Source of the DNA: a virus
Taxonomy: Duplodnaviria > Caudoviricetes
DNA length: 64,000 nucleotides
Strand: one strand, 5' to 3'
Virus record (IMG/VR): IMGVR_UViG_3300020036_004254
Part shown: one piece after another, positions 1-64,000 of the stretch
Position numbering within the stretch: the first letter of the stretch is position 1
Layout of the letters: each line of letters begins with the position of its first letter
Made by a program: the position numbers and the translations under genes
Notes under the pieces: model-generated
The model's input: only the letters and a program-made list of their open reading frames with translations
Databases searched by the model: none
What the model was told of the DNA's origin: nothing

Positions 1-7
1 TTGACCC

Positions 8-37
8 TTGACAAGTACCAATCGATGTAGTAGGTTA
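8..37 (+). promoter_or_regulatory. sigma70-like promoter for the first ncRNA/tRNA array
   Basis: CCC-TTGACA at 8-13 with TAGGTT about 18 nt downstream; same form as >20 other CCCTTGACA promoters in the window. Confidence 0.6.
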
Positions 38-41
38 GATG

Positions 42-159
42 TGCATCACACAATGTGCCGATTCGGAATAAATGAAAATAATGGGGCAAAGGGCAAGGTT
101 CGTGGGTCACAATCTCCCCCATCTAAGTAACTCAAAAGTCTAACGGGTTGTGTGATGCA
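42..159 (+). ncRNA. putative small structured RNA
   Basis: 12-bp terminal helix TGCATCACACAA (42-53)/TTGTGTGATGCA (148-159) lying between the promoter and tRNA-Leu. Confidence 0.5.
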
Positions 160-163
160 TTTT

Positions 164-246
164 GCGGGTGTGGTGAAAATGGCGAGACGCAGTGGACTTA
201 AAATCCACCGCCGCAAGGCATGAGGGTTCGATTCCCTCCACCCGCA
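164..246 (+). tRNA. tRNA-Leu(TAA)
   Basis: cloverleaf; anticodon arm GTGGA-CT-TAA-AA-TCCAC; long variable arm; TTCGA T-loop. Confidence 0.95.
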
Positions 247-249
247 TAC

Positions 250-356
250 GTCGAGACTTTAGGTGTGGCCTGAAAAGCCAACTATTAGAGATACAAGACA
301 ACGCCAAGGCTGGGAGGCTTGCTGGTGTTGAAAACGTGACTCCCATCACGCTCGGC
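250..356 (+). ncRNA. putative small structured RNA between tRNAs
   Basis: GTCGAG/CTCGGC closing stem plus internal hairpins (CAACGCC/GGTGTTG, CGTGA/TCACG). Confidence 0.4.
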
Positions 357-364
357 AACATTTC

Positions 365-439
365 GCCCTCTTAGCTCAGGTGGATTAGAGCGAGAGACTT
401 CTAATCTCTAGGTCGTAGGTTCGAGTCCTACAGGGGGCA
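365..439 (+). tRNA. tRNA-Arg(TCT)
   Basis: cloverleaf; AGAGA-CT-TCT-AA-TCTCT. Confidence 0.95.
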
Positions 440-462
440 TCATCATTTTTTATGGAGATACA

Positions 463-1095
463 ATGAATAACGATATGTACATTGAACTGTTGGAAAAGGA
501 AGTGGAACGTCTCAAGCGTGAGTTGTCTTCTCTTAGGGAGGGAAATGACAATCTTCCTCTCCCAGATGGAGTGGTAGAAATTCCTACTAAGTCTTCGTAT
601 TTAACTTTGGTCAAGCCTATTCCGGTAGATGATGTTGAAGAAAAGCCAGAAACCATCTTGGAGAAGGTAAAGGATTTTCTTGATGTTTCAACGGCCAAAG
701 ATATTCCGGTAGAGCGGTTTGATGCCATGTTTGAACAAGGCAAAACCATCATTGAAGCGGACAACTATGGATTTACTCCTTCGTGGGATGTGTGGTGTGA
801 TTCAGACGCAGGGCTTCATGTTCCAAAAGGAGCTACGCCGTGTTTTGAATTAGTTCGGGGTTGTTCTGGGTACGCGCTTGCCGAGTCCTTTATGTTCGAG
901 GGACTGGTTTACAACATGGATAAACGGGCACCAAAAATGTTTTCCACGGTTGATGAAATGCGAGAGTACGCCAAGACGTTGTTTGCCGTATTCTTGGCCT
1001 ATGTCTGGGTGTCACCCCTTGACAAAGTCACTCCCCGGTATTTCATTCTAGGGTGTCAGAAGGAAGATGGATTCATCCCAACCCATGGACTATGA
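463..1095 (+). CDS. hypothetical protein
   Basis: 210-aa ORF with GGAG RBS. Confidence 0.75.
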   Translation: MNNDMYIELLEKEVERLKRELSSLREGNDNLPLPDGVVEIPTKSSYLTLVKPIPVDDVEEKPETILEKVKDFLDVSTAKDIPVERFDAMFEQGKTIIEADNYGFTPSWDVWCDSDAGLHVPKGATPCFELVRGCSGYALAESFMFEGLVYNMDKRAPKMFSTVDEMREYAKTLFAVFLAYVWVSPLDKVTPRYFILGCQKEDGFIPTHGL

Positions 1096-1283
1096 GAGTT
1101 TGTGACGTACCTTGGAAAGATTTGAAAGTAGGTGATGTGGTAATCTCTGCCACTGGTAAGTCTGGAAAGATAACTGATTTACGCTCACAAGATGATACGA
1201 TTTGTATCGATTGGGATAATGACCAAACGAGTGTCGCATATCATCATCAGTTAGACAAAGTCACATTTGTGAAAGGGGACTAA
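1092..1283 (+). CDS. small KOW/SH3-like hypothetical protein
   Basis: LKVGDVV...GKI pattern; overlaps the upstream stop. Confidence 0.55.
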   Translation: MRVCDVPWKDLKVGDVVISATGKSGKITDLRSQDDTICIDWDNDQTSVAYHHQLDKVTFVKGD

Positions 1284-1453
1284 ATCATGGATAACTGGTC
1301 TGCGGAAAAAGAAGGAATTTTGGGGGACGCCCGAGCGATTTACTTCTGTGCCAATCGCGCCGAGTACGACAAAACCAACCCCCAAGAAGTTTGGTTTGTG
1401 AAACGTGCTAGAGAAATTGCCGAGAAACTTGAATGGAAAGGGGCACAACAGGG

Positions 1454-1978
1454 ATGAGTAAACCAGTGCTGTATCTTGACGTAGACGGGGTTCTGATTCA
1501 GTTTCGTGAAGACAGAACCCGTTTACATTATGAAATGCATAAGGGTGGGTTTCCGGCCAATCGTGTTGGAGACTTCTTGAAATGGGCTGACGAGAACTTT
1601 GAAGTGCGCTGGCTCACTTCATGGGCTATGCACGGGGTTATGCGCCCAGAAAGAAAGCTGGCTCTTGAGGCTATCCTATGGGAAACTTTGCCGAATTGGG
1701 ACAATCCATTGTCATGGGCGAGTGGAGAAAAGGTTGATGGTATTGATTACAAAGACCCGCGTACATGGTTCTGGGTAGACGATGAAACCAAGCGGGACCG
1801 CCCGTTGCTTCCAGAGAATTATGGAAATCGTCTTATCAAAACCAACTCCTCGGTCAACCCAAATGCCTTGTGTTACACGGCACTTGAACTGTACTACCGT
1901 CGTGGAATGTGTAATATTGCCTATCCAGAATTTGCTAGTGATTATGAGTACCTGAACCCACCAGACTTCTATGAGTAA
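1454..1978 (+). CDS. HAD-superfamily phosphatase (RNA-repair-associated HAD type)
   Basis: LYLDVDGVL motif I, WLTSW and WVDD motifs. Confidence 0.8.
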   Translation: MSKPVLYLDVDGVLIQFREDRTRLHYEMHKGGFPANRVGDFLKWADENFEVRWLTSWAMHGVMRPERKLALEAILWETLPNWDNPLSWASGEKVDGIDYKDPRTWFWVDDETKRDRPLLPENYGNRLIKTNSSVNPNALCYTALELYYRRGMCNIAYPEFASDYEYLNPPDFYE

Positions 1979-2474
1979 CAGCACTGTTGAAATTGAGCGT
2001 AAGTACACCGCAAAGATTATCGGGGCAATCCCGGTTCATGAGGTGGTGTGGTCTACGCAGGGGTATATCGCCGTTCGTCCCAAATGGGAGTGGCGTATTC
2101 GAAAGCTGGACAAAAAAGATAAGGATGGCTGGATTCGGCACACGTGGTATACGGCCATTAAGATTGGGAATGGGTTTGTTCGTCGGGAGTTTGAGACAAA
2201 GGTTCCCGCGTGGTTTGGGAGATTTTTGATGTCATTCATCGACAAACCCATCATCAAACGGAGAACCCATAGTCATGGGTGGGAAATTGATGAGTTTATC
2301 GCTCCTTCAAGACTTAATGGATTGGTGTTGGTGGAAGCGGAGATTGCTGATGTCTCACACGACATGCCACCGCATCCGAGCGGGATTAAAATCATTGAAG
2401 ATGTTACCGAACACGGTGGGTATTCGAACAAAAATCTATATAGATATGGACTTCCTAAAGGGGTGACTCTATGA
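1971..2474 (+). CDS. CYTH-domain (triphosphate tunnel) protein
   Basis: N-terminal EIERKY, QGY, REFE, K.R, EID.F, E.E and YSN motifs. Confidence 0.8.
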   Translation: MSNSTVEIERKYTAKIIGAIPVHEVVWSTQGYIAVRPKWEWRIRKLDKKDKDGWIRHTWYTAIKIGNGFVRREFETKVPAWFGRFLMSFIDKPIIKRRTHSHGWEIDEFIAPSRLNGLVLVEAEIADVSHDMPPHPSGIKIIEDVTEHGGYSNKNLYRYGLPKGVTL

Positions 2475-2734
2475 GTAAGCAAGATGTAATTCGCATCGAA
2501 AAGACCGTTGATGTAGTCTACATGGATGAAAAAATCGACGGGGAAAGCATTCTCAGAGGAATTCTAGATAATTGGGAAATGCACCAAGATGGCTTTCGGA
2601 GATATACCATCGGGGACTTTTCATTGTACGACGATTTCGAAAATAGTTTTTGGAAAAAGTTTGACGATATTTTGATGAGCGAGAAATACGGGTTAAAAGA
2701 TGGTGAATCTGTCGTGTTGTTGGTTTGGTGGTAG
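2471..2734 (+). CDS. hypothetical protein
   Basis: coupled ORF in the operon. Confidence 0.6.
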   Translation: MSKQDVIRIEKTVDVVYMDEKIDGESILRGILDNWEMHQDGFRRYTIGDFSLYDDFENSFWKKFDDILMSEKYGLKDGESVVLLVWW

Positions 2735-3093
2735 AATACGACCTTGTGTTGATTGTATCTGGGGACCGGAACTGGACTGACCGAGAAAAGATTCGTCAGG
2801 TCTTGACAGAGTTCAATCCCCAGACTACATTGCTTGTAGAGGGTGGGGCGAGAGGAGCGGACAGCTTGGCTCGGCAAGAGGGAAGGAAGCTTGGTTTCGA
2901 GGTGATTACCGTTAAGGCAGACTGGTATAAATATGGGAAAGCCGCTGGTCCAATTCGAAATAAGGTAATGTACGACACGTACAAACCTGATGGAATCTTG
3001 GCGTTTCATTCCAACATTGCAGAATCCAAGGGGACCAAACATATGATTGAACTGGCCGAAAAAGGTGGGACTCCGGTGAGGCTGACGGTATGA
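2725..3093 (+). CDS. SLOG-superfamily (DUF2493/YspA-like) protein
   Basis: SGDR, GGARGAD, ADW..YGKAAGPIRN and S.GT..M motifs. Confidence 0.85.
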   Translation: MVVEYDLVLIVSGDRNWTDREKIRQVLTEFNPQTTLLVEGGARGADSLARQEGRKLGFEVITVKADWYKYGKAAGPIRNKVMYDTYKPDGILAFHSNIAESKGTKHMIELAEKGGTPVRLTV

Positions 3094-3261
3094 AAGAGAA
3101 AAGGTGTTCCCGGTGCAATCAACGTATTATTGTGGAATCAAATTCAAGGGTTCCGTACTTTTGCTCTGAGCGATGCAATGACCTGTGGGATAAAGAGTTG
3201 GCGTATCAGGAGCAAATGACTGATGCGGAAGGGGCTGATTACGACCTGAGGGAGTACTGAA

Positions 3262-3522
3262 ATGATAAAGTTTCGTCGGCACGTTCCAAATTTCGTAGAA
3301 CTTGATAAGATGCCAGAAATCCAAGAATTCGATTTTGTCGATTCTATGCTCAACGACGAATGGATTGGGGGATTTCGAAAGATTCCAAATAACTTCTATC
3401 GTTTTTCTATCTCCGGTCACTATCTGATGGCAGAATACGATAACGGGAAGGTTTGGTGGGTTGTTGGTTATGTTGTTGAGGGTGATGTAACATCACTCCC
3501 AGATTGGGTGCCAAAGAAATAG
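3262..3522 (+). CDS. hypothetical protein
   Basis: 86-aa ORF with GGAG RBS. Confidence 0.6.
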   Translation: MIKFRRHVPNFVELDKMPEIQEFDFVDSMLNDEWIGGFRKIPNNFYRFSISGHYLMAEYDNGKVWWVVGYVVEGDVTSLPDWVPKK

Positions 3523-3606
3523 GAAGTGTGACCGGAATGGTAACGGCCAGTCCTGCTAAGACTGCGTCTCGCAAGGGACATCAGAGTTCGACTCTCTGCG
3601 CTTCCG
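3522..3606 (+). tRNA. tRNA-Ser(GCT)
   Basis: CAGTC-CT-GCT-AA-GACTG; long variable arm. Confidence 0.93.
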
Positions 3607-3639
3607 TTGTAAGTAAACATTTAACAGGAGTTTTTTTAT

Positions 3640-3828
3640 ATGCACGATAAGAATGGTAAGTTGATTTCGGTTGGGGATACGGTAAGATTGGTTGGTAAAG
3701 TGACTAATTGTGCTACTGGTGATGGTTCGTTTTGCTCTGTTCAAGTTGAGCTTGAGGGAGATTGGGACGGTAAGGGGAATCTTGGTTCCACTTGGTGTTC
3801 CGCTAAACAGGTTGAAGTGGTAGAGTAA
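3640..3828 (+). CDS. small KOW/SH3-like protein (paralog 1)
   Basis: MHDKNG..ISVGD.V; AGGAG RBS. Confidence 0.65.
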   Translation: MHDKNGKLISVGDTVRLVGKVTNCATGDGSFCSVQVELEGDWDGKGNLGSTWCSAKQVEVVE

Positions 3829-3829
3829 C

Positions 3830-4012
3830 ATGAGAGACGCAAACAGCATTCCGATTTCGGTTGGTGACTATGTCACTATTGTCGGACGGGTTTCAAGAGT
3901 TGGCGAGCTAGGAGAAACTTTTCCAATTCGTGTTGAAATCGTTGGGAAGAATGGAGCAATCGAGAATGTCCACTTCTCTCCTGAGTCGTTGAGAGTTTCT
4001 GTACCAGCGTAA
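3830..4012 (+). CDS. small KOW/SH3-like protein (paralog 2)
   Basis: MRDANS..ISVGD.V; tandem paralog of 3640..3828. Confidence 0.6.
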   Translation: MRDANSIPISVGDYVTIVGRVSRVGELGETFPIRVEIVGKNGAIENVHFSPESLRVSVPA

Positions 4013-4016
4013 ATTC

Positions 4017-4089
4017 GCGGGTGAAGTTCATATGGTTGAACACTGGTCTTCCAAACCAGTTGTAGTGGGTTCGAATCCCATCACCCGCT
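4017..4089 (+). tRNA. tRNA-Gly(TCC)
   Basis: CTGGT-CT-TCC-AA-ACCAG. Confidence 0.95.
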
Positions 4090-4112
4090 CTACAATTTTT
4101 TAGGAGAAGACA

Positions 4113-4844
4113 GTGATTTACGTGTGGGGAGATTGCCACGGAAACTTTGAGGCGGTGCAGAGAATGAACCGCTTCTGCACACCAGAGGATATCATCATTC
4201 AGGTGGGTGACCTTTCGACCAACGTTTCAACCAAGATGATTTGGGAACAGTTGTATCCGTCTGTGGTGCCTACCGTGCTGTACATCGATGGTAACCATGA
4301 AGACCACGACCTGATTGACACATGGCCCAAGCATGAGCCATATCAAGTGGCTAAGAATCTCTTCTACGTCCCTCGTGGTATGGTTCTGACCTTGGAAGGC
4401 TTTCGCATCGGGTTCTTGGGTGGTGCCGAGTCTGTTGATAAGTACCGTCGCAACCTTGAGGGTCAACCCAAGACTTGGTGGGCGCAGGAAGGTATTCGGC
4501 AGGATGATGTGGACCGTTTGGTGAAGAATGCGGGTGGAAAGGATTTGGATTTCCTCATTACACACGCCCCACCCAACTCTGCTAAGATGGGGATGTTTCC
4601 CAAGATTGATACAGAGAAGTGGGATTTGCCAAGCAACTGGACCGACCAATCATGCCAGTTTGTTGATGTGGCAATGGTCCTAACAAACCCAAAGAAGGTA
4701 TTCTGCGGTCACATGCACAAGTCGGTAAAGGTTAACAACGTTCAAATTCTTGCCATTGATGAGGTAGTTCCGCTATATGATTTGTACACACCAATGGAAA
4801 GAACTGCGGAAACGGGTGACACCACCGAGACACGCGAACTTTGA
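4113..4844 (+). CDS. calcineurin-like metallophosphoesterase
   Basis: GDCHG, GD, GNHE, THAPP and GHMH motifs. Confidence 0.9.
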   Translation: MIYVWGDCHGNFEAVQRMNRFCTPEDIIIQVGDLSTNVSTKMIWEQLYPSVVPTVLYIDGNHEDHDLIDTWPKHEPYQVAKNLFYVPRGMVLTLEGFRIGFLGGAESVDKYRRNLEGQPKTWWAQEGIRQDDVDRLVKNAGGKDLDFLITHAPPNSAKMGMFPKIDTEKWDLPSNWTDQSCQFVDVAMVLTNPKKVFCGHMHKSVKVNNVQILAIDEVVPLYDLYTPMERTAETGDTTETREL

Positions 4845-4976
4845 GATTCGATTCAATCGTTGTTCGGAGTGTGGAAATGTTGAAGCCACACCCGAACAAC
4901 GAAAGAAGAACAGAAAACAAGCCAACCACGCATTTAACAAACACAGATTGAGTACCACTTCACTATGGGGACCGCA

Positions 4977-5594
4977 ATGAATCAGGTAATGTCAGAATTT
5001 AATGCTTATCGTAGTATGCTAGAGCGAATCAAACTTGACCCTCGGTACATGGAAGGGATTGAGTATGGCAAACCCCGTCCGGGTCACGCGGAAGGAACGG
5101 TCAAGGCGCATATTGCGGAGCTTGAAGAGAATCTCAACGTTCTTCGTGAAAGAAATTGGCTGATGGAGGGGGATTACGAGAAGCTGATGATTCTCATCCA
5201 TGTCCATGACACGTTCAAGTACGCTTCAGCACGAAACGTGTCTATCGTGGCTCCTGACAGTCACTCTACACTGGCCAAGAACTTCCTTGCGGAGTTTACG
5301 TCCGATTCGGACCTGCTTAACATTTGTCAGTATCATGATGTGGGCTACTCCATTTTCCGCAAGTTCAAGAGCAAGGGTGTCTTCGATTCAACTCGCTTGA
5401 ACGAAGTTGTCAATAGCATTGAGGACATTGAACTGTTCTTGATGTTCGCCATCATCGATTCTTGCACTAAGGGAAAGGGGCGAGAGGCTATCAAGTGGTT
5501 GGTCAGCGAAGTCTGTGCGGCATATCCATTTTGTTCAGTGGACGCAGATTGGATTTTGGACCCTGACAATATTCCGACAGACGGGTCGTGGTAA
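4977..5594 (+). CDS. HD-domain phosphohydrolase
   Basis: H.EGTV..H, HD.FK, H..L, HD and D motifs. Confidence 0.75.
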   Translation: MNQVMSEFNAYRSMLERIKLDPRYMEGIEYGKPRPGHAEGTVKAHIAELEENLNVLRERNWLMEGDYEKLMILIHVHDTFKYASARNVSIVAPDSHSTLAKNFLAEFTSDSDLLNICQYHDVGYSIFRKFKSKGVFDSTRLNEVVNSIEDIELFLMFAIIDSCTKGKGREAIKWLVSEVCAAYPFCSVDADWILDPDNIPTDGSW

Positions 5595-5831
5595 ATGACA
5601 AAATCATTCGGACTACCATATATTGGAAATTTTGAAAATGCACTCAAGCTGTCTTCAAAAGAGCGTGACGATTACATCAACAAGGTGTTTGAATACCTTG
5701 AGAAACACCCAAAAGAACCATACTATTACATTGGCACTGGTGACACCATGGTCTTTGGGTTCAATCATGAAGACGAGATTATTGTGATTGATTGCATTCA
5801 CCGTCGTGAAATCTCTGTGTCAAAACGATAA
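5595..5831 (+). CDS. hypothetical protein
   Basis: 78-aa ORF abutting the upstream gene. Confidence 0.6.
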   Translation: MTKSFGLPYIGNFENALKLSSKERDDYINKVFEYLEKHPKEPYYYIGTGDTMVFGFNHEDEIIVIDCIHRREISVSKR

Positions 5832-5952
5832 TGCAAGTCATCCCTAGTGCGTTTAGGAGCGACCAGATTATTCTCACACGGTGGGAACTCATCAAGCTCT
5901 TTTTCGGTCAGTGGGTTCGTGATGGGGCAACCATTGTGAGAGTAGAATAAAC

Positions 5953-6024
5953 GCCTCTATAGTTTAGTTGGCAAAATCCGTTCCTCGTAAGAATGAGTCA
6001 TCGGTTCAATTCCGTTTGGAGGCT
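5953..6024 (+). tRNA. tRNA-Thr(CGT)
   Basis: CGTTC-CT-CGT-AA-GAATG. Confidence 0.88.
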
Positions 6025-6034
6025 TACACATCGT

Positions 6035-6108
6035 GCGACACTAGCTCAATTGGATAGAGTTCCCGAATCCTACTCGGGCGGTTGAAGGTTCGAATCCTTC
6101 GTGTTGCG
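6035..6108 (+). tRNA. tRNA-Arg(CCT)
   Basis: CCCGA-AT-CCT-AC-TCGGG. Confidence 0.88.
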
Positions 6109-6209
6109 TATGGTAGTTTAAATCGCGGAAACGGAAGAACTATGAACCCTTGACAAATGGAGTACATGGGTTTACAATGAAGTATCACCATTTATCATGA
6201 GAGGATGTA

Positions 6210-6767
6210 ATGAACGAAGTAGAACTTGCAAAGGAACTAACTGAGATTGAAAGGCAAGAAGCATTCAACAAGCATTATCGAATGGTTTTGAATATGTCAA
6301 ATGGGGTTTTTCAAGACCCTGATGTGGAATATCATCCTCTTGATACTCCTAAGAAGGTCTTCCGTGTCACTGAGCGCACTCCGTGGGGCAACAAGGGGGT
6401 GTGGGAACTTCCGGTTCCGCGTCCAGAAGTGACGTTGACCGAAGAGGAACAGGCGACTAAGACCGCGCTTCTCAAGGAAGAGGAAGACAAAATCGCCGCC
6501 GAGCGAGCGGTGGTGGACGGATGGTGGGCCAAGGTGCTTGAGCGAAACGACGGTGGGTTTGTGCATTCCTCAATCAGTTTGGCAGAGGAATATCCACACG
6601 AGTTGCTCAAGAGCAAGAAGATTGACGCAAACAAAGTCTGGAAGCTTCGTGGTCAATTTGCACGACCCGCCAAGGAAAGTCATTCCAAGGGAAAGACGTT
6701 TGTAGTGAGTGGTCAGACCTATCGCGTGGGGTTTGACGGCTCGTGGAGGAAGACGGCCAATGTCTGA
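6210..6767 (+). CDS. hypothetical protein
   Basis: 185-aa ORF behind the TTGACA(6150)-TACAAT promoter. Confidence 0.75.
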   Translation: MNEVELAKELTEIERQEAFNKHYRMVLNMSNGVFQDPDVEYHPLDTPKKVFRVTERTPWGNKGVWELPVPRPEVTLTEEEQATKTALLKEEEDKIAAERAVVDGWWAKVLERNDGGFVHSSISLAEEYPHELLKSKKIDANKVWKLRGQFARPAKESHSKGKTFVVSGQTYRVGFDGSWRKTANV

Positions 6768-6840
6768 AGTGGTTCAAATAATTTGTACAACGATTGTTAT
6801 TTTGGCATTCTTGTACTTCTCTAGCGACCGACGCGAATAA

Positions 6841-8217
6841 ATGATTCTCTACATTTTGTTTTCCGTCTTGATTGTGTTGGGTATTGGTCTTGGAATTAAG
6901 TATTTCACAGACCAGAAGACCAACGATTACAAGTCCATTACCAAGTTGGAATATGTGTGGGCGTCCCTGATTATCTCCTTGCTGGTCATTCCTGCCATTA
7001 CCACAATTTCGTGGAACGTGAGCAAGAACAACCAAATGACGTATGTGGAACACCTGAACGGGTGGGAAACCAAGTGTAATCTTGAGCGTATTCGGTGCAG
7101 TCGGGATGGTCCGTGTCAGAACACGTATCAGTGTGACCCCTATCTTGTTTCTGTAAGTTATTCGTGTGGGGATTCAAAAAACCCACAGACTTGTACGAGA
7201 CTGGAAACTCGTTATCATAACTGCCCGTATGCCAAGGAAGAGTGGACCTATACCGTGTCTACCACTCTTGGGGAATATACGATTGATTCCCATCGATTCC
7301 CGACTGATTACGCCACTAACCCGTGGAGAATCGGTGAGGTTGCTTCGCTGAGTTTGGCACGGGAGGTTGGGGTGGGAAATCCTGATGTGTGGGAAGATGT
7401 CAGGGACCGTTTGTTGCACGATATCGCAGGACCAGTCACCAAGCTTCACACGTATGAGAATTACGTGTTGGCGTCCCAGATGACGGTGCTAAAGACTTCT
7501 GTACAAAATGATATTGCTGAGTTTCAAAAGGATAAGCTACTTCCGCCCATCAAGCGAGACATCGTTGGGCATTATTGGATGGACAATGTGTACAACGTGA
7601 ATTCTCCGTCCCCAGCAGGATTTCGGGATGCGGCGGCACGGTTGGCGTCGAGTTTGGGGACCACGAGACAGGGTGACATTCGGATTGTACTGACGAACCA
7701 CCCCAAGATTCACGGGAACCCGGATTTGTACACGAATACGTTACACGCCTTTTGGCAGTCTCGTGAGTTGCAGGGAAACAACCACGCACTTCCTAAGAAT
7801 GCCTTGGTGGTGGTGATTGGGACGGATGGAAAACAGGTGTTGTGGTCCCGTGCCTTTACAGGAATGCCTGTTGGCAACGAGGCTCTGGTGGCATCGTTCA
7901 ACACACGGTTGGTGGGTCTTCCGTATCAAACGGATAGTTTGATTGGATTTCTTCGACACCGAAATGGGGCCAACGTGGGTCTTGACACCTTGGGGAAGAT
8001 GAGTTACCTTGCATTACAGTCTCAGATGGCGTACAAGCGTGAGAATATGGGATACTATAGCTATCTCCGGGGAGATATCCAACCGACTCAGTCGGCCAAA
8101 GTGTGGTCCGTGATTTTTTCGATTCTCCTCGGTGGGTTGTTCTGGTTAGTCCCGTTGCACATGCATTGTTCGACTGAAGAGAAGAGAAAAACAAACCTTT
8201 ATCCGTGGAGAACATAA
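6841..8217 (+). CDS. membrane protein with Cys-rich segment and possible TPM-like domain
   Basis: two N-terminal and one C-terminal hydrophobic helices; large soluble domain with K.N.LVVVIG. Confidence 0.7.
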   Translation: MILYILFSVLIVLGIGLGIKYFTDQKTNDYKSITKLEYVWASLIISLLVIPAITTISWNVSKNNQMTYVEHLNGWETKCNLERIRCSRDGPCQNTYQCDPYLVSVSYSCGDSKNPQTCTRLETRYHNCPYAKEEWTYTVSTTLGEYTIDSHRFPTDYATNPWRIGEVASLSLAREVGVGNPDVWEDVRDRLLHDIAGPVTKLHTYENYVLASQMTVLKTSVQNDIAEFQKDKLLPPIKRDIVGHYWMDNVYNVNSPSPAGFRDAAARLASSLGTTRQGDIRIVLTNHPKIHGNPDLYTNTLHAFWQSRELQGNNHALPKNALVVVIGTDGKQVLWSRAFTGMPVGNEALVASFNTRLVGLPYQTDSLIGFLRHRNGANVGLDTLGKMSYLALQSQMAYKRENMGYYSYLRGDIQPTQSAKVWSVIFSILLGGLFWLVPLHMHCSTEEKRKTNLYPWRT

Positions 8218-8858
8218 TGGATTTCCTGAAGAACACGAAGTGGCTGGTGGCGATTGGTCTGGCGGTGGTCACGGTTTTTAGCGCAGTTGGGTTTTATGGA
8301 TACGTGAACGGGCTTCGTTCAGAGGGTATCCAGCAGGAGACTGCGCTGTCTGCCCAGTACGAGTCCAACCAGAACGAGCTTTCGGCCTATGTGACTTCGT
8401 TCTATGAGCAGGTTGGTGTGGCAAATCTTAAGTCAGCCAAGCTGGACACGATTCTTCGTCACGCCATTGAGGGGCGGTACGGGGATGATGGGTTCTCTGC
8501 AAACGGAGCGTTTTTCTCGGCAGTCACCGAGAGCTATCCGGACCTGACCAAGAATCTTCAGTTGTTTGATGACATTGCGATTTTCGTTCGCTCGGGTCGT
8601 GAGGCATTCAAGGGGAAGCAGAACCAGTTGATTGACCGCGCACGGGTCTACAAGACCTTCCTGAACGATGGTCTGGTGCAGAGCATGGTGGTCAAGAGCT
8701 TGCTGGGGTTCCCGTCCAACGTGCTTGAGGCTCGCATTGGTGGAAAGGTCGTGGCTCGTGGCCCTGAGGCGTTTGAAGCGATTCAGAACATTGTCATCAC
8801 CGGAAGCACCGCCGAGGCATTCACCACGGGACGGCAAGAGCCGCTGGCGATTAAGTAA
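8217..8858 (+). CDS. LemA-like membrane-anchored protein
   Basis: N-terminal TM helix, coiled coil, E.YP.L motif, GFP near the C-terminus. Confidence 0.55.
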   Translation: MDFLKNTKWLVAIGLAVVTVFSAVGFYGYVNGLRSEGIQQETALSAQYESNQNELSAYVTSFYEQVGVANLKSAKLDTILRHAIEGRYGDDGFSANGAFFSAVTESYPDLTKNLQLFDDIAIFVRSGREAFKGKQNQLIDRARVYKTFLNDGLVQSMVVKSLLGFPSNVLEARIGGKVVARGPEAFEAIQNIVITGSTAEAFTTGRQEPLAIK

Positions 8859-9181
8859 TGAAGCTCTACGCGCTAGTGACCATTACCAATAACAAACAAA
8901 AACTTGATGTGGATGGTCACTTTTATAGCCACTGGGATTCGCGGTGTGTTGGGATTTACGAACATTTGCAAAATGCATTGTTTGATGTGGAACAAAACAC
9001 ATTTGACATCCATGAAGAGGGGGAGTATCCCTTTGCAGTAGTGGAACCCCTAGAGTCAGACGTTGTGTATGGGTTGGGTAAGAGTGAAGATAAACAGATT
9101 TGGTTTGAGTGGAAAAATGGTGGTTATTGCCGCTGTGAAACCCCAAAAAAGTTTATTTCGATTTGTTCTTTCTGGGGTTAA
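8858..9181 (+). CDS. hypothetical protein
   Basis: coupled ORF (TAATG overlap). Confidence 0.65.
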   Translation: MKLYALVTITNNKQKLDVDGHFYSHWDSRCVGIYEHLQNALFDVEQNTFDIHEEGEYPFAVVEPLESDVVYGLGKSEDKQIWFEWKNGGYCRCETPKKFISICSFWG

Positions 9182-9201
9182 CAAAACCTGTATAAATAGA
9201 T

Positions 9202-9295
9202 AGGGTGGTAGGGGTGCAAAGTTTCTACAGATGTAATCAGACTGACAGAGTACCCTAACAAGCGTCCGTCCACAATAACCCACGGCGTCCACCCT
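9202..9295 (+). ncRNA. putative small structured RNA under a T4 late promoter
   Basis: TATAAATA at 9191; AGGGTGG/CCACCCT closing stem; ends 3 nt before tRNA-Thr. Confidence 0.5.
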
Positions 9296-9298
9296 TTC

Positions 9299-9370
9299 GC
9301 CCTAGTAGTTCAGTGGCAGAATGCTTCCTTGGTAAGGAAGAGGTCGTGAGTTCAATCCTCACCTAGGGCT
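9299..9370 (+). tRNA. tRNA-Thr(GGT)
   Basis: CTTCC-TT-GGT-AA-GGAAG. Confidence 0.95.
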
Positions 9371-9404
9371 TGACAAATCGCAGGACATGTAGTACCTTGT
9401 ATAC

Positions 9405-9515
9405 GTTGGGGAAAGGAAGCGACACGCAAAGGCGTGGAAGGAGTCAAACCTTCAGCAACCCCGTTTGTGGTGGTCGGGTCTTTAACCCGCCATTTGACCC
9501 ACAGACTCACCCAAC
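9405..9515 (+). ncRNA. putative small structured RNA
   Basis: own TTGACA promoter (9370); GTTGGG/CCCAAC closure; hairpins CACGC/GCGTG, GAAGG/CCTTC, GTTTGTGG/CCACAGAC. Confidence 0.5.
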
Positions 9516-9520
9516 ATTAT

Positions 9521-9592
9521 TCCCCGCTCGTCTAGTGGCTAAGGCTTCGCACTTTGGATGCGATAACGTCAGTTCGATTCTGACGCGGGGTA
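9521..9592 (+). tRNA. tRNA-Gln(TTG)
   Basis: TCGCA-CT-TTG-GA-TGCGA. Confidence 0.9.
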
Positions 9593-9664
9593 TAGGTTGC
9601 CAGTGTGTTTTTCGAAGTGTAAACTTGTATAAATACCCATGTACAGTTTACTTTCGAGGATTAC

Positions 9665-10267
9665 ATGGGCTACAATGCAGGTTCAGATAGGGGCGGAAAA
9701 ATCATTCACGATAGGATGATTGAGCGCATCAAAGAATATGATAAAACCCCGAAGAAATGTAAGGGGTGTGGGTATTCTATAGAATACAAAAAGAGACGGA
9801 ATGATTATTGCTCACATTCTTGTGCCGCTTCTATAACCAACCTCGGAAACAAGAAGTGGGGTGTTTCTCCGGGTAAATGTTGTATATGCGAAAAGAAGGC
9901 GAAAAGAAATTCGTTAACCTGTAGTGATGAATGTAGAAAACAAAGACACTTTGAGGAAAAAAGACTCCCACTGTTTAGGTCTGGTGGAATACATAAAAAT
10001 CGTTCTCTCAAAAAATGTCTTGTATATCTGCATGGGAATTTTTGCACAATATGTGGGTGTGGCGGAAGGCACTATGGGAAAATCTTGGTGTTGCAGATAG
10101 ACCACATAGACGGGAATTCTGATAACAATTTGCCAGACAATCTGCGTCTTTTGTGTCCAAATTGTCACTCTCAAACAGACACGTTTTGCTCTAAAGGCAA
10201 GACACACAAAGAGACAAAAAGAAATAGCTACAACCGAAAACGTAAAGTATCAACTATGGCCACGTAG
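9665..10267 (+). CDS. HNH homing endonuclease
   Basis: LQIDHIDG..DNN...NLRLLCPNCH; N-terminal Cys clusters; TATAAATA at 9628. Confidence 0.9.
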   Translation: MGYNAGSDRGGKIIHDRMIERIKEYDKTPKKCKGCGYSIEYKKRRNDYCSHSCAASITNLGNKKWGVSPGKCCICEKKAKRNSLTCSDECRKQRHFEEKRLPLFRSGGIHKNRSLKKCLVYLHGNFCTICGCGGRHYGKILVLQIDHIDGNSDNNLPDNLRLLCPNCHSQTDTFCSKGKTHKETKRNSYNRKRKVSTMAT

Positions 10268-10330
10268 CACAACTGATGGTGCGTTCCGCTCTGGACGGAA
10301 AGGTTGGGAGTTTGAATCTCTCCGTGGCTA
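10258..10330 (+). tRNA. tRNA-Gln(CTG)
   Basis: TTCCG-CT-CTG-GA-CGGAA. Confidence 0.85.
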
Positions 10331-10350
10331 CTTATCATTATGGAGGGTTT

Positions 10351-10620
10351 GTGAGATATAACAACGTGAATTTGATTCCTGTTCCATATAAGGAAATAGA
10401 AGCTTTAAATCTTATGGAAGAATGTTTAACCGATAATGGTGGTGTTGTCTCTGCACAACACATGCATGATATTCTAGAAGAATGGGTTATGGATTCAATG
10501 AGCAGTGAATATACCGAAGATGCTCTTATTGACGACCTGTTTATTTGTTTGTCGTGGATTCACGAGAATGCTCCGTACAAGAATGATGTGTTGTGTTACG
10601 TTCATCATATCTTTTTATGA
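10351..10620 (+). CDS. hypothetical protein
   Basis: GTG start after GGAGG. Confidence 0.55.
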   Translation: MRYNNVNLIPVPYKEIEALNLMEECLTDNGGVVSAQHMHDILEEWVMDSMSSEYTEDALIDDLFICLSWIHENAPYKNDVLCYVHHIFL

Positions 10621-10850
10621 TTACTGACCCATTTGGGAAGCCCCTTGACATCGGGACGCGAGTCGCGTATAATCTGAGTGGTCAGGTGTGCATTGGGGTC
10701 ATCACCAAGATTCGGAACGTCAAAGATGGGTGGTGTGGTAATAAGCGGTACGTGGTTGAGGTGGACCGAGAGAGCAAGTTTATTCACGGGTTGGATAGCA
10801 GAATATCAAAACATTCAAAAGTGAAGTTTGAAAATGTTTGTGTGATTTGA
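10617..10850 (+). CDS. hypothetical protein (KOW-like)
   Basis: D.FG..L.IG.RV pattern; ATGA overlap. Confidence 0.55.
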   Translation: MITDPFGKPLDIGTRVAYNLSGQVCIGVITKIRNVKDGWCGNKRYVVEVDRESKFIHGLDSRISKHSKVKFENVCVI

Positions 10851-10908
10851 GTAACTGGAAAACGTAAGTTGTATAAATACCTGTGTCTACCATTTAAGGA
10901 GAACAGGT

Positions 10909-11586
10909 ATGTCGGGACCGAGAGAAGCATCACCAATTGAAACAGAAGAACTATGCTCTTACGGGTGTGGTGAACAAGCAAAATACGTCTCAGTAAAGGG
11001 TGTGTTCATTTGCTCAAACTTTTCAACTCGCTGTGTAGCAGTTCGTAAGAAAAACAAAGATGGGTTGAAGAAGAGTTATGTTTCTGGGAAAGTTGACGCT
11101 AAGAAAAAGTATCAAAACTACACAGAAGATGCTAAAAAGAGAATGGTGTGGTCGAAAGGAAAAACAATCATTTCCGATGAGAGACTGGGTCGTATATCTA
11201 TAGACCGAATTTTTTGTCCAAACTCACATGCCTCTTCCTCTTACGTGAGAAAGTTGGTCAAGCAAGAAAGACTCATTGAATATCGTTGTTCTTGCGGTTT
11301 GGTGGATACATGGGAAAATGATTCTCTATCATTGCAGTTAGACCACATTGATGGCGATAGGTCAAACAATCTCCTTTCAAATCTTCGGTGGTTGTGTCCA
11401 AACTGCCACAGTCAAACACCAACGTTCGCTGGCAAAAATTCAGGTAAACACAAAAAGTACGTCTCAGACGATGAGTTGAAAGAGGCGATGCAGAATACAC
11501 CATCGATACGTCAAGCTTTACTTAGAGTAGGATTGAGAGCAGATAGCGGTAATTATCAAAGAGCTTACAAATTAACGCCTTGGTAG
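10909..11586 (+). CDS. HNH homing endonuclease
   Basis: LQLDHIDGD.SNN..SNLRWLCPNCH; TATAAATA at 10872. Confidence 0.9.
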   Translation: MSGPREASPIETEELCSYGCGEQAKYVSVKGVFICSNFSTRCVAVRKKNKDGLKKSYVSGKVDAKKKYQNYTEDAKKRMVWSKGKTIISDERLGRISIDRIFCPNSHASSSYVRKLVKQERLIEYRCSCGLVDTWENDSLSLQLDHIDGDRSNNLLSNLRWLCPNCHSQTPTFAGKNSGKHKKYVSDDELKEAMQNTPSIRQALLRVGLRADSGNYQRAYKLTPW

Positions 11587-11664
11587 CAGAATTGGTTTAT
11601 GCACCGGATTCAAAACCCGGAGTGGCCAAAAGCCCACCTGTGGGTTCGACTCCCACCCAAGGCA
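11577..11664 (+). tRNA. tRNA-Leu(CAA)
   Basis: CCGGA-TT-CAA-AA-CCCGG; long variable arm. Confidence 0.9.
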
Positions 11665-11712
11665 CTTGTGTTGGTGGGTTAATCCATCATAGAAAATCAG
11701 TAGAAATAACTG

Positions 11713-12075
11713 ATGTCCAGAGATTATATCAACGGGGTAAGGAGTCACCAACACATTTACTTTATGAGGAGGAACATTGTGAAAAAGAAAAAGACAAGTC
11801 CACTTCAGTTCATTGAGTACACCGAAGATAGTTCTTGCATGAGTTGTTCTGGGTGTGCGAAACGGGTTCTCAAGGGGTCATTGTACATCGGTGGTAATCT
11901 TTCTGGGTCTGGCTCCAAACCGTTCCTGATTCTGTGCCCCGAGTGTCAGGTGGTGTTGCACAAGTTTTTCGTAGACCGAGAAACTGAAATGAGTATTCGT
12001 GTGTTTGCACAGTTAATGGAAACACAGAACAAAAATGCTGTTGATGTGGCACGACAACAGCGAGGGGTGTTGTAA
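11713..12075 (+). CDS. hypothetical Zn-finger protein
   Basis: CxxC...CxxC; true start may be further downstream. Confidence 0.5.
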   Translation: MSRDYINGVRSHQHIYFMRRNIVKKKKTSPLQFIEYTEDSSCMSCSGCAKRVLKGSLYIGGNLSGSGSKPFLILCPECQVVLHKFFVDRETEMSIRVFAQLMETQNKNAVDVARQQRGVL

Positions 12076-12081
12076 GAATAC

Positions 12082-12155
12082 GCCGTCATAGCTCAACTGG
12101 ATAGAGCGCAACGCTACGGACGTTGAGGTTGGGGGTTCGACTCCCTCTGGTGGCA
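12082..12155 (+). tRNA. tRNA-Arg(ACG)
   Basis: CAACG-CT-ACG-GA-CGTTG. Confidence 0.93.
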
Positions 12156-12222
12156 TTGTGTTGGTGAAAAAGATGAGAGAAGTTTACTCGTCCGTCCCCG
12201 TCGCTGACACACAAAAGAATAG

Positions 12223-12296
12223 GTCGCCATGGTTTAAGTGGACAGGGCACATCACCACGAATGATGAGATTGGGGGTTCAAGTCCCTCTGGCGACA
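12223..12296 (+). tRNA. tRNA-Arg(ACG), atypical (C33, weak D stem)
   Basis: GTCGCCA/TGGCGAC acceptor; CATCA-CC-ACG-AA-TGATG. Confidence 0.75.
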
Positions 12297-12304
12297 TGTA
12301 GTAA

Positions 12305-12377
12305 CAGGAGTATGCCGAACGGGTTGAGGCACTAGTTTGTGGCACTAGGGTATAGGGTTCAAGCCCCTAACTCCTGA
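12305..12377 (+). tRNA. tRNA-His(GTG)
   Basis: CAGGAGT/ACTCCTG acceptor; CTAGT-TT-GTG-GC-ACTAG. Confidence 0.8.
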
Positions 12378-12385
12378 TTTTAACA

Positions 12386-12856
12386 ATGGAGAGGATGATG
12401 AGAGGTATTCAGTTGCACGTAATGAGCAGAGAAGAGGCTGAAGCATATGTTCCCGGAGAAGAGGAAGTCTGTATTTCGATTTCTTCGTTTAACCCAGACC
12501 ATCCATATCCAATGGATTCGGCTCGTCCAGCCAAGCTCAGTGACAAGTTTGATGATGTGTTGCGTATGGTGTTTGATGACATTCAACCAGACTTCTGTGA
12601 GCCGCATAAACAGTGTGTTGACAGCGGGCAGATGAAGGGTTATACTGAAGAGGACGCAGAGAAGGTGGCTGAGTTTATTCGGAAACACATCAACACAAAG
12701 AAAAAGCTAGTGATTCATTGCTACATGGGTATTAGTCGGTCCAGAAGCATCGCCGCCGCTACTGCCCAAGCGTTTTTCATGAAACAAAAGTTTGACATTT
12801 ACAACGTACAAGTGTTTAACAAAACGTTTGAGAAATTGATTTGGTTAGGAGAATAA
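12386..12856 (+). CDS. protein-tyrosine/dual-specificity phosphatase-like
   Basis: HCxxGxSRS P-loop; F.DI and ISI motifs. Confidence 0.85.
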   Translation: MERMMRGIQLHVMSREEAEAYVPGEEEVCISISSFNPDHPYPMDSARPAKLSDKFDDVLRMVFDDIQPDFCEPHKQCVDSGQMKGYTEEDAEKVAEFIRKHINTKKKLVIHCYMGISRSRSIAAATAQAFFMKQKFDIYNVQVFNKTFEKLIWLGE

Positions 12857-12857
12857 A

Positions 12858-12952
12858 TGTTTATTGGTTTAACTTGCCTTCCACAAACACAGTGAGGGTG
12901 ACAACAACGTAAGGTAGGAAGATATGTGGTTAGGGCTTCCCGCCAATGAACA
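12858..12952 (+). ncRNA. putative small structured RNA
   Basis: 10-bp closing helix TGTTTATTGG/CCAATGAACA ending 4 nt before tRNA-Pro. Confidence 0.45.
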
Positions 12953-12956
12953 ATAT

Positions 12957-13030
12957 CTGGGTGTAGCGTAGCTTGGTATCGCGCCTGCTTTGGGAGCAGG
13001 AGGTCGGGGGTTCAAATCCCTCCATCCAGA
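12957..13030 (+). tRNA. tRNA-Pro(TGG)
   Basis: CCTGC-TT-TGG-GA-GCAGG. Confidence 0.95.
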
Positions 13031-13620
13031 CTTGTAGAAAGACGGTTTCTCAAATCGTTGAGTTTATTTCGATACACCTTCCTCACTGTTCTGCCAGACC
13101 CCTTGTTTGCACCAGAGTAGGTTTTTGTTTGTGTGTGACAGTTTGGACACAAGAGTCTTAGATTTTTTGGGTTGTTGTTATCTGAGTTTCCATCGATGTG
13201 GTCAACTTGAAGTACAAGAGGTAGGTTATTGTAGACTACACCAACCCCACAAGCAACACAGACATGTGGATTGGTGTACCACACACAACGCCGGATGAAC
13301 TTTTCGGTTTTCAGAGTTTCGGCTAAAAACTTCGGCATAAGTACATTCAACAAGTGGTGTGTTGATTTACATGATGGTGAACAAAACTTAGACTTTGAGG
13401 TGTAGGTTTCATAAGATGTGTCACACACCAAACAATTGTGAGAATATCGATAGTTGTACCCTCGGCCCTTTTTCTTCTCTCTTTTTTGTGGTATCTCTTT
13501 TCGTTTTCTCTTTGGTGTAAGGGTGTTATTGAAACTTGCCGCACATGACCGAGAACAAAATAATGCTCTAGGGTCTTTTCGCTCAAATGTGGTTTCGCAA
13601 TACTTACAAGATTTTTTCAT
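13012..13620 (-). CDS. HNH homing endonuclease
   Basis: LQVDHIDGNSDNN..KNLRLLCPNCH; minus-strand TATAAATA at 13717-13710. Confidence 0.9.
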   Translation of the reverse strand: MKKSCKYCETTFERKDPRALFCSRSCAASFNNTLTPKRKRKEIPQKREKKKGRGYNYRYSHNCLVCDTSYETYTSKSKFCSPSCKSTHHLLNVLMPKFLAETLKTEKFIRRCVWYTNPHVCVACGVGVVYNNLPLVLQVDHIDGNSDNNNPKNLRLLCPNCHTQTKTYSGANKGSGRTVRKVYRNKLNDLRNRLSTSLDGGI

Positions 13621-13708
13621 GATAGTGTGACCGAGTTGGCTAAGGGGGCAGACTGCAAATCTGTTAAAAGTCCAAAAGACTGCGTGGGTTCGAATCCCAC
13701 CACTATCT
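13621..13708 (+). tRNA. tRNA-Cys(GCA) with long variable arm
   Basis: GATAGTG/CACTATC acceptor; GCAGA-CT-GCA-AA-TCTGT; U73. Confidence 0.85.
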
Positions 13709-13754
13709 CTATTTATACACGTTTAGGTTTCGAATCACATCATGGAGAAACGGC

Positions 13755-14159
13755 ATGGCAAAGAAAAAGGTTGAAGAGTTTATCGCAGAAACCACCCCGC
13801 GTCGGGTTTTAGATAAATCAGAAAATCTGTACAATTTTTCATGTAGCAACAAGATTTCTGACTATTTGGAGTATTTCAAGGGACTATTGGAAACTTACGG
13901 TTCGGATGCCAATGTCTATATCACCACAGACTATGATGGTTTTGTGGAGGCAGAAATCACTGTTTATCGTGATGAGACACCAGCCGAGATTGAACGACGG
14001 ATTGAGAAGTCCAAGAAAGCAAAAGAAAAGGCGGTGATTCAGAGGGCCAATAAAAAGCTCAAAGATGAAGAGAAACGCAAGAAGCAGGAAGCAGAGGAAA
14101 TCAACCTCTTGAAAAAGCTTCAAGAGAAGTACCAAGGGTACAAAATAGAGCAGGTATAA
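13755..14159 (+). CDS. hypothetical protein with charged coiled-coil C-terminus
   Basis: GGAG RBS; 134 aa. Confidence 0.7.
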   Translation: MAKKKVEEFIAETTPRRVLDKSENLYNFSCSNKISDYLEYFKGLLETYGSDANVYITTDYDGFVEAEITVYRDETPAEIERRIEKSKKAKEKAVIQRANKKLKDEEKRKKQEAEEINLLKKLQEKYQGYKIEQV

Positions 14160-14176
14160 CCAAGGGGGATATTACC

Positions 14177-14665
14177 GTGTTGCACATGGATATGCAGGAA
14201 GTCGAGGATTTTGTGAAAACTCAGGGGCCTGACACCAAGTACTACTTGGGTTCTGACTCGTGTCGTTTTCGAAAGGGTGGGTTGTGGTACGCCGAGTACA
14301 CCCTGTGCCTCGTGGTGCATATGAACGGTCGCAACGGGTGTCGTGTCTTTGGTAAATCTTTTGTGGAGAGGGATTATGACCAAAAGAAAAACCGTCCCGC
14401 CATGCGGTTGATGAACGAGGTCACCAAGTTGGCTGAATTCTTCCACAGTTTGGAAGACTTGTTGAAAGATAAGTACGTGGAGTTGCACATTGACATCAAC
14501 AAGAAGAAGGAGCATGGGTCTTCGTGTATCGTGGAAGAGGCCATGGGATTCTTGCGGGGGTCGTGCAACGTGGACTTGGTGGCGTGTAAGCCCTACAGCC
14601 CAGCGGCAAGTTTCTGTGCAGACCGCTTGACCGAGATTCTTGCACCTCAGACCGTCAGTGTCTAA
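14177..14665 (+). CDS. RNase H-like YkuK (DUF458) family protein
   Basis: G.DS, RL..EV, E.HIDIN, KP.S.AAS..AD. Confidence 0.8.
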   Translation: MLHMDMQEVEDFVKTQGPDTKYYLGSDSCRFRKGGLWYAEYTLCLVVHMNGRNGCRVFGKSFVERDYDQKKNRPAMRLMNEVTKLAEFFHSLEDLLKDKYVELHIDINKKKEHGSSCIVEEAMGFLRGSCNVDLVACKPYSPAASFCADRLTEILAPQTVSV

Positions 14666-14670
14666 AAACG

Positions 14671-14713
14671 GGGGTGGCAATAGTATAACACTATGCTATA
14701 CTATTGCCACCCC
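14671..14713. repeat. perfect 17-bp inverted repeat abutting a TTGACA promoter
   Basis: GGGGTGGCAATAGTATA ... TATACTATTGCCACCCC-TTGACA. Confidence 0.8.
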
Positions 14714-15413
14714 TTGACAGTTGTCATCACTTGTAGTACATTACCTCATACCCTTTTGGAGAAATACAAGCGTGGAAAATCGTTGGGAACATTTGGACGA
14801 AGAATATGCAGACGAGAAGCCTTTTGTGAAGATTCGCACGGGGCAACGGAGCCACGAAGAGCCGTTCATCGAAAAGCCGACCAAGGCACAGAAGAAAGGC
14901 CGCAAGCTGGCACGACAGATGAAAGAGTTTCGTTCACCATCCCCCCGAGAGGATGTTGATGATTAGCATTACACCGACGGTTGGACCAGTTGAAATGCTT
15001 TCAGAAAAGACGAACGGTATACATCCCGGGGTTTCAAACACCTACGTAAGGCGTTTACGCCGCACCTACATCAGTGCGTGTAAATGTGGCAGTCCCGGTT
15101 CACAGTACGTACACACCTGTCCTCATTCAATGGATATCCATGACAGTAGAACGACTTGTAACTGTTGTGACCAGTGCATTCAAAACTGTTCGGATGATAT
15201 CTAACCATGGGTAGAAAAATCATGGTGGATGCTGATGCTCTGATTATACGAGTCAACCAGCTTATCAATTTATCTTTCAAACAAGGTTGGTATTCCAATT
15301 CTCTTCTGAGTTCGTCTAAGGCAGAAGTTATCAAAGAAAAGTTGGATAAACTGTGTCAAGAATTTCGAGACGAAGTTGCAAACAAACCCACATTAGGAAC
15401 ATAGGAGAATACA

Positions 15414-16097
15414 ATGATTACAGAAGCCGTGAAGTATGGTGTGCGTCCTCATCGCAGGGTGGTGGAGAATACCAACCATTGTGAAATCGTGGTGGTCTTG
15501 GACCGCTCCGGGTCAATGTCCACCATCGCCAATGAAATGAAGGGCGGGTTTGATGCCATGGTTAATGAACAGCGCAACGGGGTTGGAACGTGTAACCTGA
15601 CGCTTGTGCAGTTTGATTCAGAGGAAATTGAAACGGTATACACCGCCAAGCCGATTGCCGAGGTTCCCCCGCTTCAGTTTATCCCGCGTGGCCTGACTCC
15701 GTTGCTGGACGCCTTTGGGAAGGCGTTGGCAGATACACAGGCCCGTGTGACCGACAAGAATACCCGCGTTTTCTTCATGGTCATCACCGACGGACAGGAG
15801 AATGTTAGTTCTGAGTGGACTCGTGAGAAAATCAAGGCTCTTGTTGAAGAGCGCACAAAGGACGGGTGGGTGTTCCAGTTCCTTGGGGCCAACATCGATT
15901 CCTTCGCGGAAGCTGGTGGACTTGGTATTGCGGCTAACACCACAATGAATTATGGCACAACGTCAAAGGGTGTGAGTGCCGTGTACGGTATCACCTCAAA
16001 TAAGTTGGCCAACTTCCGTTCAGCCCGTACTCTTGGAGAAGCGGTGGGTTCAATGTCCTTTACTACTGAGGAACGAGAAGCCGCCAAGGGTGAGTAG
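15414..16097 (+). CDS. von Willebrand factor A domain protein
   Basis: LDRSGSM MIDAS, T.LLDA.G, ITDGQEN, FLGAN. Confidence 0.9.
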   Translation: MITEAVKYGVRPHRRVVENTNHCEIVVVLDRSGSMSTIANEMKGGFDAMVNEQRNGVGTCNLTLVQFDSEEIETVYTAKPIAEVPPLQFIPRGLTPLLDAFGKALADTQARVTDKNTRVFFMVITDGQENVSSEWTREKIKALVEERTKDGWVFQFLGANIDSFAEAGGLGIAANTTMNYGTTSKGVSAVYGITSNKLANFRSARTLGEAVGSMSFTTEEREAAKGE

Positions 16098-16607
16098 TTA
16101 GATACGGCCCCATGTGCGGGAGTTTCTTCCCCATGACCAACCGGGGGGCAAGGTAAAATCGGGCATTTTCCGATGTTCCTTGCCCTCTGTGTCTACACAC
16201 CACTTGATACCTATCTTTTTGAGAGATAACAAATATTTTGTAGACGGTTTTCTTTTCTTTCCCAACTTTCCGAAATTAGGATTGAGCGACCCTACTCTGG
16301 TGCCTTTCATGGTTTGACTAATCTTTTTCTTGGTCGCTTCGCTTTTCTTCCAGTAGTTGGACCGAGACGCCAAGAGTTTTTTCCACGCCGAGGTTTTAGC
16401 TTTCGTTTCTGGTGATGTTCCGGTGTATTTACTTTTCACACGGTCTGTGACGGGTTTGGTGCTGTGCCATTTTCCAACCCAGCGACGACAGTCTTGGATA
16501 GTATTAAATGACCGCAACATTTCCAAGGTGAAATCGGAAAGTTCGCGCTGTGTTTTGGAATCAATAATGATTTCCTGACCTTTTTGATACACAAAGAATT
16601 TTGCCAT
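16098..16607 (-). CDS. NUMOD3-repeat protein (homing-endonuclease-like)
   Basis: S.ETK.K.S repeats, NPNFGK, PPGW..GR; minus-strand ATAAATA at 16648-16642; no clear catalytic domain seen. Confidence 0.6.
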   Translation of the reverse strand: MAKFFVYQKGQEIIIDSKTQRELSDFTLEMLRSFNTIQDCRRWVGKWHSTKPVTDRVKSKYTGTSPETKAKTSAWKKLLASRSNYWKKSEATKKKISQTMKGTRVGSLNPNFGKLGKKRKPSTKYLLSLKKIGIKWCVDTEGKEHRKMPDFTLPPGWSWGRNSRTWGRI

Positions 16608-16660
16608 AAATATGTTGGGAAAGGGTTGGTTGACTCATCACTATTTATCTGGGGAAGAAC

Positions 16661-17068
16661 ATGGCCATTCAGTGGGTGGAACAACGTGGGGAAACGGATT
16701 GTGTGATTGCCTGTCTTGCAATGGTGACTGGGTTGCCGTATGATGTTGTTCTTGACGAGTTCTCGGCATATTGGGATATCTACCACGAGGAAGGGGTTGG
16801 GGATAACGCTTTCTATCAGTACCTTTCTGAAAAGGGATATCTTGTTCAAACTTTTAAGCGGGTGTACGAACCCACACAACACCCAAGAACACCGTGGCCA
16901 CCCGCACCATTCGCCCCTGTGCATGTCCTTGGGGTAGATTACTTGGGTGACGAACACGGAATTGTCATGGACGCCGACGGGATAGTGTTTGACCCGTACA
17001 ATGAGAAAAAGATTGGTGTCTACGATTACGAAACTGTATATGAAATTGTTGGCATCTGGAAAAAGTGA
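16661..17068 (+). CDS. peptidase C39-like cysteine protease fold
   Basis: Q....DC..ACLAM, H..V, FDP. Confidence 0.65.
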   Translation: MAIQWVEQRGETDCVIACLAMVTGLPYDVVLDEFSAYWDIYHEEGVGDNAFYQYLSEKGYLVQTFKRVYEPTQHPRTPWPPAPFAPVHVLGVDYLGDEHGIVMDADGIVFDPYNEKKIGVYDYETVYEIVGIWKK

Positions 17069-17119
17069 AAACGTAAACACAAACGAAAGTGAAAACGTAA
17101 ATACAAACGTTGAAAAGAG

Positions 17120-17398
17120 GTGTCTATGGATGGCCAAACGGAAATTGAATGCCCAAAGTGTCACGAAGGCTCACTCACTTGTGTTCACAAGACGCATGGG
17201 TTCTCATATGAGACAGAGTGGGGCACAGAGTGGGACTACGAAGAGTGGGTTGAGCTTCTTTCTCAATCCTGTGAGTGTGTATTTTCACACGAAGAACATA
17301 TAGAAATCTCCAACATGACGATAAATAAATTGGAACAACTATTTCGAGAGAATGTTACTGTACTAGATTCATTCGAAGATGGGGACGATGGGGTATAA
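17120..17398 (+). CDS. hypothetical Zn-binding protein
   Basis: CPKC...CEC. Confidence 0.55.
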   Translation: MSMDGQTEIECPKCHEGSLTCVHKTHGFSYETEWGTEWDYEEWVELLSQSCECVFSHEEHIEISNMTINKLEQLFRENVTVLDSFEDGDDGV

Positions 17399-17435
17399 GG
17401 GATTTCCTGATTTACGCATTATGGGATTTGGAACG

Positions 17436-17463
17436 GGCCATCTAATGAAGGGTGGCCTTTTTC
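17436..17463 (+). terminator. intrinsic terminator
   Basis: GGCCATCT/GGGTGGCC hairpin followed by a T-run. Confidence 0.6.
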
Positions 17464-17637
17464 GTTCCTGCCCTTGACAAATGAATACCCACCCCCTAGT
17501 ATTCCTTTCGTGAAGGCGACGAAGACAGATTCTCACACCCGACGAATCTCTGGTCCTCTACCCCTTGACAAACAATAGCAGGGTGGTTATCATTACCTTG
17601 CAAACGTGAAACACCAAACCCACTTTAGGAGGTACAC

Positions 17638-17910
17638 ATGTCGTTCAAGTCGCTTCAGGTCGTTCGTCTCACCGAGAAGGTCCGTAACACCAAGGGTCAT
17701 TTCGTCCCGGTTGGTTCCCGCGTGGTCGTGGTCAACCAGAAGGAGGATGTCGTGAAGGCTCGCTACGGCACTTCCAAGGCCGACTACCGCTACATTGAGG
17801 CCCCGGCCTCGGTCTTCGTCGCGTCGAAGCGCGGTCGTCCGCTTGGCAGTGGCAAGAAGAACTCCGAGAACGTCACGACCGTGACCGCTGGGGTTCCCGC
17901 CGAGGGCTAA
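17638..17910 (+). CDS. small basic protein with AT-hook-like KRGRP motif
   Basis: TTGACA-TATCAT promoter; AGGAGG RBS; strongly biased codons. Confidence 0.8.
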   Translation: MSFKSLQVVRLTEKVRNTKGHFVPVGSRVVVVNQKEDVVKARYGTSKADYRYIEAPASVFVASKRGRPLGSGKKNSENVTTVTAGVPAEG

Positions 17911-17918
17911 GAAAACAT

Positions 17919-18006
17919 GAGGGGTGTAGGGAGAGTTGGGAGTCGCGCTCCAACCAGTACCGATATGAGAAATCAATGGGGGTTCAAGTCCCTCCATCCC
18001 CCACCA
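17919..18006 (+). ncRNA. tRNA-like RNA with encoded CCA and no canonical anticodon arm
   Basis: T-arm GGGGG-TTCAAGT-CCCTC; acceptor-like stem; ACCA end. Confidence 0.6.
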
Positions 18007-18010
18007 GTTT

Positions 18011-18591
18011 GTACACAAGTAGTAGACCTAACAATGACTAGACAACAAGGCGAAACCCGGAGATACCCGTATGGCGGCTAAGGCCGGGAAGTAGTCTGGG
18101 CGAGAGTCTTAAATGTGCAGACCAAATAAATGCTGGCCACTTTCAGCGTACATACTAGTTGACTGACGGTGGTGACTCATCTAAATTGCTATGTTACGTG
18201 AGATTCGTAACGAGGGATTGTTGTCACTTGTGTACTGCTATACCCCTTGAACCGTAACTGGGGAGAGGGCGACCAATGGCCCGAGTGGAACCAGCCTACG
18301 CAACATGCTTCAAGGCGCGTAGCAAGCTGACCACATTAAAATCTCGCCAAAGGCTGAAGCTGTGCCGGGTCCGTAATGAAAAAGGTGGAAAGGACCGATG
18401 CACAAGATGATACGAACGGTAACCTCGCCCACACCTCCGAATTCCATCGGGAATCATCTAGAAACGGAAACCATTGCTCCAATCAGCCGTCCAAAACGAA
18501 AAATCCGGCAGTTTGCGGACTGTCGGACTAGGCAGGGATACCCAGTACATTCCGCGTGGACTGGTGTGTAGGTTCGAATCCTACGGGAGCA
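18011..18591 (+). ncRNA. large ornate ncRNA candidate ending in a tRNA-like domain
   Basis: no ORF; >10 helices including long-range ones; 3' T-arm GTAGG-TTCGAAT-CCTAC with TGCTCC/GGAGCA stem. Confidence 0.7.
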
Positions 18592-18594
18592 GTT

Positions 18595-18684
18595 GAGGTG
18601 TTGGGACACGCGAATATTCTAGTATTGCCTAGACCCCTCGACCACATTTGTGGCGGAATTATCCCCGAGTCCCACACCCACCTC
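18595..18684 (+). ncRNA. putative small structured RNA
   Basis: GAGGTG/CACCTC and TGGGAC/GTCCCA nested closure with internal hairpins. Confidence 0.45.
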
Positions 18685-19193
18685 TTTACATTTCACACCG
18701 GAGCAAACATGTTTGGCTTTCGGATTTTTGCCATTTCAGTTCTGGTGTTTTCGTTGGTGTCCCACCTGAGCAAGCGTTGAAATGATTGCTGGATGCTACG
18801 TAGTCCATGTATATTGCGATTCTGAGCTTCACGATTCATCCTCGTTTTGTTCTTTTAAACAGCTACATGAGTTTACCGGGGAAACTTACCGTGAGGCGTG
18901 GAAAAAGGCAAGAGAGTACGGCTGGTCAACCAAAAAGGTTGATGGTAAAACAATTCAGTTGTGTAAACAATGTCTAGAGGGAGGATTGTACTAATGCGTC
19001 TAAATGAGACAAATCCTGTTCGTGTTGAGAGTGCTATCGCCAAAAGTGGAATTAGCGATATGCGCGAGGTGGCTGAAATCGCCGCTGATTTCTTGAACGA
19101 CACCTATTGGAATGACCCAAAGTGCGCTGGCCGTCGAATCCGGGCGTGTGGTGGAGATTCTGCACGGTTTTTTGATTCACTGCCTGAGGTGGA

Positions 19194-19481
19194 GTGGTGA
19201 CTTCTATTATTCGAGCGTTCAAACGAAAACGTCCACCCGGATTGCGTACAGAGTATAACATAACCCTTTCGTGTGGACATTGGTTCCCGTTTGTTCATTT
19301 TGAAACTGACCCAACAGGACAAGAGTATCACTGTAAGGATTGTGAACGCTATGCGGGGTTGGTTTGTAGAGAATGTGGAAAACCTGCATGGAAAGAGTGT
19401 AATATTTTTTCCACGTTTGGTTTTCTCTGTGGAGAACTTTTGTGTATAGATTGTAAAGGGACACACCCTCATCGCCCTTGA
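19194..19481 (+). CDS. hypothetical Zn-finger protein
   Basis: L.CGH and multiple CxxC. Confidence 0.55.
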   Translation: MVTSIIRAFKRKRPPGLRTEYNITLSCGHWFPFVHFETDPTGQEYHCKDCERYAGLVCRECGKPAWKECNIFSTFGFLCGELLCIDCKGTHPHRP

Positions 19482-19535
19482 CAAACCCCCATACCACACT
19501 TATCATTCGGTATACCCCACACCCAACGAGGTTTC

Positions 19536-20447
19536 GTGACGGATTCGACCATTGTGACTACCCCGGTGTACCAGAATTCCAACCCCATCATCACCAGCCC
19601 ATTCCTTCCCCGGAAGCTCGGACGCCCCACCAAAGAAATGGTGGCGGCACGGAAGGCGGCAGAACAGGCACGTGTTAACAAGCCCAAGAAGCCTGACGCA
19701 GAAATCATTGCCGATATTGCCGACGGGTTTTGTGAGCTTGAGCATATGACAGAAGACTTGGCTCTTGGCAAGGTTCGTGCCGTCATCGTCACGAGTCTTC
19801 CGGGTATGGGAAAGACCTACACCATCAACCGTAAACTGGAACAGATGAATCGTCGGTTCATTTCCAGTACGGGTGGCGTCAGTGCTTCTGAACTGTACAA
19901 ACTTTCGTACAAGTACAAGCACCGGGGCGAGACGCTGGTGTTTGACGACTGCGACAACATCTTCCGCGACGAAGATAGTTTGAATATCCTCAAAGGAATG
20001 TGTGACACTACGCGCAAGCGTGTGGTGAGTTGGCGCAAGGATAATCGTTCCATGGCCGACGACAACATTGAGAAGTCCCATACGTATGAGGGTGGCGTGA
20101 TTTTTTCAACCAACATGGATTTTCAGGCATTTGTGGACGAGGGTAAAAATAAGTATTCGTCGCATATGGCCGCTCTGATTAGCCGTGCGTACTATCTTGA
20201 CCTGCACTTGCACGACACCCATTCCCTGTCCCTGTGGATTAACCACGTGGCAGTCGAGGGGAAGATGTTTGAACAGGAAGATATCAAGCCTGCGCTGGGT
20301 CGGGAGATTCTGGGATTCCTCCACGCAAACAAGGACACCCTTCGGGAGTACAGTCTTCGTACTGTCAAGAAGGTCTGTGACCTGACCAAGTCTCGGCACG
20401 GGAACTGGGAGCGTCGAGCCAAGAAGTACCTCTGTCGCGCAGTGTAG
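19536..20447 (+). CDS. AAA+/P-loop ATPase (T4-like conserved)
   Basis: PGMGKT Walker A, LVFDDCD Walker B, IF.TN sensor, AL.SR Arg finger. Confidence 0.85.
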   Translation: MTDSTIVTTPVYQNSNPIITSPFLPRKLGRPTKEMVAARKAAEQARVNKPKKPDAEIIADIADGFCELEHMTEDLALGKVRAVIVTSLPGMGKTYTINRKLEQMNRRFISSTGGVSASELYKLSYKYKHRGETLVFDDCDNIFRDEDSLNILKGMCDTTRKRVVSWRKDNRSMADDNIEKSHTYEGGVIFSTNMDFQAFVDEGKNKYSSHMAALISRAYYLDLHLHDTHSLSLWINHVAVEGKMFEQEDIKPALGREILGFLHANKDTLREYSLRTVKKVCDLTKSRHGNWERRAKKYLCRAV

Positions 20448-20573
20448 TTTGTCAAGGGGTGTCTGCGAAAAAGCGGGTCGTATAGGCTTACGAGTGCAGT
20501 CAACCGCCACCCCTTGACAGACGCCCCACGACCTACTACCTTACATTCATAACATTTTCCCGAGGAGAACACC

Positions 20574-20954
20574 ATGTCGAACGTTTCGTTCACCAACGAC
20601 CAGATTCGAGAGATTCACCGTCGTATTAATGACGCCCATACTAAGTCAGCCCTTTCTTCTGAGTACACCCGTCAGTTTGGTTTGGGGGTGGACGCAGTGC
20701 GCGAAAACGCCTTGGACAAGTTTCCACTGGCCAAGGTGAAGGTTCACCGGACCTTCACCGTTGGTAATGACGTTTACCGCGTCAATGGGTCTACGGTGGA
20801 ATACCTGTCTCCACTTTTTGATAAGTGGTTGGTGTCTAGTCACGGCCATTCATTTACAAACTTTGCCGGAGATTTGATTTTTCGGAAAAAGTGGGATGAG
20901 CTTGCTATTTTCGCGGACATCTGCAAGAACCCAACAGAGGAGAAAGAGGCATGA
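20574..20954 (+). CDS. hypothetical protein, family A paralog
   Basis: YRVNG..VE and W..LA....C.NPT motifs shared with 20951, 35959, 36478. Confidence 0.75.
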   Translation: MSNVSFTNDQIREIHRRINDAHTKSALSSEYTRQFGLGVDAVRENALDKFPLAKVKVHRTFTVGNDVYRVNGSTVEYLSPLFDKWLVSSHGHSFTNFAGDLIFRKKWDELAIFADICKNPTEEKEA

Positions 20955-21319
20955 GCGAGGTCACGTTCACCACTGAACAGATTAAAGAGATTCGTCGGCG
21001 GATTGAGATTCATCGGCCCGAGAAAACAGGTGGCATCGTTGGTCCCGCTGTTGATAAAAACATCACAGCTATTCTCACGGAGTTTCCTCTTCCCAAGGTC
21101 ACAAAGTTCCGCACATTTTACTTTATGGGATTTCCCTACCGTGTGAATGGTGACAAAGTGGAAATATCCGTGAGCAAGGACCATTGGGAGTGCTCAATTT
21201 ATGGCCGAACTGTGGATTTGTTTGCGGCAGAATTGGTCAGTGAAAGGCGGTGGGGAACCCTTGCCGCGTTCGCAGAGATTTGCAGGAACCCCACCGTGGA
21301 AGTGGAAGTGGACCCTTGA
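20951..21319 (+). CDS. hypothetical protein, family A paralog
   Basis: tandem paralog of 20574..20954. Confidence 0.75.
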   Translation: MSEVTFTTEQIKEIRRRIEIHRPEKTGGIVGPAVDKNITAILTEFPLPKVTKFRTFYFMGFPYRVNGDKVEISVSKDHWECSIYGRTVDLFAAELVSERRWGTLAAFAEICRNPTVEVEVDP

Positions 21320-21368
21320 CAAAGTAGGGTGGGTCAAGTACTATTCATCATAATCTTTTGGAGGACTC

Positions 21369-21632
21369 ATGACCAAGCCTTACCTGAAGCTGATTGGAGA
21401 GGACGGAAACGCTTTTGCGATTCTTGGCCGCGCCCGTCGTGCCGCCAAGAATGCGGGGTGGACCAAGGAGCAGATTGACGAGTGGCACACCAAGGCCACC
21501 AGTGGTGATTTCAACACCCTCCTTCGAACGACCATGGCCTACTTCAACTGCGACGGTGACGATGGAGAAGACACCGTTGGGATTGAATGCGATGTGTGTG
21601 GTGAAGAGGGATGCGATGGGTGTGATGAGTAG
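21369..21632 (+). CDS. hypothetical protein
   Basis: L.GEDGNAFAILG...SGD phage motif; acidic Cys-rich tail. Confidence 0.7.
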   Translation: MTKPYLKLIGEDGNAFAILGRARRAAKNAGWTKEQIDEWHTKATSGDFNTLLRTTMAYFNCDGDDGEDTVGIECDVCGEEGCDGCDE

Positions 21633-21843
21633 CCAGCGTGTAGGAACGTGTTCCCTTTGCGGTGGGAGCGTCATGGGAATTCGAGGGGCGTGGTTTAGTG
21701 TCTCCCCGCCCCCACCTGACCGTTGTTCTCAGTGCAATGCAGTTGCTCTCACCGATGTTATCAAGATGTATCCCGCCCCTACGCCGCTAAAACAGGGAAA
21801 CCCTGACTGGCCGTGGAAGCCCCAGTAAGCTATACTACACCCC

Positions 21844-22395
21844 ATGGAGAATATCATGATTCGACCCTACTTTGAAGCATTTCCCAGCATCAGCCGTCTG
21901 TCTCGTGAGTGCATCGTCACCGAGAAGCTGGACGGCACCAATGCACAGGTCGTGGTGACCGAGGATGGGAATGTCTTTGCGGGAAGTCGAACACGCTGGA
22001 TTACTCCTGAGGAAGACAATTACGGCTTTGCCCGTTGGGTCAAGGAGCATGAGGAAGAGCTTCGCGTTGGTCTTGGATTTGGCCAGCACTTTGGTGAGTG
22101 GTGGGGGTCTGGCATCCAGCGCACCTACGGACTCAAGGAGAAGCGATTCTCTCTGTTCAATGTGAGTCGTTGGACTGACGATGTGCGCCCCGAGTGTTGC
22201 GGCGTGGTTCCCACGCTGTACACGGGTATCTTTGACACGTTGCAGATTGACAACCAGCTTTACATGCTTCGTGACGAGGGTTCCAAGGCCGCACCGGGAT
22301 TCATGAAGCCTGAGGGAATCGTTATCTATCACGTGCCCAGCCGTCAACTGTTCAAGAAGACGCTGGACAAGAACGATGCACACAAGGGAGCCTAA
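21844..22395 (+). CDS. RNA ligase (Rnl2-type adenylyltransferase domain)
   Basis: EKLDGTN, GSR, FGEW.G.GIQ, F.LF, EGIV, K. Confidence 0.85.
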   Translation: MENIMIRPYFEAFPSISRLSRECIVTEKLDGTNAQVVVTEDGNVFAGSRTRWITPEEDNYGFARWVKEHEEELRVGLGFGQHFGEWWGSGIQRTYGLKEKRFSLFNVSRWTDDVRPECCGVVPTLYTGIFDTLQIDNQLYMLRDEGSKAAPGFMKPEGIVIYHVPSRQLFKKTLDKNDAHKGA

Positions 22396-22396
22396 C

Positions 22397-22738
22397 ATGC
22401 ACTATTTTGAAGGATTCGTCTCTCTCGGGGAGCTTATCACTGAACTGAAAAAGCTTCCCCGTGAGCAGAAGTTGAATTTCTCTTTGTGCAACCCACATAG
22501 CTATCGTGGGTACTACGAGGAGCTTGCGTTTGAGCCGTGTGTAAGTGATAGAACCATTGGTGAACTCTTGGACGATGCCGTTTACGCAAACGGAACTACC
22601 TTCCGTGGGTGGAAGGGTGGGAATTTTCTCATGACGGAAGATACCACGGTGTGGATTTCTTTCAACGGTTCTAATGGACAGCCCTTGACAGACCTTGCTC
22701 TACGGTTTATTCTTCAGAATCCCAACACAGGAGCCTAA
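22397..22738 (+). CDS. hypothetical protein
   Basis: HSYRGYY.ELA and G.KGG.F phage motif. Confidence 0.7.
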   Translation: MHYFEGFVSLGELITELKKLPREQKLNFSLCNPHSYRGYYEELAFEPCVSDRTIGELLDDAVYANGTTFRGWKGGNFLMTEDTTVWISFNGSNGQPLTDLALRFILQNPNTGA

Positions 22739-22908
22739 CGTGAAGTGGACCTACACCGCCGACTGTCAACCCCCTGAGAACGTGCTGTTGGAGGTTCTTC
22801 AGTCCGACCTCAAAACTCAGAGCAAACTGATTCGAGACGGACGCCTGTACTGGCTCCCCGACCGTTCCATGTACGTCTACTACACCCCAACCATGTGGAG
22901 AATCCCCA

Positions 22909-23178
22909 ATGCGTAAGTTTCTGTTTCTTGTTCCGCTGATGTTTCTGCTCACCGCCTGTAAGTCGGAAGTCACGCTCCCCAATGAGACGGTCCCGGTGTC
23001 TTGCGTGGGACTGAACACGGCAGAGAGCGAGCGAGATTCCACGCTGGTCTACAAGGTGTCGGCCCGGAACGTGATTGTCGGGGTCATTTTCTTTGAAGTG
23101 ATTGCCCCGCCTATCATTGTTGCGCTGGACGAACTCTGGTGTCCGGTGCGGCGAAAGACCCCCTTGGTCGCCCGATGA
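22909..23178 (+). CDS. putative lipoprotein/membrane protein
   Basis: signal peptide with LTAC lipobox; second hydrophobic segment. Confidence 0.65.
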   Translation: MRKFLFLVPLMFLLTACKSEVTLPNETVPVSCVGLNTAESERDSTLVYKVSARNVIVGVIFFEVIAPPIIVALDELWCPVRRKTPLVAR

Positions 23179-23692
23179 CACCTGAACAGAAAGAAGTCGT
23201 CATAAAAGCCCTTCGAGCGGGTGCTAAAGAAATTGGTTTTGCTGTCAACACGTGGTCCAGTAACATAGAAAGGGTACAGGACCAAGGAGAATGGGGCAAA
23301 GGACTTGCCAAAGCTATTCAGCGAGACATCGAACGGGTAGAAGCGGTACAAGACCAATTGATTGACGCTATTGTAACACTCACTGAACAGGAGACACCTA
23401 ATGCTTGATGACTTTTTCGATTTTCTTCTTCGTGGGTTTATGTTTGCGGTGTTTACGATTGTTATTGTGATTTTCTGTACACTCTCCTTTGACGAATATC
23501 AATCGTTCAAGTCTGAACCCGCTGTGACCGCATGTCGTATGAAACAGATGGATTCCCGACGGTTCACGTTCACCGATAGCGTGGTGTGCGTCCCGTTCCC
23601 CACTCGTCAGGATACCATCACAGTCCGATAGGACTTGACAAACCCACGGTGCTTATGTATTGTTAGGCACCTTACAACAGGAGATACCCCCC

Positions 23693-23902
23693 ATGCACTA
23701 CGTGATTAAAGACAAGGGAAAAACTCAGTATTTCGCAGAGAGAGGTTCGTCGTTACTCAAACACATTTGGTCTACTGAGGTGCGCGAGGCCATCAAGTTT
23801 GAAACGGTGAGTGACGCCGCGTGTATGTGCGGTAAACTGACTTTCGATTGTGTGGAGATTGTCAAGGTGGAATATAGCAAACCCACCCTGACGGTGATGT
23901 AG
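23693..23902 (+). CDS. hypothetical protein, family B
   Basis: YVI...W...A..F.T pattern shared with 26726, 30273, 31174, 32914. Confidence 0.65.
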   Translation: MHYVIKDKGKTQYFAERGSSLLKHIWSTEVREAIKFETVSDAACMCGKLTFDCVEIVKVEYSKPTLTVM

Positions 23903-24692
23903 GAAACGTTCAGGGATTCCCTGACTGACATGGGGTGGTGAGAGGTTTATCATTACCCCATACCCCAAACGGAGAACACAGTGGACAACAAGTACGAGTA
24001 TCTGGACGATGATTTCGACGCCCCGACCAAGGTGGGCATCCGGAAGATGCGTCCGCAGGGAAGCCTGACCAACCTCCATGTCTTTGGCACCAACGCCAAG
24101 GCCGGGGCCACCAAGCGGTTCAATGCGCTGGCTCGCAAGCTCAAGTACGACTATACCCCCGGAGAGTAACCGTGAAACTGGAATATCGAAACGAGTGGGA
24201 GTCCGACATCTATTCCGTGGGTGGAAAAAGGGTCAAGACTCTGGACGAGGTGTCCATTAACGGAATTCTTTTTACGGTGAAGGGACGAAGGGTTTGTGTT
24301 CCGTGCTATGATATGGGGCATGTATATGATGTATGTTCAATGCACTTCTTCATTACCGTACCGATTTCTGGTATTGACATGGTTTCTGAACTGGAACTGA
24401 AGAAGGTTATTGCGACAACCCCTCTTCTGGAAATCATTCCCACCAAGTACACCACACAAGACTAACAATGATGACCACCTACGAGTCTCTTTCGCGGAGA
24501 GAAAAGGATGCCGTCGAACTGGCTCTGGACACCCTCACGCTTGAGGCAGGGCGTCTGGGAATTTGTTTGAACAAAACTGACCACGCCTGTCGAGCGGCTG
24601 AAGCTCTGGCTGTCTACATCGTTAAATCAAGGACTTGACAAACCCCGAGGTGTGGGTTATGATTAATCCATACCCCACACCGGAGAACACCC

Positions 24693-25013
24693 ATGGGTTC
24701 CTATCTCTATAAGGTTGCATCCAAGCCGTTCATGTCGTTTGAGGGCCGTCCGGTCTTCAAGTCTACCTACGCCTACAAGCCGTACAGGTCAGCTTGGGAC
24801 GCCGAGAAAATCAACAAGCGGCTGGACTTCCAGACCGGGGTGATTTCCACCCTCCGTTGGTGGGCCAAGAAATCCGATGAGGAACGCCGTAATGTTCTCG
24901 TTGAGCATCACGGGCGCATTTTCGAACTCCCATACTGCTCCGGGGCAGTCATTGATGACATCGCCTTTGACCGCATACCCGTCCACACCATTCCAACTTT
25001 GGTGAATGCGTGA
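24693..25013 (+). CDS. hypothetical protein
   Basis: TTGACA promoter at 24635; GGAG RBS. Confidence 0.7.
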   Translation: MGSYLYKVASKPFMSFEGRPVFKSTYAYKPYRSAWDAEKINKRLDFQTGVISTLRWWAKKSDEERRNVLVEHHGRIFELPYCSGAVIDDIAFDRIPVHTIPTLVNA

Positions 25014-26725
25014 ACACGTAAGGGTTCTCCCGACTTGCGGACTTCACGAACACACAATACCTTTCTTTGACACCTACAACGAGGAACTAATGGACACCAA
25101 TATGGACTCAAAGCGTCTGGCGAATTATCCCAAGACGGTTCGGAAGCTGAAGCGTCTGCGAAAGCAGATTGTGGACCTGAATCGGTGCATCCGGAAGCTC
25201 AAGAGCGATAATGATTGGATGGAGAGACACAACGACATTCTTCATGATTGTCTGAAAGAAGACAATCGTTCCACTTCTGACACCCTGTTCAATATCCTAA
25301 TTCTGGGCATGTTCATTGGCGCATCCTTGATGCTGTTGGTGTCCAAGTGAATTTCGTCATTCCGTTTCTTGTGGGGGTTTTCCTCTATTTCGTTGTTGGG
25401 TTTTTGACCTTCCGTTTCTGGGTCTGGCGATGCCCCCCGATTGAAACTACATGGGGTGATACCCGTCTGGGTGGATGGGTAATAACTTACAACAATGAAT
25501 TTGTCTACCAAGACAAGTCTTGGGACTTTGAAGAGGTCGTTGTGTTGTGTTTGTATTTTGGTCCGTTTGTGGCCTTTTGTGGCCTCCTCATCTACCTCAC
25601 AAATTTTGTAGAAAACATTATCCCCATGACAAAGAAACTCTTTGTGTTGGGGGTTAAAATCACTCCAAAGGAAATCTAAATCAGGGTTTCCCTGATAGAC
25701 AACACCATTCCACCGTGGTATCTTTCGTCATGAACCTCAACGACCTTGTCTTCGTCAAGCCTACCACTGCACTGATTCGGTCCCGCCTTGTGGGACTGAA
25801 AGAAAATCGGTGGCGTGTTATCGCTGGCCCCAAGCGAGCCACCACGGACGACCCCAAGCGAGACATTAAGTCTGGGGAAATCATTTGGGATGTGGAAAGC
25901 ACAGGCCCAGCCGCCCATCTTCCGGGTGGGATGCACGATACCCGTTGGGTTGCTGAACGTAATCTCATTCCTCTCATGGAGAACCCCTGTGTCAACCTCT
26001 AAGCTCACCCGTGGTCAGAAAGACGCCATTCAGCGAGCTATCTATCTGCTCAAGGTGGCGGCTCACACCGACATTGTGAACGAGTCTGCTGAGGCGGATT
26101 ACGACGAGACGACCTGCGACGGCTCTTGCTTCAGGGACGATGCGCGAGACGCCGCCGACACCCTCGTGGATATGTTCGAAAAGGTGTTCAAGATTCAGCT
26201 TCCCTCGGATACCCCAAATAGTTTCGAGGTGATGTTCGATGTCTGAGGCACAAAATATACACCCAGAAATCAAACACGCGATTGTGGAGTTTTCCGAAAT
26301 CTACAAGCGACTCCTCGCGTTGGAGAATGACCCAGAGTACCGCAAGTTCGTGGACACCCCACGCAAAATCGTCTACATAGACGAAGACCACATGAGCATT
26401 GTCCTTGATGAAAATGAAAAAGTCTGATTACCTCAATGAACCCGTCACCATGGGTTTCTTCATGTGGAAAAAGACCGTGATGCGCGAGGGCGCACCCTTC
26501 AGTCTCATGGCTCTGACGTTCAACAAAACTCCCGTCACCAAAAACGTTCTGGCCACGGTACACCATGACGAATAAACCCTACATTTGTCCGATGTGTGGA
26601 AAAGAAATGGCCGTTGATGATTTCTGTTCCAAGAAGTGTCTGAAAGAATTCGTAGCCGAAGAAGCAAAGTGGGCCAAATCCCTGCACAACCTTAACCTCG
26701 CAGACCACCAACGATAGGAGATATC

Positions 26726-26992
26726 ATGACCAAGAGTAAGACGTTCTACGTCATCACCCGCCCCACAAATATGTATAGTTCTGGATTTCTGGCAAATGTG
26801 CAGGGTAGCGAAGGGTACTGGAAAGAAAGTATTGAATCGGCAAAACAGTTCAGCACCATCAAAGAGTTGGCTGGGTTTCTTGTCAACAAAACCAAAGAAG
26901 GTTGGCATGATTTTGGTGGAAATCCCATCGGCATTTCCCGCGTCGATGTGGAAGAGGTTACCACCGTGAAGAACATCGTCATCGCTCTCTAG
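26726..26992 (+). CDS. hypothetical protein, family B
   Basis: YVI...W..SI..AKQF.T. Confidence 0.65.
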   Translation: MTKSKTFYVITRPTNMYSSGFLANVQGSEGYWKESIESAKQFSTIKELAGFLVNKTKEGWHDFGGNPIGISRVDVEEVTTVKNIVIAL

Positions 26993-27057
26993 TTGCCCCT
27001 TGACAATCACGCCCCACCCAGCTAATCTTCACTTCACACCACTCACCGGAGCAACCC

Positions 27058-27270
27058 ATGTCGAACATGAGCTATTGCCGCTTTCAGAACACGCTTCCTG
27101 ACCTGAACGATTGCACCGAGTCAATCCAGAATCAGGATTCTCTCTCCCGCGAGGAAGCCGAAGCCGCTCGTGACATGGCCTCGGCCTGTGAAGAGTTCCT
27201 TGCCGCGTTCAAGGAGTACGGGCTGGTGGAGGACGAGGATGAGGACGAGGATGAGGACGACGACTCGTGA
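27058..27270 (+). CDS. small acidic hypothetical protein
   Basis: MSNMSYCRFQNT..DL.DC; poly-DE tail. Confidence 0.7.
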   Translation: MSNMSYCRFQNTLPDLNDCTESIQNQDSLSREEAEAARDMASACEEFLAAFKEYGLVEDEDEDEDEDDDS

Positions 27271-27727
27271 GCTTCACCTGTACACTCCCCCAAGCCAAAC
27301 GGTAAACCCTGCGGAAAAACCATCAATGGCATGACCGGACTGATGGAACTGAACAATCTCCGCAAACACATCAATCGGCACACCCATCTGGTGGTCAATA
27401 CCGACGCCCTCACCGCACGAGTAATGATGGAAGACGGGGAAGTTCCGCCGTACACCATTATTCCCTAACCCAAACACAGGACACCCCATGCACATTACCC
27501 GCCATACCCCAGCCTTCGTCCCCCCTCCGTCCACCAACACCATTGATGGAATCACCGACGACGAGTTGTCCGCACTCCTTGCGCTGATTGGCCGTACCAC
27601 GTGTGGTCCCCTGACTCGTCTGTACGATAGGATTAAAGACCACATGGACGCTCATCAGGTTGAGCATAAGTATATTGTTCCGGGTGGTGTTATTCCCATC
27701 AACCATCGTAAGTAGAGGACACCACAA

Positions 27728-27743
27728 TGTTTCACGTGGAACA
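27728..27743. promoter_or_regulatory. parS site
   Basis: TGTTTCACGTGGAACA, 1 mismatch to TGTTTCACGTGAAACA. Confidence 0.8.
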
Positions 27744-28051
27744 ATACACGCAACGGGCCAAAATCAACGGAAAAAATACGTTGCTCTTTCGTTCTGTTGT
27801 CTTCAGCAAAAAGACCCACATGTTCGTTGACGATACGTGTCTGTACGACACAACGGAAGAGGCCGAGCGAGAGGGAAAGATTCTGGTGAATCTGTACACC
27901 GAGCGAGCCAAGGCCGAGGCCGACGGTTTTCCTGTACAGAGTTCTTCGGAACTGGACAACGGACTGACCCCGGATTAATCAGGGAAACCCCGACTGACAA
28001 CGGGGTTGGTCCAGACTATCATTCGGTCATCACCTCCTGAGGAGAAACCCC

Positions 28052-28405
28052 GTGAAGGTCTTTCACCGTGATGTCTTCATGCCGGATTGCGTGTACGAGG
28101 CGGCGGCAGTGGTGCTGTGCCAGCTTGGTGGTCGCTACCGCCTCTCCACTCACGCCAAGAACCAGCGAGCCGTGCGCGAAGTGACCCTACCCCAGCCACT
28201 TCCGATTGCACAACTGGAAATCATCGAAGTCACCACCAATGGTGTTGGGGTCGAAAAGATGCTCCTGCGCTTCAAGGCGGTGACAGGAACGGATGATGTG
28301 GTCATGGGCTTGACAAACTCCGGTCTGGTCACTACTGTCTATCACAACAAGTCTGATGACCGCCACTTCACCCTGAACACTTCCAAATACGAGAGGACAA
28401 CGTGA
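28052..28405 (+). CDS. hypothetical protein
   Basis: H..V..P, S.HA and TV..N...D.H.TL...Y motifs. Confidence 0.7.
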   Translation: MKVFHRDVFMPDCVYEAAAVVLCQLGGRYRLSTHAKNQRAVREVTLPQPLPIAQLEIIEVTTNGVGVEKMLLRFKAVTGTDDVVMGLTNSGLVTTVYHNKSDDRHFTLNTSKYERTT

Positions 28406-29030
28406 AGAACGAAAAGTTTACCCTAGAGAAGTTCTACGACCTGCTCCCTATCGTAGCCGACCGGAAATGGACCATCTTTAGCGATGGCGGCATTCGTGAC
28501 GAAAACCAACGGTGCCCGATTTGTTCTTTGGTCAATGCAATTGACGATGACATCCTGTATGTGGCTTTTGCTGAGGAAGCACTGGACGCTCTTGGGATGG
28601 ACTACTCCCACAAAGTGACGGACAACATCATGATGGCCGCTGATATCAATACTCGGAGCAAGATTCGCGCCAAGATGATTGCCATCCTCAAGCCCACGGT
28701 GGTTCTGTGAAGAACGAAAAGTTTACCCTAGAGAAGTTCTACGACCTGCTCCCCATCGTGGACGACCGGAAATGGACCATTAGAAAGAATGGCACCCTCC
28801 GTGACGAGTATAATCGGTGCCCGATTTGTTCTTTGGTCAATGCACTTGACCCGGACATTCTGCACGAGATTTTCGCCCGAGAAGCACTGGACAAACTTGG
28901 TGTAGATTTCAACGAAAACGTGATTAAAAGTGTCATGTCTGCCGCCGACTGGGAACTCAAGAGTCGGATTCGCTCCAAGATGATTGCCATCCTCAAGCCC
29001 TCCCATCTTCCTTCCACCTACCGTCTCTAA
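28402..29030 (+). repeat. tandem gene duplication (28402..28710 and 28707..29030)
   Basis: near-identical 5' DNA and proteins (MKNEKFTLEKFYDLLPIV...RCPICSLVNA...KMIAILKP). Confidence 0.9.
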
Positions 29031-29282
29031 ACTATGTTCATTGTCATTGAAATGGCCGACGTAGAACTCCTGTCCGTCCGGGCGTTCCACCAGCGAGCCG
29101 ACGCCAATGCCTGCTTTGAATCCTGTGCAGAGGAGAACGGTGTGAGCGAATGCCTCGACCTTGACCTCGAAATCGCCACCACGCTCAGGCTCGCCGGGGA
29201 CCACGTGTATTCTGTGCAGTTGATTTCCCGTGAGGTTCAGGGAAACCCCGACTGACAACCCCAGCCCCATCGACTAACGTTA

Positions 29283-29463
29283 TGGGGTGACGACGGCAAC
29301 GAAGGATACCTGATGTTGTGAGGCGAAAGCTTCGGCGTCACGTAGGCGTGTCTGATGATTTTAGGGATGAAAGACTCCCACAGGGCAACGTGGCAGACGG
29401 CAGGGTACGCCCGAGCCTCACCACGCTCCCGGAATCGGCATCCGGGCAGACACATTCACCCCA
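29283..29463 (+). ncRNA. putative ~180-nt structured RNA/leader
   Basis: box promoter at 29239; TGGGGTGA/TCACCCCA and GTGTCTG/CAGACAC closures; several hairpins. Confidence 0.55.
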
Positions 29464-29477
29464 TGAAAGGAGACACC

Positions 29478-29786
29478 ATGAAAGAAGCTGTGGCGTGGAA
29501 ACGGTTGGCCGAATGGTTTGGTGCCGACCAGAATCGAGAGTTCATCTGCAATGTGCTTCGTCATCCTTTTATTCATAGGGTGGAATTTCTCGACACGAAG
29601 ATGGCGGAGACAATGTTTGGCCGAATTTACGCACATCAGGCATCATCCGATTTTTCTGAGGGAAGCACATTGGATGTGACCGACGAGCGTAATGGAACGC
29701 TATGGCACAATAAGAAATCCTCTGATGCCCGTGTGATGTTCTGCCTGTTCATGGCAATGGAATGCCAAGAGGAGACAACCCCGTGA
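29478..29786 (+). CDS. hypothetical protein, family C
   Basis: EA.AW..LA.W.G...RV.FCL.MA.EC shared with 31649. Confidence 0.7.
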   Translation: MKEAVAWKRLAEWFGADQNREFICNVLRHPFIHRVEFLDTKMAETMFGRIYAHQASSDFSEGSTLDVTDERNGTLWHNKKSSDARVMFCLFMAMECQEETTP

Positions 29787-30272
29787 TTGCCATTTATCTT
29801 GTGGTGTTTGGAACACTTGCTATTGCTTCTATCGTTGGGTTGGTTGGGACCATGGTAGAAGGAGCGGACTTTGGTTACGAAGCGTTTTGGGCTATTTTCC
29901 TCTGGCCAATGGCGGTGTACAGAATGATTCGGGGAAAGCCCAAAAAGAAATTCACCGTTCATGTGAATACCTTTCATGCCATGGAAGCCAAATGGGTCAA
30001 AGGTGTTCTCGAAAAAGCCAATCTCTTGGTGGAAACCGGAATCGCCCCAGCCGACGCCGTCTGGTCCGTTATTTCCGACCAACACCAACACACCACCCTG
30101 ATGTTGGCCGACGGCAACGGACCCAAGTTCACCCCCAAATCCCCAGAAGAACTGTACAAAATGGTGACCAAGACTACGTTCACCGAGTACGTGGACGACG
30201 AGTACATGTATAACAACCTCCCTTGACAAACAGCACCCCACCCCTTACCATTCTCTACGAGGAGACAACCCC

Positions 30273-30488
30273 GTGAAATACTACGTGATTCGCTTCAAAT
30301 CCTTTACCTGTGAACCCCACGAGTTCGAGTACCTTTCCAACAAGCGTGACGTAATGTGGTCGTTAGATGCGGACAAAGCCGCTCAGTTCCAGACCGCAAC
30401 CGAGGCCATGCGGTACGCCGCCAAGAATAAGCTCGACGCCTCAGATTTGGTCGAAGTGACCACCACAAAAACCTTCACCGTTATCTAA
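30273..30488 (+). CDS. hypothetical protein, family B
   Basis: YYVIR...W...A.QF.TATEA. Confidence 0.65.
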   Translation: MKYYVIRFKSFTCEPHEFEYLSNKRDVMWSLDADKAAQFQTATEAMRYAAKNKLDASDLVEVTTTKTFTVI

Positions 30489-30497
30489 GGAGATTTC

Positions 30498-30803
30498 ATG
30501 ACCATGCGGAAAGGTCGTCCAAAGAACACCCCGCAGTTCTTCCCCATCAAGCCGTCCAAGCCCACGTTTGAGGCCCGTATCGGGTTCATCCCCGCACACT
30601 CCGTCTATATTGGTCAGGACGGTGATACCTACGGACCCAGAGAATTCAGTCAATGGTTCTACGAGACTGAAAATGGACAGTTCTACTCCGAGGATTGCCT
30701 CAAGATTCTCCTGAGAGACTGCGTTCCGGATAGTATTCAGAACAATGACCTCCTGCTCAGTCTGGCCGACACCTACCGAGCCGCAACTTCAGGGAAAGCC
30801 TGA
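30498..30803 (+). CDS. hypothetical protein with N-terminal RKGRPK
   Basis: AGGAG RBS. Confidence 0.65.
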   Translation: MTMRKGRPKNTPQFFPIKPSKPTFEARIGFIPAHSVYIGQDGDTYGPREFSQWFYETENGQFYSEDCLKILLRDCVPDSIQNNDLLLSLADTYRAATSGKA

Positions 30804-30845
30804 CAGACACACCAGTCCCACCACGCTAGACTTCTTCATGTAAGG

Positions 30846-31126
30846 CACAGCACCTAACGTCTCATGCCCCTCCGTTGGTCCATACGTTGTATCGTGGCTC
30901 TACGCAACCACCGATGTTTTCCTAGGAAGCCCCTCGTGCGCTTGCGATTCGACCTCGACCCGTTTTCTGGTCTAAACGCGATGCCTCTGAACCTTAGCTC
31001 TGCTGTGATGAGAACAAACCTCGGAAACCCGTTCAGGGGCGAGAAAAGGGGTGGCAAAAAGAATGCTGAACCCATTCCAGATTGCTGTTCTCAAGGGGCG
31101 GTTGGTCATCGACGGGTGGCCAACCC
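30846..31126 (+). ncRNA. putative ~280-nt structured RNA/leader
   Basis: box promoter at 30791; CACAGCA/TGCTGTG, GCCTCTGAAC/GTTCAGGGGC, TGAGAACA/TGTTCTCA pairings; terminal hairpin. Confidence 0.45.
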
Positions 31127-31134
31127 CTCTCCTT

Positions 31135-31150
31135 TGTTCCACGTGAAACA
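31135..31150. promoter_or_regulatory. parS site
   Basis: TGTTCCACGTGAAACA, intergenic. Confidence 0.85.
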
Positions 31151-31173
31151 CTTCCCACACCGGAGAACCCACC

Positions 31174-31383
31174 ATGTACATCATCAAACGCCGTGCCAAT
31201 TACCGCTTTTACCAGCGTTCAAGCACGTTCTGCTCCACCATTGACGAGGCCAAACAGTTCGAGACTCAGCACGATGCCATCATGGAGCTTCTAACGGTCT
31301 ACGGCAAGTCCACACCCCATTTTGTTGACGAGGGCCTGAGCATCGTCAAAGTCCGGGTCAGGGTCGAAGAGATTCCCGAGTAA
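31174..31383 (+). CDS. hypothetical protein, family B
   Basis: YIIK...IDEAKQFET..DA. Confidence 0.65.
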   Translation: MYIIKRRANYRFYQRSSTFCSTIDEAKQFETQHDAIMELLTVYGKSTPHFVDEGLSIVKVRVRVEEIPE

Positions 31384-31648
31384 TGGGCTGGCACCCAAAT
31401 GACCGGGGAACCTCCCTCAACCCGTGGAACCCCAAGTCACCAAAATACCACAGAACACAACCCACCCCACGCCAAAAAACTGTCCTCAAAAGAGGACAGC
31501 AGAACTGCCCCTGTTCTCTTTCCACAAGAATGATGACCAGCCCCGGCGCACCTGAACACAATATGTGCATGGCCTGTGGAAAGAAACACGACACTTGACA
31601 AACCCGTGGTGACCGCTTAACATTCTGGTAACCCAACAGGAGAACCAC

Positions 31649-31975
31649 ATGACCGAAGCCCAAGCATGGCGAAAACTCGCAAAATGGTGCGGAACTGGAA
31701 ACCCGGAACGCCGCGCCTTCCTGTGTGACCGCCTCAGTGGACGGTTTGATGGGTCTGACTCGTATGGCCCAGACACCGCAGACCCCTTGCCAAAAGGACT
31801 CCCCCGTACCAAGATGTACGACCGTATTGCCAACCACAACCCCAGTGGTATTGAATGTCTCATCGTTGAGGATGACAAGGGTCCATTCCGCAACGCCTCC
31901 ACGGACAATCACCCCAGAGTCATCTTCTGCCTCCTCATGGCAATCGAATGCGAACTTGAGGGTTTCCCCGACTAG
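31649..31975 (+). CDS. hypothetical protein, family C
   Basis: paralog of 29478..29786. Confidence 0.7.
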   Translation: MTEAQAWRKLAKWCGTGNPERRAFLCDRLSGRFDGSDSYGPDTADPLPKGLPRTKMYDRIANHNPSGIECLIVEDDKGPFRNASTDNHPRVIFCLLMAIECELEGFPD

Positions 31976-32592
31976 CGTTTCCCAAAATCCCGTCGCACAA
32001 ATCACAATGCAAGCCGTCGTCAAAAGTCTGTACGAAACCTTCCGAAAAGAGACAACCCCGTGAAAGTTACCTCCGTCACCAAAATCCGCGAAATCGTCCT
32101 CACCCTCTCCATTGAGGAAGCCCAGAATCTCATCGACTTTAGTGATATCGTTGGCGACTCCTTGCTAAATCCCCATAATGTCTACGCAACAAAAGCAGAC
32201 AATGGACGATTCGCCCTGTACGAACTGCGTCGATTCCTCGGGTCCGCCATCCACAAAAATGCGTAACCTCTCACTCTTCCTGTTCTCCTATTACGACCAC
32301 TGGGCCTACGGCGGTTTCGAAATGAAAGAAATCGCCGTCGTCGCCAATACCGAATCGGAAGCCCTCGGAATGATTCTGGACAAATACCCAGAAACCACCC
32401 CCACCAAATGGTGTCATAACAGTGTCGATATGACACGGCCCAACATCATCGAACTGTCCGAACGCTCCTCTTGACAAACACTGGGGTATAGGTTAGTATT
32501 CATCCGAGAGCCGTGTTCCACCCCGTCAGCCGTCATCCGTATCCCCACACACGAAGCCGTTCGGTTTGTACTGGAAGCCTACAACCGGAACG

Positions 32593-32671
32593 TGTGGAGA
32601 AATAATCCCACGTGGAAACAGATAGAGTTATCCACACCAGATGTGGATAAGTCGCCGTAAAATGTGGATAA
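32593..32671. promoter_or_regulatory. DnaA-box cluster
   Basis: TTATCCACA 32628-32636; TGTGGATAA 32642-32650 and 32663-32671; 1-mismatch TGTGGAGAA at 32593. Confidence 0.8.
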
Positions 32672-32913
32672 CCTCGGGAGAAAGTCATTGGTAACCATTC
32701 GGTTACTTAACATTATCTTGAAGTATTCTCAGTGAACCATTTGGTTCAGTGTCCTAATAATGAGACACCAACTAAATCTCAAGGGGTTACGCTCCGAGAA
32801 AGATTTTTTCACCGGGATTGTTCAATCATTTCGGTGTGGTGGACGTAGATTGGAACGTTGGTGAAAACATGTGGTTAAACGTTGGGTCAACCCCTTGAGA
32901 GGAGTGGAAAACG

Positions 32914-33129
32914 GTGAAATATTTTGCGATTCGGGCGTCCGAGACGGATTGGACGGTGCCTAATCAGTACGTGGCGAGCCGTGGTCGTCCGGTGCAGTGG
33001 ACGCGGGACGTAGACGATGCGGTGCAGTTTGGCACGGCGACAGCGGCCATGAATTTTGCGGGACTTCGTGGGATTTCTGCGGCGGTGTTGGTGGAGGTGT
33101 CTCACGAGGTGGTGGTTCGGGAAATCTAG
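32914..33129 (+). CDS. hypothetical protein, family B
   Basis: KYFAIR...WT..V.DA.QF.TATAA. Confidence 0.65.
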   Translation: MKYFAIRASETDWTVPNQYVASRGRPVQWTRDVDDAVQFGTATAAMNFAGLRGISAAVLVEVSHEVVVREI

Positions 33130-34069
33130 GGGAAACCCTGACTTGCGTGGAAGCGAGCAAGCGAGTACTTTTCGTCCCATGAGACAGCCTATCTGCCCCG
33201 CCCGAGACTTTGGCACGTGTTCCTTCAGCAACAGCACGGGTCCGTCCTTGTGTGTGTTTTGTGGGACGGCCCATCCTTTCCCCCCGGAGAATTCTGTGGA
33301 AAACGAGTTGGTCAAGCCCAACATCAATCTGAACGGTTCTGACGGGATGGAGTTGGCTCGTCAGTACTACGAGGCGGCACAGGCGGTTGAGAACGCCGCA
33401 AATCTCATGGGGCGACTCGTCCACGGTCGGGACTATCAGGGGTCACCGGACGGTGCCTACGAGCGAGCCTACCAGCAGATGGTGGAGCGTCTCAAGCCCA
33501 TGATTTCTGCGTACAACGACCTGAAGGCGATTGCGGAACATTGTGTGGAGGAAGCCTGATTCAGGGAAACCCTGACTAGCGCGGGGTTATCCCGTGAGAT
33601 ATTGTTAGTTCACACCTTTCAGACAGGAGTTGTGTTATGGACGAGGTAATGTTCAATGCCAAGGAGCGAATGACGCAGGAGCTTCTGGTGGCCAACACGG
33701 GTCATTTGCTGGCCTTGGGGTGGTCGGAGAGTGCGGTGGTGCGCCATTGTGAGGCGGTGGCGACCGAGTACTTCGAGCGGTTGGAGAAGCGGGTGAGGGA
33801 GCGGGTCAAGTAGTGTCTGTGCAGAGTTGAAGCCACTGAGTAATGCTAGAGCGGCGCGTTTCCATCTTTGAGTGGAAGGAAAGGGTTTGTCGCGTACTTT
33901 AGAACCCACAGACATTACCTGTTTTCTCTTGGGGGAAAGGAATACTGGCCATTTGAATCGGAGCAAAGTCCTTTCCCCCGGAGAATCGGGGAATCCCTGA
34001 CTAGCGCGAACGTTGGACTGGTTGTAGCTTCAATCGTGTAGGGAAACACTAACCCAAACGGAGTGACCG

Positions 34070-34225
34070 ATGAGCAAGACGGCGAAGACCAAGGGCGAGA
34101 AGGCCAAGTGGATGCGTATCTCGACGGCGCGGGATTTCAAGACCTCGCACACGGCGGGGATGGTGTTCAAGGCGTCCGACCGGGACTACGTGGTGACCGC
34201 TGACGGTTCGTGGCGGCGTAAGTAA
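34070..34225 (+). CDS. small basic protein (absent from the ORF track)
   Basis: 51 aa; box promoter at 33988, GGAG RBS; Y.V..DGSWR motif shared with the C-terminus of 6210..6767. Confidence 0.6.
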   Translation: MSKTAKTKGEKAKWMRISTARDFKTSHTAGMVFKASDRDYVVTADGSWRRK

Positions 34226-34432
34226 GCGTTCTCTTGGGGTGACTGACGTGGATACACCCTGTGGCACATAGCCTGACGCGGTCACCCCTTGAGATTTGAC
34301 CAGACCTGAAAACCCCGATTTGTTTATGATGGGTGAGTAGCCGCTGGTCAAATCTTTTCAGGGAATCCCTGACTTGCCGGTTGGTGGGTCAGGGGTTACC
34401 TTTCTGGTGTACACTCCACCGAGAGCATACCG

Positions 34433-34588
34433 ATGCCCAAGTTTATTCTTTGGTCCAACAACGACCCGAACAACGCCTTCGAGGTTGAGGCAGACAACCC
34501 CAACAATGCCGCCTTTGCCGCTCTGAGCGAACTTGGCTGGTCCATGAGTGACGGCGACGAGGACGAGGACGAGGACGAGGAGGATTAG
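34433..34588 (+). CDS. small acidic protein (absent from the ORF track)
   Basis: 51 aa ending DGDEDEDEDEED; box promoter at 34360. Confidence 0.6.
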   Translation: MPKFILWSNNDPNNAFEVEADNPNNAAFAALSELGWSMSDGDEDEDEDEED

Positions 34589-34647
34589 AGAATAGGGATT
34601 TCCCCGACTTGCTTTCGGGTGGGACGGGGAGTATCCTTGTGTCAGAC

Positions 34648-34720
34648 GCCTCGGTAGCTCAGTTGGTAGAGCAAGGGACTTTTAATCCCAAGGTCGTGGG
34701 TTCGAGCCCCACCCGAGGCA
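34648..34720 (+). tRNA. tRNA-Lys(TTT)
   Basis: AGGGA-CT-TTT-AA-TCCCA; canonical D and T arms; box promoter at 34594. Confidence 0.95.
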
Positions 34721-35334
34721 CTTCCTTTTGCGGAGAATACAATGCTCAAGCTCATCTTCAACAGTCTGCTCTTGTTTCTGTTCGTGACCGTGGTGCTGGT
34801 GGTGGTGTTCTGGCTGTGCAAACATCTTCTGATTCTCTACGTGGTGTGGATGTGGGTGATGATGTAATGTTCATCGACGTTGACGACGAGCCTGTGTACA
34901 CGGTTCGGACCTCGGAGTCCAAGATTTTTGTGCAGGGGGATTCCAACCCCATGAGACGCCACGAGGCTGAGGCCACCCGAGACATGCTGAAGTGGATGGA
35001 CCCGGAATGTGTGGTGGAGATTGTTATCCTGTGAGTGCCGCCACCCGAGCCAAGTCAGCCCGAGAACGGGCAAATATTGCCGCACGGTTTATCCGTCGCG
35101 GGTCCAAGGGCAGTCGAGCGTTTGCCGACTGTTTCGAAATGGGTGACGGAGACGAGGTGGCCAAGATTCTGGTACAGAAAGCACAGACGGACAAGCGTTT
35201 GGCGAACTTCTGTGTGTACCATTCTTTCGGGACACCGGAGCAGGTTCAGGCGTTGTGTGAGGGCTTGACAAACCCGTGAGAGGGTGTTATCATTAGTTCA
35301 CACCGGGACAACGGGTATCTCACGACCCGCCCCT

Positions 35335-35405
35335 GTCAGGCAATAGCATAAACGGTAATGCGCCCCGTGAGAGGGGAGATTGGGGTTCGAATCCCCGGCT
35401 TGTCT
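35335..35405 (+). ncRNA. tRNA-like RNA with shrunken anticodon arm
   Basis: D arm GCAT/ATGC; T arm TGGGG-TTCGAAT-CCCCG; central CCCC-GTGAGA-GGGG. Confidence 0.55.
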
Positions 35406-35958
35406 TTGGTACTATCCCCAAGGGTTCGAAAAATATCGAGTTCCCGACTGGCCGAAGCGTTCTCTTGGGGTAGTCCCATTCTTTTCTCAGTACACGGGAA
35501 AGGCCCGGAAAAAATCCCGCGTCGGTACGGTTGCAACCGTGCTAATCATGTGCTATCCGTGGGTTGTCGCACATGGGCGTGAAATCGGCTGACTACCACG
35601 TGTTCTTTTCTCCGGAGGTTCCAATGGGTGGTCGCATCGAAGGTGCAGGCATGAATCTCAAGGGGGTTCCCACGGTGACGGTGGTGTTCGGTCAGTGGAA
35701 TACCGTCCATCCTGTCCACGTGGTGGGTATTTTCAACACGGAAGAGAAAGCGGTGGCTCTGGTGAAAGAGGAAGAGGCTCGCACGGAGCATCGACGACTC
35801 CGGGTCTGGCACGAGACGTTCTTCGTGCAGTAAAGTTTGTCAAGGCCCCGCCAACGGAGTTGGCAGTAGAGCAGATGGATTGGGGTTGAAAGTCTGACCC
35901 TTGACAAACCCACTCGCCCCGAGTATCTTCAGTCATCACTTCAACCACAGGAATCCTC

Positions 35959-36348
35959 ATGAAAAACGCCAAGACGGAAAAGGTCAAGAATACCCTCACC
36001 TACTATCTTGAGGACGGTACGGTTGCCGTGGTCCCGGCAAGCTGGCCCAAGGCCAAGTACATCATCAAGAATGCGTCTGGAATCTCGTTCTTCGAGGAGA
36101 ATCCGGGGTCGGATTCCCCGAATCTCCACGAAGTGGACCGCAAGGAGTTCAACGAGTTCATGGTGAACGACTTTCGTTATCGTGTGAACGGGGACAAGGT
36201 CGAGGGCAAGTATTTCCATGGTTGGGAAACGTGCGGTCTGTACGGCTCGGACGGGACCGTGTCGGAGGTCATCCGGACGATGACGGCACACAAGAGGTGG
36301 GACGAGTTGGCCAAACTGATTGCGTGTGTTCGGAATCCCACGAAGTAA
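35959..36348 (+). CDS. hypothetical protein, family A paralog
   Basis: YRVNGDKVE; W.ELA....RNPT. Confidence 0.75.
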   Translation: MKNAKTEKVKNTLTYYLEDGTVAVVPASWPKAKYIIKNASGISFFEENPGSDSPNLHEVDRKEFNEFMVNDFRYRVNGDKVEGKYFHGWETCGLYGSDGTVSEVIRTMTAHKRWDELAKLIACVRNPTK

Positions 36349-36477
36349 ACGGGTGGGTCAAGGGGTGGCCGGGAACGCTTCCCAGTAGTACAGGCAATGG
36401 CGAAAGTCTGTACCACCCCTTGACACACGCGGACTAACCACTTAACATTCTCGTATCACCCCCGAAAGAGGAATCCC

Positions 36478-36882
36478 ATGAACTATTCGACTGTGACAAC
36501 CACCAAGACCCCGACTGGTGGTCATCTTTTCCACCTGACCGACACGCTCGGAAACGAGCATCGGGTGTTCTTCGACGCCGGAATCAACGTTCCCGCGTTC
36601 GTGGTCGTTCGCACCAACGGCATGTCCTTCCTGAACGCCCCTCCGGAAAAACCGTTCAAGAACGAAAACGTCTTCCGGTTGGAGACGAAGGTGTACAAGA
36701 CGTTCAAGTGGGGAGGGGTCGCCTACCGTGTTCGTGACGGCAAGGTGGAGTACCGTATCCGTGGCGACGAGTGGGCGACCACTGGTGCCGCAGAAGACGG
36801 TGATGTGTACAAACTCATCGCACATCTGGTCAACCACGGTGAGTACATGATTCTGCGCGACTTGCTCAACGCGATGGAGTAG
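36478..36882 (+). CDS. hypothetical protein, family A paralog
   Basis: TF...G..YRV..GKVEY. Confidence 0.7.
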   Translation: MNYSTVTTTKTPTGGHLFHLTDTLGNEHRVFFDAGINVPAFVVVRTNGMSFLNAPPEKPFKNENVFRLETKVYKTFKWGGVAYRVRDGKVEYRIRGDEWATTGAAEDGDVYKLIAHLVNHGEYMILRDLLNAME

Positions 36883-38310
36883 GGGTTTCCCCGACTTGCG
36901 GAAGACCTCTCACGAGGTTACGTTTCTCTTCACACCACTCACCCGGAGCAACACCATGCTGACCTGCACCCATCAGGGACACTCCTCCCAGTCCACCCAA
37001 CTCAAGGTTCAGGAGACAGACCGCGACAAGACGATGTTGGCGTTCTATCCCGACAACGCCGGAATGCACACCATCTGGCTCAACGCCGAGAGCGTGTTGG
37101 TCTTGGCCCGGAAGCTGGAAGCGTGGGCAATCAAGCGCGGGGCCAACCTCCCAAAATCTTCTGTGGAAGGAAGCCTGTAAAGGCTCACCGTTCAGGAGAA
37201 CTCTAATGCGTCGATAACCGTTGAATCTCAAGGGGTTGAGGAACGTTCGCCCCTTGAGATTCGCAGGACGTAAACGCAAACGTCGAATCAAACGTTGCAC
37301 CAAACGTTGCACCTCGGAGGATTGATGTCTACGCTGTGGCGGTTGCTGATGGTTTCCCTGTTCTACTTCCTCGTGGTGTTCTTCCCGGTTGACCCGTGGC
37401 AGAGGTTGGTGTCGGCGTCCGCTGGGATGATTTTGCTCAACGAACTGTTCGAACCGCGCAAGAAGAGGTGAAAACGGTGGCGTGTTCGTTGGAGTAAACG
37501 GAAACGTGTTCAACGGAGTAAACGTCATCAATCTTTTGGGGCAAAGATATTGGATAAGATTTTTTGCAGAGCATTGGACAGTTGTCTTTTGCCCCAAGAG
37601 AATGCCCCTTGACAGACTCGTTTCAAGGGGTTATCTTTTGTGCATACCCTCTGGAGATTCCAAGCGATGAAGGACACCAAAGAGTACTGGAAAGAAAAGG
37701 CCGTTTATCTTGCGGCAATGGTGGCCTTGGTTCCTGTGCAAGATAGAATCTTGCCCGACGTTGAGGCTGGCGAGCTTGATTTTGCCACTGATATCTTGGC
37801 GCAATATCCGCCCCTTGACAAACCCCGGAAGCAAGGTTAACGTTCGGGTAACCCCAAGAGGACGGCACAATGCGCGGAAAAACCACGTTGTTCGTTGACC
37901 AGTACGGAAGCAAGGTCTACGCCAAGACTGTCAAGGAACTGGTCACCGTCGCCGGGGGCGGCAAGGTTTCCAAGATGTATCAGGACGGAATGGGCGGGTT
38001 GAGCTATCACGTGGGCTACGTGGTGGGAAAGCGTTGGTTCACGGCATTCGTTCCTTTCTCCGCAAAGGTCTAGAGGACACTATGGCCAAGAAAGTTGCCA
38101 CTGAAGGAATGCACCACTCCCGTGCGTGGCGTCTCGGCTGGGAAGATGCCGCAAACGGAATGCCCCGTGGCCACTCGGAGAACGGGTTCCGCACCGTGCG
38201 CGGTGATTCCTATTCAGAAATGATGTACGACGACGGGTACAACGTCGGGTCGTGTCGGTAAGGGTTTCCCCGACTTGCGGAAATGATTAGTTCCCGCTAG
38301 TATTCATCCC

Positions 38311-39027
38311 ATGAAGACTCCCAGCGGCGTCATCCTCTACACGGGTCCGTCCCAATTGACGGGCAAGCCCATCGTTGTGATTGCCACTGGACTGAACAAG
38401 TCCAGCCGCAATGCCAAGACGGGCGGCATGGTCCAAACCTACATTCTTTGCGCCGATGTCAATCCCATTGAGGCTCTCAACGGGGCGGATACGGCGATTT
38501 TCGGGGGTTGCATTCACCGCAAGAATCCTGTCACGGGGGTTCGCACCTGTTACGTTCGGATTGACACGGGTCCGAACGGCGTGTACAAGGCTTGGAAGCG
38601 CGGCGTTTATCCTGTGCTGACGGATTGGGCCGTCTTCACGGGCAAGGCCATCCGGTTTGGCACCTACGGTGACCCTGCCGCCGTCCCGCTTCACGTGTGG
38701 CAAAATCTTGCCGCCTACGCTGGGACGACGACGGGCTATACGCACCAATGGCGAGCCAAGAAGTTTGCGGGGTTGGCATCGTTCTGCCAAGCCTCTGCCG
38801 AGACTGCCGATGATGTCATTCGCGCAAACGCCAAGGGGTTTGGCACCTTCCGGGTTCTACCCGTGATGGAATCTGTTCCCGCAAATGCCATGCACTGCCC
38901 CGCATCGGCGGAAATGGGTAAGGTTACTACGTGCATCGAATGCGGGGCGTGTGACGGATTCAGCAAGCGCAACGTGGCTATCTTTGCACACGGCGCAACC
39001 GGACACAAGTACACGGGCGCACGTTAA
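38311..39027 (+). CDS. Cys-rich conserved phage protein (possible degenerate radical-SAM-like fold)
   Basis: S.N.KTG, CYV, R.G.YGDP, YTH, AS, CP, TC..C..C, HG motifs. Confidence 0.7.
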   Translation: MKTPSGVILYTGPSQLTGKPIVVIATGLNKSSRNAKTGGMVQTYILCADVNPIEALNGADTAIFGGCIHRKNPVTGVRTCYVRIDTGPNGVYKAWKRGVYPVLTDWAVFTGKAIRFGTYGDPAAVPLHVWQNLAAYAGTTTGYTHQWRAKKFAGLASFCQASAETADDVIRANAKGFGTFRVLPVMESVPANAMHCPASAEMGKVTTCIECGACDGFSKRNVAIFAHGATGHKYTGAR

Positions 39028-39313
39028 GGGAATCTCTGACTTGCGCTAACCCTTTTCACGGGATACCTTTCCCTCATGAAAACTTTCTCCATCACGTTCA
39101 ACGGGCGACCCATTGGGTCGATTGGTATTTGCTCTGTCTTTACGGTGGAAGTCACCGCAAGAGACATTTGGGATGCCTGTTCCCGTCTGTACGAAACACA
39201 CGAACATATCCGGTTGGTGACACACAGTGAAGTACAGAATAAGGGAAACCCCGACTAGCGTTCCGCTTTTCAGGGGTTTACCTTTCGTTCACACCCTCTA
39301 GGGAGAATCACCG

Positions 39314-39847
39314 ATGTCCAGCTTGCTCCAAAATCTTGCGGGGATGAAGGGCGCGAAGTTCGCCTCTTTCGTCTACACCGCCAAGCCGTCAGGCCCCCGG
39401 CTCACTGAGGAAAAGGCGCGGCACGTGCTTATCCTCGGTGCGTCCACCAAATCTTTGTACGAACGGGATTTGGAAGTGTTGGCGGAAATCGCGCCGACGC
39501 TCAAGGGGCTGGAAGCCGACGCCGCAGAAATCATCGCGGAATCCCGGCGCGTGTCGCTCGCCGTCGGCATCGGCCACAATCCGGCGTACACCGGGGAAGA
39601 TGCCTACAGCGCAACCAACATCCCCGGCGTCAAGGTCCACAACGTCACGGGAGAAATCCACGTAAACGGATTGGTCGTGCGGAAGGATGTCATCACGGAA
39701 GCGACCTACCGCAAGGTCAACAGCAAGCCTGAGACGCTGGCACGTAAGGCCGTGGAGAACATGCTCCCGTCGTCCAAGTTCCGCCAGTTCAAGCTGTCCG
39801 GTATCACCGTCGCCAAGCTCAACGGCGAGACAATCGAAATGGAATAA
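39314..39847 (+). CDS. hypothetical protein
   Basis: box promoter at 39242; GGAG RBS; 177 aa. Confidence 0.75.
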   Translation: MSSLLQNLAGMKGAKFASFVYTAKPSGPRLTEEKARHVLILGASTKSLYERDLEVLAEIAPTLKGLEADAAEIIAESRRVSLAVGIGHNPAYTGEDAYSATNIPGVKVHNVTGEIHVNGLVVRKDVITEATYRKVNSKPETLARKAVENMLPSSKFRQFKLSGITVAKLNGETIEME

Positions 39848-40187
39848 GTCTCAGGGGGTTGTGGACTCGCCCCTTGAGCGTCTTTTTTGTTCAAAACGTA
39901 AACCCAAACGTTGCGCCAAACGCAAAGCGAAACGTTGCCACTCGGTATTTTTGCGCTATGTGCAACTCCTCTGACACTCGCACGGCATCCCCGGAAGCGC
40001 AAGGGTTGTCGTTCCCCCTTGAGCAAACAGAATCCGCCGAACGGCGAGCAACCAAGCGTCGGCGTCTACGGCTCATGCTCTTGCACCTTGGCCACTGGAT
40101 TCTTTCCAGTGCAGTAACCAACATGAGCGAAGCTCAACTAGACGCGATGCTCTTGCTCGTCCACAGTGCAGACCCGAACAAGCTGTA

Positions 40188-40260
40188 GGCTGGCACGGAA
40201 CTTGCAGGCGCACGGGCTGGCACGGAACTTGCAGGCGCACGGGCTGGCACGGTTTTTGCT
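40188..40260 (+). repeat. 27-bp tandem repeat, each unit carrying a sigma54 -24/-12 consensus
   Basis: TGGCACGGAACTTGCA at 40191 and 40218; TGGCACGGTTTTTGCT at 40245. Confidence 0.8.
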
Positions 40261-40441
40261 TCCCGTGCGTTCATCCCGACGACGGAAAAAAGTTCGGGTT
40301 CCCACTTGCGGAAATGGAATCGCCCCCTTACCCTTCCTGAAGGGCCGAAATGCCCGGCAGGGTTTTTTGACAATCGGGGGAAAAATGTTCGCCCCGAATG
40401 GGCGCGAACCATGTTCCCCCACTTTTCAGGGAGCTACAAAG

Positions 40442-41506
40442 ATGGCGCACGAACTGGAACAGAATGAAGAGGGAACGTCGTTTTTCCAAGTGGTGCGGGA
40501 AGGTGTCGCGCTTGCGTGGCACAATCTCGGCAAGTATTTCACTGCCGACGAACGGCCCAACACAACGGCGGAAGCTCTGAAGCTCTGCCGTGGTGACTTC
40601 GAAGTCGAAGTCAGGCCCCAGACTTACACCGCCTACACTTCCGACGGTGACACATACCAACGGGAAAGCACGCTGTCGGCGGCTATCGTCCGGACGGACA
40701 ACAACGTCGAAGTGGGGAGCGCGACACCGGGATATACGGTGATGCAATTCAGTGAGGCGATGCGGAACCTTGACCCGTTCATCGGGGAAGGGTTGGCGAC
40801 AATCGAGACGGCTGGCGTCTTCCGCAACGGTGACAAGGCTTTCATGCTCATGCGGTGGAATATCGAACGCTTTGGCGACCTTTGCCGGGAAGCGTTCGGG
40901 GACAGCATGCGAGCCTACGGGCTGGCCACGGCATCCCACTCTGGCCGGGACGGTATCTGTTTCTACGATACCGATGTCACCGTGGTGTGCCAGAATACGG
41001 AACGGGCCGCCGTCAATGGGTCCACCTCCAAGTTCATGGCGAAGCACTCGCGCAAGGCTGGGACGCGAGTCGTGGACGGTGTGACCAAGCTTTGGGGCGG
41101 AGTGGTCGCACAGCGTGAGGAAATCGGACGGGCAATCCTTGCCCTCCGTTCCCTGACGTTGGACGAAGCGACCTTCCGGGCAATGGTGCTGGACGTTATC
41201 GCACCACTGCCGCAAGAGTCGAAGAGCTTCGACCCGAGCGCGAAGTTCGCCAACACGATGGTCCGACGGGCAGAGGAAAAGAGGCTTACGCTGTCAAGCC
41301 TCTGGCACAACGCACCGGGACACGTTGGTGACGGGTCGGCTTGGGAAGCGTACAAAGCGGTGACGCATGCCGCCGACCATAGCGGTGTCCTTTGGTCGCC
41401 CCGGTCGCTGGAATCACGGGCCGAGGGACTGCTAGAGGGTCCGATGGTCACCGCCAAGAATGCGGTCTATAACGGACTGCTGGAACTGGCCACGGCAGGG
41501 AAGTAA
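40442..41506 (+). CDS. DUF932 (LGT_TIGR03299-like) phage/plasmid protein
   Basis: MAHE start, AWH.LG, RTD, Y...Q, ETAG....G, SH.G, VVC.NT, KH and SAW..Y.AVT..DH motifs. Confidence 0.8.
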   Translation: MAHELEQNEEGTSFFQVVREGVALAWHNLGKYFTADERPNTTAEALKLCRGDFEVEVRPQTYTAYTSDGDTYQRESTLSAAIVRTDNNVEVGSATPGYTVMQFSEAMRNLDPFIGEGLATIETAGVFRNGDKAFMLMRWNIERFGDLCREAFGDSMRAYGLATASHSGRDGICFYDTDVTVVCQNTERAAVNGSTSKFMAKHSRKAGTRVVDGVTKLWGGVVAQREEIGRAILALRSLTLDEATFRAMVLDVIAPLPQESKSFDPSAKFANTMVRRAEEKRLTLSSLWHNAPGHVGDGSAWEAYKAVTHAADHSGVLWSPRSLESRAEGLLEGPMVTAKNAVYNGLLELATAGK

Positions 41507-41511
41507 GGGAC

Positions 41512-41546
41512 AGCGGGGCAAGGCTTGGACAGCTTGCCCCGCTTTC
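41512..41546 (+). terminator. terminator-like hairpin ending the early region
   Basis: AGCGGGGCAAG/CTTGCCCCGCT followed by TT. Confidence 0.65.
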
Positions 41547-42058
41547 CTGCCTCTGGAACATAACTAGTTAGTTATGCGTGACTATTCGTTTAAAGGCGAT
41601 TTAAGGGCCTATCGCCGTTTAGGGCTATAGGGGTAGCCTAAACCCAAACGTGCATACGCTAAGTATATGTGTTTCAACAGGTTACACGCTTTGTGATAGT
41701 GCCTCTGCATACGGATTATGCAGGCTCTAATGCCCGTATAACGCAAGATTTGGCCGAATGTGTGCCTTAATGTTTTATTCGGGAATCGTTCGGTCTATAG
41801 AGTGATAGCACTTTCAGGGAAACCCTTATTGACTTTGGGGCGCGAGTGGTGTACCCGCTCAGAGAAAAGGGCTATATGACTTTATAGGAATATTCGGAAT
41901 ACCCGACCGACATGGGGGCATGGCATATGAAACGAGGTTACGATTTTCAAAAAATATTTCCCAGAATTTTTTTCCCGGGAAACCCAAATCATAAGACGCG
42001 GTGGAATACCCTTGTGTTCAGGAAGTGAATACCCTTGTGTTTGCTGATTGGCAAACAC

Positions 42059-42499
42059 TCACCACTCAAAGGAAAACTGTTCTCCGTTGATGATATCACG
42101 CCAGTGTTCAGGAAGTTGACAGTTGTGTGGAGCGTGGGTGAAGAGGGGAGCGATTTGGAAGTCGTTGTATCCGGCACGACCGCACCCGATGCGAGTGACG
42201 GCGAAGGTGAGGTTTGGGTATTGGTTGGCGTAGTCGAGGAAGGTGGAGACGTAGTTGACGACTGTTTTGAACGGGAGCGTGTTGATGTTTTCGTCTTTGG
42301 TGGGGATGGCGTAGGCTCGTCCTTGGGGACCATGTCCGACTCCACGGACGGCTCCATAGAGGTCAAGGGCGTCTTTAGCGGCACCCGCACCGTGTCGTCC
42401 TGCGAGGTTGGAGCCAAAGACGAAGATAGCGTTGGGGTGTTTCATGAGGGATTCCACGCGGAGTGTTTCGGCGTGGTCGTTGACGGTGAAGCGTTTCAT
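42059..42499 (-). CDS. A1S_2505-family (macro-like) phage protein
   Basis: IFVFGSNLAGRHGAGAA, G..YAIPT, F.VT.IGCG.AG. Confidence 0.8.
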   Translation of the reverse strand: MKRFTVNDHAETLRVESLMKHPNAIFVFGSNLAGRHGAGAAKDALDLYGAVRGVGHGPQGRAYAIPTKDENINTLPFKTVVNYVSTFLDYANQYPNLTFAVTRIGCGRAGYNDFQIAPLFTHAPHNCQLPEHWRDIINGEQFSFEW

Positions 42500-43205
42500 G
42501 GTTGGATATTGTGTTTTTTCGCCCATTCAATGAGGATGGATTTGAAAGTTTTTCTGTCGATGTATTTTTCTGTATAATCTCCATTGGGTCTAAGCCACGG
42601 GAGGGTGTCTGTCCATTTTTCGTTATGGAGTTCATCAATGAGTATGTTGAGGAGTTCAGTGTCGGTCATGGTTGGGCCTCGGGGGTTGACGCTGTCAAAA
42701 TCTGACTGTCAAGTTTTGTGACACACGAGGTCAGCACTTTATTGACGGCATCACAGAGGACGCAGTCGTAGCGTTTGTGGGTGCGGCATCTGCCATAGGT
42801 GGTGAATTCTCGTAGTGTGTTTTTGAGGGTTTGTTGTGCGTTTGTGATGGCGTGATTATAGACCAAGTCACGAAACGTTTCCAGTTCTTGGATGCACCCA
42901 GCACAGGCGAAGTACTCGCCGTCGGGTTCTCCTTTCTCGGGGTAGTCACATCCAAAGCGTTGGGCCAGTGCGAACATCATGTCTCGTTCGGGGGTGGTCA
43001 TAAATGAATTTCTCTGTTGAGGTGTCCGCGATTAGCCATTAGGATACCTCGGTCCACGCACAGCGGACAGACCGATGATGAATACCATGACGATGAAAAT
43101 GTATGAGAACATTACGGTTGGGCCTCATCGATATTGGAGGTGGTGTGTCCACAGGGGCAGACAAAGAGCCATTCGTAGTCTGGCGGGGTATTGGGGAAGG
43201 TCATT

Positions 43206-43691
43206 TCATGGTGATGAATGTGGGGTGTGTTCCAGAACTTCCACCACGGGTGTTTCGGTGTGGGGAGTGGAGGGTGGACAAAGGGCCATTTCAGTTGTAG
43301 ATTTCTCTGATGGGACAGGGTCAGGTTGTGTAGGGTTGTTTTCATTGCGCCAGTGTTCCCATGAGGGGTGGGTGGCTTTATGGTAAAGCCACGAGGGGTG
43401 TTCGGGTTTGGGGGTGAAGGGCGGGGTCACGATGGGATTTTGACAGCGTTGGCAGAGGGGGACGTAGAGGGTTTCTTCTGGTCCATATTCATTGGTGACG
43501 AGGGCATAGGAGAGGTGTGTTTCACAGAAGTAGAGTCCACAGCCGTATTCCCCGCCAAGTGGGTCACCGCCGCAGACGTATCCAAGTCCTCGGTCGATGG
43601 TGCGTTTACATTTGGGGTGGTCGCAGAAGGCGGGGACGCCGTATCCTACGTCACGTTTCCACTTGTGGTCGTATCCTATAGACCAGCCCAT
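43206..43691 (-). CDS. hypothetical Cys/His-rich protein
   Basis: MGWS.GYD...RD.GYGVPA.CDHP.C...IDRGL.Y.CGG. Confidence 0.7.
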   Translation of the reverse strand: MGWSIGYDHKWKRDVGYGVPAFCDHPKCKRTIDRGLGYVCGGDPLGGEYGCGLYFCETHLSYALVTNEYGPEETLYVPLCQRCQNPIVTPPFTPKPEHPSWLYHKATHPSWEHWRNENNPTQPDPVPSEKSTTEMALCPPSTPHTETPVVEVLEHTPHSSP

Positions 43692-43969
43692 GGAGCCTCC
43701 TGAGGGATTGCCCATTCATCTTGGTATCCAGCGGCTCGAATCAGATTTCGAATCAGGGCATGAATAGTTCTGGCTTCATCTTTTCCGTACATGTTGTACA
43801 GGTGGGCTTCGGTTAAAAACGGTGCCGTTTCGTCTCCGGGTTCGAACATGGGATATTGTTTGGAATGGCCGTTGACTTTGGAGTGTGCCTTAAGATTCAC
43901 ATCGGGCACGTGGGTCATTAGGCGTCTGACGGCGTCTTCGAACGCGGGGCGGTCAAATGATGGAGTCAT
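43676..43969 (-). CDS. hypothetical protein
   Basis: 97-aa ORF in the minus-strand operon. Confidence 0.6.
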   Translation of the reverse strand: MTPSFDRPAFEDAVRRLMTHVPDVNLKAHSKVNGHSKQYPMFEPGDETAPFLTEAHLYNMYGKDEARTIHALIRNLIRAAGYQDEWAIPQEAPWAGL

Positions 43970-44442
43970 GGAATGGGGAAGGGTTTGAGGTCGTGGGGTT
44001 GGTCGTCAATGAGAGTGTGGGGTTTTGCTATCTTGGCGCGAAGAGCATCTGCAAGCGCGTACACACCAGATTCAATACCATCGGCGTGGTGTGGAGAACG
44101 GATGGCACATGCATCCGTAATGACCTTGCGAAGGAACTCCTCTGACAGACTTTGGCGAGCGGAGCATCGCTTGCAAGTGACCCGCCGCTTGTGGCCAATG
44201 AATGACTCGCCACAGTGAATGCAGTTGTTGACGTAGTTCCCGTTCTCGTGCGAGAAGTCCTCGGGCCAGTCACACTCCCGCGCTTCGCGCTCGGGGTCGG
44301 GTTGTTCAGGACCACCCCACCGTTGCCACGGGAGCGGACAGGACCGACCTGTTGCGTGTGGTTCATTGTCGCGGTTCTGTGGGCAGAGTGAGTGAACGCA
44401 GTCACCGTCCTGCCCTGCCGCGCAGAGGGTAAGCGTGGTCAT
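43966..44442 (-). CDS. hypothetical Zn-finger protein
   Basis: DW.EDF.HENGNY...C..C...F.GHKRR..C..C. Confidence 0.65.
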   Translation of the reverse strand: MTTLTLCAAGQDGDCVHSLCPQNRDNEPHATGRSCPLPWQRWGGPEQPDPEREARECDWPEDFSHENGNYVNNCIHCGESFIGHKRRVTCKRCSARQSLSEEFLRKVITDACAIRSPHHADGIESGVYALADALRAKIAKPHTLIDDQPHDLKPFPIP

Positions 44443-44846
44443 GGGTTTTCTCTGGTAAGTTTCATTTTGACACCAACGTAGGCATCGGTGAGGATGTCGT
44501 ATTGGTCTGAGAGGGTGGCAACTTCTTTTTTGAGTCTGGCTATTTCCTCTACGGCGTTGACCACATTCTGAGCAGAGACAAACACACTCAGACCACAAGG
44601 CGGATTGTGGTGATAGCGTGTGGCGACCTCTTCGAGCGAGACTTCGGTGTACGAAGGAATCTTATGAATCGCATCAAATTCTTCTTGGTTTACCGCTCTG
44701 AAACGGACGACATATCTTCCCGAAAGAATATGTTTATTGGCCTCGTAATGGGACAAGGTATATTGAAAGGGGTGTGGTGTTTCGTAATTGTAGAAAATAC
44801 CCCACATTTCAAGGGGTTTCAGCGGGTATAGAAAATCGTTAGTCAT
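44439..44846 (-). CDS. hypothetical protein
   Basis: AGGAG RBS. Confidence 0.6.
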   Translation of the reverse strand: MTNDFLYPLKPLEMWGIFYNYETPHPFQYTLSHYEANKHILSGRYVVRFRAVNQEEFDAIHKIPSYTEVSLEEVATRYHHNPPCGLSVFVSAQNVVNAVEEIARLKKEVATLSDQYDILTDAYVGVKMKLTRENP

Positions 44847-45219
44847 TGGTGTCTCCTGAGGGTACGTGAAAGAATCCCATTTGACCCCGGTAGGGGGTGA
44901 GTGGGAGTGCGGTGGGGTTTTTCAGAACAAAGCCGTACTTTCCGGTGAACCACGGGCTGTCCGACCGTTCAACACAGTCCGCGATGTCCACGGTTCCGAC
45001 CAACCCGCCCATGGGAAAGGCGTCTGGGTCGGGAAGTGGGATGTTGGGATGGGTGTGCATGACGGTGACGTACCCCATGTGGTCAAACGATTTTCCGGCG
45101 TGGACAAAGAACGTCCCTCGGTGGTTGGTGCGCCACGAGCGATTTTCAATATCTTTGTAGCCGTTGACGATGAGCCACGCCCACGGCTGTCGAATGGTCA
45201 GGGCATTCATTCCATACAC
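44839..45219 (-). CDS. ASCH-domain RNA-binding protein
   Basis: L.I.QPWA.LI..G.K.IE.R.W.T..RG, G..G.F. Confidence 0.9.
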   Translation of the reverse strand: MYGMNALTIRQPWAWLIVNGYKDIENRSWRTNHRGTFFVHAGKSFDHMGYVTVMHTHPNIPLPDPDAFPMGGLVGTVDIADCVERSDSPWFTGKYGFVLKNPTALPLTPYRGQMGFFHVPSGDTND

Positions 45220-45575
45220 TCGGCAATTTGGTCGGTGATAGTGGTGTAGAAATCGCGCACGGCTTCGTTGAATTCGTTTTTGGTGATGAATTCCATATTA
45301 TCGGATATATTACAACGAGCGTTCGTGTCTAGTTCAATGACGTTGTGTGGGGTGTGTTGAATGGTCCACCCCCGGAGATTGTTCATGGTGTCAATGTGGG
45401 TGATAATTCCGTACATCCACCAACGGTCTGACCCACCGTAACTATTCCGGAACCGAAAACATTTCCCAACGTGTCGCGCTCTCTCAGCCGCTTTTGACGC
45501 TTCTGTATATTCCTTCTCGCGCTTGAGAATATCGTGGGCTTTTTCAACCTGTTGTTTGGTTGGGCGGTTATTCAT
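45207..45575 (-). CDS. hypothetical protein
   Basis: ORF in operon. Confidence 0.55.
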   Translation of the reverse strand: MNNRPTKQQVEKAHDILKREKEYTEASKAAERARHVGKCFRFRNSYGGSDRWWMYGIITHIDTMNNLRGWTIQHTPHNVIELDTNARCNISDNMEFITKNEFNEAVRDFYTTITDQIAECME

Positions 45576-45846
45576 GGTCAAATTCCTCGGCAATGACATC
45601 TTCAATGGCATTCAGAATGGTGGTATCGTTGGTGCCGTTCAGTAAATCTGAGGCGGTCAGGACTTTGACCATGGCCACGCGGTAGATGGAGCGTTCGTGG
45701 TTGCGGATATGGTCTTCAAAGTTATCCAACGTGTTGAACGCTCGTGTCGTGTTTTCTCCAGAGGCTCTGGGACGAGACAGGAGGTTCTGCATGGTGGTGC
45801 GATACGAATCCACCAAATCTTTCAAGTGAATAAGGTCACTGTTCAT
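45568..45846 (-). CDS. hypothetical protein
   Basis: ORF in operon. Confidence 0.55.
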   Translation of the reverse strand: MNSDLIHLKDLVDSYRTTMQNLLSRPRASGENTTRAFNTLDNFEDHIRNHERSIYRVAMVKVLTASDLLNGTNDTTILNAIEDVIAEEFDHE

Positions 45847-46322
45847 AGAGTCCTCATGGGGATAACCAAAAAGTGTGAACGTTCGGATGCTCTGGGGATT
45901 AAGACGCCTCTGGTGCCGCTTCCTTCGTCTCCCCCGTAGACATCCCGGAATCGTCCGGTGCGAATCAGGGCGAGCAAATCGGTTGGACGAATGGACCAGA
46001 TTTCATTCAGGTGTTTCAAATAATACACAAACCAATCAGCGGTACAAACTTGGATGCCGGATTTCTTGCCACGGGACTGGACTTCGATAAAGAGATTGCC
46101 TGTGTCTTTGGTGGGGGTAATCAGCACATCGGTTTTGATTTCGAAGGAGACAGGACCATGGCCAAAGACACTTCCGTTAGGAAAGTTGATGATGCGGTCG
46201 TATCGATTGGTGTCGTTGGAGGCAATGGGTGTTCCATCGTATTCCTGTGCAAACAATGTCACGACTTCGTGTTCCCCGGCTTCTCCGTCTTCAAGGTCTT
46301 GAGAAAAGTTATAGTGGGCCAT
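45843..46322 (-). CDS. PD-(D/E)XK-like nuclease-fold phage protein
   Basis: F..DL..G..GE, YD, FEIKTD, TGN.FIE..SRGK.SGI....AD. Confidence 0.6.
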   Translation of the reverse strand: MAHYNFSQDLEDGEAGEHEVVTLFAQEYDGTPIASNDTNRYDRIINFPNGSVFGHGPVSFEIKTDVLITPTKDTGNLFIEVQSRGKKSGIQVCTADWFVYYLKHLNEIWSIRPTDLLALIRTGRFRDVYGGDEGSGTRGVLIPRASERSHFLVIPMRTL

Positions 46323-46773
46323 CACGGTCCTCGGTAATTTCATTGTAGATAACACTGTAGAGTACACCGAGGGCCACCAGCAACATAAAGTAATCCCCAA
46401 TCCATTCATAAATGTAGAACAGTACCGTATATACAGCAAGAACCACTGCGATAGCAAGGATTGCAAATACACCGACACCAAGAATCACCATACTCGTTAC
46501 TACCAACGCTTTGAGAGAATTCGGGAGCCTGTTATAGAGTGCGTCAAGTTTGTTCATATAACGATGATAACCCAAATATAGAAGACAATGAAGATTAACT
46601 CAAAAATTAGCGTGATTTCACCAAACAGGAGATAGGAGGCCCACAACAGTCCAAAAAATGCGCCTAAGAATACAAAGAGAGAGGTGGTGACTACCAAAGC
46701 CCGAAGGGGGCGATTCATGGTTTGCAACCACTTCATAATACGAAGAAGGGTTTTATCAGTGACAATGATTTCT

Positions 46774-47256
46774 TTAGACATGTGAGGTATTCCGTTTGAG
46801 GTATTGGTCGATAGCTTCGCGGAGATTTTGGCAAATCACTTTCCCTTGTTCAGACACCCAAAACTCTTCTGGGCCTTGGGACAGGGTCGCCCCGTATTCT
46901 CCGGATTCTACCCATGCATCGGTGTAGCCAAGGTCAATCCGTTCTTCCGTTTTGAGGCATTCTTCAAGGCCGTCCAGCAACAGTTTATCCTTGGTCAGTT
47001 CTTGGACTTGGTGTCGCAGGTCTTTGATTTCTCGCCCCAAGGTGCAGTTGCAAATCAATCCTTCTGTTCCCACTCGTGCGTTGTGGTTGCCGTTGCAGAA
47101 AGCCACATGGAGCGTTCCTTCTTCGAGTTTTCTAAACATCCGAATGATGTCTTGTTCATAGGCGGCGATGGTGTTTTCCAACTTTGCCACATATTCTTGG
47201 ATTGTCTCATTTGAGTTCACATGACCTCCGTCAAGGGTACTCAGGTATAGTATCAC
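46774..47256 (-). CDS. hypothetical coiled-coil protein
   Basis: first gene of the minus block; start uncertain. Confidence 0.55.
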   Translation of the reverse strand: MILYLSTLDGGHVNSNETIQEYVAKLENTIAAYEQDIIRMFRKLEEGTLHVAFCNGNHNARVGTEGLICNCTLGREIKDLRHQVQELTKDKLLLDGLEECLKTEERIDLGYTDAWVESGEYGATLSQGPEEFWVSEQGKVICQNLREAIDQYLKRNTSHV

Positions 47257-47366
47257 CCATTTCGCACTTTGTCAACCCCCACCCCTTGACATCGTGGGGA
47301 CAGGGGTGTATCTTCCGGAGTCGGTCAAAAACACCATAAATAAAACGCACCAGAACCGGGAGGAAA

Positions 47367-47606
47367 ATGAAGCGAAGATTTTGGCGGGACGCCTCTCGGC
47401 AACGGAAGGCACAACTGGTATTGTTAACCAAGGCATTTGTATTTCAAATATTTTCGGTTATCATGACATTTGTGTTGGCCTTGGCGATTACCCGGGACAT
47501 GGATATGAGTTTATCTTTTTCTGCGGTGGATATTGCGATGAAAGTCGTGTTATATTACGTGTTTGATGTCAGTTGGACCAAGTTGTTAACCCATTTTAAG
47601 GAGTAA
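47367..47606 (+). CDS. DUF2061-like small membrane protein
   Basis: K....I.S...T, K..LYY.F...W; CATAAATA upstream. Confidence 0.65.
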   Translation: MKRRFWRDASRQRKAQLVLLTKAFVFQIFSVIMTFVLALAITRDMDMSLSFSAVDIAMKVVLYYVFDVSWTKLLTHFKE

Positions 47607-48155
47607 GGTATGGTACAGGATACAGTTTCAGCCGTGCAGGACAGTGTGGTAGCCGTTGCCGCCGACAGTGCGGTGGCGGGTTGGGTGATTGCGATTGGCG
47701 GATTAGTGGTAGTGGCCGCTGTTCTCAAGCTGTTGTTTTTCACCAAGGATGCTCCGGGTGAGCCAGTCAACGGTGGTGGCGGTGGTACTGATGAAACGGG
47801 CGGTGGCGAAGCCGAGGTCAGCGATTTGGCCAAGACAGGCGACCGCGCAAAGTCATCTGATGAATCGTTTGGCGGCGGCGTCGGCGGAACGGTTACCGAG
47901 TTCTAAGATGTCGGGCAATGGAAAGGGGGACGACGGTCGTCCGATGGTCGTCCCCAAGAAGGTGTACGACCAAAATCATGAAAACACGTTTGGAAAACAC
48001 ATACCATGGTGGGAAAGGAGAAAACTAGATGCCACATCCACACAAGAACCGTCCACGCAAGGGGCGACGGAAGATAGGAAGCAAGAAGCGTAAAATGCGC
48101 CGGAATCGACGCAAATAGTGCGCAAGTCTTTAACATTATCAAAACAGGTGATTAT

Positions 48156-48413
48156 ATGAACGATTTGACCCCGCAGAACAAGAAAGAATTGTTGGAATCC
48201 TTGAGAATTATCGACGCGGCCATGCATCGTGCTGACGCCGAGCGAACTTTAATCAAGACAGAGAAGAAAAAAATTCGTGAAGCCTTGGATTTGAAGACCA
48301 AAGTTGTGAATCGTCTGGCCAAAGCCTTTTTCCGTTCGAATTTTACCGAGGAAAAGGACGAATTTGAGGAGTTTGAGAACATTTTCAAGGCTGTGTTACC
48401 CAATGCAACTTGA
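48156..48413 (+). CDS. T4 DsbA-like dsDNA-binding protein
   Basis: R.DAE...K, K..NRLAK......F.EE..E.EEF; T4-like synteny. Confidence 0.6.
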   Translation: MNDLTPQNKKELLESLRIIDAAMHRADAERTLIKTEKKKIREALDLKTKVVNRLAKAFFRSNFTEEKDEFEEFENIFKAVLPNAT

Positions 48414-49437
48414 TTTGGACCAACCCAAGCTAGATTTTGACGATGTGATGTTGGTTCCGAGCTACAGTGACATGACAAGTCGAAAAGAGGTGATGTTGAC
48501 AAGAGAAATTCGCGGTCGGTGGGGTCAAACACTCACCGGGGTGCCTATTATTGCCGCCAACATGCACGGGGTTGGGACATTCAAGATGGCAAAAGCTCTT
48601 TCGCACTATGGAATGTTCACGGCTATCAACAAGGACACCCCGGTAAAATCGTGGTTTGAGTTTTTTGAAAACCCGATTATTAGTGAACCATCGATTGATA
48701 GGGTGTTTCTCACGTTGGGAATGGACATGAAGGGAGAAACAGCAAATATTGACAAGCTTCGAATGTTGGTTGCTTCCAAGTGCTTCCGTCAGATGAAGAT
48801 TGTGATTGATGTGGCCAACGGATACATGAACCCGTTCTACGACTACATCAAACTGGTACGGTACACTGCACCGGATGCGTTCATTATGGCGGGAACCGTG
48901 TGTACACCAGAAGCCGCCCAACGTGTTGTGGAATCTGGTGCGGATTTGGCACGGGTTGGAATTGGTAGCGGAGCGGTATGCGTCACGCGCACGGTGGCGG
49001 GTGTTGGGTATCCACAAGCATCTGCGATTATAGAATGCGCCCAAACCGCTGATGTGGTGTGTGACGGGGGTTGTACCACCCCGGGAGATTTCGCCAAGGC
49101 ATTTGCCTTGGGGTCATCGATGGTCATGGCAGGAACGGTGTTTGCGGCACACGAAGAGGGCGGGGTTGAACCGGATGAACGCGGATTTGTTCCGTTCTAT
49201 GGAATGAGTTCTCATGAGGCACAGCCGACGAAACGAAACTATCGGTCTTCCGAAGGTCGGGTAGTCAAGCTCCCGTATCGCGGGATGGTGGATAATACCG
49301 TTTGTCACATTTTGGGTGGGTTGCGGTCGGCTTGTACCTATTCGAACGCGGCCTCGTTGAACGAATTACATCAGAATGCACGAGTGATTCGCGTGAACAA
49401 TCAACTGAATCGGTCGGTGGAGAAATACACTATTTAG
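48403..49437 (+). CDS. guaC: GMP reductase
   Basis: KLDFDDV.L.P, PIIAANM..VGT, IDVANGY, GIGSG..C.TR, FYGMSS, YRSSEGR, ILGGLRSACTY. Confidence 0.92.
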   Translation: MQLDLDQPKLDFDDVMLVPSYSDMTSRKEVMLTREIRGRWGQTLTGVPIIAANMHGVGTFKMAKALSHYGMFTAINKDTPVKSWFEFFENPIISEPSIDRVFLTLGMDMKGETANIDKLRMLVASKCFRQMKIVIDVANGYMNPFYDYIKLVRYTAPDAFIMAGTVCTPEAAQRVVESGADLARVGIGSGAVCVTRTVAGVGYPQASAIIECAQTADVVCDGGCTTPGDFAKAFALGSSMVMAGTVFAAHEEGGVEPDERGFVPFYGMSSHEAQPTKRNYRSSEGRVVKLPYRGMVDNTVCHILGGLRSACTYSNAASLNELHQNARVIRVNNQLNRSVEKYTI

Positions 49438-49693
49438 GAGGGGGCGTATGGCGAACGTGGGTGAGCGAAATCAGGAGTTTGAAGAAGCCATAAATACAGA
49501 TAAGCAGAACTATCTGAGTTTCTTCGTAAACGAATTTGATATGGAGTTAGACCACATGGAGGGAGTGTTGTCCACAGAAACATCAAAAATTCTCCTCAGT
49601 TGGGTGCGAGACAAACTACGAAAGTTACACGAGGATTTTAATGCCGACCTATGAATAGTATAAATACTCCTGTCATCCTAAACAGGAGTATTC

Positions 49694-50287
49694 ATGAAAT
49701 CGCCATACACATATTATCTTTATCATATACCAACACAGAAAAAATATTATGGTGTTCAATATGGTCCGAAATCAAATCCGGATAATCTTTGGACTACATA
49801 TTTTAGTAGTTCCAAAAAAGTTCACGAACTAATAGAACAATATGGGAAAGATAGCTTTTTCTTTGAGATTAGAAAACTATTCAAAACACCAGAAGAAGCT
49901 TTTTCTTGGGAACAACGTGTGTTGCAAAAACTTAAAGTTGTAGGAAAGGATGAGTGGTTAAACCAAGCATTGGCTCGCGGACCATACCTTTCATGGGGAA
50001 AACGGTCTAGAAAAACAAGATTGAAAATATCCTTAGCTTTGACCGGGAAAAAGCGTGGTTGTATATCTGAAGAAACAAGACTAAAGATGAGCATAGCCGC
50101 CAAAAAGCGTGGATATAACAGAACAGATTACAAGCCAACCGAAGAAACAAAGAAAAAAATGAGTCTTTCACAAAAAGGAAAGACTAATGTGGGAAAAATT
50201 CAAACACCTGAACACCGAAAGAAAAACAGTGAAGCTGTTTCCGCGTGGTGGAAAAAACGAAAGGAGAATTCTCTTGCCCTGTTATGA
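49694..50287 (+). CDS. free-standing GIY-YIG-like/NUMOD3 homing endonuclease
   Basis: YTY....KYYG...Y..SS...E..LN; SEETR.K.S repeats; TATAAATA at 49659. Confidence 0.8.
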   Translation: MKSPYTYYLYHIPTQKKYYGVQYGPKSNPDNLWTTYFSSSKKVHELIEQYGKDSFFFEIRKLFKTPEEAFSWEQRVLQKLKVVGKDEWLNQALARGPYLSWGKRSRKTRLKISLALTGKKRGCISEETRLKMSIAAKKRGYNRTDYKPTEETKKKMSLSQKGKTNVGKIQTPEHRKKNSEAVSAWWKKRKENSLALL

Positions 50288-50543
50288 ATATCGCTGTAAA
50301 GCCTGTGAATACAAGTTCAACCTCATGGTACGAATTTCTGCCATGGATGAACCGACCACAGAACCGTGTCCGTCTTGTCATGCTAGTGAAATTGAACGCA
50401 TGTTTCCTTCTATTGCACCAAGTATTGGGGATGCAGTTCGTTTAGGAATTCGCCGTCCGGATGAAGGATTTAAGGATGTGCTTCGAAAGATTCACGATGC
50501 CAACCCACAATCGAACATCAAGGATACCTCTAGATACATCTAG
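50274..50543 (+). CDS. FmdB-family zinc-ribbon protein
   Basis: P.YEY.C..C...CP.C, GFKDVL..I; TTG start after AAGGAG. Confidence 0.8.
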   Translation: MPCYEYRCKACEYKFNLMVRISAMDEPTTEPCPSCHASEIERMFPSIAPSIGDAVRLGIRRPDEGFKDVLRKIHDANPQSNIKDTSRYI

Positions 50544-50554
50544 CCCAACAGAAT

Positions 50555-51328
50555 ATGCCGCGTAAAAAGCGACCTCTTTCTCATTTGCCACAGCCTACTC
50601 CCACCCCTCACCCATCAGACAAAGAAGCGAAAACCAAGGTTAAGGTTACGGATTTGATTGATGTTCGCCCTCTCACCTTAAATCAAGAAGCGTTTTTCAG
50701 ATTCTACAAAAATGGAAATCCGGCATTATTACTTCACGGGGTTGCGGGGTCTGGTAAAACATTCATCGCCATCTACAATGCCTTGAAGGAAATTCTAGAC
50801 CGAACAAGTCAATATCGAAAGTTGGTGATTGTGCGGTCAGCCGTTCCATCCCGAGATATTGGACATTTACCCGGAGACGAAAAAGAAAAGAGTGAAGTCT
50901 ACATGATTCCGTATGTGGATATTTGTTCCGCGTTGCTCCCACGGTTTGGGGACCAAGCATGGGCACGGTTGGTTGAGCAGAAAGTGGTGGAATTCATGAT
51001 TACGTCACACGTGCGGGGCTTGACTTTGGACGAGTGCATCGTTATCGTTGATGAAGCGCAAAACATGACAGACATGGAGTTAAACTCCATTATGACCCGG
51101 GCAGGAAACAACACCAAGATGATTTTCTGTGGAGATTTCCGGCAGACCGATTTGGTAAAGCGGCACGATTTGTCTGGGTTGAAAAAGTTTGTATCGATTG
51201 TCGAACACATGGACTCATTTCGGGTGGTGGAGTTTGGTGTGGAGGATATTGTACGAAGTGCGTTATGTAAGGAGTATATCATAGCGCGAATGCAGTATGA
51301 AGATTTACTCACAAATGAACGGAGTTAG
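50555..51328 (+). CDS. phoH: PhoH-family ATPase
   Basis: G.AGSGKT, GHLPG...EK, RGLT, DEAQN, GD..Q.DL, DIVRS. Confidence 0.93.
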   Translation: MPRKKRPLSHLPQPTPTPHPSDKEAKTKVKVTDLIDVRPLTLNQEAFFRFYKNGNPALLLHGVAGSGKTFIAIYNALKEILDRTSQYRKLVIVRSAVPSRDIGHLPGDEKEKSEVYMIPYVDICSALLPRFGDQAWARLVEQKVVEFMITSHVRGLTLDECIVIVDEAQNMTDMELNSIMTRAGNNTKMIFCGDFRQTDLVKRHDLSGLKKFVSIVEHMDSFRVVEFGVEDIVRSALCKEYIIARMQYEDLLTNERS

Positions 51329-51329
51329 T

Positions 51330-51575
51330 ATGTTACCAGCGCAAGTAAACACCATCCTCGCGCCGTATCGGTTGGAGTTGACCGATAACGGAACCCGGAT
51401 ACGGTCGATGGACTTTGAATTTGGTACGGTGGGAATTGAAGCGGTTTACGAAATGATGTTCTTACATCAAGTCACCCGAGAACAAGCATTGCAAGATGTG
51501 GCAATGTTGCTCAACACTGCCAGTCCCAAGAAAAAGAAACCGAAGAAAAAGGTCAAGTCGGTGCTTCATGCATGA
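51330..51575 (+). CDS. hypothetical protein
   Basis: ORF following phoH. Confidence 0.5.
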   Translation: MLPAQVNTILAPYRLELTDNGTRIRSMDFEFGTVGIEAVYEMMFLHQVTREQALQDVAMLLNTASPKKKKPKKKVKSVLHA

Positions 51576-51844
51576 CCAACACCCAACGCGGAGTCAAATA
51601 TAGAGTCAAATGGAGAACATTATGTTTTGAGTTGTTAGGAGACATCTGCATCGGATGTGGCACACGGAATCGTCAAGTGTTCACCATTAATCATGTAGAC
51701 GGGGATGGACACAAACACCGACACCGACACACTCGCCAACCCAGTTGGAAGAAGTACTGTGAGCAGATTATCGTGGGAAAACCCCGATTAGAGATTCAGT
51801 GTTATAACTGTCACGCTGAGTTGGATTTGAAGCGGGACGTATGA
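51572..51844 (+). CDS. small HNH-like protein
   Basis: C..CG, INHVDGDG, C.NCH. Confidence 0.6.
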   Translation: MTNTQRGVKYRVKWRTLCFELLGDICIGCGTRNRQVFTINHVDGDGHKHRHRHTRQPSWKKYCEQIIVGKPRLEIQCYNCHAELDLKRDV

Positions 51845-52383
51845 ATGGAATCAAGAAAAGAAATAACATCTGCGTCAGAAAAATTGTTTTTTGCTAGGTT
51901 AATGCCGTAGGCAACAAACTGAACGTTCCCCTGAATGTAACCTTTAGAAGAATCGATTCTATCCAAAGAAGCAGAAGTCAACCCCATTTTCTCCCCATTT
52001 TTTTGAAGTGTTATTGGGACGTTTGACAAGCTACACCTTTCAGTCCATATAGATTGAAGATATTCTTCCGTAAGTTCAGAAAACGTATTACACGAATCGA
52101 AAGGAAGCCCGTCTTTAAACTTCCGGTTTCTAGCTTTTCTTAAGATGTATGTGAACTTTCCTTTTTTCTTTCCGGGTCTTCCGGTGTTAAATTTTTGTAG
52201 TCTTTTGATATTTCTAAGTACCTCTTCGCTTGTTCTGTTTTTCAATCGAAACGTCGAAGCACAAGACAAGGAACAAAAGAACGTTGTGCGTCCTTTTTTG
52301 GTCTGACGGTTATATTCCCCGTTTATATACCAAAAAGATTTTGAACAAACGCCGCAGTTGAGTTGTATGTGAGTTTTTGACAT
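51811..52383 (-). CDS. His-Me-finger (HNH-type) endonuclease
   Basis: C..C...FCS..C N-terminus; SLDRIDSSKGY..GNVQ.V....N..K; true start MSKTH at 52383. Confidence 0.8.
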   Translation of the reverse strand: MSKTHIQLNCGVCSKSFWYINGEYNRQTKKGRTTFFCSLSCASTFRLKNRTSEEVLRNIKRLQKFNTGRPGKKKGKFTYILRKARNRKFKDGLPFDSCNTFSELTEEYLQSIWTERCSLSNVPITLQKNGEKMGLTSASLDRIDSSKGYIQGNVQFVAYGINLAKNNFSDADVISFLDSIHTSRFKSNSA

Positions 52384-52400
52384 GTTGGATGATAGTAAAA

Positions 52401-52666
52401 TGTTTTGCAGAAAGGTTTCTTGGACGGGAGATTCGAAGCTCCCCGCCTCCATTCTGTTTATACCGTCTACATTTTGTTTTCGGGGGCGAAATGGATTCGA
52501 CAGGGAATTAAGTACACCAAAACCGCTATCCGAAAAGGCGAAGGGCCGTAAGCCCTAGCGAAAACTTAAAGGAGAATAACAACTATTCGACCTTGCTTCT
52601 TTCTGGTGCGCTTCAAGCCGCCTAAGGAAACTGAGCATCGCCCACTTGGAAACAGAACGGGCAATC
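52401..52666 (+). ncRNA. ssrA: circularly permuted two-piece tmRNA
   Basis: acceptor piece ...CGCCTCCA (52451) precedes coding piece GGGGGCGAAATGGATTCGAC (52482); G3.U70; tag ENNNYSTLLLSGALQAA* at 52572-52625. Confidence 0.9.
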
Positions 52667-52698
52667 CTTCTCGGCATATCTTCGGGTGTGCCGAGAAG
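52667..52698 (+). terminator. stable hairpin downstream of tmRNA
   Basis: CTTCTCGGCATATC-TTCG-GGTGTGCCGAGAAG. Confidence 0.7.
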
Positions 52699-52774
52699 TT
52701 CTCGTTTGGGGGGTTGACAAGCCATGGCAGACCGACTACATTTCTTACATGAACCCCTTACCAAAGGAGTGACA

Positions 52775-53215
52775 ATGCTTATCACCTTACTATCCGTGGG
52801 CTTGTTGTTTGGAACCCCCACGAAACCTATCGATGTACAAGAACTCGAATGTCTGGCCAAGAACATTTATTACGAAGCCCCAGACGAGCCGTATGAAGGA
52901 AAGTTGGCCGTAGCGACCGTTACGATGAATCGGGTGGAGAATGAGTACTACCCAGACACCGTGTGTGAAGTCGTCTACCAACCCTACCAATTTTCGTGGA
53001 CGAGAAATCCCTACCCCATTCGGGAACCAAAGATTTACGAGGAAGCCGAACAAATTGCATGGGAAGTTTTGATGGAAAATAAACGGTTGAGGAGCATTGG
53101 AAATGCCATGTTCTATCACAACCAGACGGTCAAACCCAAGTGGAGTCTTACCATGGAACCAATTCGTCGTATCGGAGGTCACACGTTCTATGTCACAAGA
53201 CGAGTTAACCGTTGA
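52775..53215 (+). CDS. SleB-like cell wall hydrolase (Hydrolase_2)
   Basis: CLA.NIYYEA..E...G..AVA.V..NRV....P.TVC.VV.Q..QFSW. Confidence 0.9.
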   Translation: MLITLLSVGLLFGTPTKPIDVQELECLAKNIYYEAPDEPYEGKLAVATVTMNRVENEYYPDTVCEVVYQPYQFSWTRNPYPIREPKIYEEAEQIAWEVLMENKRLRSIGNAMFYHNQTVKPKWSLTMEPIRRIGGHTFYVTRRVNR

Positions 53216-53450
53216 ATATTTGATTACCCGCCAATTCAAAACCTCCGAGGAATTTTCTACGTACATAGAAACGGAATCGGCAAAACGTAAGATTACCAAC
53301 TACGAAATGATTGTTGAATATTGCGAAGAACGGAATGTGGACCCTACAGCGGCGGCATCCCTCATCACCCATCGATTAAAACAACTGATTCTGATTGAGG
53401 CAGAAAACCTCAACCTCATGAAAAAGAAAACCCCGAGGCTTTCAACATGA
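53190..53450 (+). CDS. late transcription co-activator (T4 gp33-like)
   Basis: F...IE...Y...IV.YCE...LK..I..EAE.LN. Confidence 0.8.
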   Translation: MSQDELTVEYLITRQFKTSEEFSTYIETESAKRKITNYEMIVEYCEERNVDPTAAASLITHRLKQLILIEAENLNLMKKKTPRLST

Positions 53451-53902
53451 AACACAATATTCTAGACGACATCAATGGTGCCATAGAAGATTTACGACAA
53501 GACAAAAATTTGAATATATCTAGCGATTTTGATAGTATTGTCATGGCGTGGGGCAACCCTTTTCAAGAGGTTTTGAAGTTTGATGTAGAGTTGCAAAAAC
53601 TCCAAGACGATGTGCTAGAAGAGGCCGAGAATCTTGTGCGGGAGATTCAGAAAATTCGGAATGCGATGGCATCGGAAGATGCCTTGAATGCTCTCATGCT
53701 TCGTGACCTTGAACAGCTTGCCTTGACCTCTGATGATTATAATGGGGATTGGACGTTGGACGATTATTATCTGAGAGAGAATCTAAAAGAAGAAACCGAA
53801 AAGTTCGATGACAAAGCATTAAAAGATGCTACCCGTCTCTTTGAAAACGTGATGACAGCCAGTTTGAAAAAATGGAAACAGAACGGAACATACATTGATT
53901 GA
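53447..53902 (+). CDS. hypothetical protein
   Basis: 151-aa coupled ORF. Confidence 0.65.
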   Translation: MKHNILDDINGAIEDLRQDKNLNISSDFDSIVMAWGNPFQEVLKFDVELQKLQDDVLEEAENLVREIQKIRNAMASEDALNALMLRDLEQLALTSDDYNGDWTLDDYYLRENLKEETEKFDDKALKDATRLFENVMTASLKKWKQNGTYID

Positions 53903-53910
53903 GGAACAGT

Positions 53911-54369
53911 ATGACTACATGGGCAGAAGAAATGAATGCACAGCTTCGCTGGGACAGACGGTTTATTGAAATGGCCGAGTTGGTGTCTACGTGGAGCAAG
54001 GATACCACCAAGGTGGGGTGTGTCATTGTCGGTCCAGACAAGGAAGTGCGGTCTGTTGGATACAACGGATTTCCACGTGGGGTCAAGGAAACCGCTGAGA
54101 AGACAGAACGCCCCGAAAAGTACCTCTGGACCGAACACGCCGAGCGTAACGCCATCTACAACGCCGCTCGCATGGGGTTGAGTCTCAAGGGATGTACCTT
54201 GTACTGTTCGTGGGAGCCGTGTATGGAATGTGGCCGTGCCATCATTCAATCGGGAATTGACACGGTGGTTGCGAAAAAACGTGATGATGCTGGTAAATGG
54301 GGTGAAGAATTTTACAAATCGTTGGTTATGATTCAGGAAGCGGGTCTAGAATTCAGATACATTCTATGA
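53911..54369 (+). CDS. dCMP deaminase
   Basis: SKD..KVG, GYNG.P.G, HAE.NAI, PC..C. Confidence 0.9.
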   Translation: MTTWAEEMNAQLRWDRRFIEMAELVSTWSKDTTKVGCVIVGPDKEVRSVGYNGFPRGVKETAEKTERPEKYLWTEHAERNAIYNAARMGLSLKGCTLYCSWEPCMECGRAIIQSGIDTVVAKKRDDAGKWGEEFYKSLVMIQEAGLEFRYIL

Positions 54370-54950
54370 GTCCGTTCAAGGCATATGAAATGTACATGCA
54401 TCTGAAGTTACATTTCACTTCGGATACATACGATGTACGTAAGTACCCCATGAAAAGAATGTCGGTGACCTCGTTTGAAAAGGGTACGATTAAGTTTAAA
54501 TTGTTCAAGCTGACGCAGAAATATAATGATATTCAGCTTCGGGAGTACTTTATTGCTAACTTCTTGAACGGTGATAAATACGGTGGGATGTATAATGCCA
54601 ATGCAGACGAGGTTTTATTGGATTGGCAAAAGCGCGTTCAGGGCTTGACATACCACTACAGACAGGATATATTGCATCTTCAGGAACAAGGGGTTGAAAC
54701 TCCTGATATGGCTTGGTCTGGTGACAGCCATCCCCTTCTCGCCAAGGAATATTTGGGTAAGCGCATCAATTTGGAAACCCTTGTCATCCTCGACAAACTA
54801 TTTAATTTTCGGCCCGTGGTCGATAAGCGTTTGACGGATGATTTTATGTGGAATCCGATTTCTAAGTTGATGTACAAATACGAACCATTCCTTACGTTTA
54901 ACAAGGAAGATTTTTTGGAGGCGACCAAAAGAGTCTTCGCACCCCGGTGA
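54366..54950 (+). CDS. helicase loader (T4 gp59-like)
   Basis: Y..LKLHF....YD..KY, HP.L...L...I..ETL.IL, KY.PF; lies before gp32. Confidence 0.85.
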   Translation: MSPFKAYEMYMHLKLHFTSDTYDVRKYPMKRMSVTSFEKGTIKFKLFKLTQKYNDIQLREYFIANFLNGDKYGGMYNANADEVLLDWQKRVQGLTYHYRQDILHLQEQGVETPDMAWSGDSHPLLAKEYLGKRINLETLVILDKLFNFRPVVDKRLTDDFMWNPISKLMYKYEPFLTFNKEDFLEATKRVFAPR

Positions 54951-55027
54951 GAACATCTTTTGTTATGGTTGGACCATTGTTCATACACCGTTATATACCG
55001 TTATACACCGCAAAAAAGGAGCTACAC

Positions 55028-55957
55028 ATGTTTACCAGTTTGAGAGAAATGCGTAACAAGGGCAGTGATTTGTCCAGTTTGGTCAAGCAGGTCGAAGACA
55101 CGACCAAGAAGAGTTACGAGAAGGAAGAAGAGGGTACGTTTTGGTCCCCTCCGGTAGATAAAGCAGGAAATGGTATTGCCATTATCCGCTTTATGCCAGC
55201 CCCCAAGGGGGAAGACGCCGAGTTCGTTCGCCGTTGGGACCACGGATTTCAGGGTCCGACAGGCAAGTGGTACATTGAGAATTCTCTGACCACGCTTGGC
55301 CCGGATTTCAAAGACCCTGTCTCTGAAGACAACAGCCGCCTGTGGGCACTTGACACCACAGATGACGGCCCAAACCGCAAGATTGCGCGTGAGCGCAAGC
55401 GTCGGTTGAACCACTATTCGAACATTTTGGTCATCAAAGACCCAGCCCGTCCGGAGAACGAGGGCAAGGTGTTCTTGTTCAAGTACGGCGTGAAAATCTT
55501 TGACAAGATTAAGAGCGCGTTGAAGCCACCCGTTGAGGGAATGGCGACATTCAACCCTTTCAACTTGTTCACGGGTGCGAATTTCCAGTTGGTGGTGTGC
55601 AATGTTGCCAAGCGTCGAAACTACGACCAGAGCATGTTCCTTGCTCCGGGTGAAATCCTCGGACCTGATGGCAAGCCCTACTCTGACGATAAGTTGGATG
55701 AGTTGTGGAACCAGTGCCGCTCGCTCAAGGATTTCCTTGATGCTAGACACTTCAAGTCTTACGAAGTGCTGAAGAAGCGGTTTGAGTTTGTCACGAACGC
55801 CGCTCCTGCCGCCGTCAGTGCTGGTGTGAAGGAAGAGAAGCAACCAGAACTGAAGAGTGAAGAGCCAAAGAACATGAAGACTTCTACTCCTGTTGAGGTT
55901 GATGAAGACCCAGAGGATACAGAAGAGTACTTCAAGAGCTTGGCGAATCAGGACTAA
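55028..55957 (+). CDS. single-stranded DNA-binding protein (T4 gp32-like)
   Basis: DKAGNG.A.IRF.P, HGFQGP.GKWYIENS.TT, NEGKVFL.KYG.KIFDK, acidic tail. Confidence 0.95.
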   Translation: MFTSLREMRNKGSDLSSLVKQVEDTTKKSYEKEEEGTFWSPPVDKAGNGIAIIRFMPAPKGEDAEFVRRWDHGFQGPTGKWYIENSLTTLGPDFKDPVSEDNSRLWALDTTDDGPNRKIARERKRRLNHYSNILVIKDPARPENEGKVFLFKYGVKIFDKIKSALKPPVEGMATFNPFNLFTGANFQLVVCNVAKRRNYDQSMFLAPGEILGPDGKPYSDDKLDELWNQCRSLKDFLDARHFKSYEVLKKRFEFVTNAAPAAVSAGVKEEKQPELKSEEPKNMKTSTPVEVDEDPEDTEEYFKSLANQD

Positions 55958-55968
55958 GTTCTAAACAA

Positions 55969-56006
55969 AGAGGGGGAGAAGCCGTTATGGTTTCTCCCCC
56001 TTTCTC
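55969..56006. terminator. bidirectional terminator between converging genes
   Basis: GGGGGAGAAG...TTTCTCCCCC hairpin. Confidence 0.65.
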
Positions 56007-58040
56007 TTACATGGTGTTCTGTGGGAACAGTGTTCTGGACACTCGCTTGTCTTGAAATCTCATCAGACTAGGATGTACAGGGCGGATAAACACCACCTGT
56101 GGTTCTGATGAATGTTGTGGTGCTGGTGCTGGTGTTACGTAATTATTTGTCACGTGTGATGGTGGTGGAGTCATTGTTGGGGTCATGGATAGCGTATCAT
56201 CGATGTTCCCTCTGGATACCCCGTCTACCATCCCACTCTGTCGTTGTAAGTTTCTCTGGCTGGTTGCTCTATTCGCCGCTTGCATTTCCGCAAAGGAATT
56301 GAAACCGTGCTGTCTGGCAACATTTGCCGCGTTTTGGTCTACTTCAAGCGAACGGGCGTTTTCTGCCTCATTCATGCGTTCCCCGACCGTTTGCAACCCT
56401 AAACGACGATTTGCCCATCCACCAAGCTTCCACCCACCAACTACCCCTCCTGCCGCGATTGACGCCATTCCTAGACCACGTGCGGCCATTCCAGCAAACC
56501 GTTTGACACCACCCAACATCCCACGCGCTCGGTCCATCAGACTCACGGGTTCTGGTGTTTCCTCAGGAACCTGTGTTGGCTGTGGTGCCGCAGGTTGTGC
56601 CGCCGTTGGTACCGGGGGTGATGCGTTCTTTTGGTCAATATCGGCGTTTACTTTTAATGCTCGGTCGTGCGCTTCATCTTTGTCTTTAATGAAGTTTTTC
56701 TCCTTCATCCGATAATCAATTTTGGCATTTGTGCTTAAAGCTCTGCCATGGACCTTTTCCTTTTCAACTTCCAATGCCTCTGCGTGAGCCACATCCTTAT
56801 CGTGAATATAGGATTCTTCTTTCTTTTTTCTATCAATGTCTTGATTAATCTTTAATGCTTTTTCGTGGTCCTCGTCTCGTGGGGATACGGGTTCTACTGG
56901 TCCTTTTTTGGTACCACTATCCAACATTTTTTCTGCAAGTTTTCTTCCGTCTGGGTTGTTTCCTTTATATCCCAACGCCTTCATGATTTTCTGAATTTCG
57001 TCTTCTCTGGTATCTGCGTTGTTTTCTTGAGTTTTGGTTTTTGCATTGGTTGGTTTTTCTTCCAACAACTCATGAATAGACTTGAGTTCTTCCAAAATAT
57101 CTGAAGAGACAGAATCGTCCTGATTGTCTTCTATCTTGTTGACAGACGCCCGTTCTGCCGCAATACGTCGGGCATTGCGCTGTTCCTCTGCGTTACGCTG
57201 TTCGTCCCGTACCTCATCGGCCCCATCCATTTCCAATGCTTGAGCGTGAATGAGTTCTTTGTCACGAATGGGGTCGTCAGCGATTGGGTTTCCGGCAAAC
57301 AAGGCGTTGTCTCGGATGCGATTTTCCCGAAGGGCTTCCTCGTGAACCGAACCCATTTCCTGTTGTTTGCGCTGTTGTTTGTGCTGACGTACCGCATCAA
57401 AATCGCGGTTATCTTCGTAGGCTTCTTCCTGTAATCGGCGCATTTCCACATTACGCTTTGATTTTTCTAACGCTTCCTCATCCCCAACGGCCTTTTTGAA
57501 TTCGGCTTTGTTGTTATCTGCGCCGAACAAGACCTTGAAATCTTGAAGTGTTTCCTTCATATACGAATGACCCAAGCCACGAGTTCGTGTATCTTGGGGT
57601 TGAATGCCGAGGAAGTTTCTCGCCAACACTTCCTTCATGTTTCTGGGTTGTGCCCGTGGCATAGACAAGTCTTCGCCCATGGCTTTAACTTTATCTACAT
57701 ATACTTTGAGTGCCCGTTTTACGTCTGATTGTGTTGCTTTATTCCAATCTTTTTTCAGAATCAAGTAGAGCTTTGCGGCATGCGAAGCCATCTTTCGGTC
57801 AAACAAATTCAAACTAGCTAGGTTTTTCGGGATAACGCCAAAATCGTCAATAAGCTCCGCAACGATACGTAACCCTTCTACATTCGTTGAGATTTGGGGG
57901 AGCAATGAGCGCAACCCAATCAAAACGTTGATATACTGGTCGTTACGAGCGACAACTCCCTGAATATCCATTTCTGGCTTTATGGGTCGAATTGCCTCTC
58001 GAATGTGCTTAGAAGAACGAACCTTTTTTGGTGTAGACAT
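56007..58040 (-). CDS. putative tail length/baseplate hub protein
   Basis: 677 aa helical protein with repeated H..AL units and a Gly/Ala-rich hydrophobic stretch; follows gp26-like gene. Confidence 0.55.
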   Translation of the reverse strand: MSTPKKVRSSKHIREAIRPIKPEMDIQGVVARNDQYINVLIGLRSLLPQISTNVEGLRIVAELIDDFGVIPKNLASLNLFDRKMASHAAKLYLILKKDWNKATQSDVKRALKVYVDKVKAMGEDLSMPRAQPRNMKEVLARNFLGIQPQDTRTRGLGHSYMKETLQDFKVLFGADNNKAEFKKAVGDEEALEKSKRNVEMRRLQEEAYEDNRDFDAVRQHKQQRKQQEMGSVHEEALRENRIRDNALFAGNPIADDPIRDKELIHAQALEMDGADEVRDEQRNAEEQRNARRIAAERASVNKIEDNQDDSVSSDILEELKSIHELLEEKPTNAKTKTQENNADTREDEIQKIMKALGYKGNNPDGRKLAEKMLDSGTKKGPVEPVSPRDEDHEKALKINQDIDRKKKEESYIHDKDVAHAEALEVEKEKVHGRALSTNAKIDYRMKEKNFIKDKDEAHDRALKVNADIDQKNASPPVPTAAQPAAPQPTQVPEETPEPVSLMDRARGMLGGVKRFAGMAARGLGMASIAAGGVVGGWKLGGWANRRLGLQTVGERMNEAENARSLEVDQNAANVARQHGFNSFAEMQAANRATSQRNLQRQSGMVDGVSRGNIDDTLSMTPTMTPPPSHVTNNYVTPAPAPQHSSEPQVVFIRPVHPSLMRFQDKRVSRTLFPQNTM

Positions 58041-58048
58041 GGAAATAC

Positions 58049-58225
58049 CTATTCTGAATTATTCTTTTTCTTGATATGGTCGATAAGCAACCCGATAAAC
58101 ACTTCTCTTTCCCACGGCATCATACTTTCTACTTCGGATAGCGAATATTTGTGAAGTTGCATCAACAAAAAGTTGGTTTTGTAGAAATTAGCCGAGTTAT
58201 CGTGAGAAAGAGTTACACGAAAAAA
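58049..58225 (-). CDS. gp51-like baseplate/tail chaperone segment, probably reached by -1 frameshift
   Basis: open -1 frame FFRVTLSHDNSANFYKTNFLLMQLHKYSLSEVESMMPWEREVF...; slippery T TTT TTC. Confidence 0.7.
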   Translation of the reverse strand, partial: FFRVTLSHDNSANFYKTNFLLMQLHKYSLSEVESMMPWEREVFIGLLIDHIKKKNNSE

Positions 58226-58917
58226 TTGTTGATTCCACCAATAACAACGTCATTATCCGTTCCACATCGTTCGCATTGATATTCTTTACTACACTGAAGC
58301 AGGGGCATGGTTGCGAAAAACGATTCTACCTTATCGTACTGTGTCGGGAGTAACCCTTCAATGAAGTTCTGTACATCCTGACGATTATCGGCCTTGGTTT
58401 TAATAACCTCGTCCTTGGTTATAATACTATCGACGCAGTCGATGACAATCGCATCTACATTTTCATCATTTTCAGTTTCCCCAAACATGATGTTGAAGTG
58501 ATGGAGTGTTGGATACTTCATCAACAACCGAACTTCTTCATCAATAGGAACGTTTGGTGAATGGGACTCGTTTACGATAAGCTTGAAATCATCAATTCGT
58601 GTAACAGCGGTTGTGCGATGTCCACACTTCCCGCACACCAGAAAATACTCAATCTCTTCACCAACCGATTTCCCACGAATGGCAAGAAAGGCGTACTGTA
58701 CATCGAACATCGGGCTGGTGTCTGCATTAACAACACCATCTGTACAATCTCGTACCACATCACCAACGGTACGAATAATCATTTCTCTATCACCCGAATC
58801 CTTTGCCATAATCAACAACTTTTCTTCTTTGACCAAAAACGGTCTGTAATCCACAACTTTTTTGGTGAACGGCAACGTCATCTGATATCGCGGCACTTTG
58901 ACTAATGGTATAGACAT
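58213..58917 (-). CDS. baseplate hub assembly protein (T4 gp26-like)
   Basis: YRPFLVKEEK.L..A, FD..Y.FL.IR.KSVGE, C..C, MKYP, NFF end. Confidence 0.85.
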   Translation of the reverse strand: MSIPLVKVPRYQMTLPFTKKVVDYRPFLVKEEKLLIMAKDSGDREMIIRTVGDVVRDCTDGVVNADTSPMFDVQYAFLAIRGKSVGEEIEYFLVCGKCGHRTTAVTRIDDFKLIVNESHSPNVPIDEEVRLLMKYPTLHHFNIMFGETENDENVDAIVIDCVDSIITKDEVIKTKADNRQDVQNFIEGLLPTQYDKVESFFATMPLLQCSKEYQCERCGTDNDVVIGGINNFFV

Positions 58918-58932
58918 ATAATCCTCAAATGT

Positions 58933-59703
58933 TTAGAATGATTGTGTAATTCCAGAACCAGACACTCTACCAGTTCTGTCAAAAAATGTATCGGTTGGGC
59001 TTCTTCGGCGTTGTTCTGGTGCGGACAATCGTGAAATGATATCTTGTTGTGTTGCACCACCACCACGCTCGGCAAACTGGGAACTGGGCACTTCCGATGA
59101 TAGGAGGATGTCTTCCCACCATTTGAATGTAATACCAACCGTCAAGCGATGGTACCCCTCTGCCCCACTAGACATTTCTTGGTTTTCAAGAACGGTGGGC
59201 CACGCTTCACGTAGTTTGATTCCGTACAATGTAGTTTCTGCGTTCTTGGTAGAATCGGTTTCAAAAATCGGGGTGAGTGAATATATGTTTATTTCACCAA
59301 TGTAGTCTTTGTAAAACCCAACCTCTCTGGGTCTGGACCCACCGATTGTCATGGGGTTTACGGCCAAGGACATCCATTGGTTGAAAAAGTCTTTCACAGA
59401 CCACGTATTGTCTACCAGAAATCGAAAAGTAATCATGCGATTTTTGTAATCCACATGACTGGCGCGTTGCTCGGTCAAGGCATTGATGCGAAGAGAACGA
59501 GTTTCGATGATTTTCCCGGGGAAGGTGGCTTCTTCACACATCATTCCAATGGTATTGTTTTGGTTGGAAATAGAAGGGATACCACCACCCAGCGTGAGAC
59601 GCGGTGGAAAAAATTCAACCAAGAATCGATTTCGACGCGCAAATCCCGTGTTCCGGGCTTTGGAAATGAAATCTTGAAGACTGGGGATAAAAAGTTCTGC
59701 CAT
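58933..59703 (-). CDS. baseplate-tail tube initiator (T4 gp54-like)
   Basis: G.AR.NRF.V, CE.A..PG, F..W, Y..DY, L.EA.P. Confidence 0.8.
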   Translation of the reverse strand: MAELFIPSLQDFISKARNTGFARRNRFLVEFFPPRLTLGGGIPSISNQNNTIGMMCEEATFPGKIIETRSLRINALTEQRASHVDYKNRMITFRFLVDNTWSVKDFFNQWMSLAVNPMTIGGSRPREVGFYKDYIGEINIYSLTPIFETDSTKNAETTLYGIKLREAWPTVLENQEMSSGAEGYHRLTVGITFKWWEDILLSSEVPSSQFAERGGGATQQDIISRLSAPEQRRRSPTDTFFDRTGRVSGSGITQSF

Positions 59704-59712
59704 GTCAGTTCC

Positions 59713-60273
59713 TTATAGATAAGCGGTGTATTTACTTTGTTTCACAAACCGTTCTACGGGTAACATAATTGTTGTCTTCCAGTCTTCTTCTTGTATAGCC
59801 AAGAAATATTGGTTTTTGACATGGCTGTACAGATAGCGTTTGACACAATGTTCTGCAAACATACTTGCATGGGCCACCAATGCCGCCCACGTTATCCCCT
59901 CAGAGTTTTGAATGGCCATGATGGTTCTCAAAAACGCCATTCGGTCATGCGGATTGAGATAGTGAAAATTCACCCCAGTAAACCCATCTGGATGCATTCG
60001 AAACGGAATCACCAAGGGAAATGCGTCCCAATGCGGAAGGGTTTTCTCGTGCTTGGGGTGATAGTAAAACAACGACATGCGCCCAATGCCCACCCCGTTC
60101 ATTCCCATACCCAAACCACTTCGCATAACTTTTTGTGGGGTGATGTTTTTCAATCCGTACCCAAGTTGTCGAATTTGGTCCTGATACCAACGTACCGAGC
60201 GAATAGGATTACCCTTAAGGGCATCCTCGCGCAAATGGACAAAGGGATGTGGTTTGGTTCTACGAATGGACAT
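59713..60273 (-). CDS. DNA end protector protein (T4 gp2-like)
   Basis: G.M..F.Y.PK....LP..D.FPLV, G.N.HYL, K.YL, LP...F.K. Confidence 0.88.
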   Translation of the reverse strand: MSIRRTKPHPFVHLREDALKGNPIRSVRWYQDQIRQLGYGLKNITPQKVMRSGLGMGMNGVGIGRMSLFYYHPKHEKTLPHWDAFPLVIPFRMHPDGFTGVNFHYLNPHDRMAFLRTIMAIQNSEGITWAALVAHASMFAEHCVKRYLYSHVKNQYFLAIQEEDWKTTIMLPVERFVKQSKYTAYL

Positions 60274-60366
60274 AGGGGGGTTGACAAAGAATCTTCAGAT
60301 GCATAAACAGGGTGTAACCGTGTGAGGCAGTAGTTCCAAGGATGAGTATAAGGTTATTTATGGTGA

Positions 60367-60951
60367 TTAAGATGAGACTGTCGAATCTTCTGTTAGTTTA
60401 CGTCCCCGCAACGAATTGCGGATACGTTCTTTGGACTCCTGAGATAATGTAGCACCCGTTCTCGTGGGGTGTCCCCTTCTACTATTCGAAATATTCTTTC
60501 GTGTTTCTATGGGTGTTGATAACCCCCGATTCCAAGTGACACACCCCTTCTTCGCTCTTGAAATCGCTTCACAGTGGGATTTTGACCGCTTCCTGCCCTT
60601 AAGCGAATTTGAGATTTTCATTTTATGTTGTTCAGTCATGGCCCCCGCGTGATGAAAAGGACCGTTGAAAAGAGATTGATTTAACCATTCAACTCTTTCG
60701 TGAAGTCGCATCTTGGCTATGACTTTCTGCTCCCAATCAAATGCGTCGGGACCACTAGAAAAAGTTTTTCGTATTTCAAATTTGAACGACTCTTTACCAA
60801 ATTGTGATATGAGTGATTTAACCTTTTTTGAACTAGAAAAATACGTTCTCCAAAGGTTGTTGGGGTGCGCTTTTTTACCATGCTGAACCCCGTAATACTT
60901 CAGTCCAGTTGGAATATGGTAAAGAAGATAAGTGTATGGAGTTGGTGTCAT
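60367..60951 (-). CDS. free-standing GIY-YIG-like/NUMOD3 homing endonuclease
   Basis: paralog of 49694..50287 (PYTY.LYHIPT..KYYGVQ.G...P.NLW.TYFSSSKKV). Confidence 0.8.
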   Translation of the reverse strand: MTPTPYTYLLYHIPTGLKYYGVQHGKKAHPNNLWRTYFSSSKKVKSLISQFGKESFKFEIRKTFSSGPDAFDWEQKVIAKMRLHERVEWLNQSLFNGPFHHAGAMTEQHKMKISNSLKGRKRSKSHCEAISRAKKGCVTWNRGLSTPIETRKNISNSRRGHPTRTGATLSQESKERIRNSLRGRKLTEDSTVSS

Positions 60952-61403
60952 GATATTATATCCAAATCTTTTTCTGTTATAAGCATGAATTGCATATCGT
61001 TTGCGTCAGCGAATTTCGTGGCCGCTTTCCATTTTGCTAGGTTGATGCCCCACTGCTTTACCTCGGCAACAAACCGCTGTGTCTTCCGTTTAGGAATCGT
61101 TGGCTCCTTCGTGAAGCGCGAGGGCTTTACTTCAACAATATATTTTTGAATTTTGCCCGATTTTGTTCTGATTTTAATGTAGAAGTCAACAAAGTATCGG
61201 TGCATCTGACTATCGATAGGACTCTTGTAGGGAACTACCACTTCCTCACTCCCCCACTCCAATACATTGGTGTTCAAATCACACCATTTCATGAAACGAA
61301 TTTCGTAAGAAGACCGATAGACGATATTCATAAAATCCCCACGATATTTCTGGGGATTTTGAGGTTGGAATTTTCCTTTGTAGCAATCTTTTCTATACGC
61401 CAT
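60948..61403 (-). CDS. head completion nuclease (T4 gp4-like)
   Basis: YKGKF.P.NP.KY.GD...I.YRS..E, W.SEE, RYF.DF, EVKP, N.AKW.AA, TE. Confidence 0.93.
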   Translation of the reverse strand: MAYRKDCYKGKFQPQNPQKYRGDFMNIVYRSSYEIRFMKWCDLNTNVLEWGSEEVVVPYKSPIDSQMHRYFVDFYIKIRTKSGKIQKYIVEVKPSRFTKEPTIPKRKTQRFVAEVKQWGINLAKWKAATKFADANDMQFMLITEKDLDIIS

Positions 61404-61412
61404 GAAATACCA

Positions 61413-61451
61413 TATAAATAGAGGATAAACCTTCTTTCACGAGTATTTATG
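61413..61451. promoter_or_regulatory. opposed T4-type late promoters serving the divergent gp4 and gp48 genes
   Basis: TATAAATA (+) at 61413; CATAAATA (-) at 61451-61444. Confidence 0.75.
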
Positions 61452-62522
61452 GCCGAAACTAAATCTGCTGACCTAATTTTCAACTCAGCCGCGATTAGAC
61501 AAGGAACAGACGAAACGGGTGGATTCAACGTCATTCGGTATCCTCAGGATTTAGCGACCCCGCAACATCCTCATTACGTCATGTTTTTCATCAATGTCCG
61601 CGAATCTGACATTCGGGGAATGGCCAACGCCCCGTTGACCATGAATGTTAAGTTTGACAATACTCAAGCAAATCGACCAAACACTGAAGGTGATTTGGGT
61701 GTACTGCCCACAATTGCTGGCGCACAGGTGGGGTTTGCTGGTGGATTTTTTGGTGGTCGTTTTGCTTCAGAGACGGGTCGTCAGGGAGCGGCGTTGCGTT
61801 TGGGGGCGGCTGGTGCGGTAGTCGGTGCGGCACTTGGTGCTGGTGCTGGTGCGCTCGCCGCAACTCAGCTTGACCGTTCTCAAGTGTTGCTCAAAGATGT
61901 TATCGCCTTGTACATGGCGGGAAAACCAGTTGCGAGCTATGAGGCCGCATGGGGTGAAGAAGATTTGGGGTTGGTTGGTGCATTTGCCGACAGTGCCAAC
62001 CCCTTGAACAGCCTTTCTGAAGCAGGTAATCTCGCCGGGGCACTGATGATGAAAGGTTCAGAAAGTGCTGGAAGTAGATTGATTGGAAATGCTGGTCGTG
62101 CGATACAAGGCACTGCGGCCATGACACCAAACCCCTTCAAAGCACAGTTGTTCAAAAACATGAAGTTTCGTACTTTTTCTTTTGAGTATACGTTTCTTCC
62201 CAAAGACGAAAACGAATATACCTCGGTGAAACGTATTATCAACCTGTTCAAAAAGTACATGCACCCGAGTCTGGGACCGGGAAAGTTCATTACAAAGTAC
62301 CCGGGTGAATTTTCTATTGCCTACTACTACAAAAATGCGGTCAACGCCGAGTTGTTTCGTATTTCAAACTGTGCCTTGACCAGTTTGACCACGGAGTTTG
62401 GTGGGTCTGATTTTGTCACGTTTCGTGGAAAAGATGGTGCCCCGACAGAAATTACATTAAAGATGAGATTTGTTGAACTTGAAATGTTGACTCAGGAACG
62501 ATTCAACACCAGAGGATTTTAA
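61449..62522 (+). CDS. baseplate tail tube cap (T4 gp48-like)
   Basis: YP.D, I.LYM, NP....F....FR.F.F.Y.F.PK...E, I...FK..M.P, F.E.E. Confidence 0.85.
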   Translation: MAETKSADLIFNSAAIRQGTDETGGFNVIRYPQDLATPQHPHYVMFFINVRESDIRGMANAPLTMNVKFDNTQANRPNTEGDLGVLPTIAGAQVGFAGGFFGGRFASETGRQGAALRLGAAGAVVGAALGAGAGALAATQLDRSQVLLKDVIALYMAGKPVASYEAAWGEEDLGLVGAFADSANPLNSLSEAGNLAGALMMKGSESAGSRLIGNAGRAIQGTAAMTPNPFKAQLFKNMKFRTFSFEYTFLPKDENEYTSVKRIINLFKKYMHPSLGPGKFITKYPGEFSIAYYYKNAVNAELFRISNCALTSLTTEFGGSDFVTFRGKDGAPTEITLKMRFVELEMLTQERFNTRGF

Positions 62523-62524
62523 TC

Positions 62525-63046
62525 ATGACGTACTTTAGCAAGTTTCCGTTGTATTTGACCACCGCTGGGTTTCGTGGGGCCATTGGAACTACTACCACGG
62601 AGAAAAATCAACTTATTATCACCGATTTTTTCCGACGCATTCGGACGGGAAAGGAATTTGTTGATGTGTCTACAGGCGTCATTCCGTTTGCCGTGCAGGA
62701 TGGGTACACCCCAGAGCGTCTTGCCCATGAGTTCTATGGGTCAGCGTATTATCATTGGGTCATTCTCTTGGTGAACAACATCGTAAACCCCAGAGAAGAA
62801 TGGCCGATGGATATTGACCAGTTCAACGAGTTTATGGCAGACAACTATGAGGATGCAATAGAGGTTCACCATTACATCGACCCTGTGAGCGGGTTTGTGG
62901 TGGACGCTGATTTTTCTGGTGCCGTCCCGGTTACCAATCTGGAATATGAAGAAACGATTAACGAGCAAAAACGGCACATCAAAATGCTGGATTCCAAATA
63001 TCTTCAACAATTTGTCACGATGTTCGATAACTTAATCATTAGATAA
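62525..63046 (+). CDS. baseplate wedge subunit (T4 gp53-like, LysM)
   Basis: YF..FP, DG..PE.LA...YG....HW.ILL.N.I.NP..EWP, HHY, NE.KR.I. Confidence 0.9.
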   Translation: MTYFSKFPLYLTTAGFRGAIGTTTTEKNQLIITDFFRRIRTGKEFVDVSTGVIPFAVQDGYTPERLAHEFYGSAYYHWVILLVNNIVNPREEWPMDIDQFNEFMADNYEDAIEVHHYIDPVSGFVVDADFSGAVPVTNLEYEETINEQKRHIKMLDSKYLQQFVTMFDNLIIR

Positions 63047-64000
63047 TGACTATACCGTTTATACCCAGCATCGATATCAACCTCGAACACATTAACGAAC
63101 CCGGGGATGTTATCACGGAAGCGATTGTCATCACCAAGGACAATGGCGATTCATATAACATTGCCAATTTCTGTATTGAAACGGTGTTGTTTGAGGATAT
63201 TTTTTCCAACACCTTAATGGGTCATATCTATGTGCGGGATGCCGCGAATCTTATCACCATGATTCCGTTGGTGGGAACGGAGACAGTCACTTTTTCGTTT
63301 CGGACCCCAACACTCACCGAAAGCATTCGCAAGACCTTCAAGATTGTTTCAGTGGATGACCGTGTGTTTACCAAAACCGATGTGGAACAGGGGTATACCA
63401 TTTCATTCATTTCAATGGAAGCCTATGTAGATAACGTAAGTGCATTATCGAAGAAGTTTTCTGGAAGTACCGATGCGGTGGTCAAAAAGATATTTCAAGA
63501 GCATCTCAGCGTGAAGCGCGTAGTTGGAAACACAAACTCTTCCAACACCGATTTGATTACCAGCGGTAGACCTCACGGGTCATCGGTTTCGTTTGTGGCG
63601 TGTTCGTGGAGTCCATTAAAGTGCATTAACTGGGTAGCGAACAGAAGTTTTGGGAACTCTGGGGAAGCCCCATCCTTCTTGTTTTTTGAAACGAACAAGG
63701 CGTTCAAGTTCATGAGCATTGAGGAGTTAATAGACCAACAACGATTGGCGGGTGGAGTATTTTCTGAATACACCTATTCACCAAACTACGCATCAAAGAT
63801 TACAAACCCGGAAAGCGGTTTTCTGTATTCTAAACCGGAACTGGCCAAGCAATATAACATTATTCGACACATTTCGCCCTATAGCTATTTCAACACGCTG
63901 GATGGGCAAGATATGGGGTATTTTGCAGGCACGTTGATTACTCAAGATTCGACGTTGAAAACGTATCAAGAGTTTCCCTACGACCATTACAATCAATACA
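63046..64000 (+). CDS. baseplate hub/tail protein (partial, runs off window)
   Basis: ATG overlapping the gp53 stop; FEDIF...L.G...D, P..G.E, W.P...INW, FLFFE. Confidence 0.75.
   Translation, partial: MTIPFIPSIDINLEHINEPGDVITEAIVITKDNGDSYNIANFCIETVLFEDIFSNTLMGHIYVRDAANLITMIPLVGTETVTFSFRTPTLTESIRKTFKIVSVDDRVFTKTDVEQGYTISFISMEAYVDNVSALSKKFSGSTDAVVKKIFQEHLSVKRVVGNTNSSNTDLITSGRPHGSSVSFVACSWSPLKCINWVANRSFGNSGEAPSFLFFETNKAFKFMSIEELIDQQRLAGGVFSEYTYSPNYASKITNPESGFLYSKPELAKQYNIIRHISPYSYFNTLDGQDMGYFAGTLITQDSTLKTYQEFPYDHYNQY

Follow-up and report, generated by a model that had tools for sequence, protein, structure and literature searches.

The DNA analysed here is a stretch of 64,000 nucleotides from an IMG/VR virus record (IMGVR_UViG_3300020036_004254), called the window below, and its source is a T4-like phage. 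It encodes a gp32-type single-strand-binding protein (54947-55957; PF08804) whose best cultured relatives, in Stenotrophomonas phage DLP6, cyanophages and Caulobacter phage Cr30, are 41-49% identical, and ARAGORN reports 17 tRNA genes plus a permuted tmRNA. The same phage is present in at least six JGI metagenome contigs with 99.9-100% identity, across which the region 17900-18800 has a single difference, C/A at 18699. JGI samples that contain the phage at about 100% identity are 3300006056, 3300020046, 3300005664, 3300007232, 3300007235 and 3300020050. Among the 50,697 deposited phage genomes of INPHARED, blastn found no match to positions 17900-18700, and a 677-aa protein of the window likewise has no match among the INPHARED phages.

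Our subject is the stretch 18011-18591, which follows a 90-aa gene and a tRNA-like element, module A, that forms its upstream boundary. From 5' to 3' we divide the stretch into three parts, named X1, X2 and module D (Table 1). No credible open reading frame (ORF) lies in 17911-18781, and the next plausible gene downstream starts at 18782. The initial annotation had described about 580 nt without an ORF, and we agree with this: no stop-to-stop frame inside 18011-18591 exceeds 63 aa, and of six further assemblies of this phage, five have no gene called in the gap. A decayed gene was considered and rejected, as ten six-frame stop-to-stop fragments searched with hmmscan against Pfam and PHROGs gave nothing significant (best E-values 0.03-0.08).

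Table 1. Features of the locus in the window and positions of modules A, B and C in related contigs
Feature	Sequence	Position	Strand	Remarks
Promoter-like site, sigma-70-type	window	17565-17593	+	TTGACA-17-TATCAT, 11/12; 5' of the 90-aa gene
90-aa gene	window	17638-17910		stop at 17910
Module A	window	17921-18006	+	tRNA-like RNA
X1 helix P1a, 5' strand	window	18011-18020	+	10 nt; partner 18226-18235
X1 5' bulge	window	18021-18040	+	20 nt, asymmetric, between P1a and P1b; sequence-conserved
X1 helix P1b, 5' strand	window	18041-18048	+	8 nt; partner 18218-18225
X1 core	window	18049-18217	+	~169 nt, multi-hairpin; inner fold predicted only
X1 3' strand of P1b and P1a	window	18218-18235	+	18 nt, continuous; shuffles, covariation
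X2	window	18236-18473	+	238 nt, ORF-poor; several local hairpins; contains 18332-18348
Module D	window	18474-18592	+	tRNA-like RNA
Module A	L001	9640-9725		
Module A	L055	6255-6330		
Module A	L056	680-770		
Module A	L059	455-545		
Module A	L062	322-405		
Module B	L001	9735-9815		small helix-closed RNA-like element
Module B	L056	875-945		
Module B	L059	550-705		
Module B	L061	742-812		
Module B	L062	418-485		
Module C	L059	713-803		tRNA-like gene; Rfam tRNA 33.5 bits
Module C	L001	~9822-9912		

A terminator-like hairpin (17435-17458) stands just before the promoter-like site at 17565-17593. A site of the same strength does not recur until 19478-19506, and relatives keep this second site just after D. 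Neither a terminator nor a strong promoter is predicted between the parts of the stretch. This layout of promoters implies that the RNA modules are probably co-transcribed with the 90-aa gene in an early transcript.

Downstream of D there is a 23-codon hydrophobic ORF (MFGFRIFAISVLVFSLVSHLSKR, 18710-18781) with GGAG 6 nt upstream, which may encode a small membrane peptide. It is followed by three small genes (70, 76 and 95 aa; 18782-19481) between D and the promoter of a downstream ATPase gene; the 95-aa product of the third is Cys-rich and zinc-finger-like. These three genes, absent in the related contigs L056 and L061 where D adjoins the promoter, are a further module-sized indel at the locus. 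We also note that position 1 of the window is the exact start of three independent metagenome contigs of the same phage (L093, L094 and L095), and this common start base suggests that assemblies break there at a repeat or a genome end.

Related loci and the tRNA-like modules

Relatives of the locus were traced by two routes. The downstream 303-aa ATPase led to L001, whose protein is 71% identical, and the upstream 90-aa protein led to nine related proteins and seven contigs with DNA. In the ATPase-linked loci (one IMG/VR relative and 53 metagenome loci) neither X1 nor X2 was found. Relatives found through the 90-aa gene have the order A, then B, C and sometimes D, again without X1 and X2. In all relatives traced by either route, only 276-598 nt separate the 90-aa gene from the gene that follows, against 870 nt in the window. 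The window has A and D; where B and C would stand, its 463 nt (18011-18473) resemble none of these relatives.

Module A has an acceptor-like stem, a T arm and, in the window, an encoded ACCA end; one hairpin and a mini-hairpin take the place of the D and anticodon arms. The module is conserved in L001, L055, L056-58, L059 and L062, with central hairpin arms that vary by lineage (TTGG/CCAA, ACAG/CTGT, GTGG/CCAC). Its Rfam matches are weak (tRNA, 27.8 bits in L057; tRNA-Sec, 16.2 bits in the window), and ARAGORN does not call it.

Modules B and C are both absent from the window. B, an element of variable length, has a closing helix (GTGTTGGGCT/AGCCAACA) and contains a conserved inner hairpin (GAGGCGTC...ACGCCT); the L059 copy has a ~100-nt insertion in its distal part. 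The anticodon region of C is 33 nt long, with a 7-bp stem and a 15-nt loop; ARAGORN does not call C in L001, and it could be an intron-containing or a non-decoding tRNA.

Module D is found among these relatives only in L056-58 and L061, directly 5' of the ATPase promoter. The tRNA-like 3' end that the initial annotation placed at 18475-18591 proved to be real: the T arm (18568-18584) has the stem GTAGG/CCTAC and the loop TTCGAAT, six base pairs join 18475-18480 to 18586-18591 in an acceptor-like stem, and the homologues in L056, L057, L058 and L061 (blastn 1e-7 to 4e-8, nhmmer 1e-4) carry compensatory changes. In the acceptor-like stem these are UGCUCC/GGAGCA versus CGUCUC/GAGACG, and in the anticodon-like stem T-A in the window versus A-T in relatives and T-A in L061 versus C-G in L056. 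The body of D has a ~50-nt insertion in the D-arm region and a long anticodon-like stem without a normal loop, no CCA is encoded, and D does not form a normal cloverleaf; ARAGORN and Rfam RF00005 report no tRNA at 18474-18592. Its folding z-score is -2.1.

Phage T4 has two annotated small stable RNAs, rnaC and rnaD (species 1 and 2), at the end of its tRNA cluster (NC_000866, 70908-71171). T4 rnaC (139 nt) has an enlarged body and ends with a canonical T arm and then a strand complementary to its 5' end; D and A have the same architecture. D shares no sequence with rnaC beyond the 11-nt T loop. Informally, an RNA with a T arm, a terminal acceptor-like stem and an enlarged body in a phage tRNA cluster may be called species-1-like, and D would qualify by architecture only. 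X1 differs in having no T arm, and it has no counterpart in the T4 tRNA region. The array described here is also longer than that of T4 and differs between close relatives.

X1 and its homologue in a distant phage

X1 is 225 nt long (18011-18235) and is closed by a stalk in which two 5' segments form 18 perfect Watson-Crick pairs (10+8) with one continuous 3' strand. The initial annotation had already paired the segments at 18011 and 18041 with 18218-18235, and the pairing is exact. None of 300 dinucleotide shuffles gave an 18-bp stalk, and the shuffle maximum of 17 was seen once. The folding energy of X1 (18007-18240) is no better than that of shuffles (z = -1.3).

An exact-pattern scan of IMG/VR with a 24-nt loop sequence of X1 returned one contig, L069 (record G002, 98 kb, about 45% complete). 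A core 17-mer scanned against IMG/VR led to L069 again, and a stalk 22-mer had no match there. The four loci from an IMG/VR 16-mer scan (L077-L080) were dismissed as unrelated chance matches. A 20-mer scan of bacterial genomes gave seven loci whose 20-nt matches lack flanking similarity and are likewise chance; five of these have near-identical flanks and are apparently the same locus in related, mostly Rhodanobacter, genomes.

The minus strand of L069 holds a dense array of 20 tRNA genes, and the X1 homologue lies on the tRNA strand, 1 nt after tRNA-His and ~200 nt before tRNA-Tyr. In both phages the 5' end of X1 is 0-4 nt from the 3' end of the preceding tRNA or tRNA-like element, and downstream of X1 comes the tRNA-like D after ~240 nt in the window and a true tRNA after ~200 nt in L069. 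The rest of the 5.8-kb L069 locus resembles the window in tRNA genes only (76-82%), and G002 and the window have a handful of proteins in common, with 29-47% identity for full-length matches. When the sequence 18011-18473 was compared with two whole records, it matched that of L069 in its X1 part alone and that of L001 nowhere. The 200 nt between X1 and tRNA-Tyr in L069 (4926-5126, minus strand) fold with z = -2.6 into several strong hairpins and may be another array-embedded structured RNA.

The two X1 sequences match at ~92% identity. In the core 161 of 169 positions agree, and in the bulge (20-21 nt) 17 of 21 aligned positions do, against just 16 of the 38 positions in the stalk strands. 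Pairing is perfect in both stalks, 10+8 bp in the window and 11+8 bp in L069. RNAalifold and a direct pair count agree that 10 of the 19 stalk pairs are changed on both sides and that none is broken; controls with slid partners gave 0-3. In P1a the 5' strand of L069 is an unrelated 11-nt sequence that pairs equally perfectly, and in P1b five of eight pairs are changed on both sides. Covariation in a second phage therefore bears out the interrupted helix that the initial annotation had singled out.

Eight substitutions fall in the X1 core, two of them inside a predicted inner helix. The one-sided substitutions at columns 157 and 167 keep their predicted pairs as G-C/G-U on the + strand only, and in the hairpin GTCTG/CAGAC a C-to-T change is kept as G-U. 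Since the change from G-C to G-U is tolerated only on the tRNA-coding strand, the changes speak for structure at the RNA rather than the DNA level. The inner fold of the core is otherwise invariant between the two sequences, so that covariation has no bearing on it and it stands as a fold prediction.

A covariance model (R1) built from the two X1 sequences gives them 274-286 bits, by construction, and found no third copy in ~0.54 Mb of sequence that takes in the related loci, the tRNA region of T4 and two entire IMG/VR records. No extra copies or repeats of X1 occur within the window, and the window and L069 each have one copy per genome. In both members a conserved 5' bulge of 20-21 nt divides the terminal helix of 18-19 bp into 10-11 + 8, the helix encloses a conserved core of ~170 nt, and the RNA lies in a phage tRNA array on the same strand as the tRNAs. 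This comparison of sequences strongly supports the view that X1 is a genuine structured RNA that would found a new, two-member family. X1 matches no Rfam family and is a previously undescribed RNA.

The 95% identity of the core, helices included, could result from recent transfer rather than constraint, and this reading fits poorly with the saturated divergence of P1b between two conserved segments. One might go further and regard X1 as a MITE-like or palindrome-associated mobile DNA element without RNA function, whose inverted repeats mimic a helix. It does have perfect inverted repeats at its ends, and it is absent from the closest relatives while being ~92% identical in a distant phage. We nevertheless find this very unlikely. 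The variable 8-nt P1b strand lies between the conserved bulge and core, so the differing arms are not pre-existing target-site sequence; each genome has a single copy and no target-site duplication is visible; the one-sided changes allow G-U pairs only on the strand of the tRNAs; and the orientation and position of X1 in the tRNA arrays are conserved.

Between two very distant phages, then, the X1 stalk covaries fully and the core barely changes, which argues for a sequence-specific activity. More particularly, the near-invariant core suggests that X1 may bind a partner or act in a sequence-specific manner, and its constant placement in tRNA arrays points to a possible link to tRNA or translation biology. 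The small size of X1, 225 nt, makes probing, pull-downs and structural studies feasible.

We compared the locus with Rfam 15 on two scales, the whole window at the gathering threshold and the intervals 17600-19000, 18005-18240 and 18230-18480 at E <= 10. The initial annotation had named GOLLD, ROOL, RNase P and group I/II introns as the families against which the stretch should be checked, and none of them was matched. The GOLLD and ROOL models found nothing in the whole window at the gathering threshold or in the three intervals at E <= 10, and at E <= 10 the stretch has no match to RNase P RNA, group I/II introns, tmRNA, 6S RNA, SRP RNA or self-cleaving ribozymes. The matches seen at E <= 10 were tRNA-Sec (16.2 bits, on A), RT-6, ftsZ-DE and cHP, all far below gathering scores. 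The RT-6 motif (RF03027) at 18190-18231, a hairpin followed by GGGAUUGUUGUCA, was rejected as chance with 15.9 bits against a gathering score of 46.7 and E = 2; its matched tail is the P1b 3' strand, which is different in L069, and the scanned neighbour ORFs include no reverse-transcriptase family.

One RNA or separate modules

The initial annotation saw in the whole stretch a single giant ornate RNA with long-range pseudoknots, and at the same time left open whether it was one RNA or two. Its broader reading as a non-coding structured RNA agrees with our results, given the lack of a coding signal, the covarying X1 stalk and the compensatory changes in the D homologues. The single giant RNA is not supported. 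X1 occurs in L069 without X2 and D, and D occurs in L056 and L061 without X1 and X2; as X1 and D are each found without the other parts in other phages, a composite of modules is the simplest reading, and leaving the number of RNAs open was correct. We think it probable that A, X1, X2 and D are independent RNA modules lined up in the early tRNA/RNA region of this T4-like phage, and that X1 is a new structured RNA. Modular evolution is by itself compatible with the modules working as one RNA in this phage.

X2 has no homologue in the relatives, in L069 or in IMG/VR pattern scans with two X2 18-mers, and it has no homology to the 200 nt that follow X1 in L069. Rfam 15 gave no meaningful match at E <= 10 (18230-18480), and X2 folds no better than shuffles (18236-18476, z = -1.0). 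For the whole stretch (594 nt) z is -0.8, a weak thermodynamic signal.

Two long-range pairings had been proposed. The first joins the X1 loop 18099-18117 to 18332-18348 in X2. A duplex of 7+6 bp can indeed form there, with -18.2 kcal/mol, and this part of the proposal stands. Its significance is borderline: 30 of 500 shuffled targets (p ~0.06) and one of 109 other genomic chunks gave equal or better partners for the loop. The loop is 100% conserved in L069, and no comparable partner was found there within 700-800 nt on either side of X1, so the candidate pseudoknot partner is not conserved. The second pairing, AGGTG with CACCT at ~18432, is 5 bp long, as expected by chance, and we have dropped it.

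GOLLD and ROOL are phage or prophage non-coding RNAs that often lie beside tRNA islands and are perhaps co-transcribed with tRNAs (Weinberg et al. 2017, PMC5737381; Kretsch et al., doi 10.1101/2024.12.08.627333), and a linker of GOLLD RNAs can contain tRNAs (Kretsch et al.). Like GOLLD, the stretch lies in a phage near tRNA genes, and it is flanked by tRNA-like modules. This likeness speaks for X1, X2 and D as one GOLLD/ROOL-like ornate RNA of ~580 nt with long-range pairings and a covalently attached tRNA-like domain, as do the contiguous, ORF-free sequence without an internal predicted terminator or strong promoter, and a loop duplex that only one of 109 genomic chunks could better. We regard such a molecule as improbable in view of the separate occurrence of X1 and D, the identical L069 loop without a partner together with the shuffle result, an X2 that lacks homologues and a folding signal, the absence of a GOLLD or ROOL match at E <= 10, and the low z-score of the whole stretch. 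[quoted passage not shown] X1, the only part that has comparative support, is shorter at ~225 nt: ROOL RNAs average ~580 nt, and many GOLLD RNAs exceed 800 nt.

A bolder reading sees in X1 the conserved core, for catalysis or assembly, of phage RNAs of a new class (a ribozyme, or a self-assembling or tRNA-capturing RNA) that would act on the surrounding tRNA array and, in this phage, would have recruited X2 and D into a larger ornate RNA. We hold this to be quite improbable; if true, the near-invariant 170-nt core would be under a sequence constraint like that of rRNA or RNase P RNA, in phages whose proteins are just 29-47% identical.

The converse reading would leave only X1 and D functional, most of the stretch and X2 especially being non-functional spacer or decay from array rearrangement, possibly with a gene for a 44-aa peptide. 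X2, with no homologue, Rfam match or folding signal, suits this reading, as do the module-sized insertions and deletions at the locus in every relative. A 44-aa ORF does lie inside X2 (18276-18410), with a purine-rich run (GGGGAGAGGG) a few bases 5' of its ATG at 18276; against it, a search of 5.8 billion proteins gave no relative of this ORF. The identity of the stretch across at least six metagenome assemblies is uninformative either way. We judge the spacer reading unlikely, and it is compatible with the modular explanation and overlaps it.

If the modules are separate, a plausible course of expression can be outlined, largely by analogy. One early transcript from the 17565 promoter would contain the 90-aa gene and then A, X1, X2 and D. 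By analogy with the processing of tRNA clusters, A and D might act as handles for the host enzymes that process tRNAs. RNase P cleavage would then generate the 5' terminus of D, and that of X1 would be set free as A is matured at its 3' end. The X1 stalk could then be a processing or insulating stalk of the rRNA type, selected for pairing and free in sequence, around a core selected for its sequence, and X1, once released, might persist as a stable RNA and bind a factor of the host or the phage.

Bacterial rRNA precursor stalks and T7 RNase III sites have a long terminal helix, formed from 5' and 3' flanks, around a sequence-conserved RNA. In rRNA-type stalks the pairing alone is conserved, and the T7 sites have an asymmetric internal loop. 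Known RNase III sites have smaller internal loops than the conserved 20-nt bulge of X1, and cleavage of the X1 stalk is suggested only by analogy.

Phage tRNA islands are already known to harbour structured non-coding RNAs, among them GOLLD, ROOL and the T4 stable RNAs, and X1 is a compact, well-delimited addition to them. The array at this locus evolves by the exchange of entire RNA modules between tRNA-like handles that stay fixed, and it follows that large "ornate" candidates read from a single sequence may be composites.

Three further genes of the tRNA and tmRNA kind deserve mention. ARAGORN reports two odd tRNA-like genes, one in the window (35335-35405) with a 2-nt "anticodon" and one in L069 (2963-3058) with a 4-nt anticodon (acca). 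The permuted (two-piece) tmRNA gene of the window lies at 52361-52716, where ARAGORN gives it as tmRNA* with the tag ENNNYSTLLLSGALQAA, and it matches Rfam RF04321 with 89.5 bits (52391-52625). Permuted tmRNAs are typical of alpha-proteobacteria, some beta-proteobacteria and cyanobacteria, and this gene may be a hint at the phage host.

What the first reader, a model, noticed from the sequence alone, without database searches (positions are those of the whole stretch)
27728..41950. Early region mimics a bacterial chromosome: a panel of host-protein binding sites (parS, DnaA, IHF-like, sigma54, other arrays)
Seen: the intergenic gaps of the early region hold two parS sites, three perfect DnaA boxes, IHF-like TCAA-N4-TTR motifs, three tandem sigma54 boxes, AAACG clusters, GCAAGAT clusters and stacked palindromes. 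Established: these sites belong to host ParB, DnaA, IHF and RpoN. T4-like phages carry their own replication proteins (gp59 and gp32 are here) and are not known to need them. No parB, dnaA or rpoN gene is in this window. Inference: a dedicated cis-acting system that recruits or titrates host DNA-binding proteins. Possible roles are stalling host replication/segregation, positioning or compacting the incoming genome, or ratcheting DNA entry (compare the DnaA boxes in the T5 injection-stop region). This is my best candidate for an undescribed system.
Basis: partly seen in the sequence, partly recalled or inferred. Interest (0 to 1): 0.85.

Follow-up and report, generated by a model that had tools for sequence, protein, structure and literature searches.

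The report
Host-protein docking sites on T4-like phage
An uncultured sewage T4-like phage carries perfect docking sites for three bacterial proteins (ParB, DnaA, sigma-54 polymerase) among its early genes. They are real and the same site types recur in unrelated phages, but they look like separate add-ons rather than one proven system.

Summary
Partly confirmed. Three motif classes are exact and far above chance:
- two 16/16 parS sites (27728, 31135);
- three 9/9 DnaA boxes within 44 bp (32628-32671);
- three full sigma-54 -24/-12 boxes at a 27-bp period (40191-40259).

The rest does not hold as host sites. Strict IHF sites number 0. AAACG arrays are the phage clade's own conserved element. 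GCAAGAT lies mostly in coding sequence. The "stacked palindromes" are PeSL-like hairpin-plus-promoter cassettes.

No parB, dnaA, rpoN or activator gene was found in the window or in a 127-kb relative. None of the three site classes is conserved in relatives at 50-65% protein identity; one relative (L015) has a 1-mismatch parS. All three lie in a hyperplastic region.

Each site type is nevertheless a recurrent phage feature in IMG/VR:
- the DnaA-box pair occurs in at least 117 contigs (scrambled control 0), and the exact three-box geometry is found in real bacterial oriC regions;
- tandem sigma-54 boxes occur in at least 119 contigs, with 26-28 bp the favoured period;
- parS sits beside tandem sigma-54 boxes in phi29-like terminal repeats and in one other phage.

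Best reading (0.45): separately acquired docking sites for host ParB, DnaA and sigma-54 polymerase, following the phi29 paradigm. A single unified system is unproven.

This scan has already reported host-type parS, sigma-54 arrays and a ParB/DnaA hub on other phage DNA.

The parts
27728..27743 (.). parS site 1 (TGTTTCACGTGGAACA), overlapping codons 1-6 of ORF 27727-27978
   Evidence: Exact match to TGTTNCACGTGAAACA. Present in a 99.9% identical strain contig, L141.
31135..31150 (.). parS site 2, the reverse complement of site 1. It lies between a terminator-like hairpin (31094-31130) and ATG 31174.
   Evidence: (17-nt perfect inverted pair I21).
32475..32913 (+). 440-nt non-coding module downstream of early promoter 32471-32499. 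It is moderately AT-rich (60-68% at 32680-32760) and holds the DnaA boxes, palindromes and a degenerate AAACG array in front of GTG 32914.
   Evidence: Its right half has counterparts in G001 59480-59040 and L015 1620-1990, sharing GTGTCC-N8-GGACAC and TCTCAAGGGGTTAC.
32628..32671 (.). Three perfect DnaA boxes: 32628-32636 (+), 32642-32650 (-) and 32663-32671 (-). This is a convergent pair with a 5-bp spacer plus a third box 12 bp further on.
   Evidence: The same pair occurs in at least 117 viral contigs against 0 for a scrambled control. The exact three-box geometry occurs in 32 bacterial genomes, including dnaA-dnaN origins.
40188..40259 (+). Tandem array of three sigma-54 -24/-12 boxes (40191, 40218, 40245) at a 27-bp period. 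It starts right after the stop codon of ORF 39958-40188 and lies about 180 nt upstream of the DUF932 gene.
   Evidence: A wastewater strain variant lacks 40024-40214. Relatives have other tandem arrays at this spot.
40442..41506 (+). DUF932 (PF06067) gene downstream of the array. It has its own conserved promoter-like block, CCACTTGCGGAAAT (about 40303-40340).
   Evidence: Pfam E = 6.8e-24. The upstream block is conserved in L002, L014, L015 and L023.
37266..37318 (+). AAACG(T) array with a 12-bp period, between a hairpin and ATG 37325. Sister arrays lie at 39894-39934 and 17062-17110. This is the phage clade's own cis-element.
   Evidence: Arrays are conserved in G001, L014, L015 and L023.
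27976..28022 (+). One example of the PeSL-like cassette: hairpin TCAGGGAAACCCCGA followed by a -35/-10 pair. At least 16 hairpin copies and at least 8 TTGACA-N17-TAnnAT promoters lie in 21-42 kb, all on the + strand.
   Evidence: (families D2, D3, D5, D7, D9, D11). The concept comes from PMC2839356.
34648..34721 (+). tRNA-Lys(UUU) inside the region. A weak tRNA-like element lies at 35335-35405.

Best explanation
The early hyperplastic region of this virulent-looking T4-like phage holds three separate cis-elements, probably acquired at different times. Each is a maximal-affinity binding site for a host chromosome or transcription protein: parS for ParB, an oriC-type DnaA-box trio for DnaA, and a tandem -24/-12 array for sigma-54 RNA polymerase.

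The most likely use follows the phi29 paradigm. The phage docks host proteins that report or act on the cell cycle and nutritional state. ParB loaded at parS would position or segregate the phage DNA. DnaA bound just downstream of an early promoter, in a conserved untranslated module, and sigma-54 polymerase parked in front of the DUF932 gene, would gate local transcription or origin-like opening.

Shown: the sites exist, are non-random, lack a visible phage-encoded partner in the window, and belong to site classes that recur in many unrelated phages.
Inferred: host-protein binding and every functional consequence.

The remaining 'panel' members are the phage's own promoters, hairpins and operator-like arrays.
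For: - Exact consensus and statistics for the three site types.
- No ParB, DnaA, RpoN or bEBP family in the window, and none of ParB_N, Sigma54_activat or Bac_DnaA in relative G001.
- The DnaA pair TTATCCACA-N5-TGTGGATAA occurs in at least 117 IMG/VR contigs against 0 for a composition-matched scramble.
- The exact three-box geometry occurs in 32 bacterial genomes. It sits in the dnaA-dnaN spacer in L411 and directly upstream of dnaN amid 14 boxes in L408.
- Exact parS occurs in at least 119 viral contigs, 20 of them multi-copy, against 23 single-copy hits for a scramble.
- Tandem sigma-54 boxes occur in at least 119 viral contigs. The favoured period is 26-28 bp, matching the window's 27 bp, and the boxes are kept while the linkers vary.
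- parS and tandem sigma-54 boxes lie side by side in the terminal repeats of phi29-like phages and in L401, as parS-3 boxes-parS.
- The third window box keeps TGGCACG and TTGC although its spacer and flank differ.
- Precedents: phi29 parS and 0A boxes (PMC2731898); CtrA sites in lytic phages (PMC9437464); T5 DnaA boxes.
Against: - None of the three site classes is conserved in relatives at 50-65% protein identity: G001, L014, L019, L023 and L142-146 lack all of them. L015 has only a 1-mismatch parS and DnaA-like GTGTCCACA repeats.
- The sigma-54 array occupies a spot where every relative has a different tandem repeat, so the locus may be a slippage-prone minisatellite.
- The sites lie 1.5-9 kb apart with no shared architecture.
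- No activator-binding site or activator gene was identified.
- The host, and so the presence of ParB and RpoN in it, is unknown.
- About 110 kb of the genome, which appears to be about 173 kb, could not be searched for cognate proteins or further sites.
- There is no binding or expression evidence.
Confidence: 0.45

Rival explanations
1. Decoy or sponge. The sites have no positional role. Once the phage genome replicates to hundreds of copies, perfect-consensus sites soak up scarce host proteins (ParB, DnaA, sigma-54). That would shut down host chromosome segregation or division, re-initiation of replication, and sigma-54 stress or receptor regulons.
For: - All sites are at full consensus rather than the degenerate form usual for regulated promoters.
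- They are multi-copy and tandem.
- parS #1 sits inside a start codon, an odd place for a positional element.
- Array copy number varies between strains.
- The same site types accumulate in unrelated phages.
Against: - There are only 2-3 copies per genome.
- In other phages the arrays occupy defined places, such as terminal repeats and the divergent control region next to terminase. That argues for positional roles.
- Close relatives do without them.
Confidence: 0.2
2. Replication-origin module. The 440-nt untranslated stretch at 32475-32913 is a phage origin of the T4 oriF/oriG type, with a promoter-primed R-loop and an AT-rich unwinding region. In this lineage it has added DnaA boxes. parS nearby mimics the ori-proximal parS of chromosomes. 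The sigma-54 array is unrelated.
For: - A strong early promoter fires into a long untranslated AT-rich stretch.
- Five DnaA-type boxes flank it.
- The box geometry is that of real oriC regions.
- The right half of the module is conserved in G001 and L015, and L015 has a parS-like site abutting it.
Against: - Relatives keep the module without DnaA boxes.
- No DnaA-trio or 13-mer-like element was seen.
- T4-type phages load their helicase through gp59 without DnaA.
- The skew change at 31-32 kb coincides with a replaceable cassette and possible minus-strand coding.
Confidence: 0.15
3. Passenger sequences without function in this phage. The sites rode in on cassettes shuffled between phages by PeSL-type recombination, or arose by slippage (the sigma-54 array). 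They are neutral here.
For: - They lie in a hyperplastic region: window 24.2-33 kb has no homologues in G001.
- There are strain-level indels and replacements around them.
- They are not conserved in relatives.
- The array locus is hypervariable in all relatives.
Against: - Three different perfect host-protein consensus sites, each multi-copy, within 12.5 kb is very unlikely without selection.
- The third sigma-54 box keeps both elements despite diverged surroundings.
- Both parS copies are kept in a second strain.
Confidence: 0.15

Closest known systems
parS (Spo0J) sites and Spo0A boxes of virulent Bacillus phage phi29 and Nf (Meijer et al. 2005 as summarised in PMC2731898)
   Same: A lytic phage without its own ParB carries several host chromosomal-type parS sites plus binding sites for a second host DNA-binding protein. 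They are used to hitch the phage genome to host segregation and to sense host state.
   Different: - This is a T4-like myovirus from wastewater with an unknown host, which need not form spores.
- It has 2 parS sites rather than 5, and they are not at the genome ends.
- The companion sites are DnaA boxes and sigma-54 boxes rather than Spo0A boxes, and they do not overlap the early promoters.
DnaA-box sets in the injection-stop (iss) region of T5-like phages (bioRxiv 10.1101/866236)
   Same: Ordered consensus DnaA boxes lie among repeats and palindromes in an untranslated early region of a lytic phage that has its own replication proteins.
   Different: T5 has eight boxes, in pairs 3 bp apart, conserved across 25 relatives, in the terminal repeat. 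Here there are three boxes (a convergent pair 5 bp apart plus one), they are internal, and relatives lack them. The role of the T5 boxes is itself only a hypothesis.
Bacterial oriC and DnaA-regulated box clusters
   Same: The same 9-mer and the same R-5-L-12-L geometry as in the dnaA-dnaN spacers of Binatia and Actinobacteria genomes. An AT-richer stretch lies next to it.
   Different: Only 3-5 boxes rather than 9-16. No DnaA-trios were seen, no dnaA or dnaN gene is nearby, and the cluster sits in a phage transcript leader.
Bacterial sigma-54 (RpoN) enhancer-dependent promoters (glnAp2, pspA and nifH type)
   Same: A full YTGGCACGR-N3-TTGCW match, oriented towards a downstream gene.
   Different: Three copies at a 27-bp period. 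No activator site or activator gene is visible. The array lies in a hypervariable minisatellite. Tandem arrays of this kind appear to be a phage feature.
PeSL (promoter-early stem-loop) cassettes of T4-type hyperplastic regions (Arbiol et al. 2010, PMC2839356)
   Same: Repeated hairpin plus strong sigma-70-type promoter units separate small ORFan genes. Insertions, deletions and replacements are concentrated there.
   Different: The sequences are specific to this clade. They explain the 'stacked palindromes' and the mobility of the region, not the parS, DnaA or sigma-54 sites themselves.

Membership tests
Chromosomal parS (ParB/Spo0J site) | 16-bp near-palindrome matching TGTTNCACGTGAAACA | tested here: met
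   Two 16/16 matches at 27728 and 31135. Expected by chance about 2e-5.
Chromosomal parS (ParB/Spo0J site) | Bound by a cognate ParB (the host's, since the phage has none) | tested here: inconclusive
   No ParB_N in the window ORFs or in relative G001. The host is unknown, about 110 kb of the genome is unseen, and binding cannot be tested here.
Chromosomal parS (ParB/Spo0J site) | Conserved at the locus among relatives | tested here: not met
   Absent (up to 2 mismatches allowed) from G001, L014, L019, L023 and L142-146. L015 has one 1-mismatch site. Both sites are present only in the 99.9% identical strain contig L141.
DnaA-box cluster / oriC-like element | Clustered consensus 9-mers TTATCCACA | tested here: met
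   Three perfect boxes in 44 bp plus two 1-mismatch boxes within 290 bp.
DnaA-box cluster / oriC-like element | Box geometry used in real origins | tested here: met
   The exact R-5-L-12-L pattern occurs in 32 genomes. In L411 it lies between dnaA and dnaN. In L408 it lies directly upstream of dnaN amid 14 boxes.
DnaA-box cluster / oriC-like element | Adjacent AT-rich unwinding element or DnaA-trios, and origin activity | tested here: inconclusive
   AT content is 60-68% over 32680-32760 against about 47% in the region. No trio repeats were seen. Origin activity cannot be tested here.
Sigma-54 dependent promoter | -24 GG and -12 GC elements with exact spacing (YTGGCACGR-N3-TTGCW) | tested here: met
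   Three full matches.
Sigma-54 dependent promoter | Enhancer-binding activator and its upstream sites | tested here: inconclusive
   No Sigma54_activat family in the window or in G001. No recognisable activator site was read upstream. A host activator remains possible.
Sigma-54 dependent promoter | Promoter conserved in front of orthologous genes | tested here: not met
   DUF932 orthologues in six relatives have no such box but have other tandem repeats there.
IHF binding sites | WATCAANNNNTTR consensus, enriched | tested here: not met
   0 in the region and 9 elsewhere in the window. The loose form is not enriched relative to the rest of the window.
PeSL cassettes of T4-type phages | Repeated stem-loop plus strong sigma-70-like early promoter between small genes of a hyperplastic region | tested here: met
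   At least 16 hairpin copies and at least 8 TTGACA-N17-TAnnAT sites, all on the + strand. The region is variable between strains and relatives. Promoter and terminator activity were not tested.
phi29-type exploitation of host ParB plus a state-sensing host factor | Companion host-factor sites overlap the phage's early or late promoters | tested here: not met
   The DnaA boxes lie about 130-170 nt downstream of promoter 32471-32499. The sigma-54 boxes lie upstream of the DUF932 promoter-like block.

The most novel reading that the evidence does not exclude
parS, tandem sigma-54 boxes and oriC-type DnaA boxes together form a recurrent, so far undescribed 'host-protein docking kit' that unrelated lytic phages assemble independently. 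Examples are this T4-like phage, phi29-like phages (in their terminal repeats) and a siphovirus-like phage (next to its terminase genes). In this reading the parts work together. For example, silent sigma-54 polymerase closed complexes and DnaA oligomers could act as fixed roadblocks that confine or retain ParB sliding clamps loaded at parS on phage DNA. Alternatively the kit could be a joint decoy set.
Probability: 0.2. Interest if true: 0.85.

Novelty: new variant of a known kind. Interest (0 to 1): 0.6.

Why it matters
T4-type phages are regarded as self-sufficient for replication and transcription control. Perfect sites for ParB, DnaA and sigma-54 polymerase suggest that even these phages plug into the host's chromosome-cycle and stress or nutrient circuits. 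This would extend the phi29 'hitch-hiking / lytic deferment' idea to a new phage class, possibly one with Gram-negative wastewater hosts.

The side result may matter more. Tandem sigma-54 boxes and convergent DnaA-box pairs are widespread in phage contigs, and parS sits beside sigma-54 arrays in unrelated phages. I found no description of phage sigma-54 arrays in two literature searches. This gives a concrete, testable set of sites for ChIP and deletion work.

Tried and rejected
- **ScpB lead.** ORF 28052-28402, next to parS #1, gave a weak Pfam SMC_ScpB hit (E = 4.9e-4, below cut-off). An AlphaFold model (pLDDT 80.8) found no ScpB or winged-helix match in the PDB. The best hits were weak RelE-like folds (E about 0.1), and the profile found nothing in PDB sequences. 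Lead dropped.
- **Link between the sites and DUF932.** No DUF932 homologue lies near the sites in 355 viral loci with parS, DnaA pairs or sigma-54 arrays, apart from one distant case.
- **Own contig and whole genome.** These were not retrievable, so the rest of the genome could not be searched.
- **Near and distant DNA searches against phage records.** No relatives; only a tRNA-Lys match.
- **JGI metagenome scan.** It added no new relatives.
- **Rfam at E <= 1 over 27-42.5 kb.** Only the tRNAs.
- **RNA folds of the sigma-54 array and the parS contexts.** No better than shuffles.
- **Metatranscriptome contigs.** None cover 31.1-33.2 kb or 40.19-40.44 kb. This says nothing either way.
- **Orientation of sigma-54 arrays relative to crude ORF calls in 119 loci.** 77 co-oriented against 46 anti-oriented, with a noisy gene caller. 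Too weak to decide between promoter and decoy.
- **Host identification.** Not achieved. The only hints are a wastewater or activated-sludge source, a permuted tmRNA and sigma-70-type early promoters.
- **Literature searches for sigma-54 arrays or decoys in phages.** Nothing relevant found.

Full report
**What the window is.** The window comes from an uncultured T4-like phage.
- It encodes gp32 at 54947-55957 and a gp59 C-domain protein, plus PhoH, baseplate proteins, GMP reductase, 17 tRNA or tRNA-like genes and a permuted tmRNA.
- No close relative exists among deposited phages; the best gp32 identity is 48%.
- It occurs in wastewater and activated-sludge runs.
- A protein cluster that includes a window protein lists a longest contig of 172,723 bp, which is probably the genome size. 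The rest of the genome could not be fetched.
- The finding's region consists of small + strand ORFan genes.
- The best relative is G001, an IMG/VR contig of 126.8 kb. It is syntenic at 55-78% protein identity but has no homologues for window 24.2-33 kb and only scattered ones up to 48 kb.
- A 99.9% identical strain contig (L141) and a wastewater assembly differ from the window by deletions, replacements and rearrangements inside the region.
- This is therefore a hyperplastic region of the kind described for T4-type phages (PMC2839356).

**The observation.**
- The two parS sites are 16/16 matches and are reverse complements of each other over 17 nt.
- The three DnaA boxes are 9/9 matches within 44 bp.
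- The three sigma-54 boxes fit the long consensus YTGGCACGR-N3-TTGCW.
- Against 200 Markov shuffles and analytic expectations (2e-5, 0.06-0.08 and about 1e-3) none of these is chance.

The other members of the 'panel' fail.
- Strict IHF sites number zero, and the loose form is less dense here than in the rest of the window.
- AAACG is not enriched overall.
- Six of the seven GCAAGAT copies are in coding sequence.
- The gaps also hold a tRNA-Lys and a tRNA-like element.

**What the other repeats are.** The intergenic gaps are dominated by the phage's own elements.
- At least eight TTGACA-N17-TAnnAT promoters are present, all on the + strand.
- At least 16 copies of the hairpin TCAGGGAAACCCTGACTWGCG abut a weak -35 element.
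- Together these match the PeSL concept (PMC2839356) and account for the 'stacked palindromes'.
- The AAACG(T) arrays have a 12-bp period and lie between a hairpin and a start codon, at 37266, 39894 and 17062.
- They recur in G001, L014, L015 and L023. They are therefore a conserved element specific to this clade, probably an operator or promoter for a phage factor, not a known host site.

**parS.**
- Site 1 overlaps the start codon of ORF 27727-27978.
- Site 2 lies between a strong terminator-like hairpin and ATG 31174.
- Relatives lack parS even with 2 mismatches allowed, except L015. L015 has TGTTCCATGTGAAACA abutting its version of the non-coding module.
- No ParB_N family was found in the window ORFs or in G001.
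A composition-matched scramble hit 23 contigs, all single-copy.
- Host-type parS on a virulent phage is established for phi29, which has five sites and uses Spo0J-dependent spore entrapment (PMC2731898).

**DnaA boxes.**
- They lie 130-170 nt downstream of early promoter 32471-32499, inside a 440-nt untranslated, moderately AT-rich stretch. Two further 1-mismatch boxes are present.
- The right half of this stretch is a conserved non-coding module. It contains GTGTCC-N8-GGACAC, TCTCAAGGGGTTAC and an AAACG array before the start codon, and it is also present in G001 and L015.
- The DnaA boxes themselves are specific to this lineage.
- The convergent pair TTATCCACA-N5-TGTGGATAA occurs in at least 117 viral contigs of very different GC content and size. 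A scrambled pair of the same composition occurs in none.
- The full three-box geometry occurs in 32 bacterial genomes from many phyla. In L411 it lies between dnaA and dnaN. In L408 it lies directly upstream of dnaN amid 14 boxes. It is also found upstream of dnaB.
- So this is a true oriC-type DnaA site arrangement.
- T5-like phages offer a precedent for ordered DnaA boxes in an early untranslated region.

**Sigma-54 boxes.**
- The array starts right after the stop codon of ORF 39958-40188 and lies about 180 nt upstream of a DUF932 gene. That gene has its own conserved promoter-like block.
- Every relative has a different tandem repeat at this same spot, with copy-number variation between strains, and none of these repeats is sigma-54-like.
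- A wastewater strain lacks 40024-40214.
- The locus is thus a hypervariable minisatellite.
- Even so, the chance that a random 27-mer unit carries the full consensus is about 1e-6. The third box keeps both elements although its spacer and flank differ.
Arrays contain 2-11 boxes, the favoured periods are 26-28, 46 and 54-57 bp, and the boxes are conserved amid variable linkers.
- The window's array is one more member of this class.
- This scan has reported the class several times on other phages. I found no description of it in two paper searches.

**Are the sites linked?**
- Within the window there is no structural link.
- In other phages, parS and tandem sigma-54 boxes do sit together. A family of about 11-kb phi29-like podoviruses (PolB, gp16, connector and phi29-type capsid) carries 2-4 boxes followed by 1-2 parS sites in each terminal repeat.
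- An unrelated terminase-bearing phage, L401, has parS-3 boxes-parS in its divergent control region.
- Six of the 119 sigma-54-array loci contain parS, where about 0.002 parS sites would be expected by chance in that 1 Mb. Most of these loci belong to the one phi29-like lineage.
- DnaA-pair loci contain no parS.
- This is suggestive of a functional pairing of ParB and sigma-54 sites, but it is not proof.

**Verdict.**
- The core observation stands for three of the roughly seven claimed elements.
- The best reading is separate docking sites for host proteins, in the phi29 manner (confidence 0.45).
- The rivals are titration (0.2), an origin module for the DnaA part (0.15) and functionless passengers (0.15).
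- The 'single dedicated system' remains the most novel reading that the evidence does not exclude (0.2).

Noticed in passing
L182 1-310 (also L153, L168, L169, L190, L203, L204, L214, L222, L227, L234): Phi29-like podovirus contigs of about 11 kb carry 2-4 sigma-54-type boxes, TGGCACG(G/C)TTTTTG(C/T), at about 58-bp spacing in each terminal inverted repeat. These are followed by one or two parS sites 42 bp apart. Bacteroidota-type TAnnTTTG promoter elements suggest a Bacteroidota host.
   Followed up: partly
L401 3240-3390: A composite parS - three sigma-54 boxes (28-bp period) - parS lies in the divergent region between the small terminase gene and a primase-helicase arm of an unrelated phage.
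   Followed up: partly
window 30836-31081: A 246-nt contig from one metatranscriptome run, at depth 179, maps here. The stretch is ORF-poor and lies just upstream of the strong hairpin 31094-31130 and parS #2. It may be an abundant small RNA.
   Followed up: no
window 41507-42034: A non-coding stretch of about 500 nt with lower GC content after the DUF932 gene. It is conserved at the nucleotide level (70-82%) in L014, L015 and L023, although the proteins are only 50-65% identical. It may be a structured RNA or another cis-element at the point where gene orientation changes.
   Followed up: no
window 8979-8994: A third parS-like site, TGTTTGATGTGGAACA (2 mismatches), lies inside ORF 8858-9181. 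About 0.03 such sites would be expected by chance in 64 kb.
   Followed up: no
window 40188 and the same spot in L002, L014, L015/L016, L019/L020 and L023: Directly after the stop codon of the gene that precedes DUF932, every relative has a different tandem repeat. Examples are a 16-nt CCGAACAACCGCCGAA unit with 5 copies in one contig and 2 in another, many copies of GGTGAGGCG, and CCGCTCGCCA. This is a positionally conserved hypervariable minisatellite.
   Followed up: partly
window 28402-29030: A tandem duplication of about 305 bp (77% identical) gives two paralogous small genes, 28402-28710 and 28707-29030. The long minus-strand ORF across them is probably spurious.
   Followed up: no
L026, L027, L031 and about 40 more loci: Contigs of 4-6 kb (microvirus size) keep the convergent DnaA-box pair in a very short gap immediately before a start codon (…TGTGGATAAATATG…). 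The pair is conserved across a large family.
   Followed up: no

Follow-up and report, generated by a model that had tools for sequence, protein, structure and literature searches.

The locus described here raises the question of whether a lytic phage of the T4 type, which encodes replication proteins of its own, could start replication at a site that recruits the initiator protein DnaA of its host. T4-type phages are the textbook example of host-independent replication, which proceeds from R-loops and recombination intermediates, and we know of no T4-like origin that makes use of DnaA. DnaA boxes are, on the other hand, well known from plasmid origins (e.g. that of P1) and from the origins of temperate phages. 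The window, by which we mean the whole 64-kb stretch of DNA that was analysed, derives from a distant T4-like phage. It carries a gene for a gp32-type single-strand-binding protein (54947-55957) and, directly upstream, one for a gp59-type helicase loader (54366-54950), together with genes for baseplate and tail proteins, PhoH and dCMP deaminase, 16 tRNA genes, one tRNA-like call without a usable anticodon and one tmRNA-like call. The last of these, made by ARAGORN at 52361-52716, has an unusual tag peptide, and a consensus promoter lies just downstream of it at 52714. The best tblastn match of the gp32-type protein is to Stenotrophomonas phage DLP6 at only 48% identity, followed by cyanophages and Caulobacter phage Cr30.

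The centre of the window (24-46 kb) has a higher G+C content and is crowded with small ORFans. DNA comparison with the phage collection returned no close relatives, the ORFs that flank the locus matched no protein family, and a search of IMG/VR with these flanking ORFans returned no relatives. The sole close match is a 4.6-kb metagenome contig of 99.6% identity, which is too near for a test of conservation; a product 97% identical to that of the 98-aa ORFan left of the locus is called on a JGI contig. A relative with 62% identity in a neighbouring gene has a single perfect DnaA box in 127 kb and lacks the cluster described below.

An initial annotation had placed an oriC-like locus in a gap of ~430 bp. 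The gap itself is real: between 32475 and 32913 there is no ORF that has a ribosome-binding site, 415 nt are untranslated, and independent gene calls on the 99.6% identical contig leave the same gap. Its left end is marked by a consensus early promoter (Table 1). This promoter belongs to a stereotyped class (cccTTGACAAAC, a 17-nt spacing, TAnnnT) that occurs in about 30 rightward copies and one leftward copy in the window, as a rule with a ribosome-binding site and start codon 19-35 nt further on; examples of the form cccTTGACAAAC-N-TAnnaT are found at 19478, 24635, 30223, 31595, 35265 and 37815. At the gap, the leader instead runs for 415 nt to the next start codon, and where leaders are long elsewhere in the window (promoters at 8, 9370 and 35265), a tRNA or tRNA-like gene follows. 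We searched the gap for an intrinsic terminator and found none; the search for an iteron array returned short palindromes only, and the gap holds no initiator gene. CtrA boxes, their half-sites and GANTC sites, which mark alphaproteobacterial origins, show no enrichment, with none in the gap.

Two further repeated motifs were seen in the region. The palindromic motif AGGG-WWW-CCC-YGAC occurs at 21 sites from 21794 to 41826 (0.3 expected), mostly at the ends of + strand genes, and probably represents a second class of promoter or terminator cassette. Between 40191 and 40260, in the 5' part of a 446-aa ORF (40166-41506), there are three tandem perfect sigma54-type -24/-12 motifs (TGGCAC-N5-TTGCW) with a 27-bp period, an array that may simply be a 9-aa coding repeat.

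Table 1. Coordinates of features in and around the gap, numbered from the first letter of the window.
Feature	Position	Strand	Remarks
parS-like site TGTTTCACGTGGAACA	27728-27743		overlaps start codon of ORF 27727-27978; 4.9 kb left of the boxes
Gene block with C-/A-rich synonymous sites	30050..32600	+	
parS-like site TGTTCCACGTGAAACA	31135-31150		24 nt upstream of ATG 31174, behind a GC-rich stem-loop; 1.5 kb left of the boxes
ORFan, 98 aa, final gene of the C/A-rich block	32178..32474	+	from the ORF list; GC3 skew -0.37
Consensus early promoter TTGACAAAC-N-TAGTAT	32471..32499	+	predicted start near 32506
One-mismatch DnaA box TTCTCCACA	32593..32601	-	
DnaA box I, perfect TTATCCACA	32628..32636	+	
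Gene block with G-/T-rich synonymous sites	32640..34300	+	fades by ~36 kb
DnaA box II, perfect	32642..32650	-	faces box I head-to-head, 5-bp spacer
DnaA box III, perfect	32663..32671	-	same direction as box II, 12-bp gap
Two related palindromes, GGTAACC-ATTC-GGTTAC and CAGTGAACC-ATTT-GGTTCAGTG	32691..32751	.	42 bp apart; AACCATT(C/T)GGTT type
Easily melted stretch (DUE-like)	32703..32782	.	least stable 80-mer of 24-46 kb
Long inverted repeat	32777..32900	.	perfect 12-nt arms 100 nt apart, nested 11-nt arms
One-mismatch DnaA box TTAACCACA	32870..32878	-	melted stretch on its 5' side, read as TGTGGTTAA
First gene of the G/T-rich block, 71 aa	32914..33129	+	GAGGAG ribosome-binding site 32899-32904; GC3 skew +0.62

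The three DnaA boxes that had been reported at 32628, 32642 and 32663 are all perfect copies of TTATCCACA and the sole perfect copies in the 64-kb window. As ~0.74 copies are expected per window, the presence of three inside 44 bp is not attributable to chance. With the one-mismatch boxes on either side, the gap holds three perfect and two one-mismatch boxes across 286 bp. Boxes I and II form the string TTATCCACA-CCAGA-TGTGGATAA, and box I matches II as well as III by complementarity that extends 1-3 nt past the 9-mers. On the predicted transcript the perfect boxes would occupy positions of about +122 to +165 and the gene would start at about +408, so that the boxes stand between the promoter and the gene.

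Downstream of the boxes, the palindromes AACCATTCGGTT (32693) and AACCATTTGGTT (32735) of the initial annotation proved to be genuine and, within the window, unique to the gap. They are contained in the easily melted stretch, an 80-mer that begins 31 bp past box III and ranks in the top 0.65% of the window, exceeding the regional mean by ~3.3 SD. A TGT-N12-ACA element had also been pointed out; it is present, as a 5-bp GTGTC/GACAC hairpin, but is unremarkable in itself. The IHF-like sites proposed at 32779 and 32888 did not survive, being only partial matches (TCAA-N4-TTR), and of the nine matches to the full IHF consensus WATCAANNNNTTR in the window, none falls in the gap. The two putative sites correspond to the arms of an inverted repeat that is perfect over 12 nt (32777-88 and 32889-900), and they lie more than 100 bp from the boxes. 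The right arm includes a -35-like TTGAGA and overlaps the ribosome-binding region, and both arms are members of a motif family (CAAGGGG/CCCCTTG) with a six-fold excess in the window, largely as the -35 flank of promoters. The gap region folds better than shuffled sequences (z = -3.5), as does the opposite strand (z = -4.3). An RNA family was considered for the gap and set aside, since there is no Rfam match and both strands fold equally well; with plain Watson-Crick stems only, nothing marks an RNA over symmetry at the level of DNA.

The switch in strand composition that had been seen by eye was borne out by measurement. From 30.0 to 32.5 kb the GC skew is about -0.2, and from 32.6 to 34.2 kb about +0.2; the upward step at the gap is the largest in the window (+0.40 with 1-kb arms, the next being +0.25). 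A two-segment fit to keto/amino composition over 30.05-35.3 kb locates the change point on the boxes, at 32640 (support 32552-32814). It is the third codon positions that carry the flip (C3 0.44 and G3 0.20 in the left genes; C3 0.30 and G3 0.42 in the right), while codon positions 1 and 2 keep the normal coding pattern of + strand ORFs. GC3 skew ranges from -0.3 to -0.6 in the seven left genes and from +0.35 to +0.62 in three of the four right genes, and it is graded with distance on both sides: approaching from the left it declines, first from about 0 (near 27 kb) to -0.3 and then, in the genes adjoining the gap, to -0.49 and -0.61, and moving away to the right it runs +0.62, +0.56, +0.35 and then about 0 by 36 kb. 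AT3 skew moves in the opposite direction to GC3 skew. In an automatic set of 114 + strand ORFs, from which ORF 32914 (+0.62) was left out for its overlap with ORF 33056, the two most negative GC3 values lie just left of the gap and the second most positive (ORF 33637, +0.56) just right of it. The reach of the skew is nevertheless local, at 2-4 kb per side, and the negative block starts abruptly at 30.05 kb. A minimum of cumulative GC skew had been predicted near 32.8 kb; a minimum does occur near the gap, but because the G-richness of the + strand returns to the left of 30 kb, it is a local minimum and not that of the window.

Several sources of the flip were considered. The genes do stay on one strand, as had been claimed: all are on the + strand, the promoters point rightward, and ORFs 30273 and 31174 on the left are paralogs of ORF 32914 on the right. 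Coding on the minus strand of the C-rich block is thus ruled out by the codon-position pattern, the rightward promoters and the paralogs across the gap; a long minus-strand ORF at 31358-32023 matched no family. Promoter class is ruled out likewise, as both cassette types, including AGGG-WWW-CCC-YGAC, occur on both sides, and the genes behind other consensus promoters have no comparable positive skew. With paralogs, rightward promoters and both cassette types astride the gap, amino-acid content, coding strand and promoter class therefore fail to explain the flip. Were the skew step and the boxes unrelated, the probability of a separation of no more than a few hundred bp in 64 kb would be, by our estimate, well under 1%. 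The paralogs belong to a family of ~70-aa proteins (MKY.I...W..D.A.QF.T...VEV) scattered across the early region (23693-23902, 26726-26992, 30273-30488, 31174-31383 and 32914-33129), whose synonymous G/C skew differs strongly by position.

To place the box arrangement in context, we scanned bacterial genomes, one per species, for boxes I and II with a 5-bp spacer followed by a third perfect box, and recovered at least 120 loci. The gap to the third box is helically phased, with at least 82 loci at 2-4 bp, at least 31 at 10-14 bp and at least 12 at 18-24 bp. The 10-14 bp class, which is that of the phage, adjoins dnaA and/or dnaN in 20-21 of 31 loci among the matches listed, and is found within multi-box origins or just upstream of dnaA; for the 2-4 bp (DARS-type) class the corresponding figure, again among the matches listed, is 6 of 82. 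In several Bacillota loci (L253, L339), an I-N5-II-N11/12-III triple stands between the promoter region and the dnaA start codon, and triples just upstream of bacterial dnaA genes are apparently operators. Beyond the boxes, no homology between the gap and bacterial origins was visible by eye in the aligned flanks. The perfect DARS-type triple (I-N5-II-N2..4-III) is common in Gamma- and Betaproteobacteria (loci L227-L346), including Lysobacterales, Chromatiales, Methylococcales, Nitrosomonas, Competibacteraceae, Rhodocyclaceae and Neisseriaceae, and almost never adjoins dnaA, dnaN, uvrB, mutH or rppH. In two bacterial contigs (L298 and L346), an N5/N11 triple has a perfect parS-type GTTTCACGTGAAAC on both sides within ~100 bp, so that a box triple and parS can adjoin one another directly in a bacterial chromosome.

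Among viral contigs, an exhaustive three-box scan found only three loci that share the triple type of the phage. In one (L354, IMGVR_UViG_3300036818_000107, 3103-4317), the triple is accompanied by four iterons (acccgtctaaaagtagac-like) within an O-like/DnaD-like initiator gene whose immediate downstream neighbour encodes a DnaB-like helicase; this is a lambda-type origin context with DnaA boxes. In the second (L116) the triple is in a promoter region, and in the third (L355) it is upstream of an ORF that resembles, by eye only, a LexA-type winged-helix repressor. The head-to-head 5-bp pair occurs commonly among viral contigs, yet its counts were rejected as functional evidence, because 46 of 117 are a coding coincidence: in these 46 contigs (loci L003-L115), TTATCCACA-N5-TGTGGATAA encodes YPQVMWI in a 238-aa phrog_12985 / head-tail adaptor-like protein, a conserved string that constitutes a trap for motif-based origin finders. 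Intergenic pairs stand upstream of assorted genes, and the full DARS-type triple with a 3-bp gap was found at 11 of the 117 viral loci having the pair. From the viral data we have relied on the phasing of pair spacing and the exhaustive three-box scan only.

Compared with known systems, the gap shares features with several and was not assigned to oriC, DARS or datA, since one defining feature of each is missing from it. In layout it matches oriC and dnaA-flanking clusters of bacteria (dnaA-dnaN type, e.g. Rubrobacter, Binatia and Bacillota loci), which have the same order of TTATCCACA, 5 bp, TGTGGATAA, 11-12 bp and TGTGGATAA; these clusters further resemble the phage in adjacent AT-rich DNA, a skew inflection and parS within a few kb. 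Bacterial origins, however, have many more boxes, and their DnaA-trios, where visible, lie 5' of tandem TGTGGATAA boxes, whereas the phage gap has three strong boxes, no trios, no dnaA or dnaN nearby and a skew that is local only. The orientation also differs, in that both E. coli oriC and a bacterial locus of our scan (L231) have the unwinding element and the trios 5' of the TGTGGATAA reading, while in the phage the 5' side of boxes II and III, read in the same way, is occupied by box I with no TAG-type trios, and the AT-rich stretch is 3'.

In the DARS cores of E. coli, boxes I and II stand head-to-head with a 5-bp spacer (PMC6868365). The MG1655 sequence reads TTATCCACT-ATTCC-TGTGGATAA at DARS1 and TTATCCCAG-CTTTC-TGTGGATAA at DARS2, so that the phage shares with these cores the I-II arrangement and a box III placed head-to-tail with box II. 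The gap between boxes II and III is ~3 bp in DARS1 compared to 12 bp in the phage, where the element sits behind a promoter and has no consensus IHF site. The datA locus of E. coli is likewise a non-coding cluster of DnaA boxes away from any origin gene, but it requires a larger number of boxes and an IHF site between particular ones, and the gap has neither. The T4 origins oriF (uvsY) and oriG (gene 34) consist of a promoter and a downstream unwinding element and are primed by R-loops. The gap resembles them in the T4-type replisome of the phage, in a strong promoter that leads into an easily melted non-coding stretch and in G-rich transcript DNA downstream; it differs in that the T4 origins have a middle-mode promoter with the unwinding element directly behind it and no DnaA boxes, whereas here the melted stretch is ~200 nt downstream of the predicted start with the boxes in between. 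Finally, the lambda-type origin of the viral contig L354 has the same I-N5-II-N12-III triple within a phage replication module, but with iterons, an O-like initiator and a DnaB-like helicase, in contrast to the gap, which has neither iterons nor an initiator gene.

Four independent signals thus fall within ~150 bp: an origin-type box triple, an easily melted stretch, a skew change point and a promoter-driven untranslated stretch. Their simplest common cause would be a site at which both strands are repeatedly and asymmetrically exposed, i.e. a replication origin, and we tentatively propose, at a little below an even chance, that the gap is a promoter-coupled, host-DnaA-assisted origin of this T4-like phage. 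Host RNA polymerase would start at the 32471-32499 promoter and transcribe ~400 nt that encode no protein, while host DnaA would sit on the three consensus boxes 120-165 nt downstream. DnaA binding and transcription together could help to open, or to hold open (possibly as an R-loop), the palindrome-rich DNA at 32703-32782, where the gp32 and gp59-type loader of the phage would then assemble forks. Repeated single-strand exposure on either side might in turn leave synonymous sites C/A-rich on the left and G/T-rich on the right. We infer that DnaA binds, that the DNA opens and forks assemble there, and that skew and replication are linked.

The DnaA-primed origin suggested by the initial annotation thus keeps the box geometry, the adjacent melted stretch, the change point on the boxes and the long untranslated leader in its favour, and has against it the local skew, a non-canonical box orientation, the lack of trios and a T4-type helicase loader of the phage's own. 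With a gp59-like loader and gp32 encoded by the phage, neither DnaB nor DnaA would be needed in principle. The strong boxes number only three, and the local skew, with a + strand that is G-rich left of 30 kb, is not what a replichore-wide effect of an origin would produce. The absence of the cluster from the 62%-identity relative and the apparent use of the same triple as a dnaA operator in bacteria also count against an origin. Modified cytosines, if present in the phage DNA, could affect DnaA binding.

The operator-like use in bacteria leads to a different account, which we consider unlikely, in which the triple is a DnaA-dependent operator in a long leader: bound DnaA would block or modulate read-through into the genes from 32914, thereby tying early genes to the replication state of the host, and the skew would be unrelated. 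The order of promoter, boxes and gene over a leader of 415 nt suits this account, as do the triples between promoter region and dnaA start codon in L253 and L339, the viral triple upstream of an ORF that is repressor-like by eye only (L355), and the lack of an intrinsic terminator in the gap, by which read-through would be the default. It leaves unexplained, however, why the composition change point falls on the boxes and why a stretch of low stability adjoins them; nor does it account for the 245 nt of palindromes that separate boxes from gene, and no obvious benefit to a lytic phage is known. The boxes might alternatively be directed at the host: in the manner of datA, DnaA could be soaked up by the hundreds of copies of these three high-affinity sites that accrue during multiplication of the phage DNA, or the head-to-head pair could strip ADP from DnaA in the manner of DARS, and host initiation would be altered in both cases. 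Boxes I and II match the DARS1/DARS2 core in orientation and 5-bp spacer, box III is directed like box II, 11 of 117 viral pair loci have the full DARS-type triple with its 3-bp gap, and the nearby parS-like sites suggest a wider habit of carrying sites for host proteins. Yet the gap between boxes II and III is 12 bp and not ~3 bp, and among the matches listed it is the bacterial 10-14 bp class that is mostly linked to origins and the 3-bp class that is not; a consensus IHF site, needed by both datA and DARS2, is absent from the gap, the strong boxes are only three, and the skew and promoter go unexplained. T4-like phages, moreover, usually shut the host down by other means. We regard such a host-directed cluster as quite improbable, and its datA-like form, which the initial annotation had offered as an alternative, fails on the missing IHF site that defines datA and on the small number of boxes, the 5-bp pair being DARS-like and not datA-like.

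It would also be possible, if more improbable again, to dispense with DnaA and to view the gap as a junction of shuffled promoter-gene cassettes or as a structured leader or non-coding RNA, the boxes being hairpin arms (I with II or III) and the skew reflecting separate histories of the blocks. The complementarity of box I to II and III for 1-3 nt beyond the 9-mers, folding better than that of shuffles (z = -3.5), a right half made up of a long inverted repeat of a promoter-linked motif family, the RNA genes driven by the other long-leader promoters of the window, and the abrupt start of the negative block at 30.05 kb are all in keeping with such a view. Against an RNA, the opposite strand folds at least as well (z = -4.3), the stems are plain Watson-Crick and Rfam has no match, and chance is unlikely to give a hairpin arm the exact 9-mer DnaA consensus together with an oriC-type geometry. 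Against a junction, paralogs and both cassette types stand astride the gap, and the skew is graded by distance and not flat.

The proposal of a DnaA-assisted origin is also favoured by, and can be extended with, two chromosomal-type parS-like sites left of the boxes, each matching the universal ParB site at 15 of 16 positions (~0.03 expected). The pair is placed as parS sites are around bacterial origins and suggests a host with a ParABS system. In its full form, the extended proposal is that a lytic T4-like phage that has a replisome of its own has assembled a bacterial origin region in miniature, with an oriC-type triple, an unwinding element and parS, at which host DnaA, and perhaps ParB, start or organise early replication and leave a local mutational footprint on the flanking synonymous sites. 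We advance this version as a doubtful one. In the literature searched, a DnaA-box triple at a skew dipole in a lytic T4-like phage has not been described.

If the origin proposal is true, a T4-type member that recruits the initiator of its host would change the picture of host independence for this group, and origins in uncultured T4-like genomes could be sought by a simple sequence signature in which an oriC-type triple and a melted stretch coincide with a local skew dipole at synonymous sites. The locus would also be a natural test of the function of the head-to-head 5-bp DnaA-box pair outside the DARS of E. coli. If, on the other hand, its role lies in early gene regulation or in soaking up DnaA, the locus would represent a new means by which a lytic phage could read or disturb the cell cycle of its host.
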